Shown here: positions 1 to 34,406 of the stretch, in pieces
How positions within the stretch are numbered: position 1 is the first letter of the stretch
Layout of the letters: each line of letters opens with the position of its first letter
Source: Candidatus Shapirobacteria bacterium
GTDB lineage: Bacteria > Patescibacteriota > Microgenomatia > UBA12405 > JAHJSD01
Direction: 5' to 3'
Length of the DNA stretch: 34,406 nt
Assembly: GCA_027021145.1 (NCBI GenBank)
Contig: JALUUX010000073.1
Span: forward strand, 1-34,406
The notes under the pieces: generated by a model
The model's database searches: none
What the model was told of the DNA's origin: nothing
What the model saw: the letters and a program-made list of their open reading frames with translations, nothing else
Translations under genes and position numbers: made by a program

Positions 1-1482
1 AAAACGGGTAGAGATGAGTGGGGAGCGAAGCTCCCTTTAATTTTCCGGGCCTATGGTGATTTCAAACTACCTTTATACATTTATCTAACTGCTGTTTCGG
101 TTAGGCTTTTCGGCCTTAACCCACTAGCGGTTCGGTTGATTTCAATTCTTTCCGGCATTGGCATCACCATCATTGCTTATCTTTTAGGAAAAAGGTTGAC
201 TAAAAACGAGGCAGTTGGTTTAGTGGCCGCTCTTTTAACTGCTGTTTCCCCTTGGAGTCTATTTGTTTCCCGAATTGCTGTCGAAGCCAATTTAGCCGCT
301 TTTCTCTTTGCTCTTGGCTTTTGGTTCCTTTTGACGGATAGACTCTTTTTTTCTCTAGTTTTTTGGGGCTTAAGTCTTCATAGTTATAACTCGGCTAGGG
401 TGTTGGTACCAATAATGATCTTAATTATTCTTGGGCGATTGATTAAATCGAGACAATTTGGTCGGTTAGCAATGACACTGGTGATTTTTTCAATTTTTGT
501 CCTGCCAATAGCGAAACAAGTTCTTGACCGCTCTGGGGGAGCAAGGTTTTTTTGGGTTACTCCTCTTGATCAGGGAGCAATTAATCGGATTATTGAGAAA
601 AGACTTTCTTCTTCCTTGCCGCCGCTCCTGACTCGTCTGATTTATAATCGACCACTCTATTTCGTTGGCTATTCTCTTAAAAATTATCTGGCCCACTTTT
701 CTCCCAGTTTTCTTTTCTTTAAAGGAGGGAGTCATTATCAGTTTTCTTTCCCAGAGCACGGAATTTTATATTTGATCACTGCCCCATTCTTAATTATTGG
801 CCTGTTTCGGCTGGTCAAACAAAGAAATTGGTTGCCTCTAATTTGGTTTTTTGCCGCCTTTATTCCTTCGGCCATTACCCGTGATTCTCCTCATGTTTTG
901 CGCAGTCTTTTGGTGTTGCCATTACCAATGGTATTTACTTCTCTTGGTCTTTGGTGGGCCCAAAGTTGGCTCAAAGAGAAATCTTGGTTCGGAGGAAATC
1001 TGCTTTTGGCCACTTTTGTTATTGGCGTTTTGATTCATTTTAGCCTTTGGTGGCGGGACTATTGGCGCATTTATCGTCCGGCCTATTCTTGGGCCTGGCA
1101 GTATGGTTACAGAGAGGCGGTTGATTATGTTAGAGAGCACTATAGCCAGTATGACAAGATCGTTTTCACTAAAAAATATGGTGAGCCCCATGAATTTATT
1201 CTTTTTTACTGGCCCTGGGAACCAAGTTATTATCAGCAAGATCCCAAGAAAATTTGGGACTATCATGCTCATTGGTATTGGGTTGATGCTTTTGATAAAT
1301 TTGAGTTTTGGAATGATTGGGAAGTAAAATCCAAAATTCAAAATGCAAAAACCAAAATGACAGATCAAAATGCAAAAATTTTGTTAATTACTTCGCCGGG
1401 GAATTGGGTAAAAGGGGGAAAGTTGTTAGAAACGATAAACTTTTTGGACGGGACGCCGGCGTTTGAGATAATAGAATACTGA
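1..1482 (+). CDS. GT-C fold membrane glycosyltransferase, PMT/ArnT-like (GT39/GT83 type), paralog A; the 5' end lies upstream of the window
   Basis: Frame 1 is open from nt 1 (KTGRDEWGAKLPLIFRAYGDFKLPLYIYL...), so the TTG at 136 in the ORF track is not the true start. This stretch aligns with KTGRDEYGQLLPFIFKSFGDYKPGLYVYL (1612..3381) and QTGKDEHGNSWPLHFKSFGDYKPGGYFYL (3405..5060). The N-half is multi-pass hydrophobic and the C-half is aromatic-rich and soluble (FTKKYGEPHEFILFYW). Confidence 0.8.
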   Translation, partial: KTGRDEWGAKLPLIFRAYGDFKLPLYIYLTAVSVRLFGLNPLAVRLISILSGIGITIIAYLLGKRLTKNEAVGLVAALLTAVSPWSLFVSRIAVEANLAAFLFALGFWFLLTDRLFFSLVFWGLSLHSYNSARVLVPIMILIILGRLIKSRQFGRLAMTLVIFSIFVLPIAKQVLDRSGGARFFWVTPLDQGAINRIIEKRLSSSLPPLLTRLIYNRPLYFVGYSLKNYLAHFSPSFLFFKGGSHYQFSFPEHGILYLITAPFLIIGLFRLVKQRNWLPLIWFFAAFIPSAITRDSPHVLRSLLVLPLPMVFTSLGLWWAQSWLKEKSWFGGNLLLATFVIGVLIHFSLWWRDYWRIYRPAYSWAWQYGYREAVDYVREHYSQYDKIVFTKKYGEPHEFILFYWPWEPSYYQQDPKKIWDYHAHWYWVDAFDKFEFWNDWEVKSKIQNAKTKMTDQNAKILLITSPGNWVKGGKLLETINFLDGTPAFEIIEY

Positions 1483-1493
1483 AAGGGAATCGG

Positions 1494-1602
1494 AATATCA
1501 GTTTATCAGGAAAAGAGACCAGCTAGTTAGGATATCAGAGAGAAGATAACTGGTACCCTGATCCCTGATATCCTTTTCCCGATACCCTGATTAACTGATA
1601 AT
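1494..1602. repeat. compound inverted repeat (nested hairpins) built from TTATCAG/CTGATAA motifs in the spacer between GT-C paralogs A and B
   Basis: The outer arms AATATCAGTTTATCAGG (1494..1510) and CCTGATTAACTGATAAT (1586..1602) pair at 15 of 17 positions by hand. The inner arms GGATATCAG (1530..1538) and CTGATATCC (1565..1573) form a perfect 9-bp stem. Confidence 0.85.
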
Positions 1603-1611
1603 CTATTTCAA

Positions 1612-3381
1612 ATGAGAAAAGAAAGAATTATTTTGATAACTATTTTCCTCTTTGGTTTTCTAGTGAGAATTTGGCTGGTAGGAAGATATCCGCCCTTGCT
1701 TTGGGATGAGGCGGCTTTGGGTTATAATGCTTACTCGATTCTAAAGACCGGGCGGGATGAATATGGTCAGCTACTTCCCTTTATTTTTAAATCATTTGGT
1801 GATTATAAGCCTGGTCTTTATGTTTACTTAACCCTACCTTTTGTGGTCCTTTTGGGTCTTAATGAGCTGGCAATTCGTTTGCCATCAGTAATTCTTGGTT
1901 CTCTGACATCCGTTTTTCTCTATCTGTTGGTCAAAGAGATTTTTGAAGATACAAAAATTGCTTTTTGGTCAGCCTTAACTTTAACTTTTTTGCCCTGGTC
2001 GATCCATTTTTCTCGCGGCGCTTGGGAAGCAAATGTAATGACGGCCCTTTTAACTTTAGGAAGTTATTTGCTGGTTAGAAGTAGAAAGTTAAAGTTTAAG
2101 TTAGAGGAAGTTAAAGTAAAAAATTTGAGTAATAAGTTTTTGTTTTTAAGTCTTGGTTGTTTTTTCTTGGCATTATTAACCTACCAAGGGGCAAAGATGC
2201 TGGTGCCGTTGATCTTGATCGGGCTTTTCCTCTTTTTTAAACAATTTAATTTCCAATTTCTAATTTCAGCGAGCGCTAGCGAGCGAATTTCTATTATTTT
2301 GCTTGGAATTTTGATTGTTGCTTGGTATCTTTTTTCTTTTTCTGGTCCGGCAAAGAATCGGCTCAAAGTTATGAGCTTGCTTTCTTATCGTCGACCAGAG
2401 TCCGAAATAAAAACAATTCTTGATGAAGACAGATTGTCAGAGAAGAATTGGCATTTTTATCTGTTTCACCACGAGGGGCTTTATTTTCTCCGCGGTTTTT
2501 TAACTCGCTATTTTAACCATCTCTCTCCTCGATTTCTAGCTTTTGATGGCGATTGGAACAATCCTCGTCATAGTGCGCCATATTTTGGCATGGTTGGTCA
2601 CGTTAATCTTATTTTGTTGTTAATCGGACTAGCCCGTTTTCTTTCTCAAAGGCACAAATTTTCAGAATATTTTTTCCTCTATTGGTTAGTCATTGCTCCA
2701 TTACCAGCAGCGCTTTCCCGAGACATTGTTTCTGGAGTAAGAAGCTTGCCCATGGTAATTCCCTTAAGCTTTTTTATTGGTTATGGAATAGAGAGAATTT
2801 TGAAGTTAAAGTTAGAGTTTAAGTTTAAAGAAGTAAGAAGTAAAAAGTTTAAATTAAGATTATTGATATTAAAGTATGCCCAATTCATTGTTCGCTATTC
2901 AAAATACACAATACTAATATTCTTGATTCTCGATTTCATTTATTGGGCTGACCTTTATTTTGTTCATATGGTTAAACGAAAACCAAAAGATTGGCTTTAT
3001 GGATACAAAGATGCCATAAAATTTGTTCAAGAATACAAAAGTAGAACAGATAAAGTTGTTTTCACTGATTTTTACGGCCAACCCTATATCTATTATCTTT
3101 TTTACTCCCAATATTCGCCTCAAGAATATCAAAGGCAGGCAAGATTAATCGAGAATCAATTTGGTGATGTTGGTCGGGTAGAGAAGATCAATAATATTTT
3201 CTTTGGACCGGTGGACCGAGCTAAAGCCGAAAGTTGCCGCCACTGTTTAGTGATTTTTTCTCAAGACGAAATTTTACGTTCTGGGATCGACAAAGATCCA
3301 CAATTCTTTGCTCAATTAAAGCCGTTAGGAGAGATTAATAATAATCAAGTGATGTTTTATGGATTAAAGATTTTAGATTAG
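1612..3381 (+). CDS. GT-C fold membrane glycosyltransferase, PMT/ArnT-like, paralog B
   Basis: 589-aa ORF with many hydrophobic helices. The first-loop acidic motif PPLLWDEAALGYNAYS and the FKSFGDYKPGLYVY and HFSRGAWEAN motifs are shared with the neighbouring paralogs. The C-terminal domain is soluble (VVFTDFYGQPYIYYLFY). GATAAT at 1597..1602 lies 9 nt before the ATG. Confidence 0.85.
   Translation: MRKERIILITIFLFGFLVRIWLVGRYPPLLWDEAALGYNAYSILKTGRDEYGQLLPFIFKSFGDYKPGLYVYLTLPFVVLLGLNELAIRLPSVILGSLTSVFLYLLVKEIFEDTKIAFWSALTLTFLPWSIHFSRGAWEANVMTALLTLGSYLLVRSRKLKFKLEEVKVKNLSNKFLFLSLGCFFLALLTYQGAKMLVPLILIGLFLFFKQFNFQFLISASASERISIILLGILIVAWYLFSFSGPAKNRLKVMSLLSYRRPESEIKTILDEDRLSEKNWHFYLFHHEGLYFLRGFLTRYFNHLSPRFLAFDGDWNNPRHSAPYFGMVGHVNLILLLIGLARFLSQRHKFSEYFFLYWLVIAPLPAALSRDIVSGVRSLPMVIPLSFFIGYGIERILKLKLEFKFKEVRSKKFKLRLLILKYAQFIVRYSKYTILIFLILDFIYWADLYFVHMVKRKPKDWLYGYKDAIKFVQEYKSRTDKVVFTDFYGQPYIYYLFYSQYSPQEYQRQARLIENQFGDVGRVEKINNIFFGPVDRAKAESCRHCLVIFSQDEILRSGIDKDPQFFAQLKPLGEINNNQVMFYGLKILD
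2077..2136 (+). repeat. in-frame AAGTT(A/T)AAG-type low-complexity segment inside paralog B (encodes RSRKLKFKLEEVKVKNLSNK)
   Basis: The DNA reads agaagtagaaagttaaagtttaagttagaggaagttaaagtaaaaaat... Paralog A has only TDRL at this loop. The 12-mer gaagtagaaagt recurs at 4638..4649. Confidence 0.8.
2800..2916 (+). repeat. in-frame 117-nt K/L/F-rich repeat element inside paralog B (LKLKLEFKFKEVRSKKFKLRLLILKYAQFIVRYSKYTIL)
   Basis: It is absent from the equivalent position of paralog A. It is about 80% identical at nucleotide level to 4602..4724 (94 of 117 aligned nt by hand count), which is higher than the flanking conserved coding sequence. Confidence 0.85.
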
Positions 3382-3404
3382 ATAAGAATAGATAGGAAAT
3401 AGAT

Positions 3405-5060
3405 ATGCGCTCACTTCGTTCGCTGATAAGAGTTGTTGACCACGATACTTATCAATCCCTATCAACTCCTATCGTGCGGAGCACACTTATCTTTATTCTA
3501 CTTTTGGCCGCTTTTCTCCGTCTTTATCGGCTAGGTGGTTATCCGCCGCTGAATGTTGATGAGGCGGCTATTGGTTATAATGCCTGGTCGTTGATCCAGA
3601 CCGGTAAAGATGAACACGGCAATTCTTGGCCTCTTCATTTTAAATCTTTCGGAGACTATAAGCCAGGTGGCTATTTTTATCTTGTTCTGCCCTTAGTTAA
3701 ATTCTTGGATCTCAATGAGTGGGCAATTAGATTGCCATCGGCTTTAATGGGAGTGGCGACAGTTTATTTAGTCTATCTTTTAGCCAAAATGCTTTGGCAA
3801 GATGAGGTTCTCGGTCTGATTTGGGCTTTTATTTTGTCGGTCTCTCCCTGGCATATTCATTTTTCCCGAGGAGGATGGGAAAGCAATGCCGCTTTGTTTT
3901 TTACGCTTTTGGCAACTTACCACTTTTTTAGAGCAGAAAAAGAAGAGACTAGGGCGATCACTATTCACTATTCACTATTCACTATTCACTCTCTTTTGGC
4001 GATGTATACTTATCACAGTGCTCGATTAGTGGTTCCTGCCTTGGTATTAGGATTAGCAGCTTTTAACCGAAATTTTCTTTGGAAGAGAAGAAAAGAGTTA
4101 GTTGCTCCCGTCTTCATCAGCTTCTTGCTAGTAATTCCTTTAGCAATTTCGTTTTTGAAAGGTGGTGCCTCAGCCAGATTTTCTGGGGTCGGTCTTTTGG
4201 CTGATCCTGGACCGCTTTGGCGAGTAAACGAGTTAATTGGTCAGCACCAAAAACCAGCCTTAGCCCGATTAATTCATAATAAACCAATCATTTATAGTAT
4301 TGCCTTCTTTCAAAAATACCTTTCCCATTTTAACGGCCGGTTTTTGTTTGTTGATGGTGATGAAGTCCCTCGAAGCAAAGTCCCAGAAATGGGAACAATG
4401 TATCTTTTTGAATTTTGGTTTCTGGCTTTAGGTTTCTGGTTTTGGTTGAAGAAGAAAATAGATCATAAATATTTGCCCATCCTATGGTTGTTGGTAGCAC
4501 CGTTGGCTTCGGCAATGACTTTTCAGGCGCCCAGCGCCTTAAGAGCCCTGCCAATGGTTATTCCTCTGACTTTTTTTGTTGCTCAGGGAATTAAACAAAT
4601 CTTGAAGTTTAAGTTTAAGTTAAAGTTAAAATTTAAAGAAGTAGAAAGTGAAAAGTTGAAGTTAAAATTATTGGCATTGAAATATACTCAATTCATTATT
4701 CAGTATTCAAAATACGGCATACTAGCTCTCTACCTATGGGGAATTGCCTACTGGTGGAACCAGTACTTTGTTCATTATTTGAAACGCTATCCTTCGGCTT
4801 GGCCTGATTTTAGACCAGTAGCCCAGTGGCTTAAAACAAATGGGGATCAATATCAAAAGATATGTATTCAGGGAAAATATGATCAACCCTATATTTTGAC
4901 CCTTTTTTATTTAAGATATCCACCAGAAAAAATTCAAAGAGAGATCAAATTAACCTCGCCGGATAAATTCGGTTTTTCAACCGTAAAGCATTTTGGCAAG
5001 TATTGGTTTAGCGACTGCGAGCAAGATATGTTTGTATTGGGTATTGAGAATGATGAATGA
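3405..5060 (+). CDS. GT-C fold membrane glycosyltransferase, PMT/ArnT-like, paralog C
   Basis: 551-aa ORF carrying PPLNVDEAAIGYNAWS, FKSFGDYKPGGYFY and HFSRGGWESN motifs. It is a multi-pass membrane protein with a soluble C-terminal domain (GKYDQPYILTLFYLRY). Confidence 0.85.
   Translation: MRSLRSLIRVVDHDTYQSLSTPIVRSTLIFILLLAAFLRLYRLGGYPPLNVDEAAIGYNAWSLIQTGKDEHGNSWPLHFKSFGDYKPGGYFYLVLPLVKFLDLNEWAIRLPSALMGVATVYLVYLLAKMLWQDEVLGLIWAFILSVSPWHIHFSRGGWESNAALFFTLLATYHFFRAEKEETRAITIHYSLFTIHSLLAMYTYHSARLVVPALVLGLAAFNRNFLWKRRKELVAPVFISFLLVIPLAISFLKGGASARFSGVGLLADPGPLWRVNELIGQHQKPALARLIHNKPIIYSIAFFQKYLSHFNGRFLFVDGDEVPRSKVPEMGTMYLFEFWFLALGFWFWLKKKIDHKYLPILWLLVAPLASAMTFQAPSALRALPMVIPLTFFVAQGIKQILKFKFKLKLKFKEVESEKLKLKLLALKYTQFIIQYSKYGILALYLWGIAYWWNQYFVHYLKRYPSAWPDFRPVAQWLKTNGDQYQKICIQGKYDQPYILTLFYLRYPPEKIQREIKLTSPDKFGFSTVKHFGKYWFSDCEQDMFVLGIENDE
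3958..3990 (+). repeat. heptanucleotide tandem repeat (CTATTCA) x4 plus partial units, inside the coding sequence of paralog C
   Basis: Four perfect units span 3961..3988, flanked by partial units tca and ct. The tract encodes ITIHYSLFTIHS. Confidence 0.95.
4602..4724 (+). repeat. in-frame 123-nt K/L/F-rich repeat element inside paralog C (LKFKFKLKLKFKEVESEKLKLKLLALKYTQFIIQYSKYGIL)
   Basis: This is the homologous copy of 2800..2916, with one 6-nt indel. Confidence 0.85.
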
Positions 5061-5112
5061 ACAAAATAGCTTATCGGATTATCGGGGTATCGGGGAAAGG
5101 GTGTCAGAGATA

Positions 5113-5544
5113 AGATTATCAGTTAATTTATTTCTTTAATGCAATCGGTACTTAGGCCTGGTTTTGAGAAACTGAGAATTTGGCAAAAAGCTTATGATTT
5201 GATGTTAAAAGTTCATAAACTTTGTAAGTCTTTGCCGCGGGAGGAAAAATTTAGAATAAGAGATCAGGTCGAACGGTCCTCGGCGGCAGTGGTAGACAAC
5301 ATCGCCGAGGGATATGGGGCTTTCTATTTTAAAAACAAAATTAAGTGTTTTTATACTTCAAGGAGGGAGGCGGTTGAAACCCAGAATCATTTGCGAAAAA
5401 TGAATGGTAAGGGATATATTTCGAGATCTGTGGCAGACAGTTTGATTTTAGATTACGAAGGATTGATTAGGGGTATTAACGGAATGATTAATTATATTAA
5501 GGAAAAATCGAGCAGAAGGGGAAAGGGTTAAATTCTGATAATCT
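5113..5544 (+). mobile_element. inverted-repeat-bounded four-helix-bundle gene cassette (candidate selfish or IVS-like module)
   Basis: A perfect 10-bp inverted repeat, AGATTATCAG (5113..5122) and CTGATAATCT (5535..5544), brackets the 5139..5531 ORF. It sits 16 nt before the ATG and 3 nt after the stop. Upstream there are three TATCGG units (5072..5094). Downstream TCTGATAA occurs twice. Confidence 0.45.
5139..5531 (+). CDS. four-helix-bundle protein (TIGR02436 / PF05635, 23S rRNA intervening-sequence protein family; same fold family as DGR Avd)
   Basis: 130 aa with the family signature IRDQVERSSAAVVDNIAEGYGAFY...SRREAVETQNHL. Size and helical pattern are typical of the family. Confidence 0.85.
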   Translation: MQSVLRPGFEKLRIWQKAYDLMLKVHKLCKSLPREEKFRIRDQVERSSAAVVDNIAEGYGAFYFKNKIKCFYTSRREAVETQNHLRKMNGKGYISRSVADSLILDYEGLIRGINGMINYIKEKSSRRGKG

Positions 5545-5560
5545 GATAAACTTATATAAA

Positions 5561-6409
5561 GTGAAGCAAAAGAAAACGAAGGCAGCTATCTCGGTCGCTA
5601 TTGCTACTTGCAACGAAGAGGCCAATATCGCTCGGTGTTTGCAGTCAGTTAAAGACTGGGTTGATGAAATCGTAGTTGTTGATGGCTCTTCAACTGACAA
5701 AACGCGCGAAATTGCTAAAAAATTTGGAGCCAGAGTTTATAAAACAACTAATAAACCTATTTTTCATATTAATAAACAAATGGCAATTGACAAATGTCGA
5801 GGAGAGTGGATATTACAACTCGACGCCGACGAGGTTGTTTCCAAAGAGTTAAAAAAAGAAATTCTGGCAATTATTGATGAAGGACACACCGGGTGTGTCC
5901 GAAGGGACACACCCGGTGTGAAGAGGGCAGTTGCCTATTGGATCCCGAGAAAGAATTTCTTTTTGGGTCGGTGGTTGAGAAAGACTGGTCAGCATCCGGA
6001 TCCAGTGATAAGGTTGTTTAAGAGGGGGAAAGCAAAACTTCCCTGTAGGTCTGTACACGAGCAAATGGAGGTGGATGGAAAAGTTGGCTGGCTTAATGGA
6101 CATCTACTTCACTATCCATATCCTAGTTTTTCTGAGTATCTTAAAAAGTCAAATCGGTATACTACTTTGACAGCTCAGGAGATGATAGATAGGGGAGAAA
6201 AACCTGGATTAATTTCTTTCTTAAAAGCCTATTTTCGGTTTGAGAAAACCTTCTGGCTGCTTTTCTTAAGACATAAAGGATTCTTAGACGGTTTTCCGGG
6301 TTTTGTCTTCTCAGTCTATTCAGCTCTTCATCACATTACTGCCTATGTTAAATTTTGGGAATTGTATCATCGGAAAAGAAAGATAGATTTGAAGAAAGAC
6401 TGGGAATAA
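5561..6409 (+). CDS. family 2 glycosyltransferase (GT-A fold)
   Basis: GTG start. ISVAIATCNEE...IVVVDGSSTD is the nucleotide-sugar binding region and LQLDADE is the DxD motif. The C-terminal FLDGFPGFVFSVYSA amphipathic tail is common in WaaE/KdtX-like GT2 enzymes. Confidence 0.85.
   Translation: MKQKKTKAAISVAIATCNEEANIARCLQSVKDWVDEIVVVDGSSTDKTREIAKKFGARVYKTTNKPIFHINKQMAIDKCRGEWILQLDADEVVSKELKKEILAIIDEGHTGCVRRDTPGVKRAVAYWIPRKNFFLGRWLRKTGQHPDPVIRLFKRGKAKLPCRSVHEQMEVDGKVGWLNGHLLHYPYPSFSEYLKKSNRYTTLTAQEMIDRGEKPGLISFLKAYFRFEKTFWLLFLRHKGFLDGFPGFVFSVYSALHHITAYVKFWELYHRKRKIDLKKDWE
5882..5920. repeat. two adjacent GC-rich palindromes lying in-frame inside the GT2 gene
   Basis: GGACACACCGGGTGTGTCC (5882..5900) is a 9-bp-arm palindrome. 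GGACACACCCGGTGTG (5905..5920) contains the palindrome CACACCCGGTGTG. The two 16-mers differ only at the central base. Together they encode GHTGCVRRDTPGV. Confidence 0.95.
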
Positions 6410-6445
6410 CCGTAATTTTTTGGCTATTTTTAGGTCATAAAGGGA

Positions 6446-7480
6446 ATGAGAAAAAGAAGAATTAAAGATAAGGCTATAGATACCGTCTCTTCTTTTATTG
6501 GTGGAGAAGACATGAGGGGGAAGGAAGCGAAGGTGTTAGAGGATATTGCTGAGCGGACAGGATTTATTCCTGAAAATGTTATCTGGCGATCTGATTATTT
6601 CGGCTCTGGAAAGCTAGGGGCTGTTCATTATCGCGGATTTTACAAAGGCAAGAAGGTAGTATTGAAGATTCAGGGAGTTAAACCCAGCATCTCCGAGATA
6701 TTTATGATTGAAAGCTTTGCGCGTCAGAACCAGTCCAAAATTATTAGGCCCCCGCGGCTTTTTTATACCATGCCATGGGATACTCAAAGGGGATACGAGG
6801 CCTTAATTATGGAATATGTTTCTGGACCTAAGATTGTTGAGAGTGGCCGGTTACAGACAGAAAAAGATGTAGTTAGTTTTTTCAGGCTTTATCTTGAGTA
6901 TAGGGAAAATTGTCGAAGAAGGCCCTGGTTACCTCGTCCGAAATCGAAACTCTCTTCTAAAGAGGCCTTAGACAGGTTGTTGGCGGTGGCTCAAAAAGTT
7001 AAGCCCAAAAGTCCTTATAGGAGGCTGGAGGATGTAGATTTGGCAAAGGAAGGAGCGGTTATTTTGGATAGGATATGGTCTGGGATTGAGTGGGAGTTTG
7101 TTCATGGCCATTTTTCTGCGGAGGATTTAATTAGAGCCAATGGCGATGTGGTATTGTTTTCTAATCTTTTTTGGAAATGGAAGCATCCTTATTATGACGC
7201 TGTCTTTGCCTATCATTGGTTTATTTATTCTCTGGCTGGTGTAAGAGGCATTACCCCTGAACAGATAGAGAAACAACGTCGGTTGTGGTTGGAAGAGATT
7301 TTTCGTCTCCCCTCACTTAATCACCACTTGTTAAAAGCCGCTCTTTTGGAAAGAGCCATTGCCGGTCTTTTGGTTGACAGCATGGCGTACATCGATGAAG
7401 AAAATCCCGTGGCAGGTTATATGGTTGAGTCGACCAGGAAACAGGTAAGACTCTTAATTAGGGAATTGAAACAGGAATGA
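6446..7480 (+). CDS. protein-kinase-like fold protein (APH/choline-kinase-like), possibly catalytically degenerate
   Basis: KKVVLKIQG resembles the beta3 lysine region. FVHGHFSAEDLI sits where APH-type enzymes have HGDxxxxN. An alternative start at ATG 6512 has a better Shine-Dalgarno (GGAG 5 nt upstream). The stop overlaps the next start (ATGA). Confidence 0.5.
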   Translation: MRKRRIKDKAIDTVSSFIGGEDMRGKEAKVLEDIAERTGFIPENVIWRSDYFGSGKLGAVHYRGFYKGKKVVLKIQGVKPSISEIFMIESFARQNQSKIIRPPRLFYTMPWDTQRGYEALIMEYVSGPKIVESGRLQTEKDVVSFFRLYLEYRENCRRRPWLPRPKSKLSSKEALDRLLAVAQKVKPKSPYRRLEDVDLAKEGAVILDRIWSGIEWEFVHGHFSAEDLIRANGDVVLFSNLFWKWKHPYYDAVFAYHWFIYSLAGVRGITPEQIEKQRRLWLEEIFRLPSLNHHLLKAALLERAIAGLLVDSMAYIDEENPVAGYMVESTRKQVRLLIRELKQE

Positions 7481-8568
7481 AAAAGATTTTAGTGGGCTTT
7501 GATGTTTCGCCGCTTTATTCTGGTCATAAGGTGAGGGGAATTGGGTTTTATACTGAGCGATTGCTAGAGGGATTAAAGGGGTTTAGAGATCTGGAGATAA
7601 GAGAGTTGAGGAGTAAAAAGGAGGTCGATGAGGCCAATTATGATTTACTTCATATTCCTTATTTTCACCCCTATTTTTTTACTTTGCCTTTTAGAAAAAA
7701 GGGGCCATTGGTTGTTACCATTCATGATTTAATCCCGGTCAAATATCCAGAACATTATCCTCCGGGAATAAAGGGGCGCTTACGCTGGGAGATTCAAAGG
7801 GGACTACTTCAAAGAGTAGATCTTGTTATTACCGACTCTTTTGCCTCAAAATCTGACATTGCTCGGTTAACTGGTTACCCTAAAGAGAGAATTCATGTTG
7901 TCTATTTGGCCGCTGATGATGTTTTTAGAGTAATTAAGAGTAAAAGAATATTGAGGGAAATAAAAGAGAAATATCGTCTGCCAGAAAAATTTGTCCTTTA
8001 TGTTGGTGATGTTAATTGGAATAAGAACGTTCCGGGATTGGTGCGCGCCTGTCGAGCAATCGGAGCTCCGCTAGTGATCGTCGGTAAACAAGCAGTTAGG
8101 GACGATTTTGACCCCACGCATCCGGAAAATAAAGATTTAGCTTGGTTGAAGAAAATGAAAGAGAGGCACACTCCCTATATTCTAAATTCTAAATTCTATA
8201 TTCTAACCTTGGGCTTTATTCCCACCGAGGATTTGGTCGCCATTTACAACCTGGCCACAGTTTATTGTCAACCGTCATTTGATGAAGGTTTTGGTTTGCC
8301 AGTAATTGAGGCAATGGCCTGTGGTTGTCCGGTAGTAGCTTCTAATCGGGGCAGCTTACCTGAAGTAGTTGGTAAAGCAGCCATTTTGACAAAGCCAGAA
8401 GTCAAGGACTTGGCTGAAGCGGTCAAATCACTTCTTCAGGACGAAAAAAAGAGGAGAGGGCTTGCTTCTCTAGGACTGAAAAAAGCTAACGAGTTTTCCT
8501 GGCAAAAAGCCGCTCAAGACACTTACTTTCTTTATAAATCGCTAATTGCTGGCCGACTGCGACACTAA
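7477..8568 (+). CDS. GT4-family (GT-B fold, Glycos_transf_1) glycosyltransferase
   Basis: PSFDEGFGLPVIEAMACGCPVVASNRGSLPEVVG is an E-x7-E motif region. The N-terminal VGFDVSPL...GIGFYT is typical of GT4. The last five codons and the stop lie inside the 49-nt repeat. Confidence 0.85.
   Translation: MKKILVGFDVSPLYSGHKVRGIGFYTERLLEGLKGFRDLEIRELRSKKEVDEANYDLLHIPYFHPYFFTLPFRKKGPLVVTIHDLIPVKYPEHYPPGIKGRLRWEIQRGLLQRVDLVITDSFASKSDIARLTGYPKERIHVVYLAADDVFRVIKSKRILREIKEKYRLPEKFVLYVGDVNWNKNVPGLVRACRAIGAPLVIVGKQAVRDDFDPTHPENKDLAWLKKMKERHTPYILNSKFYILTLGFIPTEDLVAIYNLATVYCQPSFDEGFGLPVIEAMACGCPVVASNRGSLPEVVGKAAILTKPEVKDLAEAVKSLLQDEKKRRGLASLGLKKANEFSWQKAAQDTYFLYKSLIAGRLRH
8179..8206 (+). repeat. heptanucleotide tandem repeat (ATTCTAA) x4, with the third unit ATTCTAT, inside the GT4 coding sequence
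   Basis: The DNA reads attctaa attctaa attctat attctaa and encodes ILNSKFYILT, located between the two Rossmann halves. Confidence 0.95.
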
Positions 8569-8599
8569 ATTTGGATACAAAAATGATGTCGCTGTCGGA
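8551..8599 (+). repeat. 49-nt direct repeat, copy 1 (imperfect hairpin containing a stop codon)
   Basis: GGCCGACTGCGACACTAAATTTGGATACAAAAATGATGTCGCTGTCGGA is identical to 9268..9316. The arms CCGACtGCGAC and GTCGCtGTCGG pair with one T:T mismatch around an AT-rich loop. Confidence 0.95.
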
Positions 8600-8604
8600 C
8601 GAGA

Positions 8605-9285
8605 ATGAATAAGGTTAGTCAATTACTAGTCCGTCTATATTGGCTTGAAGAGCTCGAAGTCAAGGCTGAACTGACCAATAAGTTGGTGTTGGGTAAAAAT
8701 CGGAAATCGAGTAGGTTGCTCTTAGAGAATCTTATTAACAATAATTTAATCAATTGTCGCAGAAATAAACTTTTTCTTTCGCCATTAGGAAGAAAATTAG
8801 TCGAAAAATCATTTCCCTTGTGGGCTAAAAGGGATGAGAAATGGTCTGGTTTTTGGTGGGCATTTGTTTTTGATCTTTCGGCGAAAGAAAGAAGTCTCCA
8901 TCGTTCATTATTGAGATTCCTTAGAAGGCTGGGCTTTGGATTGCTTCAGCAGAGCACTTTTATTTCTCCTTATGATTGGAGTAAAGAGTTAAGATTGTGG
9001 TTTAGAATGAGGAATTTAGATCTGACAGGGGATTGGGGAGAAAAAATACTTTTAGTAAAAATGATAGATTTTGATTGTCCGGCAGCTAGTTGTTGGCCTC
9101 TTGACCTAACGAAATCAGCGTATTTAGAAGTCGAGAGAATTAAAAATATCCATGATCAGTTTAAAAAGTTAATTGAGGCAATGAGTATTGATCCTTGGTT
9201 GCCTGATAAGGTCAAAGTTTCAAGTGAGATCAATAAATTAAGAGAAGGGGTAATCTCTACTTTTCTTGGCCGACTGCGACACTAA
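8605..9285 (+). CDS. PaaX-like transcriptional regulator (winged-helix N-terminus plus PaaX-type middle domain)
   Basis: WSGFWWAFVFDLSAKERSLHRSLLRFLRRLGFGLLQQSTFISPYDW resembles the PaaX core (W-x-G-x-W..F..p...R..lr..L...GFG.l....wisP). The N-terminal LINNNLINCRRNKLFLSPLGRKL looks like a wHTH. The protein ends in GRLRH, encoded by repeat copy 2. Confidence 0.55.
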   Translation: MNKVSQLLVRLYWLEELEVKAELTNKLVLGKNRKSSRLLLENLINNNLINCRRNKLFLSPLGRKLVEKSFPLWAKRDEKWSGFWWAFVFDLSAKERSLHRSLLRFLRRLGFGLLQQSTFISPYDWSKELRLWFRMRNLDLTGDWGEKILLVKMIDFDCPAASCWPLDLTKSAYLEVERIKNIHDQFKKLIEAMSIDPWLPDKVKVSSEINKLREGVISTFLGRLRH

Positions 9286-9316
9286 ATTTGGATACAAAAA
9301 TGATGTCGCTGTCGGA
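9268..9316 (+). repeat. 49-nt direct repeat, copy 2
   Basis: Identical to 8551..8599 and again in-frame with the 3' end of the preceding CDS. Confidence 0.95.
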
Positions 9317-9322
9317 TGGGGC

Positions 9323-9351
9323 TTGACGGGATGGTTTTTCGGTGTTTAAAT
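9323..9351 (+). promoter_or_regulatory. candidate sigma70-type promoter for the large surface-protein gene
   Basis: The -35 is TTGACG (9323..9328). After a 17-nt spacer comes an extended -10, TGtTTAAAT (9343..9351). The ATG lies 13 nt downstream and there is no Shine-Dalgarno. Confidence 0.45.
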
Positions 9352-9364
9352 AGAACTGAGATAA

Positions 9365-12300
9365 ATGAAAGGGAGAAGAATTTTTCTTTTGGCATCAATT
9401 TTTAGCTCTCTAGGGTTAGCTTTCTTTGTTTTTAGAACTAGACTTCTGATTAGAGCAGCCAATTATGAGGCAACCATTACTTCGTTCACTGTAGATAGTT
9501 CCAGTCTTGGGGCTACAGGAGTAACCTACACTCTTGAGTTCAAGTTTTCTCAAGATTTTGTTGGGGGGACAGGTAGTTCAGCTAATTTGATTTTGAAGCG
9601 AATTGTGACCCAACAAGGAGCTGATGTCACCTCCAATATGGCCTCAGCCACTGGTTCGATTTCTAGTTTTCAATATCAGGATAGCAATGGCGCCTGGCAA
9701 ACTATCAGCTATGACAATAATAGTTTTTCGGCCCAAATATCTGACTCATTTTTGGTTTATCATTTTAGCGATATTACTACCAATATTCCCGCTAATCGTC
9801 CCATTCGATTAGTTATTGGAGGAGTCACCAATCCTTCGAAGGCGGGAAGTTATGCCTTCGATCTTAGTTTTGCTGATGCTAATGGAAATAATTTTTCGGT
9901 TGAACCCTACAATAATCCCGAGCGAACGGTTCGGGTTGATATTGGGGATTATTGTTTCAAAGTAAAAATTACTGCTCCTGATGGAACAACCGCGATGCCA
10001 GGTCTAGATGTTTTTGTTGATTCGGCTGATCACTCTTTTAACACTTTTCTTAAGACCGACTATTTAGGCTTTGTCTCTTTTTATAGTGACGGCTTTACTG
10101 GTCTGACTAACTGTCCTTCGGGGAGTAATCAAAAAGTTTATCTATTTATTAATATTGGTCCTGATAGTTCTAATCCCAATCACTACTTCCCGCCCGAACC
10201 CACAGTACTTACTTTACCCACTAATCAGGATACTTATGTTAGCAATCCGATTAAGCTAGTCCAAGCTAGTAAGACTATTTCGGGGACGATAACCTATTCT
10301 GATGGTAGTGGTGGAGTTAGTGGGGCGCGGATTAATGCTTTTCAGCCGGACACGGGTCAGTTTACCCAAACCACTAGTGGGAGTGATGGCAGTTTTACCC
10401 TTTATGTTGGTGGTGGTACTTGGGAAGTAATGCCTGAGGCGCAGTCAGACTCTAATTGGGCTTACGGGGCTCCGCCGGAGCGAGTTAGTTTTCAAGAAAA
10501 TACCGAATCGGAATCAGCTACAGTCAATTTTAGTGTTGATAAGGCAACGGCTAGCGTTACTGGCCGACTTTTAAAGCCTGATGGCACGCCTGTTTCGCCT
10601 AGTGAGGGCTATGGAGTAGGGGTTTTTAGTATGGAAGGTAAGGGAGGTGGCGGGCCGGTGGGCAATAATGGCGTCTTTCAGATTAATGTGCCAGCGGGAA
10701 GATATCAGTTTGAAGTCTGGACTCCGCCCGATAGCACTTACGGTTCGCCTGGAGGGAGAACAGTCGAGGTGAAAGAGGGTGAAACCGTCGATTTGGGTGA
10801 TATTACGCTAGTAACTAAGGATGCCACCATTCAGGGAACAGTAAAAGTAGCAGGCACTAATACGGGTGTGGCTAATGTAACGATCAATGCTTTTGTGCGT
10901 GATGGTGGGGGATTCGCGATGACTACTACCGATGCTGATGGTAATTTTAGTCTTTCGGTTACCTCAGGTACTTGGATGGTGATGCCGATGTTTGATCCTA
11001 GTGCCAACTATGCCCTGACTGATCCACCTCAAGAAGTTCGGGTTGCTTCGGGAGAAACGGCTACGGTAACAATTAGTGTTGAGTCAGCTACGGCCACCAT
11101 CCGAGGCAGCTTGGTTGACAGTAATGGCAACTTGGTTTCGGTCTATGGTTATGCTTTTGCGGAAACGCCAGGAGGGGAAATGTTTGGTCCGGGGGGAATG
11201 GGAGGGCCAATTGAGCGCGGCACTTTTTCCTTTAAGGTTCCGGCAGGAAGTTATAATATTAGCGCTGTTTTGGCACCTGGATCAAACTATACTGTCGGCC
11301 AGTCTCAGTCAGTAACCGTAGCCGACGGCCAAACTGGAGCGGTAACGATCAGCTTGGTTCAGAATAACGCCACCATTACTGGCTCAATTTTAGACCAGGA
11401 TGGTAATGCTGTTTCTCCTTCTGACTTTTTTGTTTTTGCCGTCTCAGAAACGGGTGGCCATAAAACTTTTCAAGAGGGGACAGTGAATGGCAGTTCTTAT
11501 ACTATTCAGGTAGCGGCTGGAGAGTGGAGTCTGGGTTATTTCGTTGATCCAAGTACGGGTTATATGTCGGCTCCTCCTGATCCATCGTTACGGTTTACTG
11601 TCAATTCAGGAGAAACAGTGGTTAGAAATATTACTCTTCATGCCGCCAATAGCACGATTACCGGTCGAGTGACGAAGCCTGATGGCTCAGCGGCCGTGGG
11701 GGTTTTTGTCTCCGCCGATAATCGAGAAACTGAGGGAGGGGAGTTTATGAATGGGGCGCCGACTAATAACGACGGTTATTATACTATTCGAATTGCCGCT
11801 GGCAGTTATAAACTGCGAGCTAATGTTGCCCCAGGATCAGGCTACCTTTCGCCGGCCGAGCAGACGGTAACCGTAGCTGATGGAGAAAGTAAAACAGTCA
11901 ATTTTACTTTGCGAGAATCAAATGCTACGATCACGGGTCAAGTAACTTTGAGTGGCGCAGGCAAGCCCGCCTTTGTTTACGCCTGGTCCGAAGATGGTGG
12001 TTTTACCCAGACTCAAGCTAATGCCAGCGGTAATTATAGCCTCTCGGCCTCAACTGGCACTATCTGGCATGTAGGAGCGCGCTATGAATCGGGTACCAGT
12101 GCTTATGAAGCTAGTGAAACAAGGGTGGATTTGACTAGTGCCAATTCTGGTACTGCCAATTTGGCCCTCGCCAGTCTAGATTATAATTTGCCTGAACCCT
12201 ATAGCGTCACTTTTGACGCTACCAAGCCCAAGATTATTACTCTTTCTGATGGCACAGAGATTAATATTCCAGCCAATGCTCTGGCCACCTCAGGTAATGT

Positions 12301-13354
12301 TACTTTGAGCATTGAACCAAAGGTTTCCCTGCCTGCTAAGAAGGGCGATCGGCCAGTTTGGTATGGCTATGAGTTTACCGCTATTAATAGCAGCGGTCAG
12401 ACTATTACCCAATTCAATAGCAATATTACTATTACTTTTCCTTACACTGATGCTCAATTGAACAAGCTGGGAATTACTGCTGACGATCTGATTCCTTCTT
12501 ATTGGGATGATACTTCGGGGACCTGGAAGAAGGTCGATAATGTTACCGTTGATACCACGGCGAAAACGGTAACGATTACCATTAACCACTTTACCAATTT
12601 TGCCCTGACAGCTAATTACACCAGGGGAACCACTAGTTCTACTAGTAGTGGAGCTACTTCGGGAACTAATGCTTCAGGTGGGGTTTCTAAGCCGATGGCA
12701 CCCAAAGAAACTGGCTCCATTGTCGAAGGAGCAACTAATAAAGTGGTTTGGATGATTCCAGCGGGAGCCTTAGAATGGGATGCCGATTTTGAAATGACTC
12801 AATTAAGGGAGGGATTTGAGAAGCCTAAACCACCACTGTGGATTGCCTCGGGTCCTTATCAAGTGACGATGAAGGCTTGGTGGAATGGGGCGAAATTTAG
12901 CCATTTTCGGAAGCCGGTAACTTTAATTATCCGTTATGATCCGACTGCTCTGGGTAATATTCCGGAAGAATCACTGCGACTGAATTATTATGATCCAGCT
13001 AAAAAGCGTTGGCGCCCGCTTAATTCTTTGCTGATTACTGATCGCCACGAGGTAGCGGCGGTAGTGAGTCAAGTTCATGGCCTTTATGCCTTGATTGGTG
13101 GTTTTGGCTATCAGGGAGCGCCGCAATACTTAGAGGAAACGGTTACTGCCACCGCTCGATCAGAAGAAATTGGCTTGAAAGAAGATCTTTTGCCCAAGAG
13201 AGAGGTGAGAGAAGAATTATCCAAAAGTAGTGAGGACCAACCAGTAATTCGCTCCAGTCCCTCGCCAGAACCAGAACCATCGGTTGCGGCAGTTAAACCC
13301 AAAGAGAGTTGGTTTAAGCGGCTTTTAAAGAAAATATTTCCTTTTCTTCGCTGA
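9365..13354 (+). CDS. giant N-terminally anchored cell-surface protein with 7-8 tandem carboxypeptidase-regulatory-like (CarboxypepD_reg/PEGA-like) beta-sandwich repeats
   Basis: MKGRRIFLLASIFSSLGLAFFVF is a signal or anchor helix. Repeat starts are TISGTITYSDGSGG, ASVTGRLLKPDGTP, ATIQGTVKVAGTN, ATIRGSLVDSNGN, ATITGSILDQDGN, STITGRVTKPDGS and ATITGQVTLSGAG, each about 85-95 aa. Two further related C-terminal domains (..YWDDTSGTWKKVDNVTVD.. and ..YYDPAKKRWRPLNSLLI..) are separated by a Ser/Thr-rich linker. The tail is acidic then basic. Confidence 0.8.
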   Translation: MKGRRIFLLASIFSSLGLAFFVFRTRLLIRAANYEATITSFTVDSSSLGATGVTYTLEFKFSQDFVGGTGSSANLILKRIVTQQGADVTSNMASATGSISSFQYQDSNGAWQTISYDNNSFSAQISDSFLVYHFSDITTNIPANRPIRLVIGGVTNPSKAGSYAFDLSFADANGNNFSVEPYNNPERTVRVDIGDYCFKVKITAPDGTTAMPGLDVFVDSADHSFNTFLKTDYLGFVSFYSDGFTGLTNCPSGSNQKVYLFINIGPDSSNPNHYFPPEPTVLTLPTNQDTYVSNPIKLVQASKTISGTITYSDGSGGVSGARINAFQPDTGQFTQTTSGSDGSFTLYVGGGTWEVMPEAQSDSNWAYGAPPERVSFQENTESESATVNFSVDKATASVTGRLLKPDGTPVSPSEGYGVGVFSMEGKGGGGPVGNNGVFQINVPAGRYQFEVWTPPDSTYGSPGGRTVEVKEGETVDLGDITLVTKDATIQGTVKVAGTNTGVANVTINAFVRDGGGFAMTTTDADGNFSLSVTSGTWMVMPMFDPSANYALTDPPQEVRVASGETATVTISVESATATIRGSLVDSNGNLVSVYGYAFAETPGGEMFGPGGMGGPIERGTFSFKVPAGSYNISAVLAPGSNYTVGQSQSVTVADGQTGAVTISLVQNNATITGSILDQDGNAVSPSDFFVFAVSETGGHKTFQEGTVNGSSYTIQVAAGEWSLGYFVDPSTGYMSAPPDPSLRFTVNSGETVVRNITLHAANSTITGRVTKPDGSAAVGVFVSADNRETEGGEFMNGAPTNNDGYYTIRIAAGSYKLRANVAPGSGYLSPAEQTVTVADGESKTVNFTLRESNATITGQVTLSGAGKPAFVYAWSEDGGFTQTQANASGNYSLSASTGTIWHVGARYESGTSAYEASETRVDLTSANSGTANLALASLDYNLPEPYSVTFDATKPKIITLSDGTEINIPANALATSGNVTLSIEPKVSLPAKKGDRPVWYGYEFTAINSSGQTITQFNSNITITFPYTDAQLNKLGITADDLIPSYWDDTSGTWKKVDNVTVDTTAKTVTITINHFTNFALTANYTRGTTSSTSSGATSGTNASGGVSKPMAPKETGSIVEGATNKVVWMIPAGALEWDADFEMTQLREGFEKPKPPLWIASGPYQVTMKAWWNGAKFSHFRKPVTLIIRYDPTALGNIPEESLRLNYYDPAKKRWRPLNSLLITDRHEVAAVVSQVHGLYALIGGFGYQGAPQYLEETVTATARSEEIGLKEDLLPKREVREELSKSSEDQPVIRSSPSPEPEPSVAAVKPKESWFKRLLKKIFPFLR

Positions 13355-13376
13355 TCAGATATAATTGAGATCGGCA

Positions 13377-14438
13377 ATGCTTAAATATATTTTGAAGCTC
13401 TTTTGTCTTCTTCAGTTGGTGGTAGTTTTCTCTTGGTTTTTGGGGGAAAGGTTTTTTCCTCTTAAAGAGACTTTCTTGGGCAGGGGTTTAGGTGAGTCAG
13501 TTGATCAACCTTTAATTTGGAGCCGAGCCAATTTTGATGGTTTTTATTATGCCAAGATTGCTCGTGATGGCTATCAATATCTTCAGCAGGCCTTTTTCCC
13601 TTTTTATCCTAAATTAATTAAGCTCTTTCAACCGTTATTTGGAAATTTTATTTTCTCAGGGATGGTTTTGGCTTCGATTTTCTTTTTGCTTGCCCTTTGG
13701 TTGTTGGCTCAACTTTTAAAAAGGGAGGGCGAAGAGGAAAGGATTATTAAGCGAGCCCTACTTTTTTTAGTTCTTTTTCCCACTAGTTTTTACTTTATTT
13801 CGGTTTATACTGAATCCCTATTTCTTTTTCTGGTCGTTTTAACCTTTTGGTGGTCAGGAAAGCGACGATGGTTTTTGGCCGGTTTGACGGCGGGCTTAGC
13901 TTCTTATACTCGGTTGGTAGGTATCTTTCTCTGGCCTGCCCTGATTTATGAATATTATCAGGCAGAGAGTCGACGTAAAATGAGGGAGCGACTCTCGGCA
14001 GCTAAAAAAGCTTTAGCTTATCGCCTAAGCCTTCGATATCTTGGTTATCTCATTCGATCTCGTTGGCATCATTTCAAAAACCTAGCTGCTCTTTCTCTTT
14101 CTGGTTGGGGTCTTTTAAGTTATATGATTTATCTCAAGAGAACTACTGGTGACTGGTTTTATTTTGCTCGAGTTCAGCCTGAGTTTGGGGCCCAGAGGAG
14201 TGTTGACCGCCTGATTTTGCTTTACCAGGTTTTCTGGCGCTATTTGAAAATGATTTTCAGAGTTAATCCTCAGAGTTATGTTTACTTTAATGTTTGGCTT
14301 GAATTCTTGGTTGCTCTGTTGTTTTTGATAATTCTGGCTTGGGCTTGGCTAACTCTAATCCATCGAGAAGAGAGAAAGCCTAATTGGCGGCCTGGATGGC
14401 TGATTTTTGCCACTTTAGCCTATCTCTTGACACTTTAA
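13377..14438 (+). CDS. GT-C fold mannosyltransferase-like membrane protein (PIG-V/GT76-like), N-terminal and central part; the reading frame is interrupted
   Basis: The ATG at 13377 lies 4 codons after the TTG at 13365 in the ORF track. NFDGFYYAKIARDGYQYLQQAFFPFYP is the characteristic N-terminal loop motif. The protein is multi-pass hydrophobic. The frame stops at 14438 while a hydrophobic C-terminus continues in another frame. Confidence 0.7.
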   Translation: MLKYILKLFCLLQLVVVFSWFLGERFFPLKETFLGRGLGESVDQPLIWSRANFDGFYYAKIARDGYQYLQQAFFPFYPKLIKLFQPLFGNFIFSGMVLASIFFLLALWLLAQLLKREGEEERIIKRALLFLVLFPTSFYFISVYTESLFLFLVVLTFWWSGKRRWFLAGLTAGLASYTRLVGIFLWPALIYEYYQAESRRKMRERLSAAKKALAYRLSLRYLGYLIRSRWHHFKNLAALSLSGWGLLSYMIYLKRTTGDWFYFARVQPEFGAQRSVDRLILLYQVFWRYLKMIFRVNPQSYVYFNVWLEFLVALLFLIILAWAWLTLIHREERKPNWRPGWLIFATLAYLLTL

Positions 14439-14596
14439 CCGGCACTTTTTCTTCCATGCCCCGTTATGTTTTGGTTTGTTTTCCTTGTTTTTTGGTTTTG
14501 GCAAAATTAAAACTACCCAAGGCAGTTTATTTCCTTAGCGCCCTATTCCTTTTACTTTGCAGCTCCTTGTTTGTCCGTGGCTATTGGATTGCCTAA
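14384..14596 (+). pseudogene. C-terminal segment of the preceding GT-C gene, in the -1 frame (frameshift, pseudogene or assembly error)
   Basis: ...TLTGTFSSMPRYVLVCFPCFLVLAKL... looks like the usual C-terminal end of this family. It overlaps the upstream ORF by 55 nt in a different frame. A T5 run lies at 14403..14407. Confidence 0.55.
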
Positions 14597-14674
14597 ACTG
14601 ATTTGACCATTTGATCATTTAGCATTTGCCATTTATCATTTTAGATAATCAATGTTAAATGTTTAAATGAATAA
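14597..14674. repeat. stutter-repeat spacer (CATTTnn units, then AAATGnn units, period 7-8 nt)
   Basis: The DNA reads gatttgac catttgat catttagc atttgcc atttatc attttag ... atgttaa atgttta aatgaat aaatgac. Confidence 0.8.
14640..14668 (+). promoter_or_regulatory. candidate promoter with an extended -10 that would give a leaderless or near-leaderless mRNA
   Basis: TGtTTAAAT (14660..14668) is the same 9-mer as 9343..9351. A weak -35, TTTAGA (14640..14645), sits 17 nt upstream. The ATG at 14675 is 6 nt after the -10 and there is no Shine-Dalgarno. Confidence 0.4.
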
Positions 14675-16144
14675 ATGACTAAATCGAAAAAGATTTTCGT
14701 TTTTGCTCTTGATGGAGCGACTTGGAAATTGCTCGACCGCTGGATTGAGAAAGGTCATTTGCCCTTTTTGGCTAAATTAGTTAATCAGGGAATTAAGCGC
14801 GATCTAATTAGCACGATCCCTCCTCGAACTGCTCCTGCTTGGGCCTCTTTTATTAGTGGTCTAACACCAGCAGAACATGGTATTTATGACTTTCTGGTTA
14901 CCAGAGATGTTTTTGGTAATAGAGAGGAAGAAATGGTTAATGGTGGTTGGCTGGGGAAGAATAAATTTTGGAAAAAATGGGAGCGAGAGGGAAAGAAAAT
15001 AGGTTTAATCAACCTTCCTTTGGGTTATCCCGTAGAGAAAGTGAATGGGGTTTTAATTTCTTCGTTTTTAACGCCTGAAGGAGCCCAATTTGCTTATCCC
15101 TCCAAAATGATTGATCGCCTGGAAAGGTTGGGTTTAGGTCGAGACAAGATCGGCCTCTTGGATCAGTATATGGAGAAAAAAACCAATCGAGAGATTTTTG
15201 AATTGGTTAAAGCTCAGCTGGATCAACGATTTCGGGGAGCAAGACAATTAATAGAAGAAATGGATTTTGATTTTTTCTTTTTTTACTGTCGAGAAACCGA
15301 TATTGTTCAGCACTTATTTTGGCGGGGGCGTCAAACTCTAGAACTATACCGTCGCCTTGACCGACTATTAGGTGATTTTTATGAATTTCTAGGCAAGAAA
15401 TATGGCAAGAGAAATTTTTACTTTCTCTTAATGTCTGACCATGGCTTTCATCCCTCGCCCAAGATTCAGGTCAATCTTTATCCCTGGCTGCGAAAACAGG
15501 GGTTGTTAAAAACCTCGCTAAAAGCTTCGCTGGCTAGAGTTTTTCGAAAATTAGCCATTTGGGAACGGGATAAATCGAATAGTCGCTTTAATTGTTGGGG
15601 CGAATCACCTCTTTTGAGAGTGGGTATTTTTGGAATTTGGCTCAATAGAAAGTTATTAGGTCGACGCTACCAGCAATATCGGCATGAATTAATCGAAGCT
15701 CTGCGACAACTCAAATTTGGCAATCGTAGGGTTTTCCAATTGGTGGCCCCTAGGGAGGAAATCTATCCTCGAGGAAGAAAAAAGTGGCTTTGGGATATTA
15801 TTTGGTTAACCCGGCCCTATTTTGTCATTGGCCCTTGTTCGATTGAGCGGAAAGTTTTCATTTCTGCCAGCAATCCGATTAGAGATAGATTGCTGGGCTG
15901 GCACGATTCGGATCGGCGAGGAATATTTTTAATCAAAGGTGTGGGGGCAAGAAGGCTTCTTAGGCCCTGGCAAAACAAAGAGATCTTTATCTGGGATTTG
16001 CCCCAAATCTTTGATCTAATCATGGGATACAGGAAAAGAAAGTCAATCAAATTGTCAAGAACTGCTAGGTCAAAGAGGTTGAAGTTGAGTGATAAAGAAA
16101 GAGGAATATTAGCGCAGCGATTGAAAAACCTTGGCTATCTTTAG
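14675..16144 (+). CDS. alkaline-phosphatase-superfamily enzyme, nucleotide pyrophosphatase/phosphodiesterase type (PF01663-like)
   Basis: FVFALDGATW (metal Asp), IPPRTAPAWASFISGLTPAEHGI (nucleophile Thr region) and LLMSDHGFHP are present. The C-terminal tail is long and basic. Confidence 0.75.
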   Translation: MTKSKKIFVFALDGATWKLLDRWIEKGHLPFLAKLVNQGIKRDLISTIPPRTAPAWASFISGLTPAEHGIYDFLVTRDVFGNREEEMVNGGWLGKNKFWKKWEREGKKIGLINLPLGYPVEKVNGVLISSFLTPEGAQFAYPSKMIDRLERLGLGRDKIGLLDQYMEKKTNREIFELVKAQLDQRFRGARQLIEEMDFDFFFFYCRETDIVQHLFWRGRQTLELYRRLDRLLGDFYEFLGKKYGKRNFYFLLMSDHGFHPSPKIQVNLYPWLRKQGLLKTSLKASLARVFRKLAIWERDKSNSRFNCWGESPLLRVGIFGIWLNRKLLGRRYQQYRHELIEALRQLKFGNRRVFQLVAPREEIYPRGRKKWLWDIIWLTRPYFVIGPCSIERKVFISASNPIRDRLLGWHDSDRRGIFLIKGVGARRLLRPWQNKEIFIWDLPQIFDLIMGYRKRKSIKLSRTARSKRLKLSDKERGILAQRLKNLGYL

Positions 16145-16163
16145 ATTAAATCTTCGTTACCTT

Positions 16164-17366
16164 TTAATCTTGACGGTCGAAAAGAGAGATTCCAATTTTC
16201 TCCTGGATTGCTTTGGCAATGAATTCCTTAAAAATAAGCTCTGTTTTCTTAGAACCGGAGAGACTCTCGCTCAAATAAGACCAATCGGTTGCCTCTTTGG
16301 TGTTGCTTTTGTCTTGGGCAAATAAATTAATTGTTACTTGATAACCTTTCTTTTTTAACCTGACCGCTTGAGAAAGGATGCCGTTGAGGATATCTAATCT
16401 AACAGCCGGATCGATTTCAATTTTATTTTCCGGATCGACAGTATATTTGGCCCCAAAAGTGCCTGTATTGAACCAGATTTTCTTTACTCCTAGGATTTCT
16501 GCTGCCTCGGTGATAATTGGTTCGCTCAAAAATTCTTGCGGATTAAAGACTCGACTTTGATCTTGAGCTGTTTTTGGCGGCGCCCAAGGGAAGCCTTGGA
16601 CGCCGAAGCTGTCTACTAGTTGATGGTCAATATTAATTAAATAGGGGCGAAGACTAACATATTCACCGCTGGTCCAAGAAAAGTCATCGTTCTCATAAGT
16701 GGCAGAGTTGAGCAAAACACTTCCTCTGGCTTGGGGAAAATATTTTTTCATTAATCGGAGGTATTTATTAACGATAGCAGCATAATCAGCTGGAGTAGCA
16801 TTGATATGATTCCAGAGGGGGAGGTTGGCTTCTGGAAAAGGAACCCAAGTTCCCATTTCTTTATCTTTGATGCCGCTCTGCTTAAGAGTTTTGAAATAAG
16901 TATTAATAAAGTGATCATAAAATCCGCTTCGGAATTCGCGAAAGTCAATCAAGCCCCAGGCGGTGACCGGTTCAACTATAACTAGGGGCCTAATTTGGAA
17001 TTGGGCGAATAATTTGAGCCTTTGAGCCATTTTTTGAGCCGAATTTTTGGCAATTATGTCATCTTTAGGCATATCAGTGAAAATCATTAATTGGTTGCTT
17101 ACTAATGAGCGACAGACCTGTTGGTATTTATCCAGTTGAATTAAATGGGGATCGTTGCTTTGTTTCAGGTCTTTAATCATTGGCTCGGAGCGACAATGGG
17201 AAAGACGAAGAATTTTCTGGGCCGAGTCGAGAACGGTTTTTGGCTTTGGTTTAGCTGGTTGTCTGATAATAGGTTGGCCCACTAAAGCCTGGAAAGTAAT
17301 ATTAATCGTAGTTAAAACGATAAAAATGATAAAAAGGGTGATTAGAGCGATATTTTTTTTGGTCAT
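16164..17366 (-). CDS. membrane-anchored extracytoplasmic protein of unknown function (possible TIM-barrel glycoside-hydrolase-like partner of the GT2 synthase)
   Basis: N-terminal TM helix (IALITLFIIFIVLTTINI). It is the last gene of the minus-strand operon, 6 nt after the synthase gene. The alternating pattern with WVPFPEANLPLWNH and FGVQGFPWAPP is compatible with a beta/alpha barrel, but I did not recognise any firm catalytic motif. Confidence 0.5.
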   Translation of the reverse strand: MTKKNIALITLFIIFIVLTTINITFQALVGQPIIRQPAKPKPKTVLDSAQKILRLSHCRSEPMIKDLKQSNDPHLIQLDKYQQVCRSLVSNQLMIFTDMPKDDIIAKNSAQKMAQRLKLFAQFQIRPLVIVEPVTAWGLIDFREFRSGFYDHFINTYFKTLKQSGIKDKEMGTWVPFPEANLPLWNHINATPADYAAIVNKYLRLMKKYFPQARGSVLLNSATYENDDFSWTSGEYVSLRPYLINIDHQLVDSFGVQGFPWAPPKTAQDQSRVFNPQEFLSEPIITEAAEILGVKKIWFNTGTFGAKYTVDPENKIEIDPAVRLDILNGILSQAVRLKKKGYQVTINLFAQDKSNTKEATDWSYLSESLSGSKKTELIFKEFIAKAIQEKIGISLFDRQD

Positions 17367-17372
17367 GTTGTT

Positions 17373-18650
17373 TTAGATGCTAGAATCGCTAACGCCCAAT
17401 CTTTGCCAGTTTTGCCATTTAACATCTTCTCCTCGGACGATCATTTTTAAACTTTTGATAAGAGCAAGATATTCTACCCAAACGAGAAGATAGAATAATG
17501 CCCATGAATAAAAGAACATGATTAATAATTTTAATCTAAGTTTTTTGTCTCCGAAGATAGAGTTAACAAAGTAGATGATAAAGACAAAGAGATTGCTTAA
17601 GGTAAGGGAAAGATAGTCATTGGAAACAAAACTATAAACTACCAAGAGAGTGGCGCCAATTGGTTCGAAAAATAATTGGAGCTCGGAAAGTAAAGAGAGA
17701 GGAAGGACCATAAAAGTAAGAAATTTATTATGTTCTTTTTTAGTCGAGAAAAACATTTGTCGATATTTGATGAAGGTATCAAAGCGTCCCTTTTTCCAAC
17801 GCAACCGTTGGTTAATTAACCCAGTTAGACTAGCAGCTCCTTCAGTGTAGCAAATGGCGTCTTCAGCGTAAGTGCATTTGATTCCGTAATATCGAAGTCG
17901 CATGGTCATCTCGATATCTTCAGTTTTATTTTCGGTGTCAAAGAGGCCATAACGAGCAAAGGTGTTCTTCTTTCTAAAGGCAGCGCAAGCGCCCCCGAAG
18001 ATATATTCTGCCCCCAGAACCGCATGAGCCCGCTTATAATAGAAACCAAAGAGGTATTCAAGCTGCTGGAGAAAACCGACTAGAGTTCGATTGCTGGTGA
18101 TCTTTACATTGCCTACAACAGCATCAATGCTAGGATCTTCGAAGTACTTGACTAAATTACTGATGGTTTGGGGAGCAAAAGCCGAGTCGGCGTCCATAGT
18201 GACAATAATTTCACCCTTTGATTTTTTAATTCCTAAATTTAGAGCGGTACCCTTACCCCCATTTTCTTTATAAAAATATCTTACTTTTTTAGCTTTTTCA
18301 TGAGGTAATTGATGAAGATACTCGAGCAATTTTTCTTCGGTGCGGTCGGTTGATCCATCGTTGACAACAATGATTTCTAAATTAGGATAGTCATTTTCAA
18401 GCAAACTTTTGACTGATTTAACAATACCTACTTCTTCATTCCAAGCAGGAATTACTACCGAGACTAGGGGTTGGTAATTGGCAGGCAGTTCGCCCTTCTT
18501 CTTTTTTCGAGCGATTCTAATTCGGCGCCATTTTTCTTTAAGAGGATAAAAGGGGGCAATAAGGAGAAAAAGGAAATACTTAACCAACATTAAGCCGGCG
18601 AAGTAAATCGTTAGAGTTCGTAATAGTTCAAACCAGTTGATGATAATCAT
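17373..18650 (-). CDS. processive family 2 glycosyltransferase (PgaC/IcaA/NodC/cellulose-synthase-like polysaccharide synthase)
   Basis: VSVVIPAWNEE, IVVNDGSTD, VTMDADS, KTEDIEMTMR (TED) and INQRLRWKKG (QxxRW) are present. There is one N-terminal TM helix and a cluster of C-terminal TM helices. Confidence 0.85.
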   Translation of the reverse strand: MIIINWFELLRTLTIYFAGLMLVKYFLFLLIAPFYPLKEKWRRIRIARKKKKGELPANYQPLVSVVIPAWNEEVGIVKSVKSLLENDYPNLEIIVVNDGSTDRTEEKLLEYLHQLPHEKAKKVRYFYKENGGKGTALNLGIKKSKGEIIVTMDADSAFAPQTISNLVKYFEDPSIDAVVGNVKITSNRTLVGFLQQLEYLFGFYYKRAHAVLGAEYIFGGACAAFRKKNTFARYGLFDTENKTEDIEMTMRLRYYGIKCTYAEDAICYTEGAASLTGLINQRLRWKKGRFDTFIKYRQMFFSTKKEHNKFLTFMVLPLSLLSELQLFFEPIGATLLVVYSFVSNDYLSLTLSNLFVFIIYFVNSIFGDKKLRLKLLIMFFYSWALFYLLVWVEYLALIKSLKMIVRGEDVKWQNWQRLGVSDSSI

Positions 18651-18655
18651 ATCGA

Positions 18656-19312
18656 TTAGATACTTTTGTTAATTATAGAGCGGTATTCTCCCCTAATGAC
18701 GATAGCTTCCTGTCTGATTCGATCTTGGACGATGATGATTAGCTGAGGATATTTAACCCGAGGATAAATATATGATTCTCTCAGGGGGACAATTTTGATT
18801 TCGCCCACTTTAAAGAGGTAGGTCCAATTACGCTTAGTATCAATTAGAAGGTTGTCGCCTTTATGGAGTTTCTCAAGGTGGTTGAGGGTTCTCCAGGACC
18901 GGTCGGTATAAACAAAAAGTGCTTCGAGCTCTTTGCTTTGAGGGCGGTACTTAGACAAATAATGGGCATGATTGGTGAAAATAAGAAATTGACCGTTCTT
19001 TTTAAGTGCCGGTATTAGTGAGATTCGGCGATTAATAGCAGGAATTCTTAGATAAATTAGCTGACCATAGTTTCCTATGAGAGCGCCGGTAAGATTAGGC
19101 TCTTTCTCGGAAAGATCGATATCTTTTCGGGGAAGGAGATAGGAATAATCAAATCTTCTGATGGCGGAAACAAAATCAATGTCCTGAAGTGTGGTAAGCT
19201 CGAAGGTGTTAAGATACATATAGAGAGTGGCGCAGAAGACTAAGAAGTAAATAAGTTTTCGGCTAAGAGAAAAGAGGACGCTCTTTAAAACTTTAGTTAA
19301 TCTTCTTGCCAT
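18656..19312 (-). CDS. membrane-anchored hypothetical protein with a weak sortase-like C-terminal pattern lacking His and Cys
   Basis: N-terminal TM helix (LIYFLVFCATLYMYL). LRIPAINRRISLIP...LHKGDNLLIDTKRNWTYLFKVGEIKIVP resembles the sortase beta-barrel. However, the TLxTC position reads QLIIIVQD (no Cys) and no His lies at the expected site. Confidence 0.5.
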   Translation of the reverse strand: MARRLTKVLKSVLFSLSRKLIYFLVFCATLYMYLNTFELTTLQDIDFVSAIRRFDYSYLLPRKDIDLSEKEPNLTGALIGNYGQLIYLRIPAINRRISLIPALKKNGQFLIFTNHAHYLSKYRPQSKELEALFVYTDRSWRTLNHLEKLHKGDNLLIDTKRNWTYLFKVGEIKIVPLRESYIYPRVKYPQLIIIVQDRIRQEAIVIRGEYRSIINKSI

Positions 19313-19533
19313 AGATAAGCAAAAATAATTTTAACCTTGGGCCAAGGCCAGCGGCAGCTTACTCTCCTTAGTTTATCGCTCAAAGCTGGTCTTAATCTAG
19401 AATAATAATTTAATCCCTTGTTGGCAAGAGTTAATAGTCCCTCCAAAGTGAGAGCAACCAGATTGGTGGTGGTTACTGTTAGGAAAAATAGAGTATAAAA
19501 TAGAAAAAGGATTTGATATTGCTCTGCCAACAT
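19297..19533 (-). CDS. small membrane protein, first gene of the synthase operon
   Basis: 78-aa ORF with a strong Shine-Dalgarno (AAGGAGG, 4-nt spacer). It has a hydrophobic helix (ILFLFYTLFFLTVTTTNLVALTL) and overlaps the next gene by 16 nt. Confidence 0.55.
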   Translation of the reverse strand: MLAEQYQILFLFYTLFFLTVTTTNLVALTLEGLLTLANKGLNYYSRLRPALSDKLRRVSCRWPWPKVKIIFAYLWQED

Positions 19534-19537
19534 TTTG

Positions 19538-19544
19538 CCTCCTT
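19538..19544 (-). promoter_or_regulatory. Shine-Dalgarno sequence AAGGAGG for the 19533 start
   Basis: The plus strand reads cctcctt, 4 nt from the start codon complement. Confidence 0.65.
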
Positions 19545-19625
19545 AAGGTTTAATAAGACGGCAAGGCCTATAATATCACAAAAAGGGGATCTTGGCAAGG
19601 AGTAGGAGAATGGTAAACTAAAGGG

Positions 19626-20396
19626 ATGAATAAAAATTATCACGATTTGCTTATTAATTTGGTAAGACGAGAGATTGCCTCGAGATATAAACAGTCGATT
19701 TTGGGGTACTTCTGGGTTGTTCTTAATCCGCTTTTCCAGATGTTGGTGATGACAATTGTTTTTTCCAAAATTATGCGGATTTCAATTCCTGGAGTACCAT
19801 ACTTTCTTTTTCTTTATGTTGGCCTATTACCTTGGGCCTTTTTTACTAATGCTCTTAGTTCTTCAATGGGAAATTTGGTTGGAATGGGCTCCCTAATTAA
19901 GAAAGTCTATTTTCCTCGAGAAATAATTATTTTGGCTACGCTATTAGCCAAAGTAGTTGATCTCTTTTTAGCCTCATTAATTTTTGTTTTCTTTATGATT
20001 ATCTTTAATCAGCCAACCAATATTTGGCTTGACCTATTAATGGTACCAACAATCTTTGCGATCCAGTTTATCTTTACTTTTGGTATCGCCCTTTTTATTT
20101 CTGCTTTTAATCTTTTTTATCGCGATGTTCAATATTTAATGAACTTGATTTTGACTCTTTGGTTCTATCTGACCCCAGTAATTTATCCAACGGAAATAGT
20201 GCCAGAAAAACTGCGCTTTCTTTTCTCCTTAAATCCGATGTCAGTTTTAATTAATGCCTATCGCCAAACTATTTTAGGCGGCCAATTACCCAATTTACCC
20301 CATTTAACCGTGGCTCTATTGGTCTCGTTAATAGTCTTAATAATTGGTTGGGGAATATTTAAAAAGTTAGAAGGAAGATTTGCGGATGTGGTCTGA
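19626..20396 (+). CDS. wzm: ABC-2 type polysaccharide/O-antigen/teichoic-acid export permease
   Basis: LINLVRREIASRYKQSILGYFWVVLNPLFQM is the typical Wzm/TagG N-terminus. The protein has six hydrophobic segments and is 256 aa long. Confidence 0.85.
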   Translation: MNKNYHDLLINLVRREIASRYKQSILGYFWVVLNPLFQMLVMTIVFSKIMRISIPGVPYFLFLYVGLLPWAFFTNALSSSMGNLVGMGSLIKKVYFPREIIILATLLAKVVDLFLASLIFVFFMIIFNQPTNIWLDLLMVPTIFAIQFIFTFGIALFISAFNLFYRDVQYLMNLILTLWFYLTPVIYPTEIVPEKLRFLFSLNPMSVLINAYRQTILGGQLPNLPHLTVALLVSLIVLIIGWGIFKKLEGRFADVV

Positions 20397-20409
20397 AGTT
20401 AGAAACTAA

Positions 20410-20428
20410 CCCCGACGATACGTCGGGG
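20410..20428. repeat. GC-rich hairpin H1 (CCCCGACG ata CGTCGGGG)
   Basis: 8-bp perfect stem with a 3-nt loop. Confidence 0.9.
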
Positions 20429-20444
20429 CGAAATTAGAAATTAG

Positions 20445-20462
20445 TTCCGACTTTTGTCGGAA
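20445..20462. repeat. hairpin H2 (TTCCGAC tttt GTCGGAA)
   Basis: 7-bp perfect stem with a 4-nt loop. Like H1, it is followed by CGAAATT. Confidence 0.9.
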
Positions 20463-20481
20463 CGAAATTTAGTTTTGGGTA

Positions 20482-20865
20482 ATGAACTACATCAAACTAG
20501 AAGACTTGGATGTTTACCGGTTATCTAGGGAAATCAGTGAAAAGGCTTGGAGTGTTTACAAGGATTTTGGTTGGCGGATAAAGAAAATAGTTGGCGATCA
20601 ATTTATTCGCTCGATTGATTCGATTGGTGCTAACATTGCTGAGGGATATGGACGATATCATTATTTAGATAAGATTAAGTTTTACTATAATGCTCGAGGA
20701 TCATTGTTAGAAGCAAAGCATTGGCTGGGACTGTTAGAGGAAAGGAAGTTGATAGAACCATCGGAAGCATCTTTTCTAAAAGAAGAACTGAGAAGTCTTG
20801 GCATAAAATTAAATAGATTTATTAATTCCACTTTTAAAGCTAAGAATGGCTCGGGGGTAAAATGA
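20482..20865 (+). CDS. four-helix-bundle protein (TIGR02436 / PF05635 family), second copy
   Basis: 127 aa with GDQFIRSIDSIGANIAEGYGRYHY...ARGSLLEAKHWL, the same NIAEGYG signature as 5139..5531. Confidence 0.85.
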   Translation: MNYIKLEDLDVYRLSREISEKAWSVYKDFGWRIKKIVGDQFIRSIDSIGANIAEGYGRYHYLDKIKFYYNARGSLLEAKHWLGLLEERKLIEPSEASFLKEELRSLGIKLNRFINSTFKAKNGSGVK

Positions 20866-20879
20866 AATTATTAATTTCA

Positions 20880-20897
20880 GCCCCGAAACGTCGGGGC
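20880..20897. repeat. GC-rich hairpin H3 (GCCCCGA aacg TCGGGGC)
   Basis: 7-bp stem with a 4-nt loop, 15 nt after the four-helix-bundle stop codon. Confidence 0.9.
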
Positions 20898-20936
20898 GAA
20901 TTTCTAATTTCGCGCCAGCTAATTTCTGGTTTTAAC

Positions 20937-20962
20937 AAATAATGAATAGACTAGCGATAAAA
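20937..20962 (+). repeat. relic duplicate of the wzt start region (direct repeat of 21090..21115)
   Basis: aaataATGAATAGActAGCgATAAAA matches aaataATGAATAGAgtgGCaATAAAA at 23 of 26 nt by hand count. It opens a 25-codon dead-end ORF, MNRLAIK..., compared with the wzt start MNRVAIK... Confidence 0.8.
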
Positions 20963-20966
20963 AATC

Positions 20967-20982
20967 CCCCGAAATCTCGGGG
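20967..20982. repeat. GC-rich hairpin H4 (CCCCGA aatc TCGGGG)
   Basis: 6-bp stem with a 4-nt loop. It shares its stem sequence with H3, and H1 has the related stem CCCCGACG. Confidence 0.9.
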
Positions 20983-20991
20983 AAGGTTTAT

Positions 20992-21011
20992 TCTGATACA
21001 ATTATATCAGA
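20992..21011. repeat. hairpin TCTGATA caatta TATCAGA
   Basis: 7-bp perfect stem using the same CTGATA/TATCAG motif that flanks the first four-helix-bundle gene and fills 1494..1602. Confidence 0.85.
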
Positions 21012-21038
21012 GTTGTTGATTTTGTCAATAGCGAATAT

Positions 21039-21094
21039 AACTCGCCAACCCGTTAACTCGTTAACTCGTTAATAATCAATAAACCAATAAAATA
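21039..21094. repeat. octamer stutter repeat running into the wzt start codon
   Basis: The DNA reads aactcgcc aacccgtt aactcgtt aactcgtt aataatca ataaacca ataaaata ATG. Confidence 0.8.
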
Positions 21095-21838
21095 ATGAAT
21101 AGAGTGGCAATAAAATTCGATCGGGTTTCAAAATTGTATCATCTGCAGTCCCATCGGACCCTTAAAGAGTTTTTGCCGGCATTTTTAGGAAGAAAACAAA
21201 CTAAAAAGGAGTTTTGGGCCCTAAAAGACGTCTCTTTTGAGGTTAGGAAAGGTGAAACATTAGGAATCATTGGTCCTAATGGAGCGGGGAAGTCAACCAT
21301 TCTAAAATTGATTGCTGGAGTGACTGAGCCAACAAAAGGAAAAGTAATTGTTAATGGCAAAGTTTCGCCACTGATTGAACTTGGTGCCGGCTTTCATCCC
21401 GATTTAACTGGCCGAGAAAATATTTACCTCAACGGGGCAATTTTAGGATTAACTAAAAAAGAAGTCGACAAAAAATTCAAAGAAATCGTTGATTTTGCCG
21501 AACTCTGGGACTTCATTGATCAGCCAGTAAAACACTACTCTTCGGGGATGTATATGAGACTAGGTTTCTCCATTGCTATCCATACCGATCCAGAGATACT
21601 CCTAATAGACGAGATTCTCGCTGTCGGTGATACTGCTTTCCAAGAAAAATGTCTTGATAAAATGCGCGACTTTCAGGCTCAGGGAGTGACGATTATTTTT
21701 GTTTCTCATTCTTTGGAGACAGTGGAAACTTTTTGTAGAAAATCACTTTTGCTTATGAATGGACAAGTAGTTATTTTTGGAAAGACGGATAGGGTGATAT
21801 CCAATTATCTGAAAAATTTAAGGTTTGGAGAGCTTTAG
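21095..21838 (+). CDS. wzt: ABC transporter ATP-binding protein for polysaccharide export (short form, no C-terminal carbohydrate-binding domain)
   Basis: Walker A is GPNGAGKST, the signature is YSSGMYMRLGFS and Walker B is ILLIDEILAVGD. The 247-aa protein ends shortly after the NBD. Confidence 0.9.
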   Translation: MNRVAIKFDRVSKLYHLQSHRTLKEFLPAFLGRKQTKKEFWALKDVSFEVRKGETLGIIGPNGAGKSTILKLIAGVTEPTKGKVIVNGKVSPLIELGAGFHPDLTGRENIYLNGAILGLTKKEVDKKFKEIVDFAELWDFIDQPVKHYSSGMYMRLGFSIAIHTDPEILLIDEILAVGDTAFQEKCLDKMRDFQAQGVTIIFVSHSLETVETFCRKSLLLMNGQVVIFGKTDRVISNYLKNLRFGEL

Positions 21839-21869
21839 ATTAATTAGTTGATTAGTTGTTCTAATGGTT

Positions 21870-21878
21870 TGATATAAT
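21870..21878 (+). promoter_or_regulatory. extended -10 promoter element TGaTATAAT that would give a leaderless mRNA
   Basis: A perfect TATAAT hexamer (21873..21878) has TG at the -15/-14 position. The ATG at 21885 starts 6 nt after the hexamer and there is no Shine-Dalgarno. Confidence 0.5.
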
Positions 21879-21884
21879 GCCACT

Positions 21885-24800
21885 ATGGCGGTGAAACTTA
21901 AATTTACGGGAGAAAGAATTGTTCCTGGAGCTACCGATGTAGAACCTGCTTTTCAAAGAAAAATGCTCCAAGAACACCTTGCGAGGTATTTGTTTGCTAG
22001 TCACTTTTCTTCAGGTAAAAGGGTAATTGACCTGGGTTGTGGTACAGGTTATGGAGTTGATTTTCTTTTGAAACACTCAGATCCTGACGAAATTATTGGT
22101 ATTGATATTGCTAAAGAGGCAATTGATTTTGCTAGGACTAACTATAAAAATAAGAAGGCAAAATTTTTAGTTGCTGACGCTACGAATCTTCCTTTTGACA
22201 ATCATTCGTTTGATTTGGTTTTAGCTTTCGAATTAATAGAGCACCTAGATAACCCCGAAATGCTGGTGAAAGAGGCAAAAAGGATATTGAAAAAACGGGG
22301 CTTTTTTATCGTTTCGACTCCAAAACGAAAGAGAGGCAAGAGGTCCATTTTTCATAAACACGAATTTTCTTTTTTGGAATTCTCTTCTCTGCTGAAAAAT
22401 TATTTCCCTCAAGTTAAATTTTTAGTGGAAAATAATATTTTTGCCTCTCTAATTAATGAAGGAAAAACTCTTGGGAAGATAATTGATAACCAAGACGGAT
22501 TTAAGATTCCTGGCCTAGAAGATGGCGATTATTTTATTGCTATTTGTGCTCTTGATAAGTTGCCGTCATTACCAGAAAACACATTGTTTGTTAACAATGA
22601 TGACTATATTCTTCGTCTAGAGCATGATGTTCAGGTTTTGAGGGAGGCAGAGAATAGGCTGAAGGAAGAAAAAAGGAGCCTGATTCAACAACTGGAGGAT
22701 TATCGGGTCAAAATAGATAATTTAGTGCGAGAAAACACTTATTTGTCGGAGATGAACGCCCTTAGCAAAGAAAAGACTTCCTTTTTGGAAAGGAGAAATA
22801 AGAGACTGGTGTCAAAAATTAATTCGTTCAAGGAGAAACTTGAGCGAACTCAAGAGCTTCAGTCGCGAGTTAATTATTTAGAGGGCGAGCTTAATAATTA
22901 TCGGGTAATATTGGATAGGATTACGTCTTCTAAAGGATGGAAGCTATTGAGGCTTTATTACCTAATTAAAGAGCTATTTATAGGTAAACCAGAGGACCCT
23001 TACTACAACCTCTTCTTTAGGGGTAAAAGGATTTTATTGAAAGCAATCGAGATCTATCGGCAAAGAGGCTGGAAAGGAGTGATAAAAAGTGGAAAGAGGT
23101 TTCTTTTTAGAAAACTAAGACTTGACAAGATTGTAACCAGCCGAAGAGACGAGGAAAGTCTTTTTTCTAGTGTTCAGAGACGTTCTAAATTACCCTCGAG
23201 CAATTTTAGCGTTTGTATTATAAGCGGCTGTGAAGGAACAGGTGCAGAAATTCATAGAGTGTTTCATTTAGCAGAAGTCTTAGAATTAGCTAATATTCGT
23301 CACAAAATAATTCCTCACTCTAAACTTAATGAATATTTGTCCAGTAACGAAGGAGTGAAGACTATTTTTGATTATGATATCTTTTATATTCATCGAGCGG
23401 CATGGAATGAATCTCTGGAGAAATTGTTGAGGGGGGCTAAGAGATTTAATCGTTTAATCATCTACGATATTGATGATTTGGTGTTTGATCAAAAAATTAT
23501 TCCATTTGTGAGAGTAATTGCCGATTGGCCAGAGGAGAAAAAATCACTTTATCGAGAATCGGTAATTAGATACTGGCGAGCGATGGATTGGGCCGATTAT
23601 TTTGTCGCCCCGACTGACTTTTTAGCAAATTATATCAGGAAAATGTTTGATAGGCCGGCCTTTGTTTTAAGAAATCATCTTGATCTGAAAACCGCTCAAA
23701 TAGGGAATAAACTTATTGGGCGACTAATCAAGAAGAAAGAAAGGGTGGTAATAGGCTACATGAGTGGTACAGCGACTCATGATAGAGATTTTCAAGAAGC
23801 AAGTGGGGCACTTATCAAGATTCTTGAAAAATTTCCCCAAGTAGAACTGAAAATTATTGGGCCACTGAATTTAGATAAAAAATTCCGCCGTTTTTCTTCT
23901 CGAATAAGAAAAGTAAAGTTGGTTCCCTTTTATGACCTTTTAAGAGAGATGGAGGACTTTGATATCAATTTGGCCCCATTAGAAGTTGGTAATCCCTATT
24001 GTGAGGCTAAGAGCGAATTGAAATACTTCTTCGCAGCCATTTTAGGGATTCCCACTGTAGCTTCAGCAACGGATTCCTATAAGTTCGCTATTACTCATGG
24101 CAAAAACGGGTTCTTGGCTACTAATGAAAACGATTGGTATCAGGCTCTTTCTAGATTGGTCCAAGATAGCTCTTTAAGAAGGCGAATAGGCGACCAGGCT
24201 AGAAAACAAGTGAAGTTTTACTTGCCCGATAATCAAAAAAATGAAGTAGTAAAGGTGATTAGGAAAATTGTCAATTCTTATAATAAGGACTTGACTAGTA
24301 AAAAAAAAGTTTCGCCCCAAAATAACGGCTCATTGATAATAAATTTCGTTTTGCCAGAACCGCTTAAAGCTTCTGGAGGTCATGCAGTAGTTTTTCGTCT
24401 GTCTGAGCAATTAACTTCTTGGGGACATAAGGTTAATATTTACTTTGTGAAAGTTGATGGCAACGACTTTATTAAAAACGAACAGGAATTGGAATTATTT
24501 GTTCGGGAAAATAATTTGAGGGGTAAGGCAAACTTTTATCTTGGTTTGGATAAAATAGAACATTCCGATGCACTAGTGGCTACCTATTGGAAGACTGCCT
24601 ATATGATTAAAGAAATAAATAATACTAAGAGAAAGTTTTATTTAACAATGGATTTTGAACCTCTTTTTTATCCGGCAGGGTCGGCTTATTTGATGGCCGA
24701 GAATAGCTACAAGCTCGGATATTATCACATTGCTACGGGTTATTGGATTCCAAAACTCCTTAAGAAAAGATATGGAGTGCCAGCTGAAGGAATCGACATT

Positions 24801-25433
24801 GCTACCGACAAAAATATTTATTTTCCTAGAAATGTAGAAAGGGTTAGTCCGTCAGTTGCTTTCTTTGCCCGACCGAGGATGCCAAGAAGAGGCTTTGAGT
24901 TGGGTATTGAGGCATTGAGAATAGTTAAAGAAAAAAAGCCGGAAGTACAGATTTTTCTTTATGGAGATCGAAATTTTTCTGAGTTCAATATTCCATTTGA
25001 ATATCATGATTGTAAAATCTTGCCAGAAGACAAATTGGCAGAGTTATTCTCTCGTGTTGATGTCTCTTTAAGTATCTCTCTAAGTAACCCAAGTGTAATT
25101 GCTCTTCAAGCGATGCATTGTGGGTGTGCTGCGGTAGAAATAGATTATCCTACTAATGATGGGACTTATATTAATAATCTCAATTGTCTTTTGGCTCCTC
25201 CGCATCCTCGAGGAATAGCTGAAACGGTATTAAAACTGCTGGATAATAAAAAATTGAGAAGAGAGATTGCCCAGAGAGGCCTTCAGTGGGCTAATGGAAT
25301 TTCTTATGAAAAAACGACAAGACAGTTTTTAAGAATTATTAAAAGAGAATTGAAGAGGGCAGAAAAGGATGAAAAGAAAGAGTCTCAGAATAACTTATCT
25401 AGTACCATCTCTCTACCTGACGGGTGGTATTAA
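21885..25433 (+). CDS. multidomain glycan assembly protein: class I SAM methyltransferase, about 100-aa coiled coil, then two GT-B (GT4-like) glycosyltransferase modules
   Basis: VIDLGCGTGYG is motif I and LVLAFELIEHL follows it. A heptad-rich segment, LRLEHDVQVLREAENRLKEEKRS...LEGELNNYRVILDRI, spans about 22608..22928. GT module 1 (about 23205..24290) has IIYDIDDLVFD and CEAKSELKYFFAAILGIPTVAS. GT module 2 (about 24326..25340) has LKASGGHAVVFRL and PSVIALQAMHCGCAAVE. Confidence 0.8.
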   Translation: MAVKLKFTGERIVPGATDVEPAFQRKMLQEHLARYLFASHFSSGKRVIDLGCGTGYGVDFLLKHSDPDEIIGIDIAKEAIDFARTNYKNKKAKFLVADATNLPFDNHSFDLVLAFELIEHLDNPEMLVKEAKRILKKRGFFIVSTPKRKRGKRSIFHKHEFSFLEFSSLLKNYFPQVKFLVENNIFASLINEGKTLGKIIDNQDGFKIPGLEDGDYFIAICALDKLPSLPENTLFVNNDDYILRLEHDVQVLREAENRLKEEKRSLIQQLEDYRVKIDNLVRENTYLSEMNALSKEKTSFLERRNKRLVSKINSFKEKLERTQELQSRVNYLEGELNNYRVILDRITSSKGWKLLRLYYLIKELFIGKPEDPYYNLFFRGKRILLKAIEIYRQRGWKGVIKSGKRFLFRKLRLDKIVTSRRDEESLFSSVQRRSKLPSSNFSVCIISGCEGTGAEIHRVFHLAEVLELANIRHKIIPHSKLNEYLSSNEGVKTIFDYDIFYIHRAAWNESLEKLLRGAKRFNRLIIYDIDDLVFDQKIIPFVRVIADWPEEKKSLYRESVIRYWRAMDWADYFVAPTDFLANYIRKMFDRPAFVLRNHLDLKTAQIGNKLIGRLIKKKERVVIGYMSGTATHDRDFQEASGALIKILEKFPQVELKIIGPLNLDKKFRRFSSRIRKVKLVPFYDLLREMEDFDINLAPLEVGNPYCEAKSELKYFFAAILGIPTVASATDSYKFAITHGKNGFLATNENDWYQALSRLVQDSSLRRRIGDQARKQVKFYLPDNQKNEVVKVIRKIVNSYNKDLTSKKKVSPQNNGSLIINFVLPEPLKASGGHAVVFRLSEQLTSWGHKVNIYFVKVDGNDFIKNEQELELFVRENNLRGKANFYLGLDKIEHSDALVATYWKTAYMIKEINNTKRKFYLTMDFEPLFYPAGSAYLMAENSYKLGYYHIATGYWIPKLLKKRYGVPAEGIDIATDKNIYFPRNVERVSPSVAFFARPRMPRRGFELGIEALRIVKEKKPEVQIFLYGDRNFSEFNIPFEYHDCKILPEDKLAELFSRVDVSLSISLSNPSVIALQAMHCGCAAVEIDYPTNDGTYINNLNCLLAPPHPRGIAETVLKLLDNKKLRREIAQRGLQWANGISYEKTTRQFLRIIKRELKRAEKDEKKESQNNLSSTISLPDGWY

Positions 25434-26457
25434 ATTGGTCCTCGAATATAGTAACAAGCTAATCGAGAGAGGTCATAAGGTAAATATTGTTTTTCCGTGG
25501 AGGATTAATCCTGCCTTTGGGGTTAAATATGAGATGCTGAAATTTCTCTGGTATGGAAAACTCTTTTTTGAAAAGCTCGCGGGTAAAAACTACATTCCCT
25601 GGTTTAATTTTTTAGGTAAAATTATTAAAGTACCCAATTTTCTAGACAGATATTTGCCTCAAGGGGATATTATTGTGGCTACTTCTTGGGATACAGCTAA
25701 ATGGGTGGCAAGAGCCTCTAGTTCTAAAGGAAAAAAATTCTACTTTATTCAGCAATATGAGGTGTGGGGAGGAAAGGATGAGGTAGATGAGAGTTTTAAG
25801 TTGCCACTTAGGAAAATTGTAATTGCTTCCTGGTTACAAAAACTATTGAAAGAAAAATTTCATGAAAATTCTTATTTATTAGTCAATGGTGTTGATACTA
25901 AACTATTTCATCCAGTTAAAGTTAAAAGGAACAAAGGTGAATTTAGGATTGGAATGCTATATCACCCGGCTCCTTGGAAGGGAACAAAATATGGTTTTGC
26001 TGCTTATAGAATAGCAAAGAAGGAGATACCTGAACTCAAACTAGTACTGATTAGCGCTTACCCGATGGGAGACAATTTCCCGCCAGACACAGAGTTTCAC
26101 TTTATGATACCTCCAGCAAGACTGAAGTACATTTATTCTTCATGCGACCTTTGGATTAGTCCAAGTTTATCCGAAGGTTGTCAAGCACCACCAATGGAGG
26201 CAATGGCTTGTGGGGTTCCAGTAATTGCCACCAGGGTCGGAGGTATTCCCGATTACACTATTCCAGGAAAGACGGCTATAGTGGTAGAACCCAGAGATGT
26301 CAAAACAATGGCGGAGAGTATTAAATTGTTGTACAATGACAGCATATTAAGACATCAAGTTGCTAAAGCGGGCTATAATTATATAACTAAAAAGTTTACT
26401 ATTGACGGAATAATAAGCAAGCTAGAGGATATCTTTCTTGAATCTTTAGATAACTGA
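25369..26457 (+). CDS. GT4-family glycosyltransferase
   Basis: RITYLVPSLYLTGGIKLVLEY is a typical N-terminus. PSLSEGCQAPPMEAMACGVPVIATRVGGIPD is the E-x7-E region. It overlaps the preceding gene by 65 nt. Confidence 0.8.
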   Translation: MKRKSLRITYLVPSLYLTGGIKLVLEYSNKLIERGHKVNIVFPWRINPAFGVKYEMLKFLWYGKLFFEKLAGKNYIPWFNFLGKIIKVPNFLDRYLPQGDIIVATSWDTAKWVARASSSKGKKFYFIQQYEVWGGKDEVDESFKLPLRKIVIASWLQKLLKEKFHENSYLLVNGVDTKLFHPVKVKRNKGEFRIGMLYHPAPWKGTKYGFAAYRIAKKEIPELKLVLISAYPMGDNFPPDTEFHFMIPPARLKYIYSSCDLWISPSLSEGCQAPPMEAMACGVPVIATRVGGIPDYTIPGKTAIVVEPRDVKTMAESIKLLYNDSILRHQVAKAGYNYITKKFTIDGIISKLEDIFLESLDN

Positions 26458-26532
26458 AAAAATAGACACTCTTTGATTTTATAAACCTAAGCTTCAGTTA
26501 ACAGTTGTGGAGCTTTGCCAAAAAGTTAGGGG

Positions 26533-26562
26533 TTGACAATATGTTTTTTAAACAATTAGAAT
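26533..26562 (+). promoter_or_regulatory. candidate sigma70-type promoter that would give a leaderless mRNA
   Basis: The -35 is TTGACA (26533..26538). After an 18-nt spacer the -10 is TAGAAT (26557..26562). The ATG at 26570 lies 7 nt downstream and there is no Shine-Dalgarno. Confidence 0.5.
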
Positions 26563-26569
26563 CGTAAAG

Positions 26570-26800
26570 ATGGTAGTGAAGGATATTATTTTCTTGATAC
26601 TAATATGTTTGATTTTTCCGAAGACGATTTATGCTTATCTTGATCCAGGGACAGGGAGCTATATTGCTCAAATAATTGTTGCTAGCTTGTTGGGAGTATC
26701 TTATCTAGTCACAAACTCTAGAAAAAAAATTAAGACTTTCTTTGCCGGTCTCTTTTCAAAACTTCAAAGAGGCAAAAAGAACAATGACCGACAACATTAG
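26570..26800 (+). CDS. small membrane protein with a YLDPGTGS motif between two hydrophobic helices
   Basis: 76 aa with helices IIFLILICLIF and IAQIIVASLLGVSYLV and a basic tail. A candidate promoter lies directly upstream. It overlaps the next gene by 17 nt. Confidence 0.5.
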   Translation: MVVKDIIFLILICLIFPKTIYAYLDPGTGSYIAQIIVASLLGVSYLVTNSRKKIKTFFAGLFSKLQRGKKNNDRQH

Positions 26801-28172
26801 AATAGTTTCGAGTTCTTTCCGGGATCCCAGCGGCTTTGTTTTTTTATACAAGAACAGACTTTACCGACAAGTAAATAAAACATACGCGGAGCATTATGAT
26901 TTCTTAATTAAGTCTGGCCTTTATGAGACCCTTGTTAGACGCAAACTCTTAATTGCCCATAAAGAAGTTGATGTCAAATATAATCAGCTTGACAGTAAAG
27001 CATACAGGATTATAAAACCTGCGGTAATTCCTTTTATTTCCTATCCTTATGAATGGAGCTTTAGCCAACTAAAAGACGCTGCTTTAGTTACTTTGGAAAT
27101 CCAGAAAATAGCATTGAGGCATGGAATGTCTCTTAAAGATGCAAGTGCCTATAATATTCAGTTTTACGAGGGAAGGCCAGTTTTGATTGATACTCTTTCC
27201 TTTGAGAAATATGAAAAAGGGGAACCGTGGGTTGCCTATCGGCAATTTTGTCAACATTTTGTTGCCCCATTAGCCTTAATGAGTTATAAAGATTTGCGCT
27301 TGAATCAATTGTTTAGGATCTTTATAGACGGAATTCCGTTGGATTTGGCAAGCAAACTATTATCCTGGCAGAGTAGACTAGCTCCTTCTTTATTATTTCA
27401 TATTCATCTTCATGCAAAAGTGCAGAAATATTTTAGCAATAAAAACACAGGGGCAAAAAAAATAAGATTGGATAATAAATCTTTATGGAGAATCATTAAG
27501 AGCCTAGAGATGACAGTGAGTGGCTTTAAACTGCGCGAGAGAGAAACAGAGTGGAGTGATTATTATACTAAAACCAACTATTCTTCAATCGCTTTTGCCC
27601 ACAAGAAAGAAGTCGTTTCGGGGTGGCTCAAAAAGATTAAGCCAAAGACGGTTTGGGATTTGGGTGCGAACGTGGGAGTTTTTAGTCGTCTTGCTTCCAA
27701 AATAGGATCCCAAGTAATATCATTTGATGCGGATCCACTAGCGGTAGAGCAGAATTATCTTCGGTGTAAAGAACAAAGAGAAAAGAAAATATTACCACTG
27801 TTGATTGACTTGACTAATCCTAGTCCAGGCATTGGATGGGAGAATAAAGAGAGGATGTCTCTATTTGGGCGAGGTCCTGCAGACGCGGTACTTGCTCTTG
27901 CTTTAGTTCACCATTTAGCTATTTCTAATAATGTACCATTTATTAAGATTGCTGATTTCTTTTCTAAAATTTGTAGTTCACTTATAATTGAATTTGTGCC
28001 CAAGAATGATTCGCAAGTTCAAAGACTCCTTGCGACTAGAAAGGATATCTTCTGTAATTATAAGCAAGAAGTTTTTGAGAGCGAGTTTCAAAAATATTTT
28101 ACTATTCTGAAGCTTACAAAAATAAAAGATTCAGAAAGGGTTTTGTATTTAATGAAAAAACGATCGGGATAG
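26784..28172 (+). CDS. two-domain class I SAM-dependent methyltransferase
   Basis: I prefer the ATG at 26784 over the TTG at 26742. The conserved N-terminus SSFRDPSGFVF starts 8 codons later. The C-terminal Rossmann domain has TVWDLGANVGVFS (motif I) and ALALVHHL. Confidence 0.75.
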   Translation: MTDNIRIVSSSFRDPSGFVFLYKNRLYRQVNKTYAEHYDFLIKSGLYETLVRRKLLIAHKEVDVKYNQLDSKAYRIIKPAVIPFISYPYEWSFSQLKDAALVTLEIQKIALRHGMSLKDASAYNIQFYEGRPVLIDTLSFEKYEKGEPWVAYRQFCQHFVAPLALMSYKDLRLNQLFRIFIDGIPLDLASKLLSWQSRLAPSLLFHIHLHAKVQKYFSNKNTGAKKIRLDNKSLWRIIKSLEMTVSGFKLRERETEWSDYYTKTNYSSIAFAHKKEVVSGWLKKIKPKTVWDLGANVGVFSRLASKIGSQVISFDADPLAVEQNYLRCKEQREKKILPLLIDLTNPSPGIGWENKERMSLFGRGPADAVLALALVHHLAISNNVPFIKIADFFSKICSSLIIEFVPKNDSQVQRLLATRKDIFCNYKQEVFESEFQKYFTILKLTKIKDSERVLYLMKKRSG

Positions 28173-28174
28173 AT

Positions 28175-29680
28175 ATGCGGAAGAACCTAGTAATTCATCC
28201 ATTCCTTTTTGCAGTGTTTCCTATCTTGTTTCTCTTTTCTCGTAATGCGGACAAACTTCCGTTAAACGTGATTTTTATGCCGATAGCAGTCACTGCGCTT
28301 TTTGTCCTACTATTATTTTTTGTAATGACCTTTATTTTGAAGAGCAGAGAAAGAGCAGGGTTGTTGATCTCCGTTTTTCTATTATTCTTTTTTTCTTATG
28401 GTCATGTTTTGACCCTCGTTCCAAATTTTAAACCTGTTGTCATAAGAGGTGTTTCTATCGAGACGGACAAAATATTTTTTTCTGTTTGGTGCGTGCTTCT
28501 TGCCCTCGGACTATATTTGCTTGCGAAGACATGTAAAAACCTCAATCAGCTCACGAAGTTTTTAAATGTTGTTGCCGCTTTTTTGGTCATAATTTCTCTA
28601 AGCACTGCCCTACCCCGTCAACTTAAGGCAAAAGAATTTATTCATTTGGAGGGTGAAAAAAAGGAAGAAGGGAAAAACGACAAAGTAACACAAGAGACGC
28701 AAGCTTTGCCAGATATCTATTACATCATTTTAGATGGTTATGCAAGTTCAAACACACTTAAGGAGTTTTTTAATTATGATAATAGTGAATTTATTAATTA
28801 TTTAAAAGAGAAAGGGTTTTATGTCGCGACTAAAAGCTTGAGCAATTATGCTCATACCCATTTATCACTAGCATCTTCACTAAACATGAAATATATAAAT
28901 TATTTGACAGAAATAGTTGGTGAAGATTCAGATGATCAAACTATAACTCATCGGATGATAATAGATCACGAAGTGGGACGTTTCTTAAGATCGAAAGGAT
29001 ATAGTATTGTGCGCTTTGATGACGGTATGCGGCTATTTGGATTTTTGCCAATGTTAATTCGTACTACCATGTTAGGGCCCTTCATAGAGAGATATTTAAC
29101 CCGTGCTGATATTAGAGAAAGGATGCTTTATGAGCTTGATAAGTTAGCAGAAATTCCTCGTATTAAAGAACCGACGTTTACCTTTGCCCATATAATTCCT
29201 CCTCATCCTCCTTATTTGTTTGGTCCAAACGGAGAAATGGTTAGTGAAGAATTACAGGGATGTCGTGATCTTGTGTGTGCTGATTGGAGTCTGAAAGAAC
29301 AATATCTTGGTCAGCTGATTTTTATCACTAAGAAAATTAGGAGTTTAATAGATGTAATATTATCACAGTCCGAAACACCACCAATTATTATTTTGCAATC
29401 GGACCACGGACCAGCGTCTAGTGGATGGATGCAGCCTAACGAACAATTGTTTAGAGAACGAATGAGCATTCTCAATGCTTATTATCTTCCTGGAAATGGC
29501 AAAAGCCTCTTGTATGAGTCGATAACCCCTGTAAATACTTTTAGATTGATTTTTAACCATTATTTTAACGCTAATTATGAATTATTAGACGACAGAAGTT
29601 ATTTCTCTGGCTTACAGAATTATAAGTTTATTGATGTGACTGATATAATTCGGGGAGAATCAAAAGAAGAAAATTATTAG
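28175..29680 (+). CDS. membrane-anchored alkaline-phosphatase-superfamily transferase (sulfatase/LtaS/EptA-like)
   Basis: About five N-terminal TM helices are followed by an extracytoplasmic domain with PDIYYIILDGYASS (metal Asp), NYAHTHLSLASSL and IIILQSDHGP. Confidence 0.7.
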   Translation: MRKNLVIHPFLFAVFPILFLFSRNADKLPLNVIFMPIAVTALFVLLLFFVMTFILKSRERAGLLISVFLLFFFSYGHVLTLVPNFKPVVIRGVSIETDKIFFSVWCVLLALGLYLLAKTCKNLNQLTKFLNVVAAFLVIISLSTALPRQLKAKEFIHLEGEKKEEGKNDKVTQETQALPDIYYIILDGYASSNTLKEFFNYDNSEFINYLKEKGFYVATKSLSNYAHTHLSLASSLNMKYINYLTEIVGEDSDDQTITHRMIIDHEVGRFLRSKGYSIVRFDDGMRLFGFLPMLIRTTMLGPFIERYLTRADIRERMLYELDKLAEIPRIKEPTFTFAHIIPPHPPYLFGPNGEMVSEELQGCRDLVCADWSLKEQYLGQLIFITKKIRSLIDVILSQSETPPIIILQSDHGPASSGWMQPNEQLFRERMSILNAYYLPGNGKSLLYESITPVNTFRLIFNHYFNANYELLDDRSYFSGLQNYKFIDVTDIIRGESKEENY

Positions 29681-29852
29681 GGAGATCTTGATTGAGCGAA
29701 TTAATTCAAGGAGATAGTGCATTTTTCTTAGATTTTTCTTAAAACAAGTATAGCCGAACATTTGAGATTGTGAGGGTTCTATATAATTTAGTTGTAGACG
29801 CGATAAACAAGTAAGAGGGTATAATTTTTTCTAAGTCTCTTAAGTAGTAGGA

Positions 29853-30695
29853 ATGGAGAAGCTTTTAAAATTTTTAAAAGGAAAAAACTTTCCTGTTTAT
29901 ATTTTATCAAATGGAAAGCTGGCTGCGTGGCATAAAATGGGACGTTCTCCTTATAGAGTAATAATCTGTTCGATGCCTAAAGCTGGAACTTACCTATACG
30001 CCAAGTTATTAGAATTGCTTGGCGTAGAATTTGTGAGATTACATCTTTGGTTAACCGGTTTTTCTGATTATAGATTCGCCTCAATTAAGGAGGGAAGAGA
30101 GAGATATAAAGAATTTAATATAGAAATGCCTCTAAGCAAGACCCTTGAATTGATTCATCCCGGGCAATTTGCTGTTAGTCACTTAGAATGTTCTTCTCTT
30201 ACGAGAGAACTACTTAGAGACTTCAAGAAGATTTTTGTTTACCGCAATTTTAGGGACTCTCTTATTTCTCATATGCGCTTTATGGTTGATACAGGGCGGG
30301 ATAAGGAAGGCACTGCTCCTTTTAGACACTTGCCCGATGGTCCAGACAAACTATTGAAGTATATAGAAGTATATTCGGGTCATTTTATCAAAGAATCAAA
30401 GGGAGTTCTTGGATGGATAGACCAAGATGATATTCTAAAGCTCTCTTTTGAGGATATCTATGGCGATAATGGTGAAGAGCGACAGTATAAGGTAATAAGA
30501 GATATTTGTAAATTTTTAGATCTACCTCCAGAAAAGAGAAATTATAGAGAGATTTTGATTCAATTGATTGGCGCTAAAACACTAACTTGGTCTGGAAAAA
30601 GGACGGATAGGAGTATTTTTTGGGACGAGAGGGTGGAGCGACGATTCGCCGAAATTGGCGGAAGAGAGATCAATAAAAAATTAAATTATGAATAA
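29853..30695 (+). CDS. sulfotransferase-family protein
   Basis: VIICSMPKAGTYLY matches the 5'-phosphosulfate-binding loop (PKxGT). VYRNFRDSLISHMRF matches the 3'-phosphate-binding motif (RxxxDxxxS). Confidence 0.65.
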   Translation: MEKLLKFLKGKNFPVYILSNGKLAAWHKMGRSPYRVIICSMPKAGTYLYAKLLELLGVEFVRLHLWLTGFSDYRFASIKEGRERYKEFNIEMPLSKTLELIHPGQFAVSHLECSSLTRELLRDFKKIFVYRNFRDSLISHMRFMVDTGRDKEGTAPFRHLPDGPDKLLKYIEVYSGHFIKESKGVLGWIDQDDILKLSFEDIYGDNGEERQYKVIRDICKFLDLPPEKRNYREILIQLIGAKTLTWSGKRTDRSIFWDERVERRFAEIGGREINKKLNYE

Positions 30696-30772
30696 GAGAA
30701 TATAGAGCAACCTTGAAGAATTCGACATGACCTGAAATACCAATGAAATTAACAGATTTTTTTAATTTTGTC

Positions 30773-31348
30773 CTACACGTCTTTTGATGTTCGTGATTTC
30801 CCCCGGGAATCTTTCTCTATTGCGGCAAAAAACATAGATAAGATTTTTTTTACATAGAGGGGGCTCGTTGGGGAAGAATTGATACTGTCCGGGTTAGCTA
30901 AGAACGTCTTACACCCTACAGCCTTACCGGCCATTATATCAGATTCGCTATCGCCAATTACAATTGAGTTTTTGAGATCAATATTAAACTCTTTGGCTGC
31001 CTGAAGGATCATTCCGGGCTTTGGTTTGCGACAATTGCAATGGTCTTTAATATCATGGGGACAATAGTAGATGGCATCAATAATTGCCCCCTTTTTCTTT
31101 AAACTGGCAACCATTTTTTCATGGATTTTCTCAACCACTTCCCGAGACACTAGTCCTCGGGCAATCCCTCTTTGGTTAGTGATTACAATGACTAGATAGC
31201 CCTCTTCTTTGGCAGCCTTAATGAGTTCTTCTATTCCAGGAATGAACTTAAACTCTTTCCAACTTTTGACGTAATCGTGTTCCTGGGGTTTTTGATTAAT
31301 GATTCCGTCGCGGTCGAGGAATACCGCCTTTCTTTTTTTCTGTCTCAT
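30773..31348 (-). CDS. gmhB: D-glycero-D-manno-heptose 1,7-bisphosphate phosphatase (HAD-IIIA)
   Basis: AVFLDRDGIIN (DxD nucleophile motif), VITNQRGI, CNCRKPKPGM and VIGDSESDIMAG are present. The C-terminal tail is about 35 aa and unconserved. Confidence 0.85.
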   Translation of the reverse strand: MRQKKRKAVFLDRDGIINQKPQEHDYVKSWKEFKFIPGIEELIKAAKEEGYLVIVITNQRGIARGLVSREVVEKIHEKMVASLKKKGAIIDAIYYCPHDIKDHCNCRKPKPGMILQAAKEFNIDLKNSIVIGDSESDIMAGKAVGCKTFLANPDSINSSPTSPLYVKKILSMFFAAIEKDSRGKSRTSKDV

Positions 31349-31916
31349 AAAAGTAATTGGTAATTAAATGATTGAAAATGAGATGGAAGTCTTCTATTGG
31401 GCCATATTCGTTTGAGGGAACTAAGACATAAGCGTCTACCATTTCTTTTACTTTACCGCCATCAAAACCCAGAAAAGCTGTGGTTTTCATTTTTAATTTT
31501 TGGGCTGTTTGAACCGCCTTAATGATATTTTGAGAATTACCGCTTCCGGTAATAACTAGAAGTAAGTCTCCTTTTTGTCCCAGATTTTTTAATGGTTCTG
31601 AGAAAATCGTCTCATATTTCCAGTCGTTACCAATGGCAGTCAATAGGGGAATATTATCAGATAAGGAGATTATTCTAAAACGTCTATTTTTTGTTGTTGG
31701 TTCTTTACCTAAGATCGTTTTTCCCAAGTCGCAAACCATGTGAGAAGCTGTAGCAGCACTACCACCATTGCCAGCAATGAATATAGTTCGACCTGTTCTA
31801 AGTTTTTTTTCTAGAATCTTTATTACATTGACGATTTGATTAATATCGATCTGCTCGCAGAGAGATTTGATTTTTTCAAGATAGGCTTTGGCAAATTTAT
31901 TTTTATCGATTCTCAT
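31296..31916 (-). CDS. gmhA: sedoheptulose-7-phosphate isomerase (SIS domain)
   Basis: IFIAGNGGSAATASHMVCDL, LLVITGSGNSQNI and IEDFHLIFNH are present. It overlaps gmhB by 53 nt and hddA by 4 nt. Confidence 0.85.
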   Translation of the reverse strand: MRIDKNKFAKAYLEKIKSLCEQIDINQIVNVIKILEKKLRTGRTIFIAGNGGSAATASHMVCDLGKTILGKEPTTKNRRFRIISLSDNIPLLTAIGNDWKYETIFSEPLKNLGQKGDLLLVITGSGNSQNIIKAVQTAQKLKMKTTAFLGFDGGKVKEMVDAYVLVPSNEYGPIEDFHLIFNHLITNYFYETEKKKGGIPRPRRNH

Positions 31917-32899
31917 TTTTCTCCATAATAAATAATTTTACTCCCCTCTGGTTCAAAAGCAAATGGGGTGGGACGCAATTCTGGCAAAGCAGAGCAAATA
32001 GAAGAATGCTTCTCTTTTGGCGCATAGAGAAGGAGAAAGCCGCCGCCACCGGCTCCAAGAATTTTTCCACCGATAGCTCCATGTTTTCTAGCGATTTCGT
32101 ACCACTCGTTGATTCTTTCATTGGTGATTCCACGAGCCAACTGTTTTTTTAGTTCCCAATTTTGGTGAAGAAGATCGCCAAATTGATCAAGTTTATTTTT
32201 TTCTAGAGCAGACTTAAGCTTATTGGCCAATTGTACCATCTGGGCAAGGATTTTTCTTTTTTGAGGGCTGGAGCTGGTCTTTTTATTTTGTTCTTCAAGG
32301 ATAGAAGCCGAAGAACGAGTGAGGCCAGTATAAAGCATTAATAGATTTTCTTGGAGTTTTTCTTTGGTCTCTTTACGACAGATAATTGGATTAACGAAAA
32401 CACTTCCATCGGGATTGAATTGAATATAATTTAGGTTTCCAAAAGCAGCAGCGTATTGGTCTTGTTTTCCAATTGGTTTTTTACAGCGGTCTATTTCTAT
32501 ATAGCAAGCCTCTTGAGCTAGTTTTTGAGCAGAGGCAAACTCTCCTTTATAAGCGTGAAGGGCATTGAGGAGTCCAACAGTATATGTACTTGAAGATCCT
32601 AGGCCGGTTCCCCGTGATGGAATATCAGAAATAGAGGTGATCTCTATCCCTCCATCTAGATCCAATAATAATAGAGCTTCTCGGATTAACTCGTGTTTTA
32701 ATTCTTCGGGGCGACTAGCAAACTCAGTGATTGAATAGCTAGCTCTGATCAGGTTATCAAATTTTTTGTTTACGGTGATATAGATGTACTTATTGATGGT
32801 AGTACTAACAACAGCGCCTGGTTGGTATTTATAGAAAGAAGCTAAATCGCTTCCTCCGCCAACAAAGCTTATTCGTAATGGAGTTCTTGAAATGATCAT
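31913..32899 (-). CDS. hddA: GHMP-family sugar kinase, D-glycero-alpha-D-manno-heptose 7-phosphate kinase type
   Basis: MIISRTPLRISFVGGGSDL is the typical HddA-like N-terminus. SRGTGLGSSSTYTVGLL is GHMP motif II and KILGAGGGGFLLL is motif III. Confidence 0.75.
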   Translation of the reverse strand: MIISRTPLRISFVGGGSDLASFYKYQPGAVVSTTINKYIYITVNKKFDNLIRASYSITEFASRPEELKHELIREALLLLDLDGGIEITSISDIPSRGTGLGSSSTYTVGLLNALHAYKGEFASAQKLAQEACYIEIDRCKKPIGKQDQYAAAFGNLNYIQFNPDGSVFVNPIICRKETKEKLQENLLMLYTGLTRSSASILEEQNKKTSSSPQKRKILAQMVQLANKLKSALEKNKLDQFGDLLHQNWELKKQLARGITNERINEWYEIARKHGAIGGKILGAGGGGFLLLYAPKEKHSSICSALPELRPTPFAFEPEGSKIIYYGEK

Positions 32900-32940
32900 T
32901 GATGATCTTTAAAAATTCAGGCTTGTTTTGGCCCTTCCTG

Positions 32941-33170
32941 TTGTTAATTATTACTAATTATTACTTATGATGATTTTAACAATGAGAGAATTTTAACACA
33001 AGGTGGTGGTGTTTATTGAGTTATTAACTTATTAATTATTAACGGGTTGGGGAGTGGTATTGAAAAGTTAAAAGTTAAAAATTAGCTCGTTATGCTAGCG
33101 ATAAGAATAAAAAGAATAAAAAATGAGAAAGGATAGAAAAGAATAGAAACTGGAAACTGGAAATTGGGAG
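32941..33170. repeat. long spacer made of consecutive short tandem duplications (stutter repeats)
   Basis: Successive motifs are taattattac x2 (32945..32964), ttttaaca x2, ggt x3, ttatt-type units x4 (33013..33043), aaagtta x3 (33062..33084), gaataaaaa x2, (g)gaatagaaa x2 and ctggaaa x2. Confidence 0.85.
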
Positions 33171-34259
33171 TTAAAGTAAGTTTGATTTATCGCTGGTGGC
33201 GAGGTCGTTGAGGATTTCTTTGAGGCGAGGGAGGGCGGATTTTTCGATAACCATTAAGACGTCTTTGGTGTTGACAACAACTAAGTTTTTAGAACCAAAA
33301 CAGACAATCAATTTCTTTTTTTCTTTGTTGTAAATCAGGCTGTTGAAAACATCTTTGGTATAGGTTTTGCCGCAGAAATAATTGCCGTTTTCATCTTGAA
33401 AAGCCTCTTGGATTAATTCCCAAGTGCCGATATCGCTCCAGCCGAAATCTTCAACAACCATAACAACAGCCTTTTTAGGATCAATATTTTCTGGGATAGC
33501 GTTGTCAAAACTAATTGGTTCTATTTGAGAGTAGATTTGACTTAGAGCTTGAGCGCAATCTTCTTGGCCGCGATGATTGAGAATTTTTTCAACTTTACGA
33601 TAGAGATCAGGAGTGTATCTTTTAAAGGCCTGATAAATAAATTTGGGAGTAGAGATAAAGTAGCCTAAATTCCAAGCATATTCACCAGACTGGAAATATT
33701 GTTCTGCTGTTTCTGGATCTGGTTTGTAGCGGAAACCACGAAATTGATGAAGAGCAAAGCTGGATTCCTTTTTAATCTGCTGACCGTAGTGAATATAGCC
33801 CAAATTGGTACTGGGAAAACGAGGGTCGATGCCAATAAAAAGGATTTTATTTTTTTCTTGATTAATATAATTGACGCCATTCTGAATAATCTCGCAGAAG
33901 AATTTCTCTTTTTTAATTAAATGATCGCTCCAGAGAATGACAAACGGTTCTTCCGGGTCTTGGAATCGATAAAAATAGCCAGCTACTAGAGCAATAGCGG
34001 GACCGACGTTTTTCTTTTCTGGCTCGAAAAAGAAATTGTTTTCTGGTAGCTGGGGAAGTTGTTTTTTAACAATTGTTTCATAAGCGATGTTGGTAGAAAC
34101 ATAAATATCTTGAGGATTGAACTCTGACAAAAGTCTTTTTACCGAGAGTTGAAGAGTTGATTGGTTATTAATTATTTTTTCGAATTGTTTAGGTGTTTTC
34201 TTGCGGGAAAGAGGCCAAAGTCTCGTACCAACACCACCGGCGAAGATAACGATTTTCAT
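33171..34259 (-). CDS. sugar-1-phosphate guanylyltransferase (ManC-like NTP_transferase; could serve the HddC step)
   Basis: MKIVIFAGGVGTRLWPLSRKKTPKQF is the canonical G-x-G-t-R-l-x-P-l-s nucleotidyltransferase N-terminus. It is followed by VILWSDH and GWSDIGTWE. Confidence 0.8.
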   Translation of the reverse strand: MKIVIFAGGVGTRLWPLSRKKTPKQFEKIINNQSTLQLSVKRLLSEFNPQDIYVSTNIAYETIVKKQLPQLPENNFFFEPEKKNVGPAIALVAGYFYRFQDPEEPFVILWSDHLIKKEKFFCEIIQNGVNYINQEKNKILFIGIDPRFPSTNLGYIHYGQQIKKESSFALHQFRGFRYKPDPETAEQYFQSGEYAWNLGYFISTPKFIYQAFKRYTPDLYRKVEKILNHRGQEDCAQALSQIYSQIEPISFDNAIPENIDPKKAVVMVVEDFGWSDIGTWELIQEAFQDENGNYFCGKTYTKDVFNSLIYNKEKKKLIVCFGSKNLVVVNTKDVLMVIEKSALPRLKEILNDLATSDKSNLL

Positions 34260-34406
34260 ACCTTAATATACCATATAGCTCGCTGCGCTCGCGAAATTGT
34301 GTATCCGTCCACAACATTTTGGACTCTCTGGAGTCTTGGTTACCCTTCATTGTTTTCTCAAGGTGGTTAACTACTACCTTCATTGGTTCCTGAAGAGAAA
34401 GGCTGT

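Follow-up and report, generated by a model that had tools for sequence, protein, structure and literature searches.

Three tandem glycosyltransferases and a shared loop segment

The window, meaning the whole 34,406-nt contig analyzed here, comes from an uncultured Patescibacteria-like bacterium with a reduced genome, and begins with three tandem membrane glycosyltransferase genes, paralogs A, B, and C. Two of these, B and C, carry a K/L/F-rich segment in the same loop. The features that enter the discussion, all on the + strand, are the following:

1..1482, +: paralog A, GT-C / PMT_2 glycosyltransferase (Pfam PMT_2 at 7.8e-08), its 5' end off the contig
1612..3381, +: paralog B, GT-C glycosyltransferase (Pfam PMT and PMT_2), probable donor gene
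2077..2136, +: "third tract," a loop of B on the cytoplasmic side, K-rich and flanked by transmembrane helices, with an AAAGTT x6.5 array (Tandem Repeats Finder)
2747..2907 (C partner 4549-4715), +: maximal-scoring high-identity tract, outer estimate of the putative conversion tract
2800..2916, +: B copy of the segment, 39 codons, 94/117 nt identical to 4608-4724
2803-2830 and 2828-2848, +: arrays of the B copy, AAGTTA x4.5 and AAGAAGT x3 (Tandem Repeats Finder)
3405..5060, +: paralog C, GT-C glycosyltransferase (Pfam PMT and PMT_2), probable recipient gene
4602..4724, +: C copy of the segment, 41 codons, in frame, putative converted patch; its core, 4608-4724, is the partner of the B copy
4605..4636, +: hexamer array of the C copy, AAGTTT x5.3 (Tandem Repeats Finder, pairwise alignment)
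4691..4709, +: heptamer array in the second half of the C copy, ATTCATT/ATTCAGT/ATTCA (Tandem Repeats Finder, period 7, x2.7)

The three genes correspond one-to-one to a syntenic array in a relative, L001, where the orthologues lie at L001:6355-8004 (A; 67% amino acid identity), L001:8001-9725 (B; 65% amino acid and 71% nucleotide identity), and L001:9832-11325 (C; 68% and 71%, respectively). The AF2 model of paralog B has a pLDDT of 92.3 and is matched by Foldseek to STT3, ArnT (5EZM), PglB, and Pmt4 with a probability of 1.00, and two acidic residues near the N-terminus, D32 and E33, are invariant among 90 homologues. Together, the Pfam matches, the model, and the acidic motif place the predicted proteins in the class of GT-C fold glycosyltransferases (PMT_2 / GT39-like, ArnT-like). 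The loop that hosts the segment ranges from 46 to 79 residues across homologues. In A, the stretch between the two anchor motifs is 58 residues long and has no K/L/F tract; the segment is absent from this paralog, as the initial annotation of the contig had stated.

A repeat search of the contig pairs 2800-2916 with 4608-4724 at 80% identity (family D1), and a direct count of the core gives 94 of 117 identical nucleotides plus a 6-nt indel adjoining the TTGAAG, common to B and C, in which the 5' flank ends. Both the coordinates and the count first given for the segment are reproduced in this way. Identity in the flanks is 37/57 upstream (counted earlier as 36) and 26/57 downstream, where stronger divergence had already been reported. 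The synonymous sites of the two genes are saturated, again as claimed: in a codon alignment of the whole genes, nucleotide identity is 0.51 and third-position identity 0.39, and in the segment the values are 0.78-0.83 and 0.70-0.75. The two copies share 25 of 39 residues, and 22 of these 25 are encoded by identical codons versus 11.0 expected from the codon usage of the contig (P about 5e-6). The maximal-scoring tract has a score of 22.0, whereas 5000 column permutations average 6.9 ± 1.5 and never exceed 15.5; across the runs its score is 22-24, with a null of 7 ± 1.5. Because its upstream identity comes from the conserved LPMVIPL helix, and C-type residues are kept there (T, VAQGIK), the true 5' junction probably lies near 4590-4602. 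The local identity peak between B and C (z = 11.2) is the only outlier among 22 paralog pairs from five genomes. The remaining 21 pairs stay at or below 6.6, and the peaks of these control pairs sit on N-terminal conserved motifs (WDEAxxGYNAYSILKTGRDE, FKSFGDYKPG) or other conserved stretches.

Both copies are reproduced in L003, a near-identical strain with an independent ENA assembly that differs by 7 SNPs in 11.3 kb, so the segment pair is no assembly artefact. Structure prediction, proposed earlier as a check on loop formation, shows the B copy (residues 397-435) lengthening the last transmembrane helical hairpin; its tip, residues 403-412, is modelled with low confidence. Most likely, this lysine-rich insertion extends the terminal hairpin into the cytoplasm.

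Distribution among orthologues and proposed history

None of the 54 closest C homologues examined (P0122-P0175, among them the L001 orthologue P0124) has the segment, and it is likewise missing from most of the B orthologues examined and from orthologous operons of the same gene order. A motif search of 241 retrieved homologues finds it only in B and C of the window, in the strain variant P0001, and, as the second half, in P0002. In the L001 B orthologue just the second half (QFIIRYSKY) is present, at the same site and corresponding to about 2857-2916 of B, and window B and L001 B are 83.5% identical at the nucleotide level over 97 nt (2879-2975). From this same-site match it follows that B had the second half before the L001 split. 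The first half occurs in none of the B orthologues retrieved. In C, the copy takes the place of two parts seen in L001 C: the native stretch next to the membrane and the N-terminal half of the final transmembrane helix. It is thus incongruent with its own gene, aligning with B and the L001 B orthologue and having no counterpart among the C orthologues examined.

By the Nei-Gojobori method, dN between the two copies is 0.21 and dS is 0.30 (dN/dS about 0.7), a dS that rests on about 21 synonymous sites and has only a rough ratio to the orthologue values of 1.45 (window B to L001 B) and 1.75 (window C to L001 C). For the remainder of B and C, dS is about 3.0. This far lower value in the patch, like the lack of the segment in orthologues, bears out the earlier view that ordinary paralog divergence does not explain the pattern. 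Within the second half (17 codons), window B is equally distant from C (dS 0.56) and from L001 B (0.65), on about 11 synonymous sites, and this half alone would give weak timing.

The C hexamer array exceeds that of B by one AAGTTT unit, which accounts for the 6-nt indel. The B stretch homologous to the C heptamer array is 2883-2901, and the NNNATTC periodicity of the second half is also found in the L001 B orthologue. The arrays are degenerate, with 66-92% matches. Short arrays number 37 in the contig versus 8.3 ± 3.3 in shuffles, about a 4-fold excess, and in ten B and C genes they cover 29% of lineage-specific insertions versus 6.6% elsewhere in those genes. A-rich heptamer arrays abound in this clade's loop insertions. 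Bacterial proteins can contain coding microsatellites and low-complexity regions born of strand slippage, and the segment resembles these in its 6-7-nt units, whole-unit difference, A+T-rich codons (K, L, F, I, N), and length-variable loop. It is unlike them in that the arrays are degenerate and show no length polymorphism between two strains. The window and L003, the one other strain compared, differ by 7 substitutions and no indel, and the only substitution in the B copy is 2850 T>G; with repeat lengths constant between the two, there is no evidence of phase-variation-like switching.

We consider it probable (roughly 0.78) that a low-complexity insertion grew in the loop of B and was then copied into C by ectopic gene conversion, the copies having drifted since. 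The starting point would be the B-lineage loop between the last two transmembrane helices, which is cytoplasmic and tolerant of insertions. This loop would have gained degenerate 6- and 7-nt units of the AAGTTW, AAGAAGT, and NNNATTC types, with slipped-strand mispairing as their likely source and the native juxtamembrane KFK motif as a possible seed; of the slippage products, only those in frame would survive. After the L001 split, some 120 nt of B (about 160 nt at the outside) would have been copied non-reciprocally into the homologous position of C, 1.8 kb downstream; C would have lost its own loop along with the N-terminal half of its final transmembrane helix and gained 27-29 residues. Since then the copies appear to have diverged under weak constraint, including the whole-unit slippage indel of 6 nt. 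Comparison with the orthologues shows the copying step between B and C and the divergence that followed it, and the B-to-C direction is suggested by one B orthologue (L001/L002) that carries half the segment. The flanks offer little homology for classical recombination, especially on the 3' side. The route may have been RecA-type ectopic gene conversion or replication template switching, by way of the short conserved "GI..IL-K-F" homology at the 5' edge; with flanks matching at 37/57 (5') and 26/57 (3'), template switching on microhomology is an alternative to the former.

Alternative origins of the shared segment

Alternatively, an RPE- or MITE-like repeat may have inserted independently, and in frame, into the homologous loops of B and C, with a shorter relative at 2077-2136. 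Rickettsia palindromic elements (RPEs), to which the segment was originally compared, form palindromic, multi-copy families, with 44 insertions in unrelated genes of R. conorii (MITE review, PMC10969869). The segment is like them in its length of about 120-150 bp, its in-frame position at a permissive site within conserved genes, its conserved peptide, and its presence/absence polymorphism, being missing from the C orthologues examined and from most B orthologues. Within the contig, AAGTTW arrays are moreover nearly confined to three loop sites. However, only two copies were found, both at homologous positions of paralogs, and two independent insertions at the same codon of 38%-identical proteins are much less parsimonious than a single transfer. 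The second half in B is moreover vertically inherited. Neither copy has a stable RNA fold on either strand (z of +1.59, +0.08, +2.04, and +0.67 versus shuffles), there are no terminal inverted repeats or palindrome (inverted matches are trivial, at 8-17 nt), and no target-site duplication is visible in the alignment. No further copies above chance occur in the 34.4-kb contig. A degenerate 26-nt core motif has no match in 185,579 species genomes; in 241 million metagenome records it has a single chance match, which lies in an unrelated gene. The second-half motif likewise has none in the species genomes, although such exact-pattern scans would miss copies at 80% identity. Independent insertion of a mobile repeat is an unlikely origin, and the pattern is probably one of ordinary gene conversion. 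Of the two possibilities first raised for in-frame repeat DNA, conversion between coding loops is supported and invasion is not, nor is the analogy with RPEs.

The other tracts initially linked to the segment are related to it in part or not at all. The tract at 2077-2136 does share an AAGTTW hexamer array with the two copies; the motif AAGTTWAAGTTW matches the contig 18 times (2.9 expected), with 13 of these matches falling in the three tracts. A 13-mer, AGAAGTAGAAAGT, is moreover common to 2077-2089 and 4637-4649, though in different reading frames, which would suit a mobile repeat. The best local match to the segments is nevertheless 18 nt (94%, E 0.005-0.01), and a K-rich loop lies at the same position in the B orthologues P0004, P0014, and P0008, beginning with RKL[KR][IF][QK] in the first two and reading RKSEIRNPKFEI in P0008. 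By locus, the RKL[KR][IF][QK] start is found in L005 and L006 and an RKSEIR start in L007; the tract is absent from L001 B. It is evidently an old variable loop of B orthologues, of the same low-complexity class as the segment and no copy of it. The spacer tract described as AAAGTTA x3 is indeed a period-7 array at 33063-33084 (AAAAGTT x3.1), but it resembles the segments no more than chance would allow (16 nt, E 0.19) and is an unrelated heptamer array.

A further point on the side of mobile repeats comes from the L001 C orthologue, in which the same loop contains 29-35 nt that recur in two of the window's intergenic elements (28/29 to 21055-21083, E 5e-7; 22/23 to 33044-33022). These matches indicate that spacer-type repeat DNA can end up in this loop. 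It is conceivable, though rather doubtful, that A-rich hepta- and hexanucleotide arrays (AAAATTC, AAATTCG, AAAAGTT, AAGTTW, and similar) form a clade-wide class of short repeats in spacers and in cytoplasmic loops of envelope glycosyltransferases, possibly moved between loci and not only made in place. With three heptamers, 21 nt in all, the frame is preserved and the unit is translated in each of its three reading frames. If such a class exists, the B-to-C patch and the L001 C loop/spacer match would be two visible instances of it, and it would provide lineage-specific innovation of protein loops, RPE-like in outcome and not in structure.

A donor outside the pair, an unseen third paralog such as a PMT_2 gene upstream of A, is about as unlikely a source for both B and C as a mobile repeat. 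The contig begins inside A, so the matching upstream region lies off the contig, and in L001 two more PMT_2 paralogs precede the A orthologue. One of them (L001:4731-6389) carries a K-rich insert, KIKNQISKVKMKSQNPKLKK, in this same loop. Against this, the second half is already present at the same site in L001 B, so B had it before the split, and among the 241 homologues either half occurs only in B, C, and the strain variant, the second half also in L001 B.

Third-position conservation above what the amino acids need could also mean that selection acts on the segment as DNA or RNA, in the role of an internal promoter, RNA structure, or binding site common to both genes. This is very unlikely: neither strand has a stable fold (z +0.1 to +2.0), Rfam gives no family match to the segment, promoter-like sites number 14 versus 13.5 in shuffles, a dN/dS of about 0.7 with 23 nt differences points to drift rather than constraint, and orthologous operons of the same order do without the segment. 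Least probable of all is an ancient structural loop of the B/C ancestor, retained here and lost elsewhere, for although codon bias (AAA 69% for K, TTT 78% for F, TAT 79% for Y) could lend it some nucleotide identity and a juxtamembrane [IL]LKF.F-like motif is native to both clades (e.g., P0014, P0126, P0138), that bias accounts for 11 identical codons where 22 are seen, leucine codons are held in common despite a same-codon probability of 0.19, dozens of independent losses in C orthologues would be needed, and the observation named in advance as fatal to the repeat interpretation, a loop in all orthologues with dS equal to its flanks, is the reverse of what was found (orthologues lacking the segment, and a dS of 0.30 in the patch against about 3 elsewhere).

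Related systems and significance

The closest known parallel to the B/C patch is partial gene conversion between the ancient bacterial paralogs RF1 and RF2, the release-factor genes (Ishikawa et al. 2015, PMC4530459). There, as in B and C, non-reciprocal transfer between paralogs that diverged long ago is limited to a bounded region, the evidence is sliding-window analysis and orthologue incongruence, and a lineage-specific insertion motif (the "12 aa-motif" of RF1/RF2) travels along. Unlike that case as described there, B and C are in tandem, 1.8 kb apart, the patch is about 120 nt long, it covers a low-complexity loop and no functional domain, and the recipient C gains 27-29 residues. Concerted evolution in tandem paralog clusters, where adjacent paralogs swap blocks of sequence (PMC2568036), is also related; that case concerns units that run across gene ends and intergenic DNA within a species, whereas C carries a single internal patch.

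As a case of short ectopic transfer from one tandem paralog to another, the B/C patch is clean and can be dated. It suggests that envelope-glycosylation genes of this uncultured, reduced-genome bacterium are still being shaped by homologous exchange and by slippage. When a single genome is scanned, a patch of this kind can be mistaken for a mobile in-frame element or a conserved motif. Given how abundant heptamer arrays are in loop insertions across the clade, a systematic survey of them could be worthwhile. For the enzymes themselves, the last cytoplasmic loop of these GT-C proteins appears to be freely expandable, which bears on construct design and on how their alignments are read.

The tandem glycosyltransferases and the loop segment shared by B and C

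The window is one entire metagenomic contig of 34,406 bp; it has a G+C content of about 38% and encodes an envelope-glycan cluster that includes three tandem GT-C (PMT/PMT_2) glycosyltransferases, assigned through Pfam.

GT-C genes of the window
Start off contig, end 1482: glycosyltransferase A
1612-3381: glycosyltransferase B
3405-5060: glycosyltransferase C

Next on the 3' side come GT2 and GT4 enzymes, together with ABC-2 transporter genes, sugar-nucleotide enzymes, and a large repeat protein of CarboxypepD_reg type; that domain was assigned on its counterpart in L003, a near-identical strain that was assembled independently. The window also contains two 23S_rRNA_IVP genes. The named homologues, 45-49% identical, belong to Patescibacteria and Candidatus Shapirobacteria. 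The AlphaFold2 model of B (pLDDT 92.3) matches ArnT, STT3, PglB, and Pmt4, and these matches confirm the GT-C fold of the predicted structure. In this model the K/L/F-rich segment is made up of residues 397-435 and lengthens the penultimate transmembrane helix (379-402). Residues 403-412 then make a tip of low confidence (pLDDT ~62), and residues 413-428 form a helix running into the last transmembrane helix (430-456). The C-terminal domain of GT-C enzymes sits outside the cytoplasm, which places the segment loop, by prediction, on the cytoplasmic side, and its lysine richness agrees with the positive-inside rule. The tract at 2077-2136 of B would lie in another cytoplasmic loop, at residues 165-170 and their flanks.

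The initial annotation had claimed that the segment is more alike between B and C at the DNA level than its surroundings, and this core observation is borne out by counts, a codon test, a permutation test, and the second strain. The two copies (B 2800-2916, matching C 4608-4724) are 80% identical in a repeat search, and direct counting returns the reported 94 of 117 nt plus one 6-nt indel. The divergence described for the flanks largely holds, with 37 of 57 nt identical upstream and 26 of 57 downstream. In the codon alignment B and C share 51% identity overall (39% at third positions) and 78-83% within the segment (70-75% at third positions). Codon bias is ruled out as the cause of this identity, as 22 of the 25 identical residues use the identical codon against 11.0 expected from contig codon usage (P ~5e-6). 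The highest-scoring tract spans 2747-2907 in B and 4549-4715 in C; its score is 22, compared with 6.9 +/- 1.5 for permuted columns, and the second-best tract, on the DEAALGYNA motif, is not significant in that test (P = 0.09). Assembly error is excluded because both copies are present in the independently assembled L003.

As a control, the tract test was applied to 22 paralog pairs from five genomes: the window, its syntenic relative L001, and three further relatives with B and C genes (L005, L006, and L007). The window B-C pair is the sole outlier (z = 11.2); the other maxima have z <= 6.6, and all fall on conserved N-terminal-region motifs or other conserved stretches. Homogenisation of the B-C loop in the other genomes was rejected, their best B-C tracts being the FKSFGDYKPG motif at 30-57 nt. 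Ongoing micro-conversion also found no support in strain SNPs, since 2850 T>G alone among three in B matches the C base, while 2001 and 2022 differ from it.

In L001 itself, nucleotide identity between A and B (6355-8004 and 8001-9725) is raised over 132 nt (z = 6.6), a stretch that takes in the conserved motif WDE...GYNAYSILKTGRDE...FGDYK near the N-terminus; either strong constraint on codons or a further conversion tract could explain it. Between the window and L003, four of the seven SNPs cluster in a 200-nt stretch (10642-10838) of the gene at 9365-13354, which encodes the large surface protein and is internally repetitive; repeat families D5 and D12 lie close by, and the SNPs could stem from exchange between internal repeats.

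Age of the copy in paralog C

The L001 array is syntenic and its genes pair one-to-one with those of the window (67% identity for A, 65% for B, and 68% for C) against 28-37% across paralogs. The A/B/C duplication is therefore older than the separation of the two organisms. In a four-way alignment the segment is wholly absent from the C orthologue, which has a native transmembrane helix, KLIVVLIILS, in its place. The B orthologue carries the second half only, VLKIPQFIIRYSKYIIL, and this stretch is 83.5% identical to B across 97 nt. The segment is missing from each of the 54 closest C homologues examined (P0122-P0175), whose identity to C is 47-73% and whose loops measure 49-78 residues between the anchor motifs. 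Across the 241 homologues retrieved, the motif of the second half is limited to B, the B strain variant, C, and the L001 B orthologue, and that of the first half to B and C of the window organism. C contains a bounded, young, B-like patch that is absent from its orthologues.

The lowered synonymous divergence expected of the segment is present: Nei-Gojobori dS between the two copies is 0.30 (dN 0.21), compared with ~3.0 for the remainder of B and C. The orthologous pairs have dS values of 1.45 (B) and 1.75 (C). The C copy is therefore much younger than the speciation separating the window organism from L001, and it is in the B lineage that part of the segment is ancestral. As the initial annotation held, the distribution among orthologues speaks against an ancient structural loop; the additional copies that it envisaged are missing from the 34,406-bp contig.

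Short repeats in loops and spacers

The segment is a patchwork of short, degenerate tandem arrays. Tandem Repeats Finder detects AAGTTA x4.5 and AAGAAGT x3 in the B copy and AAGTTT x5.3 and ATTCATT/ATTCAGT/ATTCA in the C copy, and the 6-nt indel corresponds to one hexamer unit. The contig has more short arrays than its dinucleotide shuffles (37 vs 8.3 +/- 3.3; period 7, 8 vs 1.0), and 13 of the 37 lie inside the three GT-C genes. In the B and C genes of five genomes, ten in all, arrays cover 29% of lineage-specific insertions vs 6.6% of the remaining sequence. Arrays in both variable loops differ between lineages, and the distance from the LPMVIPL helix to the DLYxxH motif varies from 46 to 79 residues among homologues.

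The initial annotation listed 2077-2136 as a third related tract. Its loop is absent from the L001 B orthologue, and B orthologues in the three further relatives have K-rich loops at the same position, starting with RKL[KR][IF][QK] in L005 and L006 and reading RKSEIRNPKFEI in L007. The tract is therefore an old loop that evolves fast and not a new copy of the segment; its likeness to the segment is limited to the hexamer array and a 13-mer in a different reading frame. The spacer array at 33063-33084 is a period-7 AAAAGTT array (Tandem Repeats Finder) that cannot code on that strand because TAA occurs in every frame.

A-rich heptanucleotide tandem arrays are very frequent (AAAATTC, AAATTCG, AAAATGC, AAAAGTT, AAATTAG, and similar units in 2-8 copies), and many lie within coding loops of glycosyltransferase genes. 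They also occur throughout L001, L005, L006, and L007, at 5-11 per 8-18 kb. For the window, Tandem Repeats Finder gives 11 period-7 rows, of which two overlap, and eight non-overlapping arrays.

A-rich heptanucleotide arrays in the window
1326-1379
2248-2267
3958-3990
8175-8206
14601-14641
20430-20444
33063-33084
33146-33167

A perfect TCACTAT x4.7 array in C encodes ITIHYSLFTIHS. Few heptamer-derived peptides (KIQNSKF, KFEIRNS, and the like) were found in a protein-level survey of 240 homologues, so the phenomenon is limited to the closer relatives. The clade-wide plenty of such arrays in loop insertions is among the most unusual leads left, as is a match between genomes. The loop of the L001 C orthologue that corresponds to the segment site (10952-10986) contains AACTCGTTAACTCGTTAATAATTAATAAATTAATA, which matches two window spacer elements, at 28/29 (E 5e-7) and, on the opposite strand, 22/23; both are made up of (AACTCGTT)n and then (AATAANN)n.

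Spacer elements matching the L001 loop
21055-21083: upstream of the ABC-transporter ATPase gene (21095)
33022-33044: upstream of the GHMP-kinase gene (32899, minus strand)

Inverted 72-nt spacer copies flank the B-C pair (1537-1608 and 5064-5135, 76% complementary); CCCGATA and CCTGATA units abound in them, among them TATCGGGG x3. In L001 the counterparts of these genes meet or overlap with no spacer between them, and the 23S_rRNA_IVP gene found here at 5139-5531 is missing. The second such gene, a four-helix-bundle type (20482-20865), sits between the ABC-2 permease and ATPase genes; its flanks (20400-20920) contain G+C-rich hairpins of a similar kind, CCCCGACGATACGTCGGGG and CCCCGAAACGTCGGGG, with GAAATTAGAAATT-type repeats after each. 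A PaaX_M-like ORF (8605-9285, 226 aa) is bracketed by a 50-nt direct repeat (8550-8599 and 9267-9316) whose copies are identical and contain an imperfect hairpin, so that this ORF and the GT4 gene both end in ...GRLRH. At the syntenic L001 site the ORF is absent and the GT4 gene is directly followed by the large repeat protein. The ORF has the appearance of a cassette that was inserted or duplicated recently.

Proposed origin and transfer of the segment

A known RNA family or an internal promoter or terminator can be dismissed, as the segment matches no Rfam family and promoter and terminator signals are at chance level. The initial annotation had likened the segment to Rickettsia palindromic elements, which are defined by a palindrome and many dispersed copies (PMC10969869). 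Its reading of DNA converted between coding loops is supported; the mobile-element part is not. Neither copy, on either strand, folds better than shuffled sequence and neither has terminal inverted repeats, so a hairpin or palindrome was rejected. Many dispersed copies could not be shown. A 26-nt degenerate motif matching all three K/L/F tracts had no occurrence in 185,579 species genomes and one in JGI metagenome contigs (L004, an unrelated gene in another frame, by chance), and the second-half motif had none in the species genomes, such exact scans being blind to copies at ~80% identity. Searched by phmmer among 1.84 billion cluster representatives, the 41-aa C peptide had no matches; this negative carries little weight, the query being short and low-complexity and its own cluster representative possibly one without the segment. 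A two-peptide profile run against a 5.8-billion-protein index gave 18 candidates, none scoring, and failed its positive control by also missing the B and C proteins themselves.

The array make-up of the segment, the enrichment of arrays in insertions, and their variation between lineages support an origin by in-place slippage within a permissive loop, which we consider somewhat more likely than not as the source of the insertion. Transfer would then have occurred by gene conversion or template switching between the tandem genes, with B probably serving as donor. Overall, the favoured reading, with a confidence of 0.78, is that a loop insertion born of slippage was copied from one tandem paralog to another. 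Among the precedents considered, the closest is the ancient paralog pair RF1 and RF2, in which conversion involved an insertion motif (PMC4530459).

Follow-up and report, generated by a model that had tools for sequence, protein, structure and literature searches.

The locus described here raises the question why a single PaaX-like gene, in a member of the almost wholly uncultivated candidate-phyla-radiation (CPR) bacteria about whose gene regulation very little is known, is enclosed by two identical palindromic repeats. Within the window, by which we mean the whole stretch of 34,406 nucleotides that was analysed (Candidatus Shapirobacteria bacterium, contig JALUUX010000073.1), the gene follows a GT4 glycosyltransferase gene and precedes the gene of a giant surface protein (Table 1). 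A previous inspection of the DNA alone (hereafter the sequence-only reading) had seen in repeat and gene a cassette-like unit reminiscent of recombination sites or of a target duplication. Our analysis points to another answer, as the repeats are probably a pair of dyad-symmetric operators to which the product of the enclosed gene, a dimeric winged-helix protein of the PaaX family, binds.

Table 1: Features of the PaaX-like locus (positions in the window).
Feature	Position	Strand	Remarks
GT4 glycosyltransferase gene, 363 aa	7477..8568	+	last 5 codons (GRLRH) read into copy 1
Repeat copy 1	8550..8599	.	46-bp imperfect palindrome 8553-8598, dyad axis between 8575/8576
Left half-site CCGACTGCGACA	copy 1 8553..8564; copy 2 9270-9281	+	half-site scan
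Right half-site CCGACAGCGACA (minus strand)	copy 1 8587..8598; copy 2 9304-9315	-	half-site scan
PaaX-like gene (PaaX_M), 226 aa	8605..9285	+	PF20803 44.1 bits; AF2; Foldseek
Repeat copy 2	9267..9316	.	identical to copy 1; dyad axis between 9292/9293
Promoter-like TTGACG-N17-TTAAAT of the giant gene	9323..9351	+	conserved in alignment
Giant CarboxypepD_reg-repeat surface protein gene, 1329 aa	9365..13354	+	candidate target of the regulator

The 49-mer matches the window exactly twice, at 8551–8599 and 9268–9316 without any mismatch, and none of 100 dinucleotide shuffles contained even one match. As one further T is common to both copies the repeat extends to 50 nt, and the copies are exactly identical and in direct orientation with a spacing of 717 nt. 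A strain contig from another sample (ERZ27262676 in ENA, k=141), which is 99.9% identical to the window with 12 SNPs in 13 kb between these two sampled strains, also contains both exact copies. A Logan contig breaks off after exactly the first 30 nt (k-1) of copy 1, as is expected for a repeat branch in a k=31 graph. An assembly artefact as the source of the repeat was ruled out by the second independent assembly with both copies together with the end of the Logan contig. Two independent assemblies thus contain the identical repeats that the sequence-only reading had described on both sides of the PaaX-like gene.

Each copy is a 46-bp imperfect palindrome composed of 12-bp outer arms and an inner TTTGGA/TACAAA dyad on the same axis, with a centre of 20–24 bp between the arms. 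Read from the sequence, the arms pair with a T:T at 8558/8593 as the sole mismatch, which is also the only difference between the right and the left half-site, and the repeat ends are CCGAC/GTCGG. With the full-site pattern written as CCGACWGCGACA-N22-TGTCGCWGTCGG, the half-site CCGACWGCGACA was found in the 34-kb window only in both copies, plus one match with 1 mismatch within a CDS. For the hairpin an RNA MFE of −23.9 kcal/mol was calculated (z = −4.9), and none of 200 shuffles folds equally well, in agreement with the earlier description as an imperfect hairpin with one T:T. Copy 1 covers the last five GT4 codons with the TAA and ends 6 nt upstream of the PaaX-like start codon, and copy 2 covers the last five PaaX-like codons with the TAA and ends 6 nt upstream of the −35 hexamer of the giant gene. 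Both upstream ORFs (7477–8568 and 8605–9285) enter the repeat in the same frame and, as had been noticed before, end in GRLRH followed by the repeat-encoded TAA. The GRLRH part of the GT4 tail is not conserved in GT4 orthologues, and in the related locus L010 the PaaX-like ORF alone reads into the palindrome (ending in …FLSRL and the stop codon), with the GT4 stop located about 30 nt ahead of it. The common tail results only from the left arm being read in frame by both ORFs and is incidental.

The protein encoded between the repeats belongs to the family PF20803 (PaaX central Cas2-like domain), which it matches above the cut-off of 24 bits with E = 2.2e-11. Its AF2 model (pLDDT 94.6) contains an N-terminal winged HTH with the order H-H-H-beta-beta at residues 3–58, and the top Foldseek matches of the model were 3kfw (E = 8e-7), 8a39 (PaaX from E. 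coli W, E = 2e-5) and 3l09, with 221–275 aligned columns and a TM of about 0.5. According to this model the protein has the PaaX fold with winged helix, Cas2-like domain and C-terminal helices, and it shares family and fold with PaaX from E. coli and Pseudomonas. However, it is not an orthologue of these proteins: it gave no match to the PaaX equivalog TIGR02277 and thus is not PaaX proper (with a cut-off of 264.55, the relatives P0132 and P0124 reach only 87 and 54 bits), no paa catabolic genes were found among the scanned window ORFs, and the locus is a surface-glycosylation cluster. PADLOC gave no defence-system match for the protein and literature searches for PaaX in CPR bacteria found nothing. 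The operator bound by E. coli PaaX is TGATTC-N27-GAATCA, and the protein represses transcription from its own promoter (review PMC9493321). Like these operators, known from the autorepression of Px, the window sites have inverted arms, a long centre and one site by the start codon of the regulator, and judged by the length of arms and centre and by the 6 nt between copy 1 and the ATG their architecture is compatible with the PaaX type. In contrast to PaaX, a second, near-identical site is found at the stop codon of the gene.

Four members of the close PaaX-like subfamily are known, those of the window, L010, L005 and L004, and all of them are placed after GT4 and flanked by homologous repeats with within-genome identities of 100, 95, 86 and about 75%. 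Between the window and L010 three substitutions are found, which are symmetric in both arms and both copies and thus preserve the dyad. The copy-1 sequences of L005 and L004 are 83% alike, compared to 61–67% with copy 2 of the own genome, and the right halves of all four copies are 79–88% alike, showing that both copies are old and retained and not a fresh duplication. All copies across the subfamily genomes share a conserved right half, and four genomes keep both copies though the regulators are only 37–43% identical to that of the window. The proposed unit of repeat and gene is therefore a real module conserved at this position in four genomes. Two reservations of the sequence-only reading do not apply, as relatives with the gene also have the flanking repeats and as only two copies in the 34-kb window do not make a dispersed REP- or terminator-like element. 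Word-indexed protein searches found only 2–4 proteins of the close subfamily and an exhaustive profile search added one, P0125; a profile search with a 3-protein alignment gave no more members in genome and metagenome contigs, and a degenerate palindrome pattern gave four unrelated matches in metagenome contigs, for example in a hydrogenase locus.

It had also been suggested to look for orthologous loci without the 717-bp unit, and five of them were found (L006, L008, L009, L091 and L092). In the first four GT4 lies directly ahead of the giant-gene promoter and no solo copy of the palindrome was detected, and in L092, the only gene-less locus with a short CCGATCGG palindrome nearby, a toxin-antitoxin pair follows GT4 at the spot of the module. 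PaaX pseudogene remnants were not found by tblastn in L006, L008, L091 and L092. In six genomes, some with and some without the PaaX module, the giant-gene promoter shows the consensus TTGAC(A/G)-N17-TTnnAT. In a tree reconstructed from a 4-protein concatenate, presence and absence of the module are interleaved as (window,(L091 without, L005 with)),(L006, L008 without), and the tree of GT4 only is star-like. We counted for operators that relatives without the regulator gene are also without the palindrome, and against them that the module has a patchy distribution with clean absences.

To take the wider family into account, 72 PaaX-like genes were compared with 96 control genes, and a flanking repeat pair was found for 39 of the former (54%) and 4 of the latter (4%; Fisher p = 5e-14). 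These family pairs have a median length of 38 nt and a median identity of 87% and are nearly all palindromic; two actinobacterial PaaX-family genes checked for this layout did not show it. As the same layout is shared by about half of this CPR regulator family, the palindrome most likely serves as binding site of the regulator itself rather than as part of a recombination cassette. Across the family the median distance from the end of copy 1 to the start codon downstream is 14 nt, and the centre of copy 1 is located within a −35/−10 promoter-like pair in 8 of 29 cases, compared to 3.4% at random positions (p = 4e-6), one example being TTGACA-N16-TACAAT, whose −10 ends 8 nt upstream of the ATG. 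The right arms of L010, L005 and L004 contain the −10 motif TACAAT. In the window it is replaced by TCGCTG and a consensus promoter scan found none at copy 1, which we counted against operators. Copy 2 tracks the stop codon of the regulator (median +1 nt) and not the start of the next gene, bears a promoter in just 1 of 25 cases and is followed by a long convergent ORF in at least 5 loci, and thus a role of copy 2 as operator of a target gene is not general. The centre is conserved across the family (CGATCG, CGGCCG or CGACCG; CGRYCG) and the arms are variable, with different arms also for paralogues within one MAG. A conserved centre with varying arms is a signature of hairpin-loop recognition too. 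Across 32 family members, no specific signal of covariation of the operator arms with the wHTH region was obtained.

In a model with paired operators, copy 1 in the promoter or 5' region of the regulator would serve autoregulation, and copy 2 at its 3' end and against the −35 box of the giant gene would probably be a second, cooperative (auxiliary) site, acting either through a DNA loop that spans the ~700-bp gene or on transcription into the giant gene, which it would control directly or road-block. Pairs of similar operators that are separated by a few hundred bp up to a few kb, the second often beyond or inside a coding region, lead to cooperative repression by looping, as in lambda with cI between OL and OR, lac with O1–O2 and gal with OE–OI. 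By analogy, the two candidate operators of the window might also act by looping or oligomerisation, but here the second site is consistently found at the regulator's own stop codon. We infer the binding of the protein to the sites and the role of copy 2 from anatomy, conservation and family-wide occurrence of the sites, their overlap with promoters in relatives and the fold of the protein. The locus would then be a candidate switch for a giant surface protein within a glycosylation cluster, and a large, CPR-expanded PaaX-like family would be paired with candidate sites that can be read directly from the genome, as the site is written on both sides of the gene. Dozens of such protein-site pairs are open to testing.

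A mobile or excisable cassette, in which the palindromes are sites of recombination or transposition (as double-stranded core or as hairpin) and the PaaX/Cas2-like gene is cargo or mobiliser, is unlikely. It would agree with the interleaved presence of the module at one locus, with the toxin-antitoxin pair at the same spot in L092, with the finding of family genes between unrelated housekeeping genes (aaRS, enolase, PRPP synthase, DprA) and with copy 2 being tied to the gene's own stop codon; the palindrome at both ends would be direct and inverted terminal repeat at once, and in having a conserved 6-bp centre and variable arms the sites are similar to hairpin loops or recombinase core sites. 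A gene between identical hairpin repeats is, however, not by itself evidence of such a cassette. The scan of the larger window ORFs revealed neither a recombinase nor a transposase, and recombination between the copies should leave one site, which is missing from all gene-less loci except for the short palindrome of L092. Near-identical genes are found only in L031/L032, an identical pair from two assemblies of maybe the same organism and without flanking repeats; leaving these out, pairwise identities among the 76 family genes have a median of 35% and do not exceed 86%. Orthologues retain their own operators, the arms differ between paralogues of one genome, unlike sites of a shared host recombinase, in many relatives copy 1 lies within the promoter of the gene, and phage collections contain next to no members of the family (1 locus in IMG/VR, none in INPHARED).

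The comparison with known mobile systems gave a similar picture. With integron cassettes (ORF and attC) the locus shares a short ORF with an imperfect palindrome, a unit of ~0.7 kb and one unpaired stem position, but the window has no intI among the ORFs scanned, no GTTRRRY core and no array, its two sites are identical and not cassette-specific, and the single gene between them appears to have its own promoter in relatives. The CGRYCG centre of the wider family, the inverted arms and the one bracketed gene are reminiscent of dif/pdif and tyrosine-recombinase core sites with their 6–8-bp centre, but the centre in the window is 20–24 bp long, no Xer-type gene is linked and, besides the differing arms of paralogues, four of the five gene-less loci are without a solo site. 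An attL/attR element is not indicated either, as no recombinase was found and GT4 abuts the giant-gene promoter without a palindrome in L006, L008 and L091, and an IS200/IS605 or REP/RAYT element does not fit the PaaX fold, which is not the HUH fold, nor the two copies in the window. Without a recombinase among the larger window ORFs scanned, an integron-type core or a solo copy, and with sites that diverge along with their host, the earlier idea of recombination sites or a target duplication found no support. It also appears quite unlikely that palindrome, wHTH/Cas2-like gene and palindrome of CPR bacteria form a self-contained, insertable and cleanly excisable unit, with sites read as hairpins or cruciforms and the PaaX-like protein as a structure-specific DNA-handling factor and not (only) a classical repressor. 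If true, a Cas2-fold protein that works on palindromic repeats at its flanks would be relevant to the question how Cas2 and CRISPR repeats were brought together.

An RNA-level role of the hairpins, whether in termination, insulation, processing or transcript stability or, as a 5' structure, in masking the start codon, is unlikely. The strong predicted fold and the position of copy 1 close to the ATG would suit such a role, as would T-rich tails at 4 of 26 copy-2 sites and some copy-2 sites of the family that are extended hairpins with A/T tracts, as in L077. But 22 of the 26 copy-2 and 29 of 30 copy-1 sites are without T-tails, and in the window a loop of 20–24 nt and the tails CGAGAATG and TGGGGCTT without a T-run after either copy do not correspond to an intrinsic (Rho-independent) terminator. 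A terminator scan found just one small non-significant hairpin at 9309–9329 (3 found compared to 1.9 expected), and the covariance models of Rfam 15 gave only a chance-level match inside the CDS (E = 0.95). Many palindromes are loopless and perfect through the centre, which RNA hairpins do not require, and the mismatches in the palindromes of the family (26 G:T and 34 A:C) are not biased towards wobble pairs on the sense strand. In sites with a recognisable promoter the −10 lies in the right arm, and the gene's own transcript would thus not hold the whole hairpin. The absence of a G:U bias and of an Rfam family and the few T-tails were counted for operators.

Very unlikely is a functionless by-product, a remnant of gene conversion or of a tandemly duplicated promoter region that owes its identity to recency alone: the copies are indeed 100% identical across all 50 nt, non-symmetric positions included, and the two sampled strains are too close to show constraint, but both copies persist in four genomes with strongly diverged regulators, all of them retain the conserved right half, and the layout is common in a large, old family and rare among control genes. 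We counted against operators that they do not need full identity over a non-symmetric centre. For paired operators, this identity would result from selection for the same binder together with recent homogenisation by gene conversion.

The 49-mer occurs exactly twice in the window, at 8551-8599 (copy 1) and 9268-9316 (copy 2), with 0 mismatches, and 100 dinucleotide shuffles yielded 0 matches; one more common T extends it to 50 nt with a copy spacing of 717. As both exact copies are also present in a second, 99.9% identical assembly from another sample and a Logan contig end falls exactly k-1 = 30 nt into copy 1, the repeat is genuine, which bears out the sequence-only reading of an exact repeat at two sites with both ORFs ending in GRLRH-TAA. 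Its predicted fold has -23.9 kcal/mol (z = -4.9). Each copy is a 46-bp imperfect palindrome with a single dyad axis, which in copy 1 (8553-8598) lies between 8575 and 8576 and is shared by the paired outer arms (8553-8564 and 8587-8598, sole mismatch T:T at 8558/8593) and an inner dyad at 8570-8581 with the halves TTTGgA and TaCAAA. The half-site CCGACWGCGACA is found in the window only in the four arms, besides one 1-mismatch match in a CDS. The ATG of the PaaX-like gene follows 6 nt past the end of copy 1, and 6 nt likewise separate the end of copy 2 from the promoter-like pair of the giant surface-protein gene, which is kept as TTGAC(A/G)-N17-TTnnAT in six related genomes with or without the PaaX-like gene. 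A consensus scan also reported a small terminator-like hairpin at 9309-9329, made up of the copy 2 3' end and the -35 region with the tail GATGGTTTTT; terminator-like sites in that region are not above expectation (3 observed, 1.9 expected).

Features of the locus and repeats of the related loci L010, L005 and L004 from other genomes
Feature	Window position	Length	Copy identity	Spacing	Remark
GT4 glycosyltransferase ORF	7477-8568				
ORF with PaaX central Cas2-like domain	8605-9285				
Promoter-like TTGACG-N17-TTAAAT	9323-9351				13 nt upstream of giant-gene ATG
CarboxypepD_reg-repeat protein ORF (giant gene)	9365-13354	1329 aa			
L010 repeat		56 nt	95%	707	
L005 repeat		36 nt	86%	722	
L004 repeat		~34 nt	~75%		

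The AlphaFold2 model of the PaaX-like protein (pLDDT 94.6) shows an N-terminal winged helix of three helices and a beta-hairpin, a ferredoxin-like domain and C-terminal helices. Its best whole-chain PDB matches are Rv0674 (3kfw), PaaX from E. coli W (8a39) and a PaaX-like protein from Jannaschia (3l09), and its separate domains are matched by MarR/DtxR-type wHTH proteins and by Cas2. Members of the wider family score below the cut-off of the full-length PaaX model TIGR02277 and share 26-30% identity with annotated paaX genes, and no paa genes were found among the window ORFs scanned. The protein is a divergent PaaX-family member and not a PaaX orthologue. For E. coli PaaX, a review (PMC9493321) gives TGATTC-N27-GAATCA as the binding site and describes autorepression at the Px promoter.

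The bracketing is found across the family. An exhaustive profile search gave 2603 representatives at E <= 1e-3, and scanning one genome per species yielded at least 569 loci of the family; the best 80 of these were retained. Aligning 230 nt around the start codon to 260 nt around the stop codon (score >= 15 counted as a pair), we detected a flanking pair for 39 of 72 family genes versus 4 of 96 neighbouring control genes of similar size (Fisher p = 5e-14). The repeats, with a median length of 38 nt and a median identity of 87%, are nearly all palindromes: AT-rich arms, which vary from one paralogue to another and do so also inside a single MAG, surround a centre of CGATCG, CGGCCG or CGACCG. 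The median distance from the end of copy 1 to the start codon is 14 nt, and that from the stop codon to the beginning of copy 2 is 1 nt. A remote member (23% identity, other context) lies between two copies, 94% identical, of a perfect 36-nt palindrome, each beginning at a stop codon; two actinobacterial plasmid-borne PaaX-family genes showed no flanking pair. The dyad centre of copy 1 lies within a promoter-like -35/-10 pair in 8/29 cases compared to 3.4% of random positions (p = 4e-6), the -10 ending 6-13 nt before the ATG in 7 of these 8 (e.g. TTGACA-N16-TACAAT); for copy 2 this holds for 1/25. Copy 2 has no fixed place with respect to the following gene: according to heuristic gene calls, diverse housekeeping genes lie downstream of copy 2 at varying distances, several long downstream ORFs being convergent. 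About half of the record titles among the best 80 loci name Patescibacteria lineages, and many species-representative MAGs among L011-L090 that carry CPR-type PaaX-like genes are TPA assemblies titled 'uncultured Gammaproteobacteria bacterium'; these titles look unreliable. The family locus L076 has four related palindromes (2187-2217, ~2297-2332, 2975-3005 and 3187-3217), two of them bracketing a GC-richer non-coding stretch of ~180 nt without Rfam or tRNA match, in L042 (~3255-3290) one arm recurs behind copy 2 as short tandem repeats (gtctactgactt three times), and in L082 an AT-rich tandem expansion distinguishes copy 2 from copy 1 (sites 2301-2365 and 2968-3037).

The libraries searched contain only four genes of the close subfamily (window, L010, L005 and L004), all four directly after the GT4 gene and all four repeat-flanked, and their eight copies can be aligned colinearly. 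Each L010 copy is a near-perfect 46-bp palindrome, CCGATTGTAACACCAAAATTATA followed by TATAACTTTAGTGTTACAATCGG. Between L005 and L004 the copy-1 sequences are 83% and the copy-2 sequences 71% alike, compared to 61-67% for copy 1 and copy 2 within one genome, and the right halves of these four copies are 79-88% alike; both copies therefore existed before L004 and L005 separated and were retained. Within a genome the copies are 100% identical in the window and 98% in L010; compared across these two genomes they are only 62-65% alike. In the window/L010 branch the copies have additionally been homogenised. Three substitutions between window and L010 are symmetric, affecting the two arms of each copy (CCGAT to CCGAC and TGTAAC to TGCGAC, matched by complementary changes opposite); the dyad symmetry of the site is therefore under selection.

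The mismatches in 44 palindromes (26 G:T, 34 A:C, 66 other) reveal no wobble bias of the sense strand, many family palindromes are perfect through the centre, T-rich tails follow only 1/30 copy-1 and 4/26 copy-2 sites and no Rfam family matches the repeat. These results speak for a symmetric dimer recognising duplex DNA rather than for an RNA hairpin.

The sequence-only reading had compared the gene plus repeat to a recombination cassette. The unit is real, and its patchy presence among relatives, the diverse neighbour genes across the family and the tie of copy 2 to the regulator gene's own stop codon would fit a cassette. Orthologous loci without the unit, which that reading had proposed to look for, were indeed found: the PaaX-like gene is absent from five related loci (L006, L008, L009, L091, L092), and in L006, L008/L009 and L091 the GT4 gene adjoins the giant-gene promoter without any palindrome. 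As a concatenated four-protein tree, (window,(L091,L005)),(L006,L008), interleaves loci with and without the gene, the module was lost cleanly, or gained, more than once. However, the larger window ORFs scanned showed no domain of a recombinase or transposase, and four of the five gene-less loci have no solo site, L092 showing only a short CCGATCGG palindrome ~155 nt past GT4. Furthermore, the phage records searched contain no family member and 2.9 million IMG/VR contigs contain one locus, and near-identical proteins are missing except for L031/L032 (100% identical, without flanking repeats, from two differently named assemblies that may be one organism); the next closest pair shares 86% identity, against a median of 35%. 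The reading as a cassette or as recombination is unsupported and retains a low probability. In L092 a PhdYeFM/PIN toxin-antitoxin pair occupies the position after GT4, and the 14-nt perfect palindrome there (TGTCCGATCGGACA, ~2757-2770, then TTGACA) resembles the joined outer ends of the 46-bp site, a similarity that is not statistically significant. The L091 junction is maximally compact, with the GT4 stop codon TGA forming part of the giant-gene promoter's -35 hexamer TTGACA (~5080-5090).

Most likely, the two repeats are paired operators for the PaaX-family regulator. Judging from fold, family precedent and dyad conservation, a dimer would bind both arms of each 46-bp site. Binding to copy 1 may control the regulator's own expression, as supported by the overlap with promoters in relatives; the window has TCGCTG where L010, L005 and L004 carry TACAAT in the right arm, and no promoter was detected at copy 1 by the consensus scan. 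Least certain is what copy 2 does: a dimer there would sit flush against the -35 of the giant-gene promoter and could repress or activate it, stop read-through, or act together with copy 1 through a loop of the ~700-bp gene. As an element the site pair would be of an ordinary kind; what is unusual is its family-wide arrangement as a bracket, which the literature searched does not describe for CPR bacteria.

In the window, the GT4 and PaaX-like ORFs run into the left portion of the repeat in one and the same frame. The L010 PaaX-like ORF terminates within the left arm, with FLSRL*, and shares its frame with the FLGRLRH* of the window. As the L010 GT4 gene stops ~30 nt before copy 1 and the C-terminal tails of GT4 orthologues are variable, the common GRLRH tail is an incidental read-in of the repeat.

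The window ORFs scanned represent a surface-glycan locus with PMTs, GT2, GT4, an ABC-2 exporter, a sulfotransferase and heptose-pathway-like enzymes. Inverted repeats of 72 nt (1537-1608 and 5064-5135, 76% complementary) bracket two tandem PMT paralogue genes (1612-3381 and 3405-5060) that have a 117-nt stretch with 80% identity in common. Another small gene bracketed by repeats encodes a 127-aa PF05635 protein (23S rRNA intervening-sequence protein / bAvd-like; 20482-20865) and splits the ABC-2 permease/ATPase pair; its flanks carry similar GC-rich hairpins, CCCCGACGATACGTCGGGG (20410-20428) and CCCCGAAACGTCGGGG (20881-20896), each followed by a similar CGAA(A/T)TT..AATT tail. The ORFs scanned include no DGR reverse transcriptase. 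Between the PMT pair and GT2, the glycosylation cluster has a second PF05635/bAvd-like gene (130 aa, 5139-5531); a homologue is found in the same cluster of relatives, at this position in L001/L002 and between GT2 and GT4 in L091 (3574-3930).

Follow-up and report, generated by a model that had tools for sequence, protein, structure and literature searches.

A methyltransferase, coiled-coil and double-glycosyltransferase fusion protein encoded next to wzm and wzt in a Patescibacteria bacterium: a candidate glycan polymerase and chain terminator

The stretch of DNA considered here, referred to as the window, comprises 34,406 nucleotides of contig JALUUX010000073.1 (assembly GCA_027021145.1) from Candidatus Shapirobacteria bacterium, a member of the Patescibacteria (CPR). 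It contains a gene for a large fusion protein, which begins 47 nt past wzt in a locus that also includes wzm (Table 1); the fusion gene is linked to wzm and wzt in the closest relative as well. The 1182-aa product is composed of an N-terminal class I SAM-dependent methyltransferase domain, a coiled coil, a basic segment and two GT4 glycosyltransferase modules of the GT-B type. The order methyltransferase, coiled coil and two GT-B modules had been proposed in an initial annotation made from the sequence alone, and it was borne out by Pfam and by an AlphaFold2 model of the entire protein (mean pLDDT 77, pTM 0.43), in which the methyltransferase adopts a Rossmann fold and both GT-B modules are complete (aa 443-804 and aa 818-1166).

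Table 1 Genes and protein features of the fusion locus and the precursor gene cluster (positions refer to the window)
Feature	Position	Strand	Description
wzm, ABC-2 permease of glycan exporter	19626..20396	+	256 aa; Pfam ABC2_membrane E=2.4e-17
23S rRNA-intervening-sequence-family (four-helix-bundle) gene	20482..20865	+	Pfam 23S_rRNA_IVP E=5e-23; between wzm and wzt
wzt, nucleotide-binding subunit, short form	21095..21838	+	247 aa; Pfam ABC_tran E=7e-24
Fusion protein gene	21885..25433	+	ATG start, 1182 aa, whole ORF
Class I SAM-dependent methyltransferase domain, N-terminal	21885..22592	+	aa 1-236; Methyltransf_11, Rossmann model
Coiled coil	22599..22925	+	aa ~239-347, ~107 residues, about 15 heptads
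Basic, aromatic-rich segment	22926..23204	+	aa 348-440, candidate peripheral membrane anchor
First GT4 GT-B module	23205..24296	+	aa ~441-804; Glyco_trans_1_4; two Rossmann halves modelled
Second GT4 GT-B module, WsaF-like	24318..25334	+	aa ~812-1150; Pfam WsaF_N + WsaF_C
Stand-alone GT4 glycosyltransferase	25369..26457	+	Glycos_transf_1 E=4e-23; paralogue of second GT module
Putative GDP-heptose / GDP-mannose precursor genes	30773..34259	-	GmhB-, GmhA-, HddA-, ManC-like

The methyltransferase domain matches Methyltransf_11 over aa 49-143 (E=2.5e-24, 86 bits vs a cutoff of 21). Its D/ExGxGxG motif reads VIDLGCGTGYG (aa 47-57) and the acidic residue at the end of strand 2 is D74. The initial assignment of a SAM methyltransferase to the terminator position, which depends on the SAM-binding residues being present, agrees with what was found: the SAM motifs (D49-x-G51-C-G53-x-G55-Y-G57, D74, D110, E116, E119 and H120) are intact and show no variation in sets of 13 and 9 homologues, and the same applies to FTGERxVP, a family-specific N-terminal motif of the domain. 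A PDB profile search retrieved class I methyltransferases (best E=8.5e-24), including a D-glucose O-methyltransferase; WbdD was absent from the top 60 matches of this search. We infer that the domain is a chain-capping O-methyltransferase.

A heptad-rich central segment of about 100 residues (22608..22928, corresponding to aa 242-348) had likewise been recognized initially, and several properties substantiate it. The hydrophobicity power at a period of 3.5 was 79.7 vs 11.6 +/- 11.4 in shuffled sequences, a value reached by about one in 1000 shuffles, and no signal was present in the segment at a period of 3.6. Within the 114 residues of aa 237-350 there is no proline and a single glycine, the heptad register is nearly unbroken, and AlphaFold2 predicts long helices for aa 239-293 and aa 298-347. 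The interruption of the helix at aa 294-297 in the monomer model is of moderate confidence only; the segment may fold back on itself as a helical hairpin with half the spacer length, and it would have a length of roughly 16 nm if it forms one continuous parallel coil.

The coiled coil is the sole hypervariable part of the family. In a survey of homologues for coiled-coil length variation, as advised in the initial annotation, its length ranged from 58 to 213 aa among 13 full-length homologues, counted from the conserved motif 'LERDVxIL' to the conserved motif 'SxSWR' with unconserved sequence between them; such variation is what one would expect of a ruler. Conservation extends over the methyltransferase as well as both GT modules. 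In the 37 fused homologues found in public data the linker spans 121-539 aa. Two close homologues, P0002 and P0043, are 95.6% identical, and their sole difference is the tandem duplication of one heptad, SKINELS, within the coiled coil; internal repeats with offsets of 14, 21, 21 and 28 residues were present in the linkers in four of seven cases. The family is a natural series of coiled-coil lengths, single-heptad variant included, and could be used for a test of the ruler model outside the enterobacteria.

The segment that follows the coiled coil (aa 348-440) carries a net charge of +16 over 93 aa, compared with at most +3.3 per 100 aa in the rest of the protein, and was modelled by AlphaFold2 as helical with low confidence. 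Its first residues, SSKGWK, fit the SxSWR motif of the family, and in a weak BLASTP alignment (E=0.045) they are paired with 'SRSWR', where the coiled coil of E. coli WbdD ends.

Of the two GT modules, the first contains a Glyco_trans_1_4 domain (aa 642-761, E=6e-18) and was matched by its family HMM, designated GTa, with 3e-144, and the second contains WsaF_N (E=2e-6) and WsaF_C (E=8.5e-14) domains within aa 890-1114. The single PDB sequence match of the second module was WsaF (2x0d, E=2e-10). Residues R249 and R254 of WsaF are R996 and R1001 in the alignment with this module; where WsaF has H326, Y329 and E333, the module has N1068, V1071 and Q1075, the PHPSYPPLE motif reading SNPSVIALQ. Foldseek searches with the GT modules returned retaining GT4 enzymes (MshA, PimA, BshA, HepE and an MMP mannosyltransferase) with top target-normalised TM-scores of 0.6-0.69. 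The stand-alone GT4 enzyme encoded downstream was matched by the GTb family HMM with 1e-23 and occupies the same position in the locus of the closest relative; gene callers on other assemblies place its start at 25534 (307 aa).

For wzm, the best NCBIfam models were galactan Wzm/RfbD and KpsM, both below their cutoffs, and for wzt they were TagH and galactan Wzt. The 23S_rRNA_IVP gene between the two, absent from the initial annotation, is probably not part of the glycan pathway; an acetyltransferase gene and a DUF4230 gene are found in its place in the closest relative. The short form of Wzt, without a cap-recognising domain, had been noted initially and was confirmed, since no residue extends past the alignment of the nucleotide-binding domain (NBD); the protein is NBD-only here as well as in the closest relative. 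An HMM built from 28 C-terminal extensions of Wzt had no match in any of the six reading frames, either in the window or in the locus of the closest relative (L082); a cap-binding module, if there is one, may be structurally unrelated to these extensions or encoded at a distance. Among the 18 loci outside the window that possess this methyltransferase family together with a Wzt, 17 encode a Wzt with a C-terminal extension of 173-198 aa, whereas Wzt is short in 16 of 27 loci that contain the GT didomain without the methyltransferase, which ties the methyltransferase family to cap-recognising transporters. Every terminated O-polysaccharide example described has a carbohydrate-binding module (CBM) on Wzt (PMC11231755). 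Because Wzt lacks such a module, the cap probably does not gate export in this host, which would set it apart from the canonical systems. The missing CBM is more than a neutral detail, as it speaks against the complete canonical mechanism operating here.

The putative precursor genes at the end of the window bear on the likely sugar. The GmhB-like product exceeded the NCBIfam cutoff (182.9 bits vs 178), and GmhA-, HddA- and GMP_PMI-type models were the best matches of the others, below their cutoffs. In the closest homologue (P0002), genes for a SIS and a GHMP-kinase protein are linked to the fusion gene, and in P0003 the end of a gmhA-like gene abuts it; linkage in the three closest homologues is to heptose-precursor genes and not to rml genes. 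Within the 34 kb of the window no rml genes were detected, and they may lie elsewhere in the genome. The authors of the WsaF study proposed the proline-rich motif PHPSYPPLE as a possible signature for rhamnose (PMC3898925). As judged from the sequence, its replacement and the missing rml genes argue weakly against dTDP-L-rhamnose as the donor; on the heptose-precursor linkage in the three closest homologues and the replaced rhamnose-associated WsaF residues (read against PMC3898925), a GDP-activated heptose or mannose appears more likely than L-rhamnose. The window furthermore codes for several GT-C (PMT-like) enzymes, a repeat-rich surface protein of 1329 aa and a sortase-like protein; neither an initiating phosphoglycosyl transferase nor a ligase was identified in it. 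The gene for the large surface protein is located 8 kb upstream of the fusion gene.

Besides the fused form, the family occurs as an adjacent split pair of 490-aa and 726-aa ORFs in Novosphingobium soli and, in many Acidobacteria, as a stand-alone methyltransferase with a coiled-coil tail (365-506 aa) encoded directly downstream of wzt. The GT didomain adjoins wzm/wzt in dozens of loci, and it was not detected in the retrieved stretches of the stand-alone methyltransferase-coiled-coil loci, so that linkage of the split parts is established in one locus only. The initial annotation had named domains that are routinely separate and unlinked as the pattern that would speak against it. Fused proteins, a split-adjacent pair and proteins located immediately after wzt were found instead, the linkage of split parts being confined to that one locus; on balance, this pattern appears to fit a functional unit better.

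The observed domain composition, intact cofactor and catalytic motifs, periodicity and variable length of the coiled coil, and gene context can be combined with published mechanistic precedents (PMC11231755, PMC2943079) into a proposal for the function of the protein. By analogy with these, we consider it fairly likely that the product of the ORF both polymerises and terminates chains in a surface-glycan pathway that depends on an ABC transporter, and it is plausible to regard it as in effect a kinase-less terminator of the WbdD type fused to a two-module GT4 polymerase of the WbdA type. Geobacillus WsaE, Raoultella/Klebsiella WbbB and K. pneumoniae O7 ORF6 are built on the same general plan. 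The coiled coil would oligomerise the protein and the basic segment would hold it against the membrane from the cytoplasmic side, and a polyprenol-linked glycan would be lengthened by the two GT4 modules and the neighbouring stand-alone GT4 enzyme. A non-reducing end that reaches the methyltransferase, about 8-16 nm away with the coiled coil as the ruler, would become O-methylated, further extension would be blocked, and the chain would then be exported by Wzm/Wzt.

That the fusion is itself an artefact, a frameshift, misassembly or read-through having united separate genes, might be suspected from the split forms such as that in N. soli. However, an identical 1182-aa product was called on ENA ERZ27262676 and on Logan SRR8439019, giving a total of three independent assemblies, by which a local assembly artefact is dismissed; moreover, the same continuous architecture is present in the 37 homologues, which belong to diverse lineages, and the region has no composition anomaly, which makes this explanation exceedingly improbable. 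A different objection concerns the methyltransferase, which might decorate in-chain or other non-terminating sugars without halting elongation, with the coiled coil merely oligomerising or scaffolding the protein and length being set by the coupling of synthesis and export, as in the CBM-less K. pneumoniae O2a system. The NBD-only Wzt here and in the closest relative, with no CBM homologue detected nearby, is in line with such an arrangement, and so is the finding that the terminal pyruvate of O1 is dispensable for length control (PMC11231755). Nevertheless, we regard it as unlikely, given that this methyltransferase family accompanies a long Wzt in all but one of the other loci and that the methyltransferase always sits beyond a spacer whose length varies, with changes by whole heptads. 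A range from 58 to more than 200 residues would hardly be expected of a domain that served only for oligomerisation.

The protein could also be a multifunctional enzyme for a short, defined oligosaccharide, for example a protein- or lipid-linked one with a methylated end, in which case the coiled coil would not measure anything. The processivity of GT4 enzymes cannot be read from the sequence, and the GT-C enzymes, the surface protein and the sortase-like protein in the window make protein glycosylation plausible. Set against this are the Wzm/Wzt exporter and the gene order wzm-wzt-fusion-GT4, which match polymer pathways such as that of the Geobacillus slg cluster, and the recurrence of the two-module GT didomain beside wzm/wzt in dozens of loci, and we judge this alternative to be quite improbable.

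Within the reading as a polymerase and terminator, a more specific version can be offered tentatively and with more doubt than belief: a methyl-capping ruler that operates without cap recognition by the transporter, so that the geometry of the fused enzyme alone would set the length and export would not be proof-read, the product being a methyl-capped, heptose-containing glycan, possibly on the surface protein. If this is true, two functions that go together in all terminated systems characterised, the control of length and the gating of export, would be separated. A putative capping enzyme next to a transporter without a cap-binding module is the one departure from the published rules. Irrespective of this version, the protein shows that the design of terminator, coiled-coil ruler and polymerase occurs in Patescibacteria, whose surface glycans are, to our knowledge, essentially uncharacterised and probably important for an epibiotic lifestyle.

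Several characterised systems share parts of this architecture. WbdD and WbdA of E. coli O8/O9/O9a and K. pneumoniae O5/O3 resemble the fusion protein in the N-terminal methyltransferase and extended coiled coil of WbdD (PMC3482155, PMC11231755), in the Ser-x-Trp-Arg/Lys motif and basic C-terminal region past the coiled coil (E. coli O9 WbdD), and in the two-module GT4 polymerase WbdA with adjacent wzm and wzt. They differ in that terminator and polymerase are united in one polypeptide here, without a kinase domain; the similarity of the methyltransferases is at the superfamily level only (28% over 97 aa, E=2e-4), the GT modules have little similarity to those of WbdA, and the Wzt of E. coli has 431 aa including a CBM, compared with 247 aa. 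WbbB of Raoultella terrigena and K. pneumoniae O12 likewise combines a terminator, a coiled-coil ruler and two polymerising GT modules in one protein (PMC11231755), but its terminator is a GT99 beta-Kdo transferase and the CBM of its Wzt recognises the Kdo cap. In the single polypeptide ORF6 of K. pneumoniae O7, for which orthologues are reported in alpha- and gammaproteobacteria and cyanobacteria, a methyltransferase-kinase, a coiled coil and two GTs are joined (PMC11231755); it shares the N-terminal methyltransferase, the central coiled coil, the two C-terminal GT modules and an accompanying stand-alone GT with the locus described here, but possesses an additional kinase and an Ig-like CBM ahead of the coiled coil, adds methyl-phosphate, and has GT2 (GT-A fold) instead of GT4 (GT-B fold) modules.

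The initial annotation had expected a methyl-capping single-polypeptide ruler to extend the paradigm beyond the Proteobacteria. This expectation is not supported: WsaE of the Firmicute Geobacillus stearothermophilus NRS 2004/3a was shown in 2008 to combine a capping 2-O-methyltransferase with two polymerising rhamnosyltransferase domains for the S-layer glycan (slg cluster; PMC2943079, PMC3898925), and novelty is further undercut by O7 ORF6 with its reported cyanobacterial orthologues and by the 37 fused homologues. WsaE, too, is a single polypeptide with an N-terminal SAM-dependent O-methyltransferase and two GT domains in an ABC-transporter-dependent, non-proteobacterial system with the gene order wzm-wzt-fusion-GT4 (WsaE then WsaF), and the second GT module here is WsaF-like, WsaE itself being compared by its published description rather than by sequence. 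No Geobacillus proteins were among the homologue matches of the fusion protein, and a role of a coiled coil as a ruler in WsaE is not described in the literature examined. WsaE uses dTDP-L-rhamnose, in contrast to the window without rml genes and with replaced WsaF motif residues, and the Geobacillus Wzt is predicted to bind the methylated end (PMC2943079), in contrast to the NBD-only Wzt. The architecture is therefore already known from other bacteria, and the unusual points are its host, a member of the Patescibacteria, the linkage of the three closest homologues to heptose-precursor genes in place of rml genes, and its pairing, here and in the closest relative, with a CBM-less transporter.

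The initial annotation had read the ORF downstream of wzm and wzt as a fusion of a methyltransferase, a coiled coil and two glycosyltransferase (GT) modules, and this reading is confirmed by Pfam, NCBIfam, an AlphaFold2 model and other assemblies. Pfam assigns aa 49-143 of the 1182-aa product to Methyltransf_11 (E=2.5e-24), aa 642-761 to Glyco_trans_1_4 and aa 890-1114 to WsaF_N/WsaF_C. The AlphaFold2 model, for which 13 homologues served as input (mean pLDDT 77), comprises a methyltransferase Rossmann fold (aa 21-236), helices at aa 239-293 and 298-347, further helices of low confidence beyond the coiled coil up to approximately aa 426, and two complete GT-B modules (aa 443-804 and 818-1166). 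In Foldseek searches against the PDB, the protein matched retaining GT4 enzymes (MshA, methylmannose-polysaccharide mannosyltransferase, HepE, BshA, PimA) and also a class I methyltransferase. The fusion is regarded as real because two other independent assemblies call the same 1182-aa product; an origin by misassembly or frameshift was rejected in view of these assemblies and of 37 fused homologues.

Features of the window, with strand and basis of assignment where available (PMT/PMT_2 and PIG-V-like are given for the three GT-C family proteins as a group)
Coordinates	Strand	Feature	Basis
136..1482		GT-C-like ORF	By eye only; no Pfam match
1612..3381		GT-C family protein	PMT/PMT_2, PIG-V-like
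3405..5060		GT-C family protein	PMT/PMT_2, PIG-V-like
5139..5531		23S-rRNA-IVS-family protein	
6446..7480	+	344-aa ORF between GT2 and GT4 genes	No Pfam match
9365..13354	+	1329-aa secreted-looking protein	CarboxypepD_reg repeats
13365..14438		GT-C family protein	PMT/PMT_2, PIG-V-like
16164..18650	-	PgaC/IcaA-like GT2 synthase, then 400-aa ORF without family match	TIGR03937, E=7e-54, below cutoff
18656..19312	-	Sortase-like gene	Weak
19626..20396	+	Wzm, ABC-2 permease	Pfam + NCBIfam
20482..20865	+	23S-rRNA-IVS-family protein	Pfam + NCBIfam
21095..21838	+	Wzt, ABC ATPase, 247 aa	Pfam + NCBIfam
21885..25433	+	1182-aa fusion protein	Pfam + NCBIfam
25369..26457	+	GT4 glycosyltransferase	Pfam + NCBIfam
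26742..30695	+	Three accessory genes	
30773..34259		GmhB-, GmhA-, HddA-, ManC-like genes	GmhB above NCBIfam cutoff

The SAM-binding residues of the N-terminal domain, whose loss would have spoken against a capping function, are in place: two independent homologue alignments show no variation in the motif VIDLGCGTGYG (aa 47-57) or in D74, D110, E116, E119 and H120. The N-terminal FTGERxVP motif, which marks this methyltransferase family, is likewise invariant. A profile of the domain matched many class I methyltransferases in the PDB (best E=8.5e-24), including a D-glucose O-methyltransferase; WbdD is not among its top 60 matches. When the fusion protein was compared by BLASTP with WbdD of E. 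coli HS, encoded in the O9 locus (wzm, wzt 431 aa, wbdD 708 aa, wbdA), the methyltransferase cores were 28% identical over 97 residues (E=2e-4), a likeness at superfamily level only.

The coordinates proposed for the coiled coil, 22608..22928 (aa 242-348), proved right on account of its heptad register, its period-3.5 power and the proline-free segment. Proline is absent from residues 237-350 and glycine occurs there once, one column of a seven-per-row print-out is hydrophobic nearly all along, and the hydrophobicity spectrum has a power of 79.7 at period 3.5 versus 11.6 +/- 11.4 in 2000 shuffles, about 1 in 1000 of which attain this value. There is no signal in this spectrum at period 3.6, and periodicity at 3.5 without 3.6 is the sequence signature of a left-handed coiled coil and goes beyond that of a simple amphipathic helix. 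Fourier analysis of hydrophobic periodicity and the register print-out were adopted in place of our own 28-residue heptad scorer, which scarcely distinguished the coiled coil from shuffled sequence and was abandoned. As one continuous coil, the approximately 107 residues would span roughly 16 nm (0.148 nm per residue); a short break at aa 294-297 of the monomer model makes a helical hairpin of half this length possible.

The coiled coil of WbdD ends in '...EIEKIHRSRSWRMTKGYRYLG' and is followed by a basic region, and aa 317-358 of the fusion protein ('...ILDRITSSKGWKLLRLY') align weakly with this coiled-coil/basic junction (E=0.045, BLASTP). The adjoining aa 348-440 carry a net charge of +16 over 93 residues (elsewhere in the protein at most +3.3 per 100), which would suit a segment that anchors the base of the coil peripherally to the membrane. 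As a shared junction, the motif 'SxSWR' is suggestive only, since its strict form occurs in just 4 of the 29 methyltransferase-bearing ORFs of the genome survey and acidobacterial methyltransferase-coiled-coil proteins terminate in the variant 'SRWVKLG' instead. WbdA has almost no sequence similarity to the GT modules of the fusion protein.

A word-indexed search recovered 12 full-length homologues (1078-1389 aa, 30-52% identity), whose alignment shows conservation of the methyltransferase and of both GT modules. Between the conserved motifs 'NDDxYVxxLERDVxIL' and 'SxSWR' lies an unconserved, virtually proline-free stretch, in which the variation in coiled-coil length for which homologues were surveyed was indeed found: this stretch ranges from 58 to 213 residues. 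The fusion protein has 110, and its closest relative, P0002, has 58. The latter and the near-identical P0043 (95.6% identity) differ by a sole indel, a tandem duplication of the heptad SKINELS within the coiled coil. Internal-repeat offsets in seven linkers are 14, 21, 21 and 28 residues in four and 11, 18 and 54 in three. The coiled coil varies in length by helix-compatible units, as would be expected of a spacer that is selected for length while its register is kept. An exhaustive search with HMMER, which covered 1.84 billion cluster representatives, was pooled with the homologues already obtained. This gave 37 proteins composed of methyltransferase, linker and the first and second GT modules (family HMMs GTa and GTb), whose linkers measure 121-539 aa (median 185), and a further 119 proteins that contain the GTa-GTb didomain without this methyltransferase. 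Many of the latter (among P0168-P0314) possess other N-terminal regions of 200-750 aa, which may serve this polymerase cassette as alternative terminators.

The 79 loci obtained by a scan of GTDB species genomes and analysed with domain HMMs include both fused and split examples, and the domains therefore occur joined as well as separate. The fused form is present in Burkholderiaceae, Methylocystis, Hyphomicrobiales, Desulfovibrio and one deltaproteobacterial MAG, in which its gene comes immediately after wzm and a 456-aa wzt. A protein of 365-506 aa that is encoded straight after wzt in many Acidobacteria consists of this methyltransferase and a proline-free heptad tail of 120-270 residues ending 'SRWVKLGRR', which is the WbdD arrangement; no GT didomain was detected by the domain HMMs in the retrieved stretch of these loci. 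Conversely, GTa-GTb proteins of approximately 725 aa without the methyltransferase adjoin wzt-wzm in Bacilli, Tenericutes and some CPR genomes. These findings speak more for methyltransferase-coiled coil and GT didomain being one functional unit than for domains that are routinely separate and unlinked: the separate methyltransferase-coiled-coil proteins stay beside wzt, and adjacency of the two halves is seen in a single clear split case, Novosphingobium soli, whose 726-aa GTa-GTb ORF is overlapped at its start by a methyltransferase-coiled-coil ORF of 490 aa. The third-closest full-length homologue, P0003 (38-41% identity across searches; locus L085; GCA_038834685.1, JAWBHR010000045.1), comes from a MAG deposited as the archaeon Thermosphaera sp., in which GT2 and GT4 genes accompany it on a contig of 8 kb. 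Either the contig was binned wrongly or an archaeon acquired the gene horizontally.

For Wzt, the residues reaching beyond the nucleotide-binding domain (NBD) were counted locus by locus. In 17 of the 18 loci outside the window that combine this methyltransferase family with Wzt, the extension comprises 173-198 residues, which is the size of a carbohydrate-binding module (CBM), and Wzt is short in 16 of 27 Wzt rows lacking the methyltransferase. No extension is present on the window's Wzt, and the closest relative has a Wzt of 249 aa. According to PMC11231755, every terminated O-polysaccharide example carries a CBM on the NBD of its transporter, and transporters devoid of a CBM work by a coupling of chain extension to export; measured against this rule, the window, judged by its genes, brings together an enzyme of the terminator type and a transporter of the CBM-less type. 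Three readings can be given. The cap may be unused for export gating in this organism, or the methyl group may be no terminator in this lineage. The third reading is a non-homologous cap-binding module encoded elsewhere. An HMM of 28 Wzt extensions, which recovered 31 ORFs in other loci as positive control, had no match in the window or in the 20-kb locus of the relative when all six frames of each were searched. The downstream 476-aa and 501-aa ORFs, considered as cap-binding modules, gave no informative Pfam or NCBIfam match and show no relationship to the 650-aa protein that the relative encodes in the corresponding position.

As to the likely sugar, a sequence comparison of the second GT module with the PDB yields WsaF alone (E=2e-10), whose R249 and R254 align with the conserved arginines R996 and R1001 of the fusion protein and whose K302 aligns with R1029. 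WsaF H326, Y329 and E333, part of a proline-rich motif proposed as rhamnose signature (PMC3898925), are replaced by N1068, V1071 and Q1075. The window contains no rml genes and has putative heptose- or mannose-precursor genes at 30773..34259; the P0002 locus likewise has SIS and GHMP-kinase genes, and a gmhA-like gene ends directly before P0003. Hence GDP-heptose or GDP-mannose is favoured as the more likely donor over dTDP-rhamnose.

Of the accessory genes, the 476-aa ORF shows no more than a faint C-terminal signal for FkbM-type methyltransferases (NCBIfam), the 501-aa ORF encodes a multi-pass membrane protein whose soluble part is sulfatase-/LTA-synthase-like by eye, without significant family match, and the third encodes a sulfotransferase (Sulfotransfer_1, E=5e-11, Pfam). 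The three genes hint at additional modification of the glycan, which may include sulfation; they lack conserved counterparts in the locus of the closest relative. The 1329-aa protein, with a Ser/Thr/Pro-rich C-terminal part, a terminal hydrophobic/basic tail and a gene GC of 0.46-0.50 (about 0.37-0.40 elsewhere in the window), may be a surface protein that is glycosylated and might serve as acceptor for the glycan; the sortase-like gene lies nearby. The GT2 synthase region may represent a separate synthase-dependent polysaccharide system beside the ABC-transporter locus. By eye, the 344-aa ORF has a putative kinase-like 'FVHGHFSAEDLI' motif reminiscent of the aminoglycoside/choline-kinase fold. 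The four GT-C or GT-C-like ORFs are tandem or nearby (within 136..5060 and 13365..14438); the second and third share an odd Lys/Leu/Phe-rich insert ('KLKLEFKFKEVRSKKFKLRLLILKYAQFI...' and 'KFKFKLKLKFKEVESEKLKLKLLALKYTQFI...'), and the best named relatives of the former (1612..3381) are 'Patescibacteria group bacterium' and 'Candidatus Shapirobacteria' MAGs (44-53% identity). The window's several PMT-like GT-C genes and its IVS-family genes are of kinds common in CPR genomes, and its most probable source is a Microgenomates-like CPR bacterium. Of the two IVS-family (four-helix-bundle) genes, the second lies between wzm and wzt. The closest relative has a DUF4230 gene and an acetyltransferase gene at this point, so insertions here seem to be tolerated.

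Comparative evidence strengthens the mechanistic reading of the fusion protein as a putative polymerase, terminator and ruler, which is drawn by analogy and is the best available one, and the missing cap-binding module makes it weaker for this organism. Our literature search found no paper tying Patescibacteria to Wzm/Wzt systems. The fused capping/polymerising design, however, is not new, nor is it new outside Proteobacteria, beyond which, in the view of the initial annotation, a confirmed ruler of this kind would have extended the paradigm. WbbB unites terminator, coiled coil and polymerase in a single protein, ORF6 of the K. pneumoniae O7 locus comprises a methyltransferase-kinase, an Ig-like domain, a coiled coil and two GT2 modules and has orthologues in cyanobacteria, and the authors call this strategy widespread across bacteria (PMC11231755). 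By published description, the fusion protein also resembles WsaE of Geobacillus stearothermophilus, in which an N-terminal 2-O-methyltransferase caps the S-layer polyrhamnan and two rhamnosyltransferase domains are present, and whose gene overlaps wzt within a wzm-wzt-wsaE-wsaF cluster (PMC2943079, PMC3898925). Compared with these systems, the window represents a moderately interesting deviation, in which a putative capping enzyme occurs with a CBM-less transporter, linked heptose-precursor-like genes and a CPR host.
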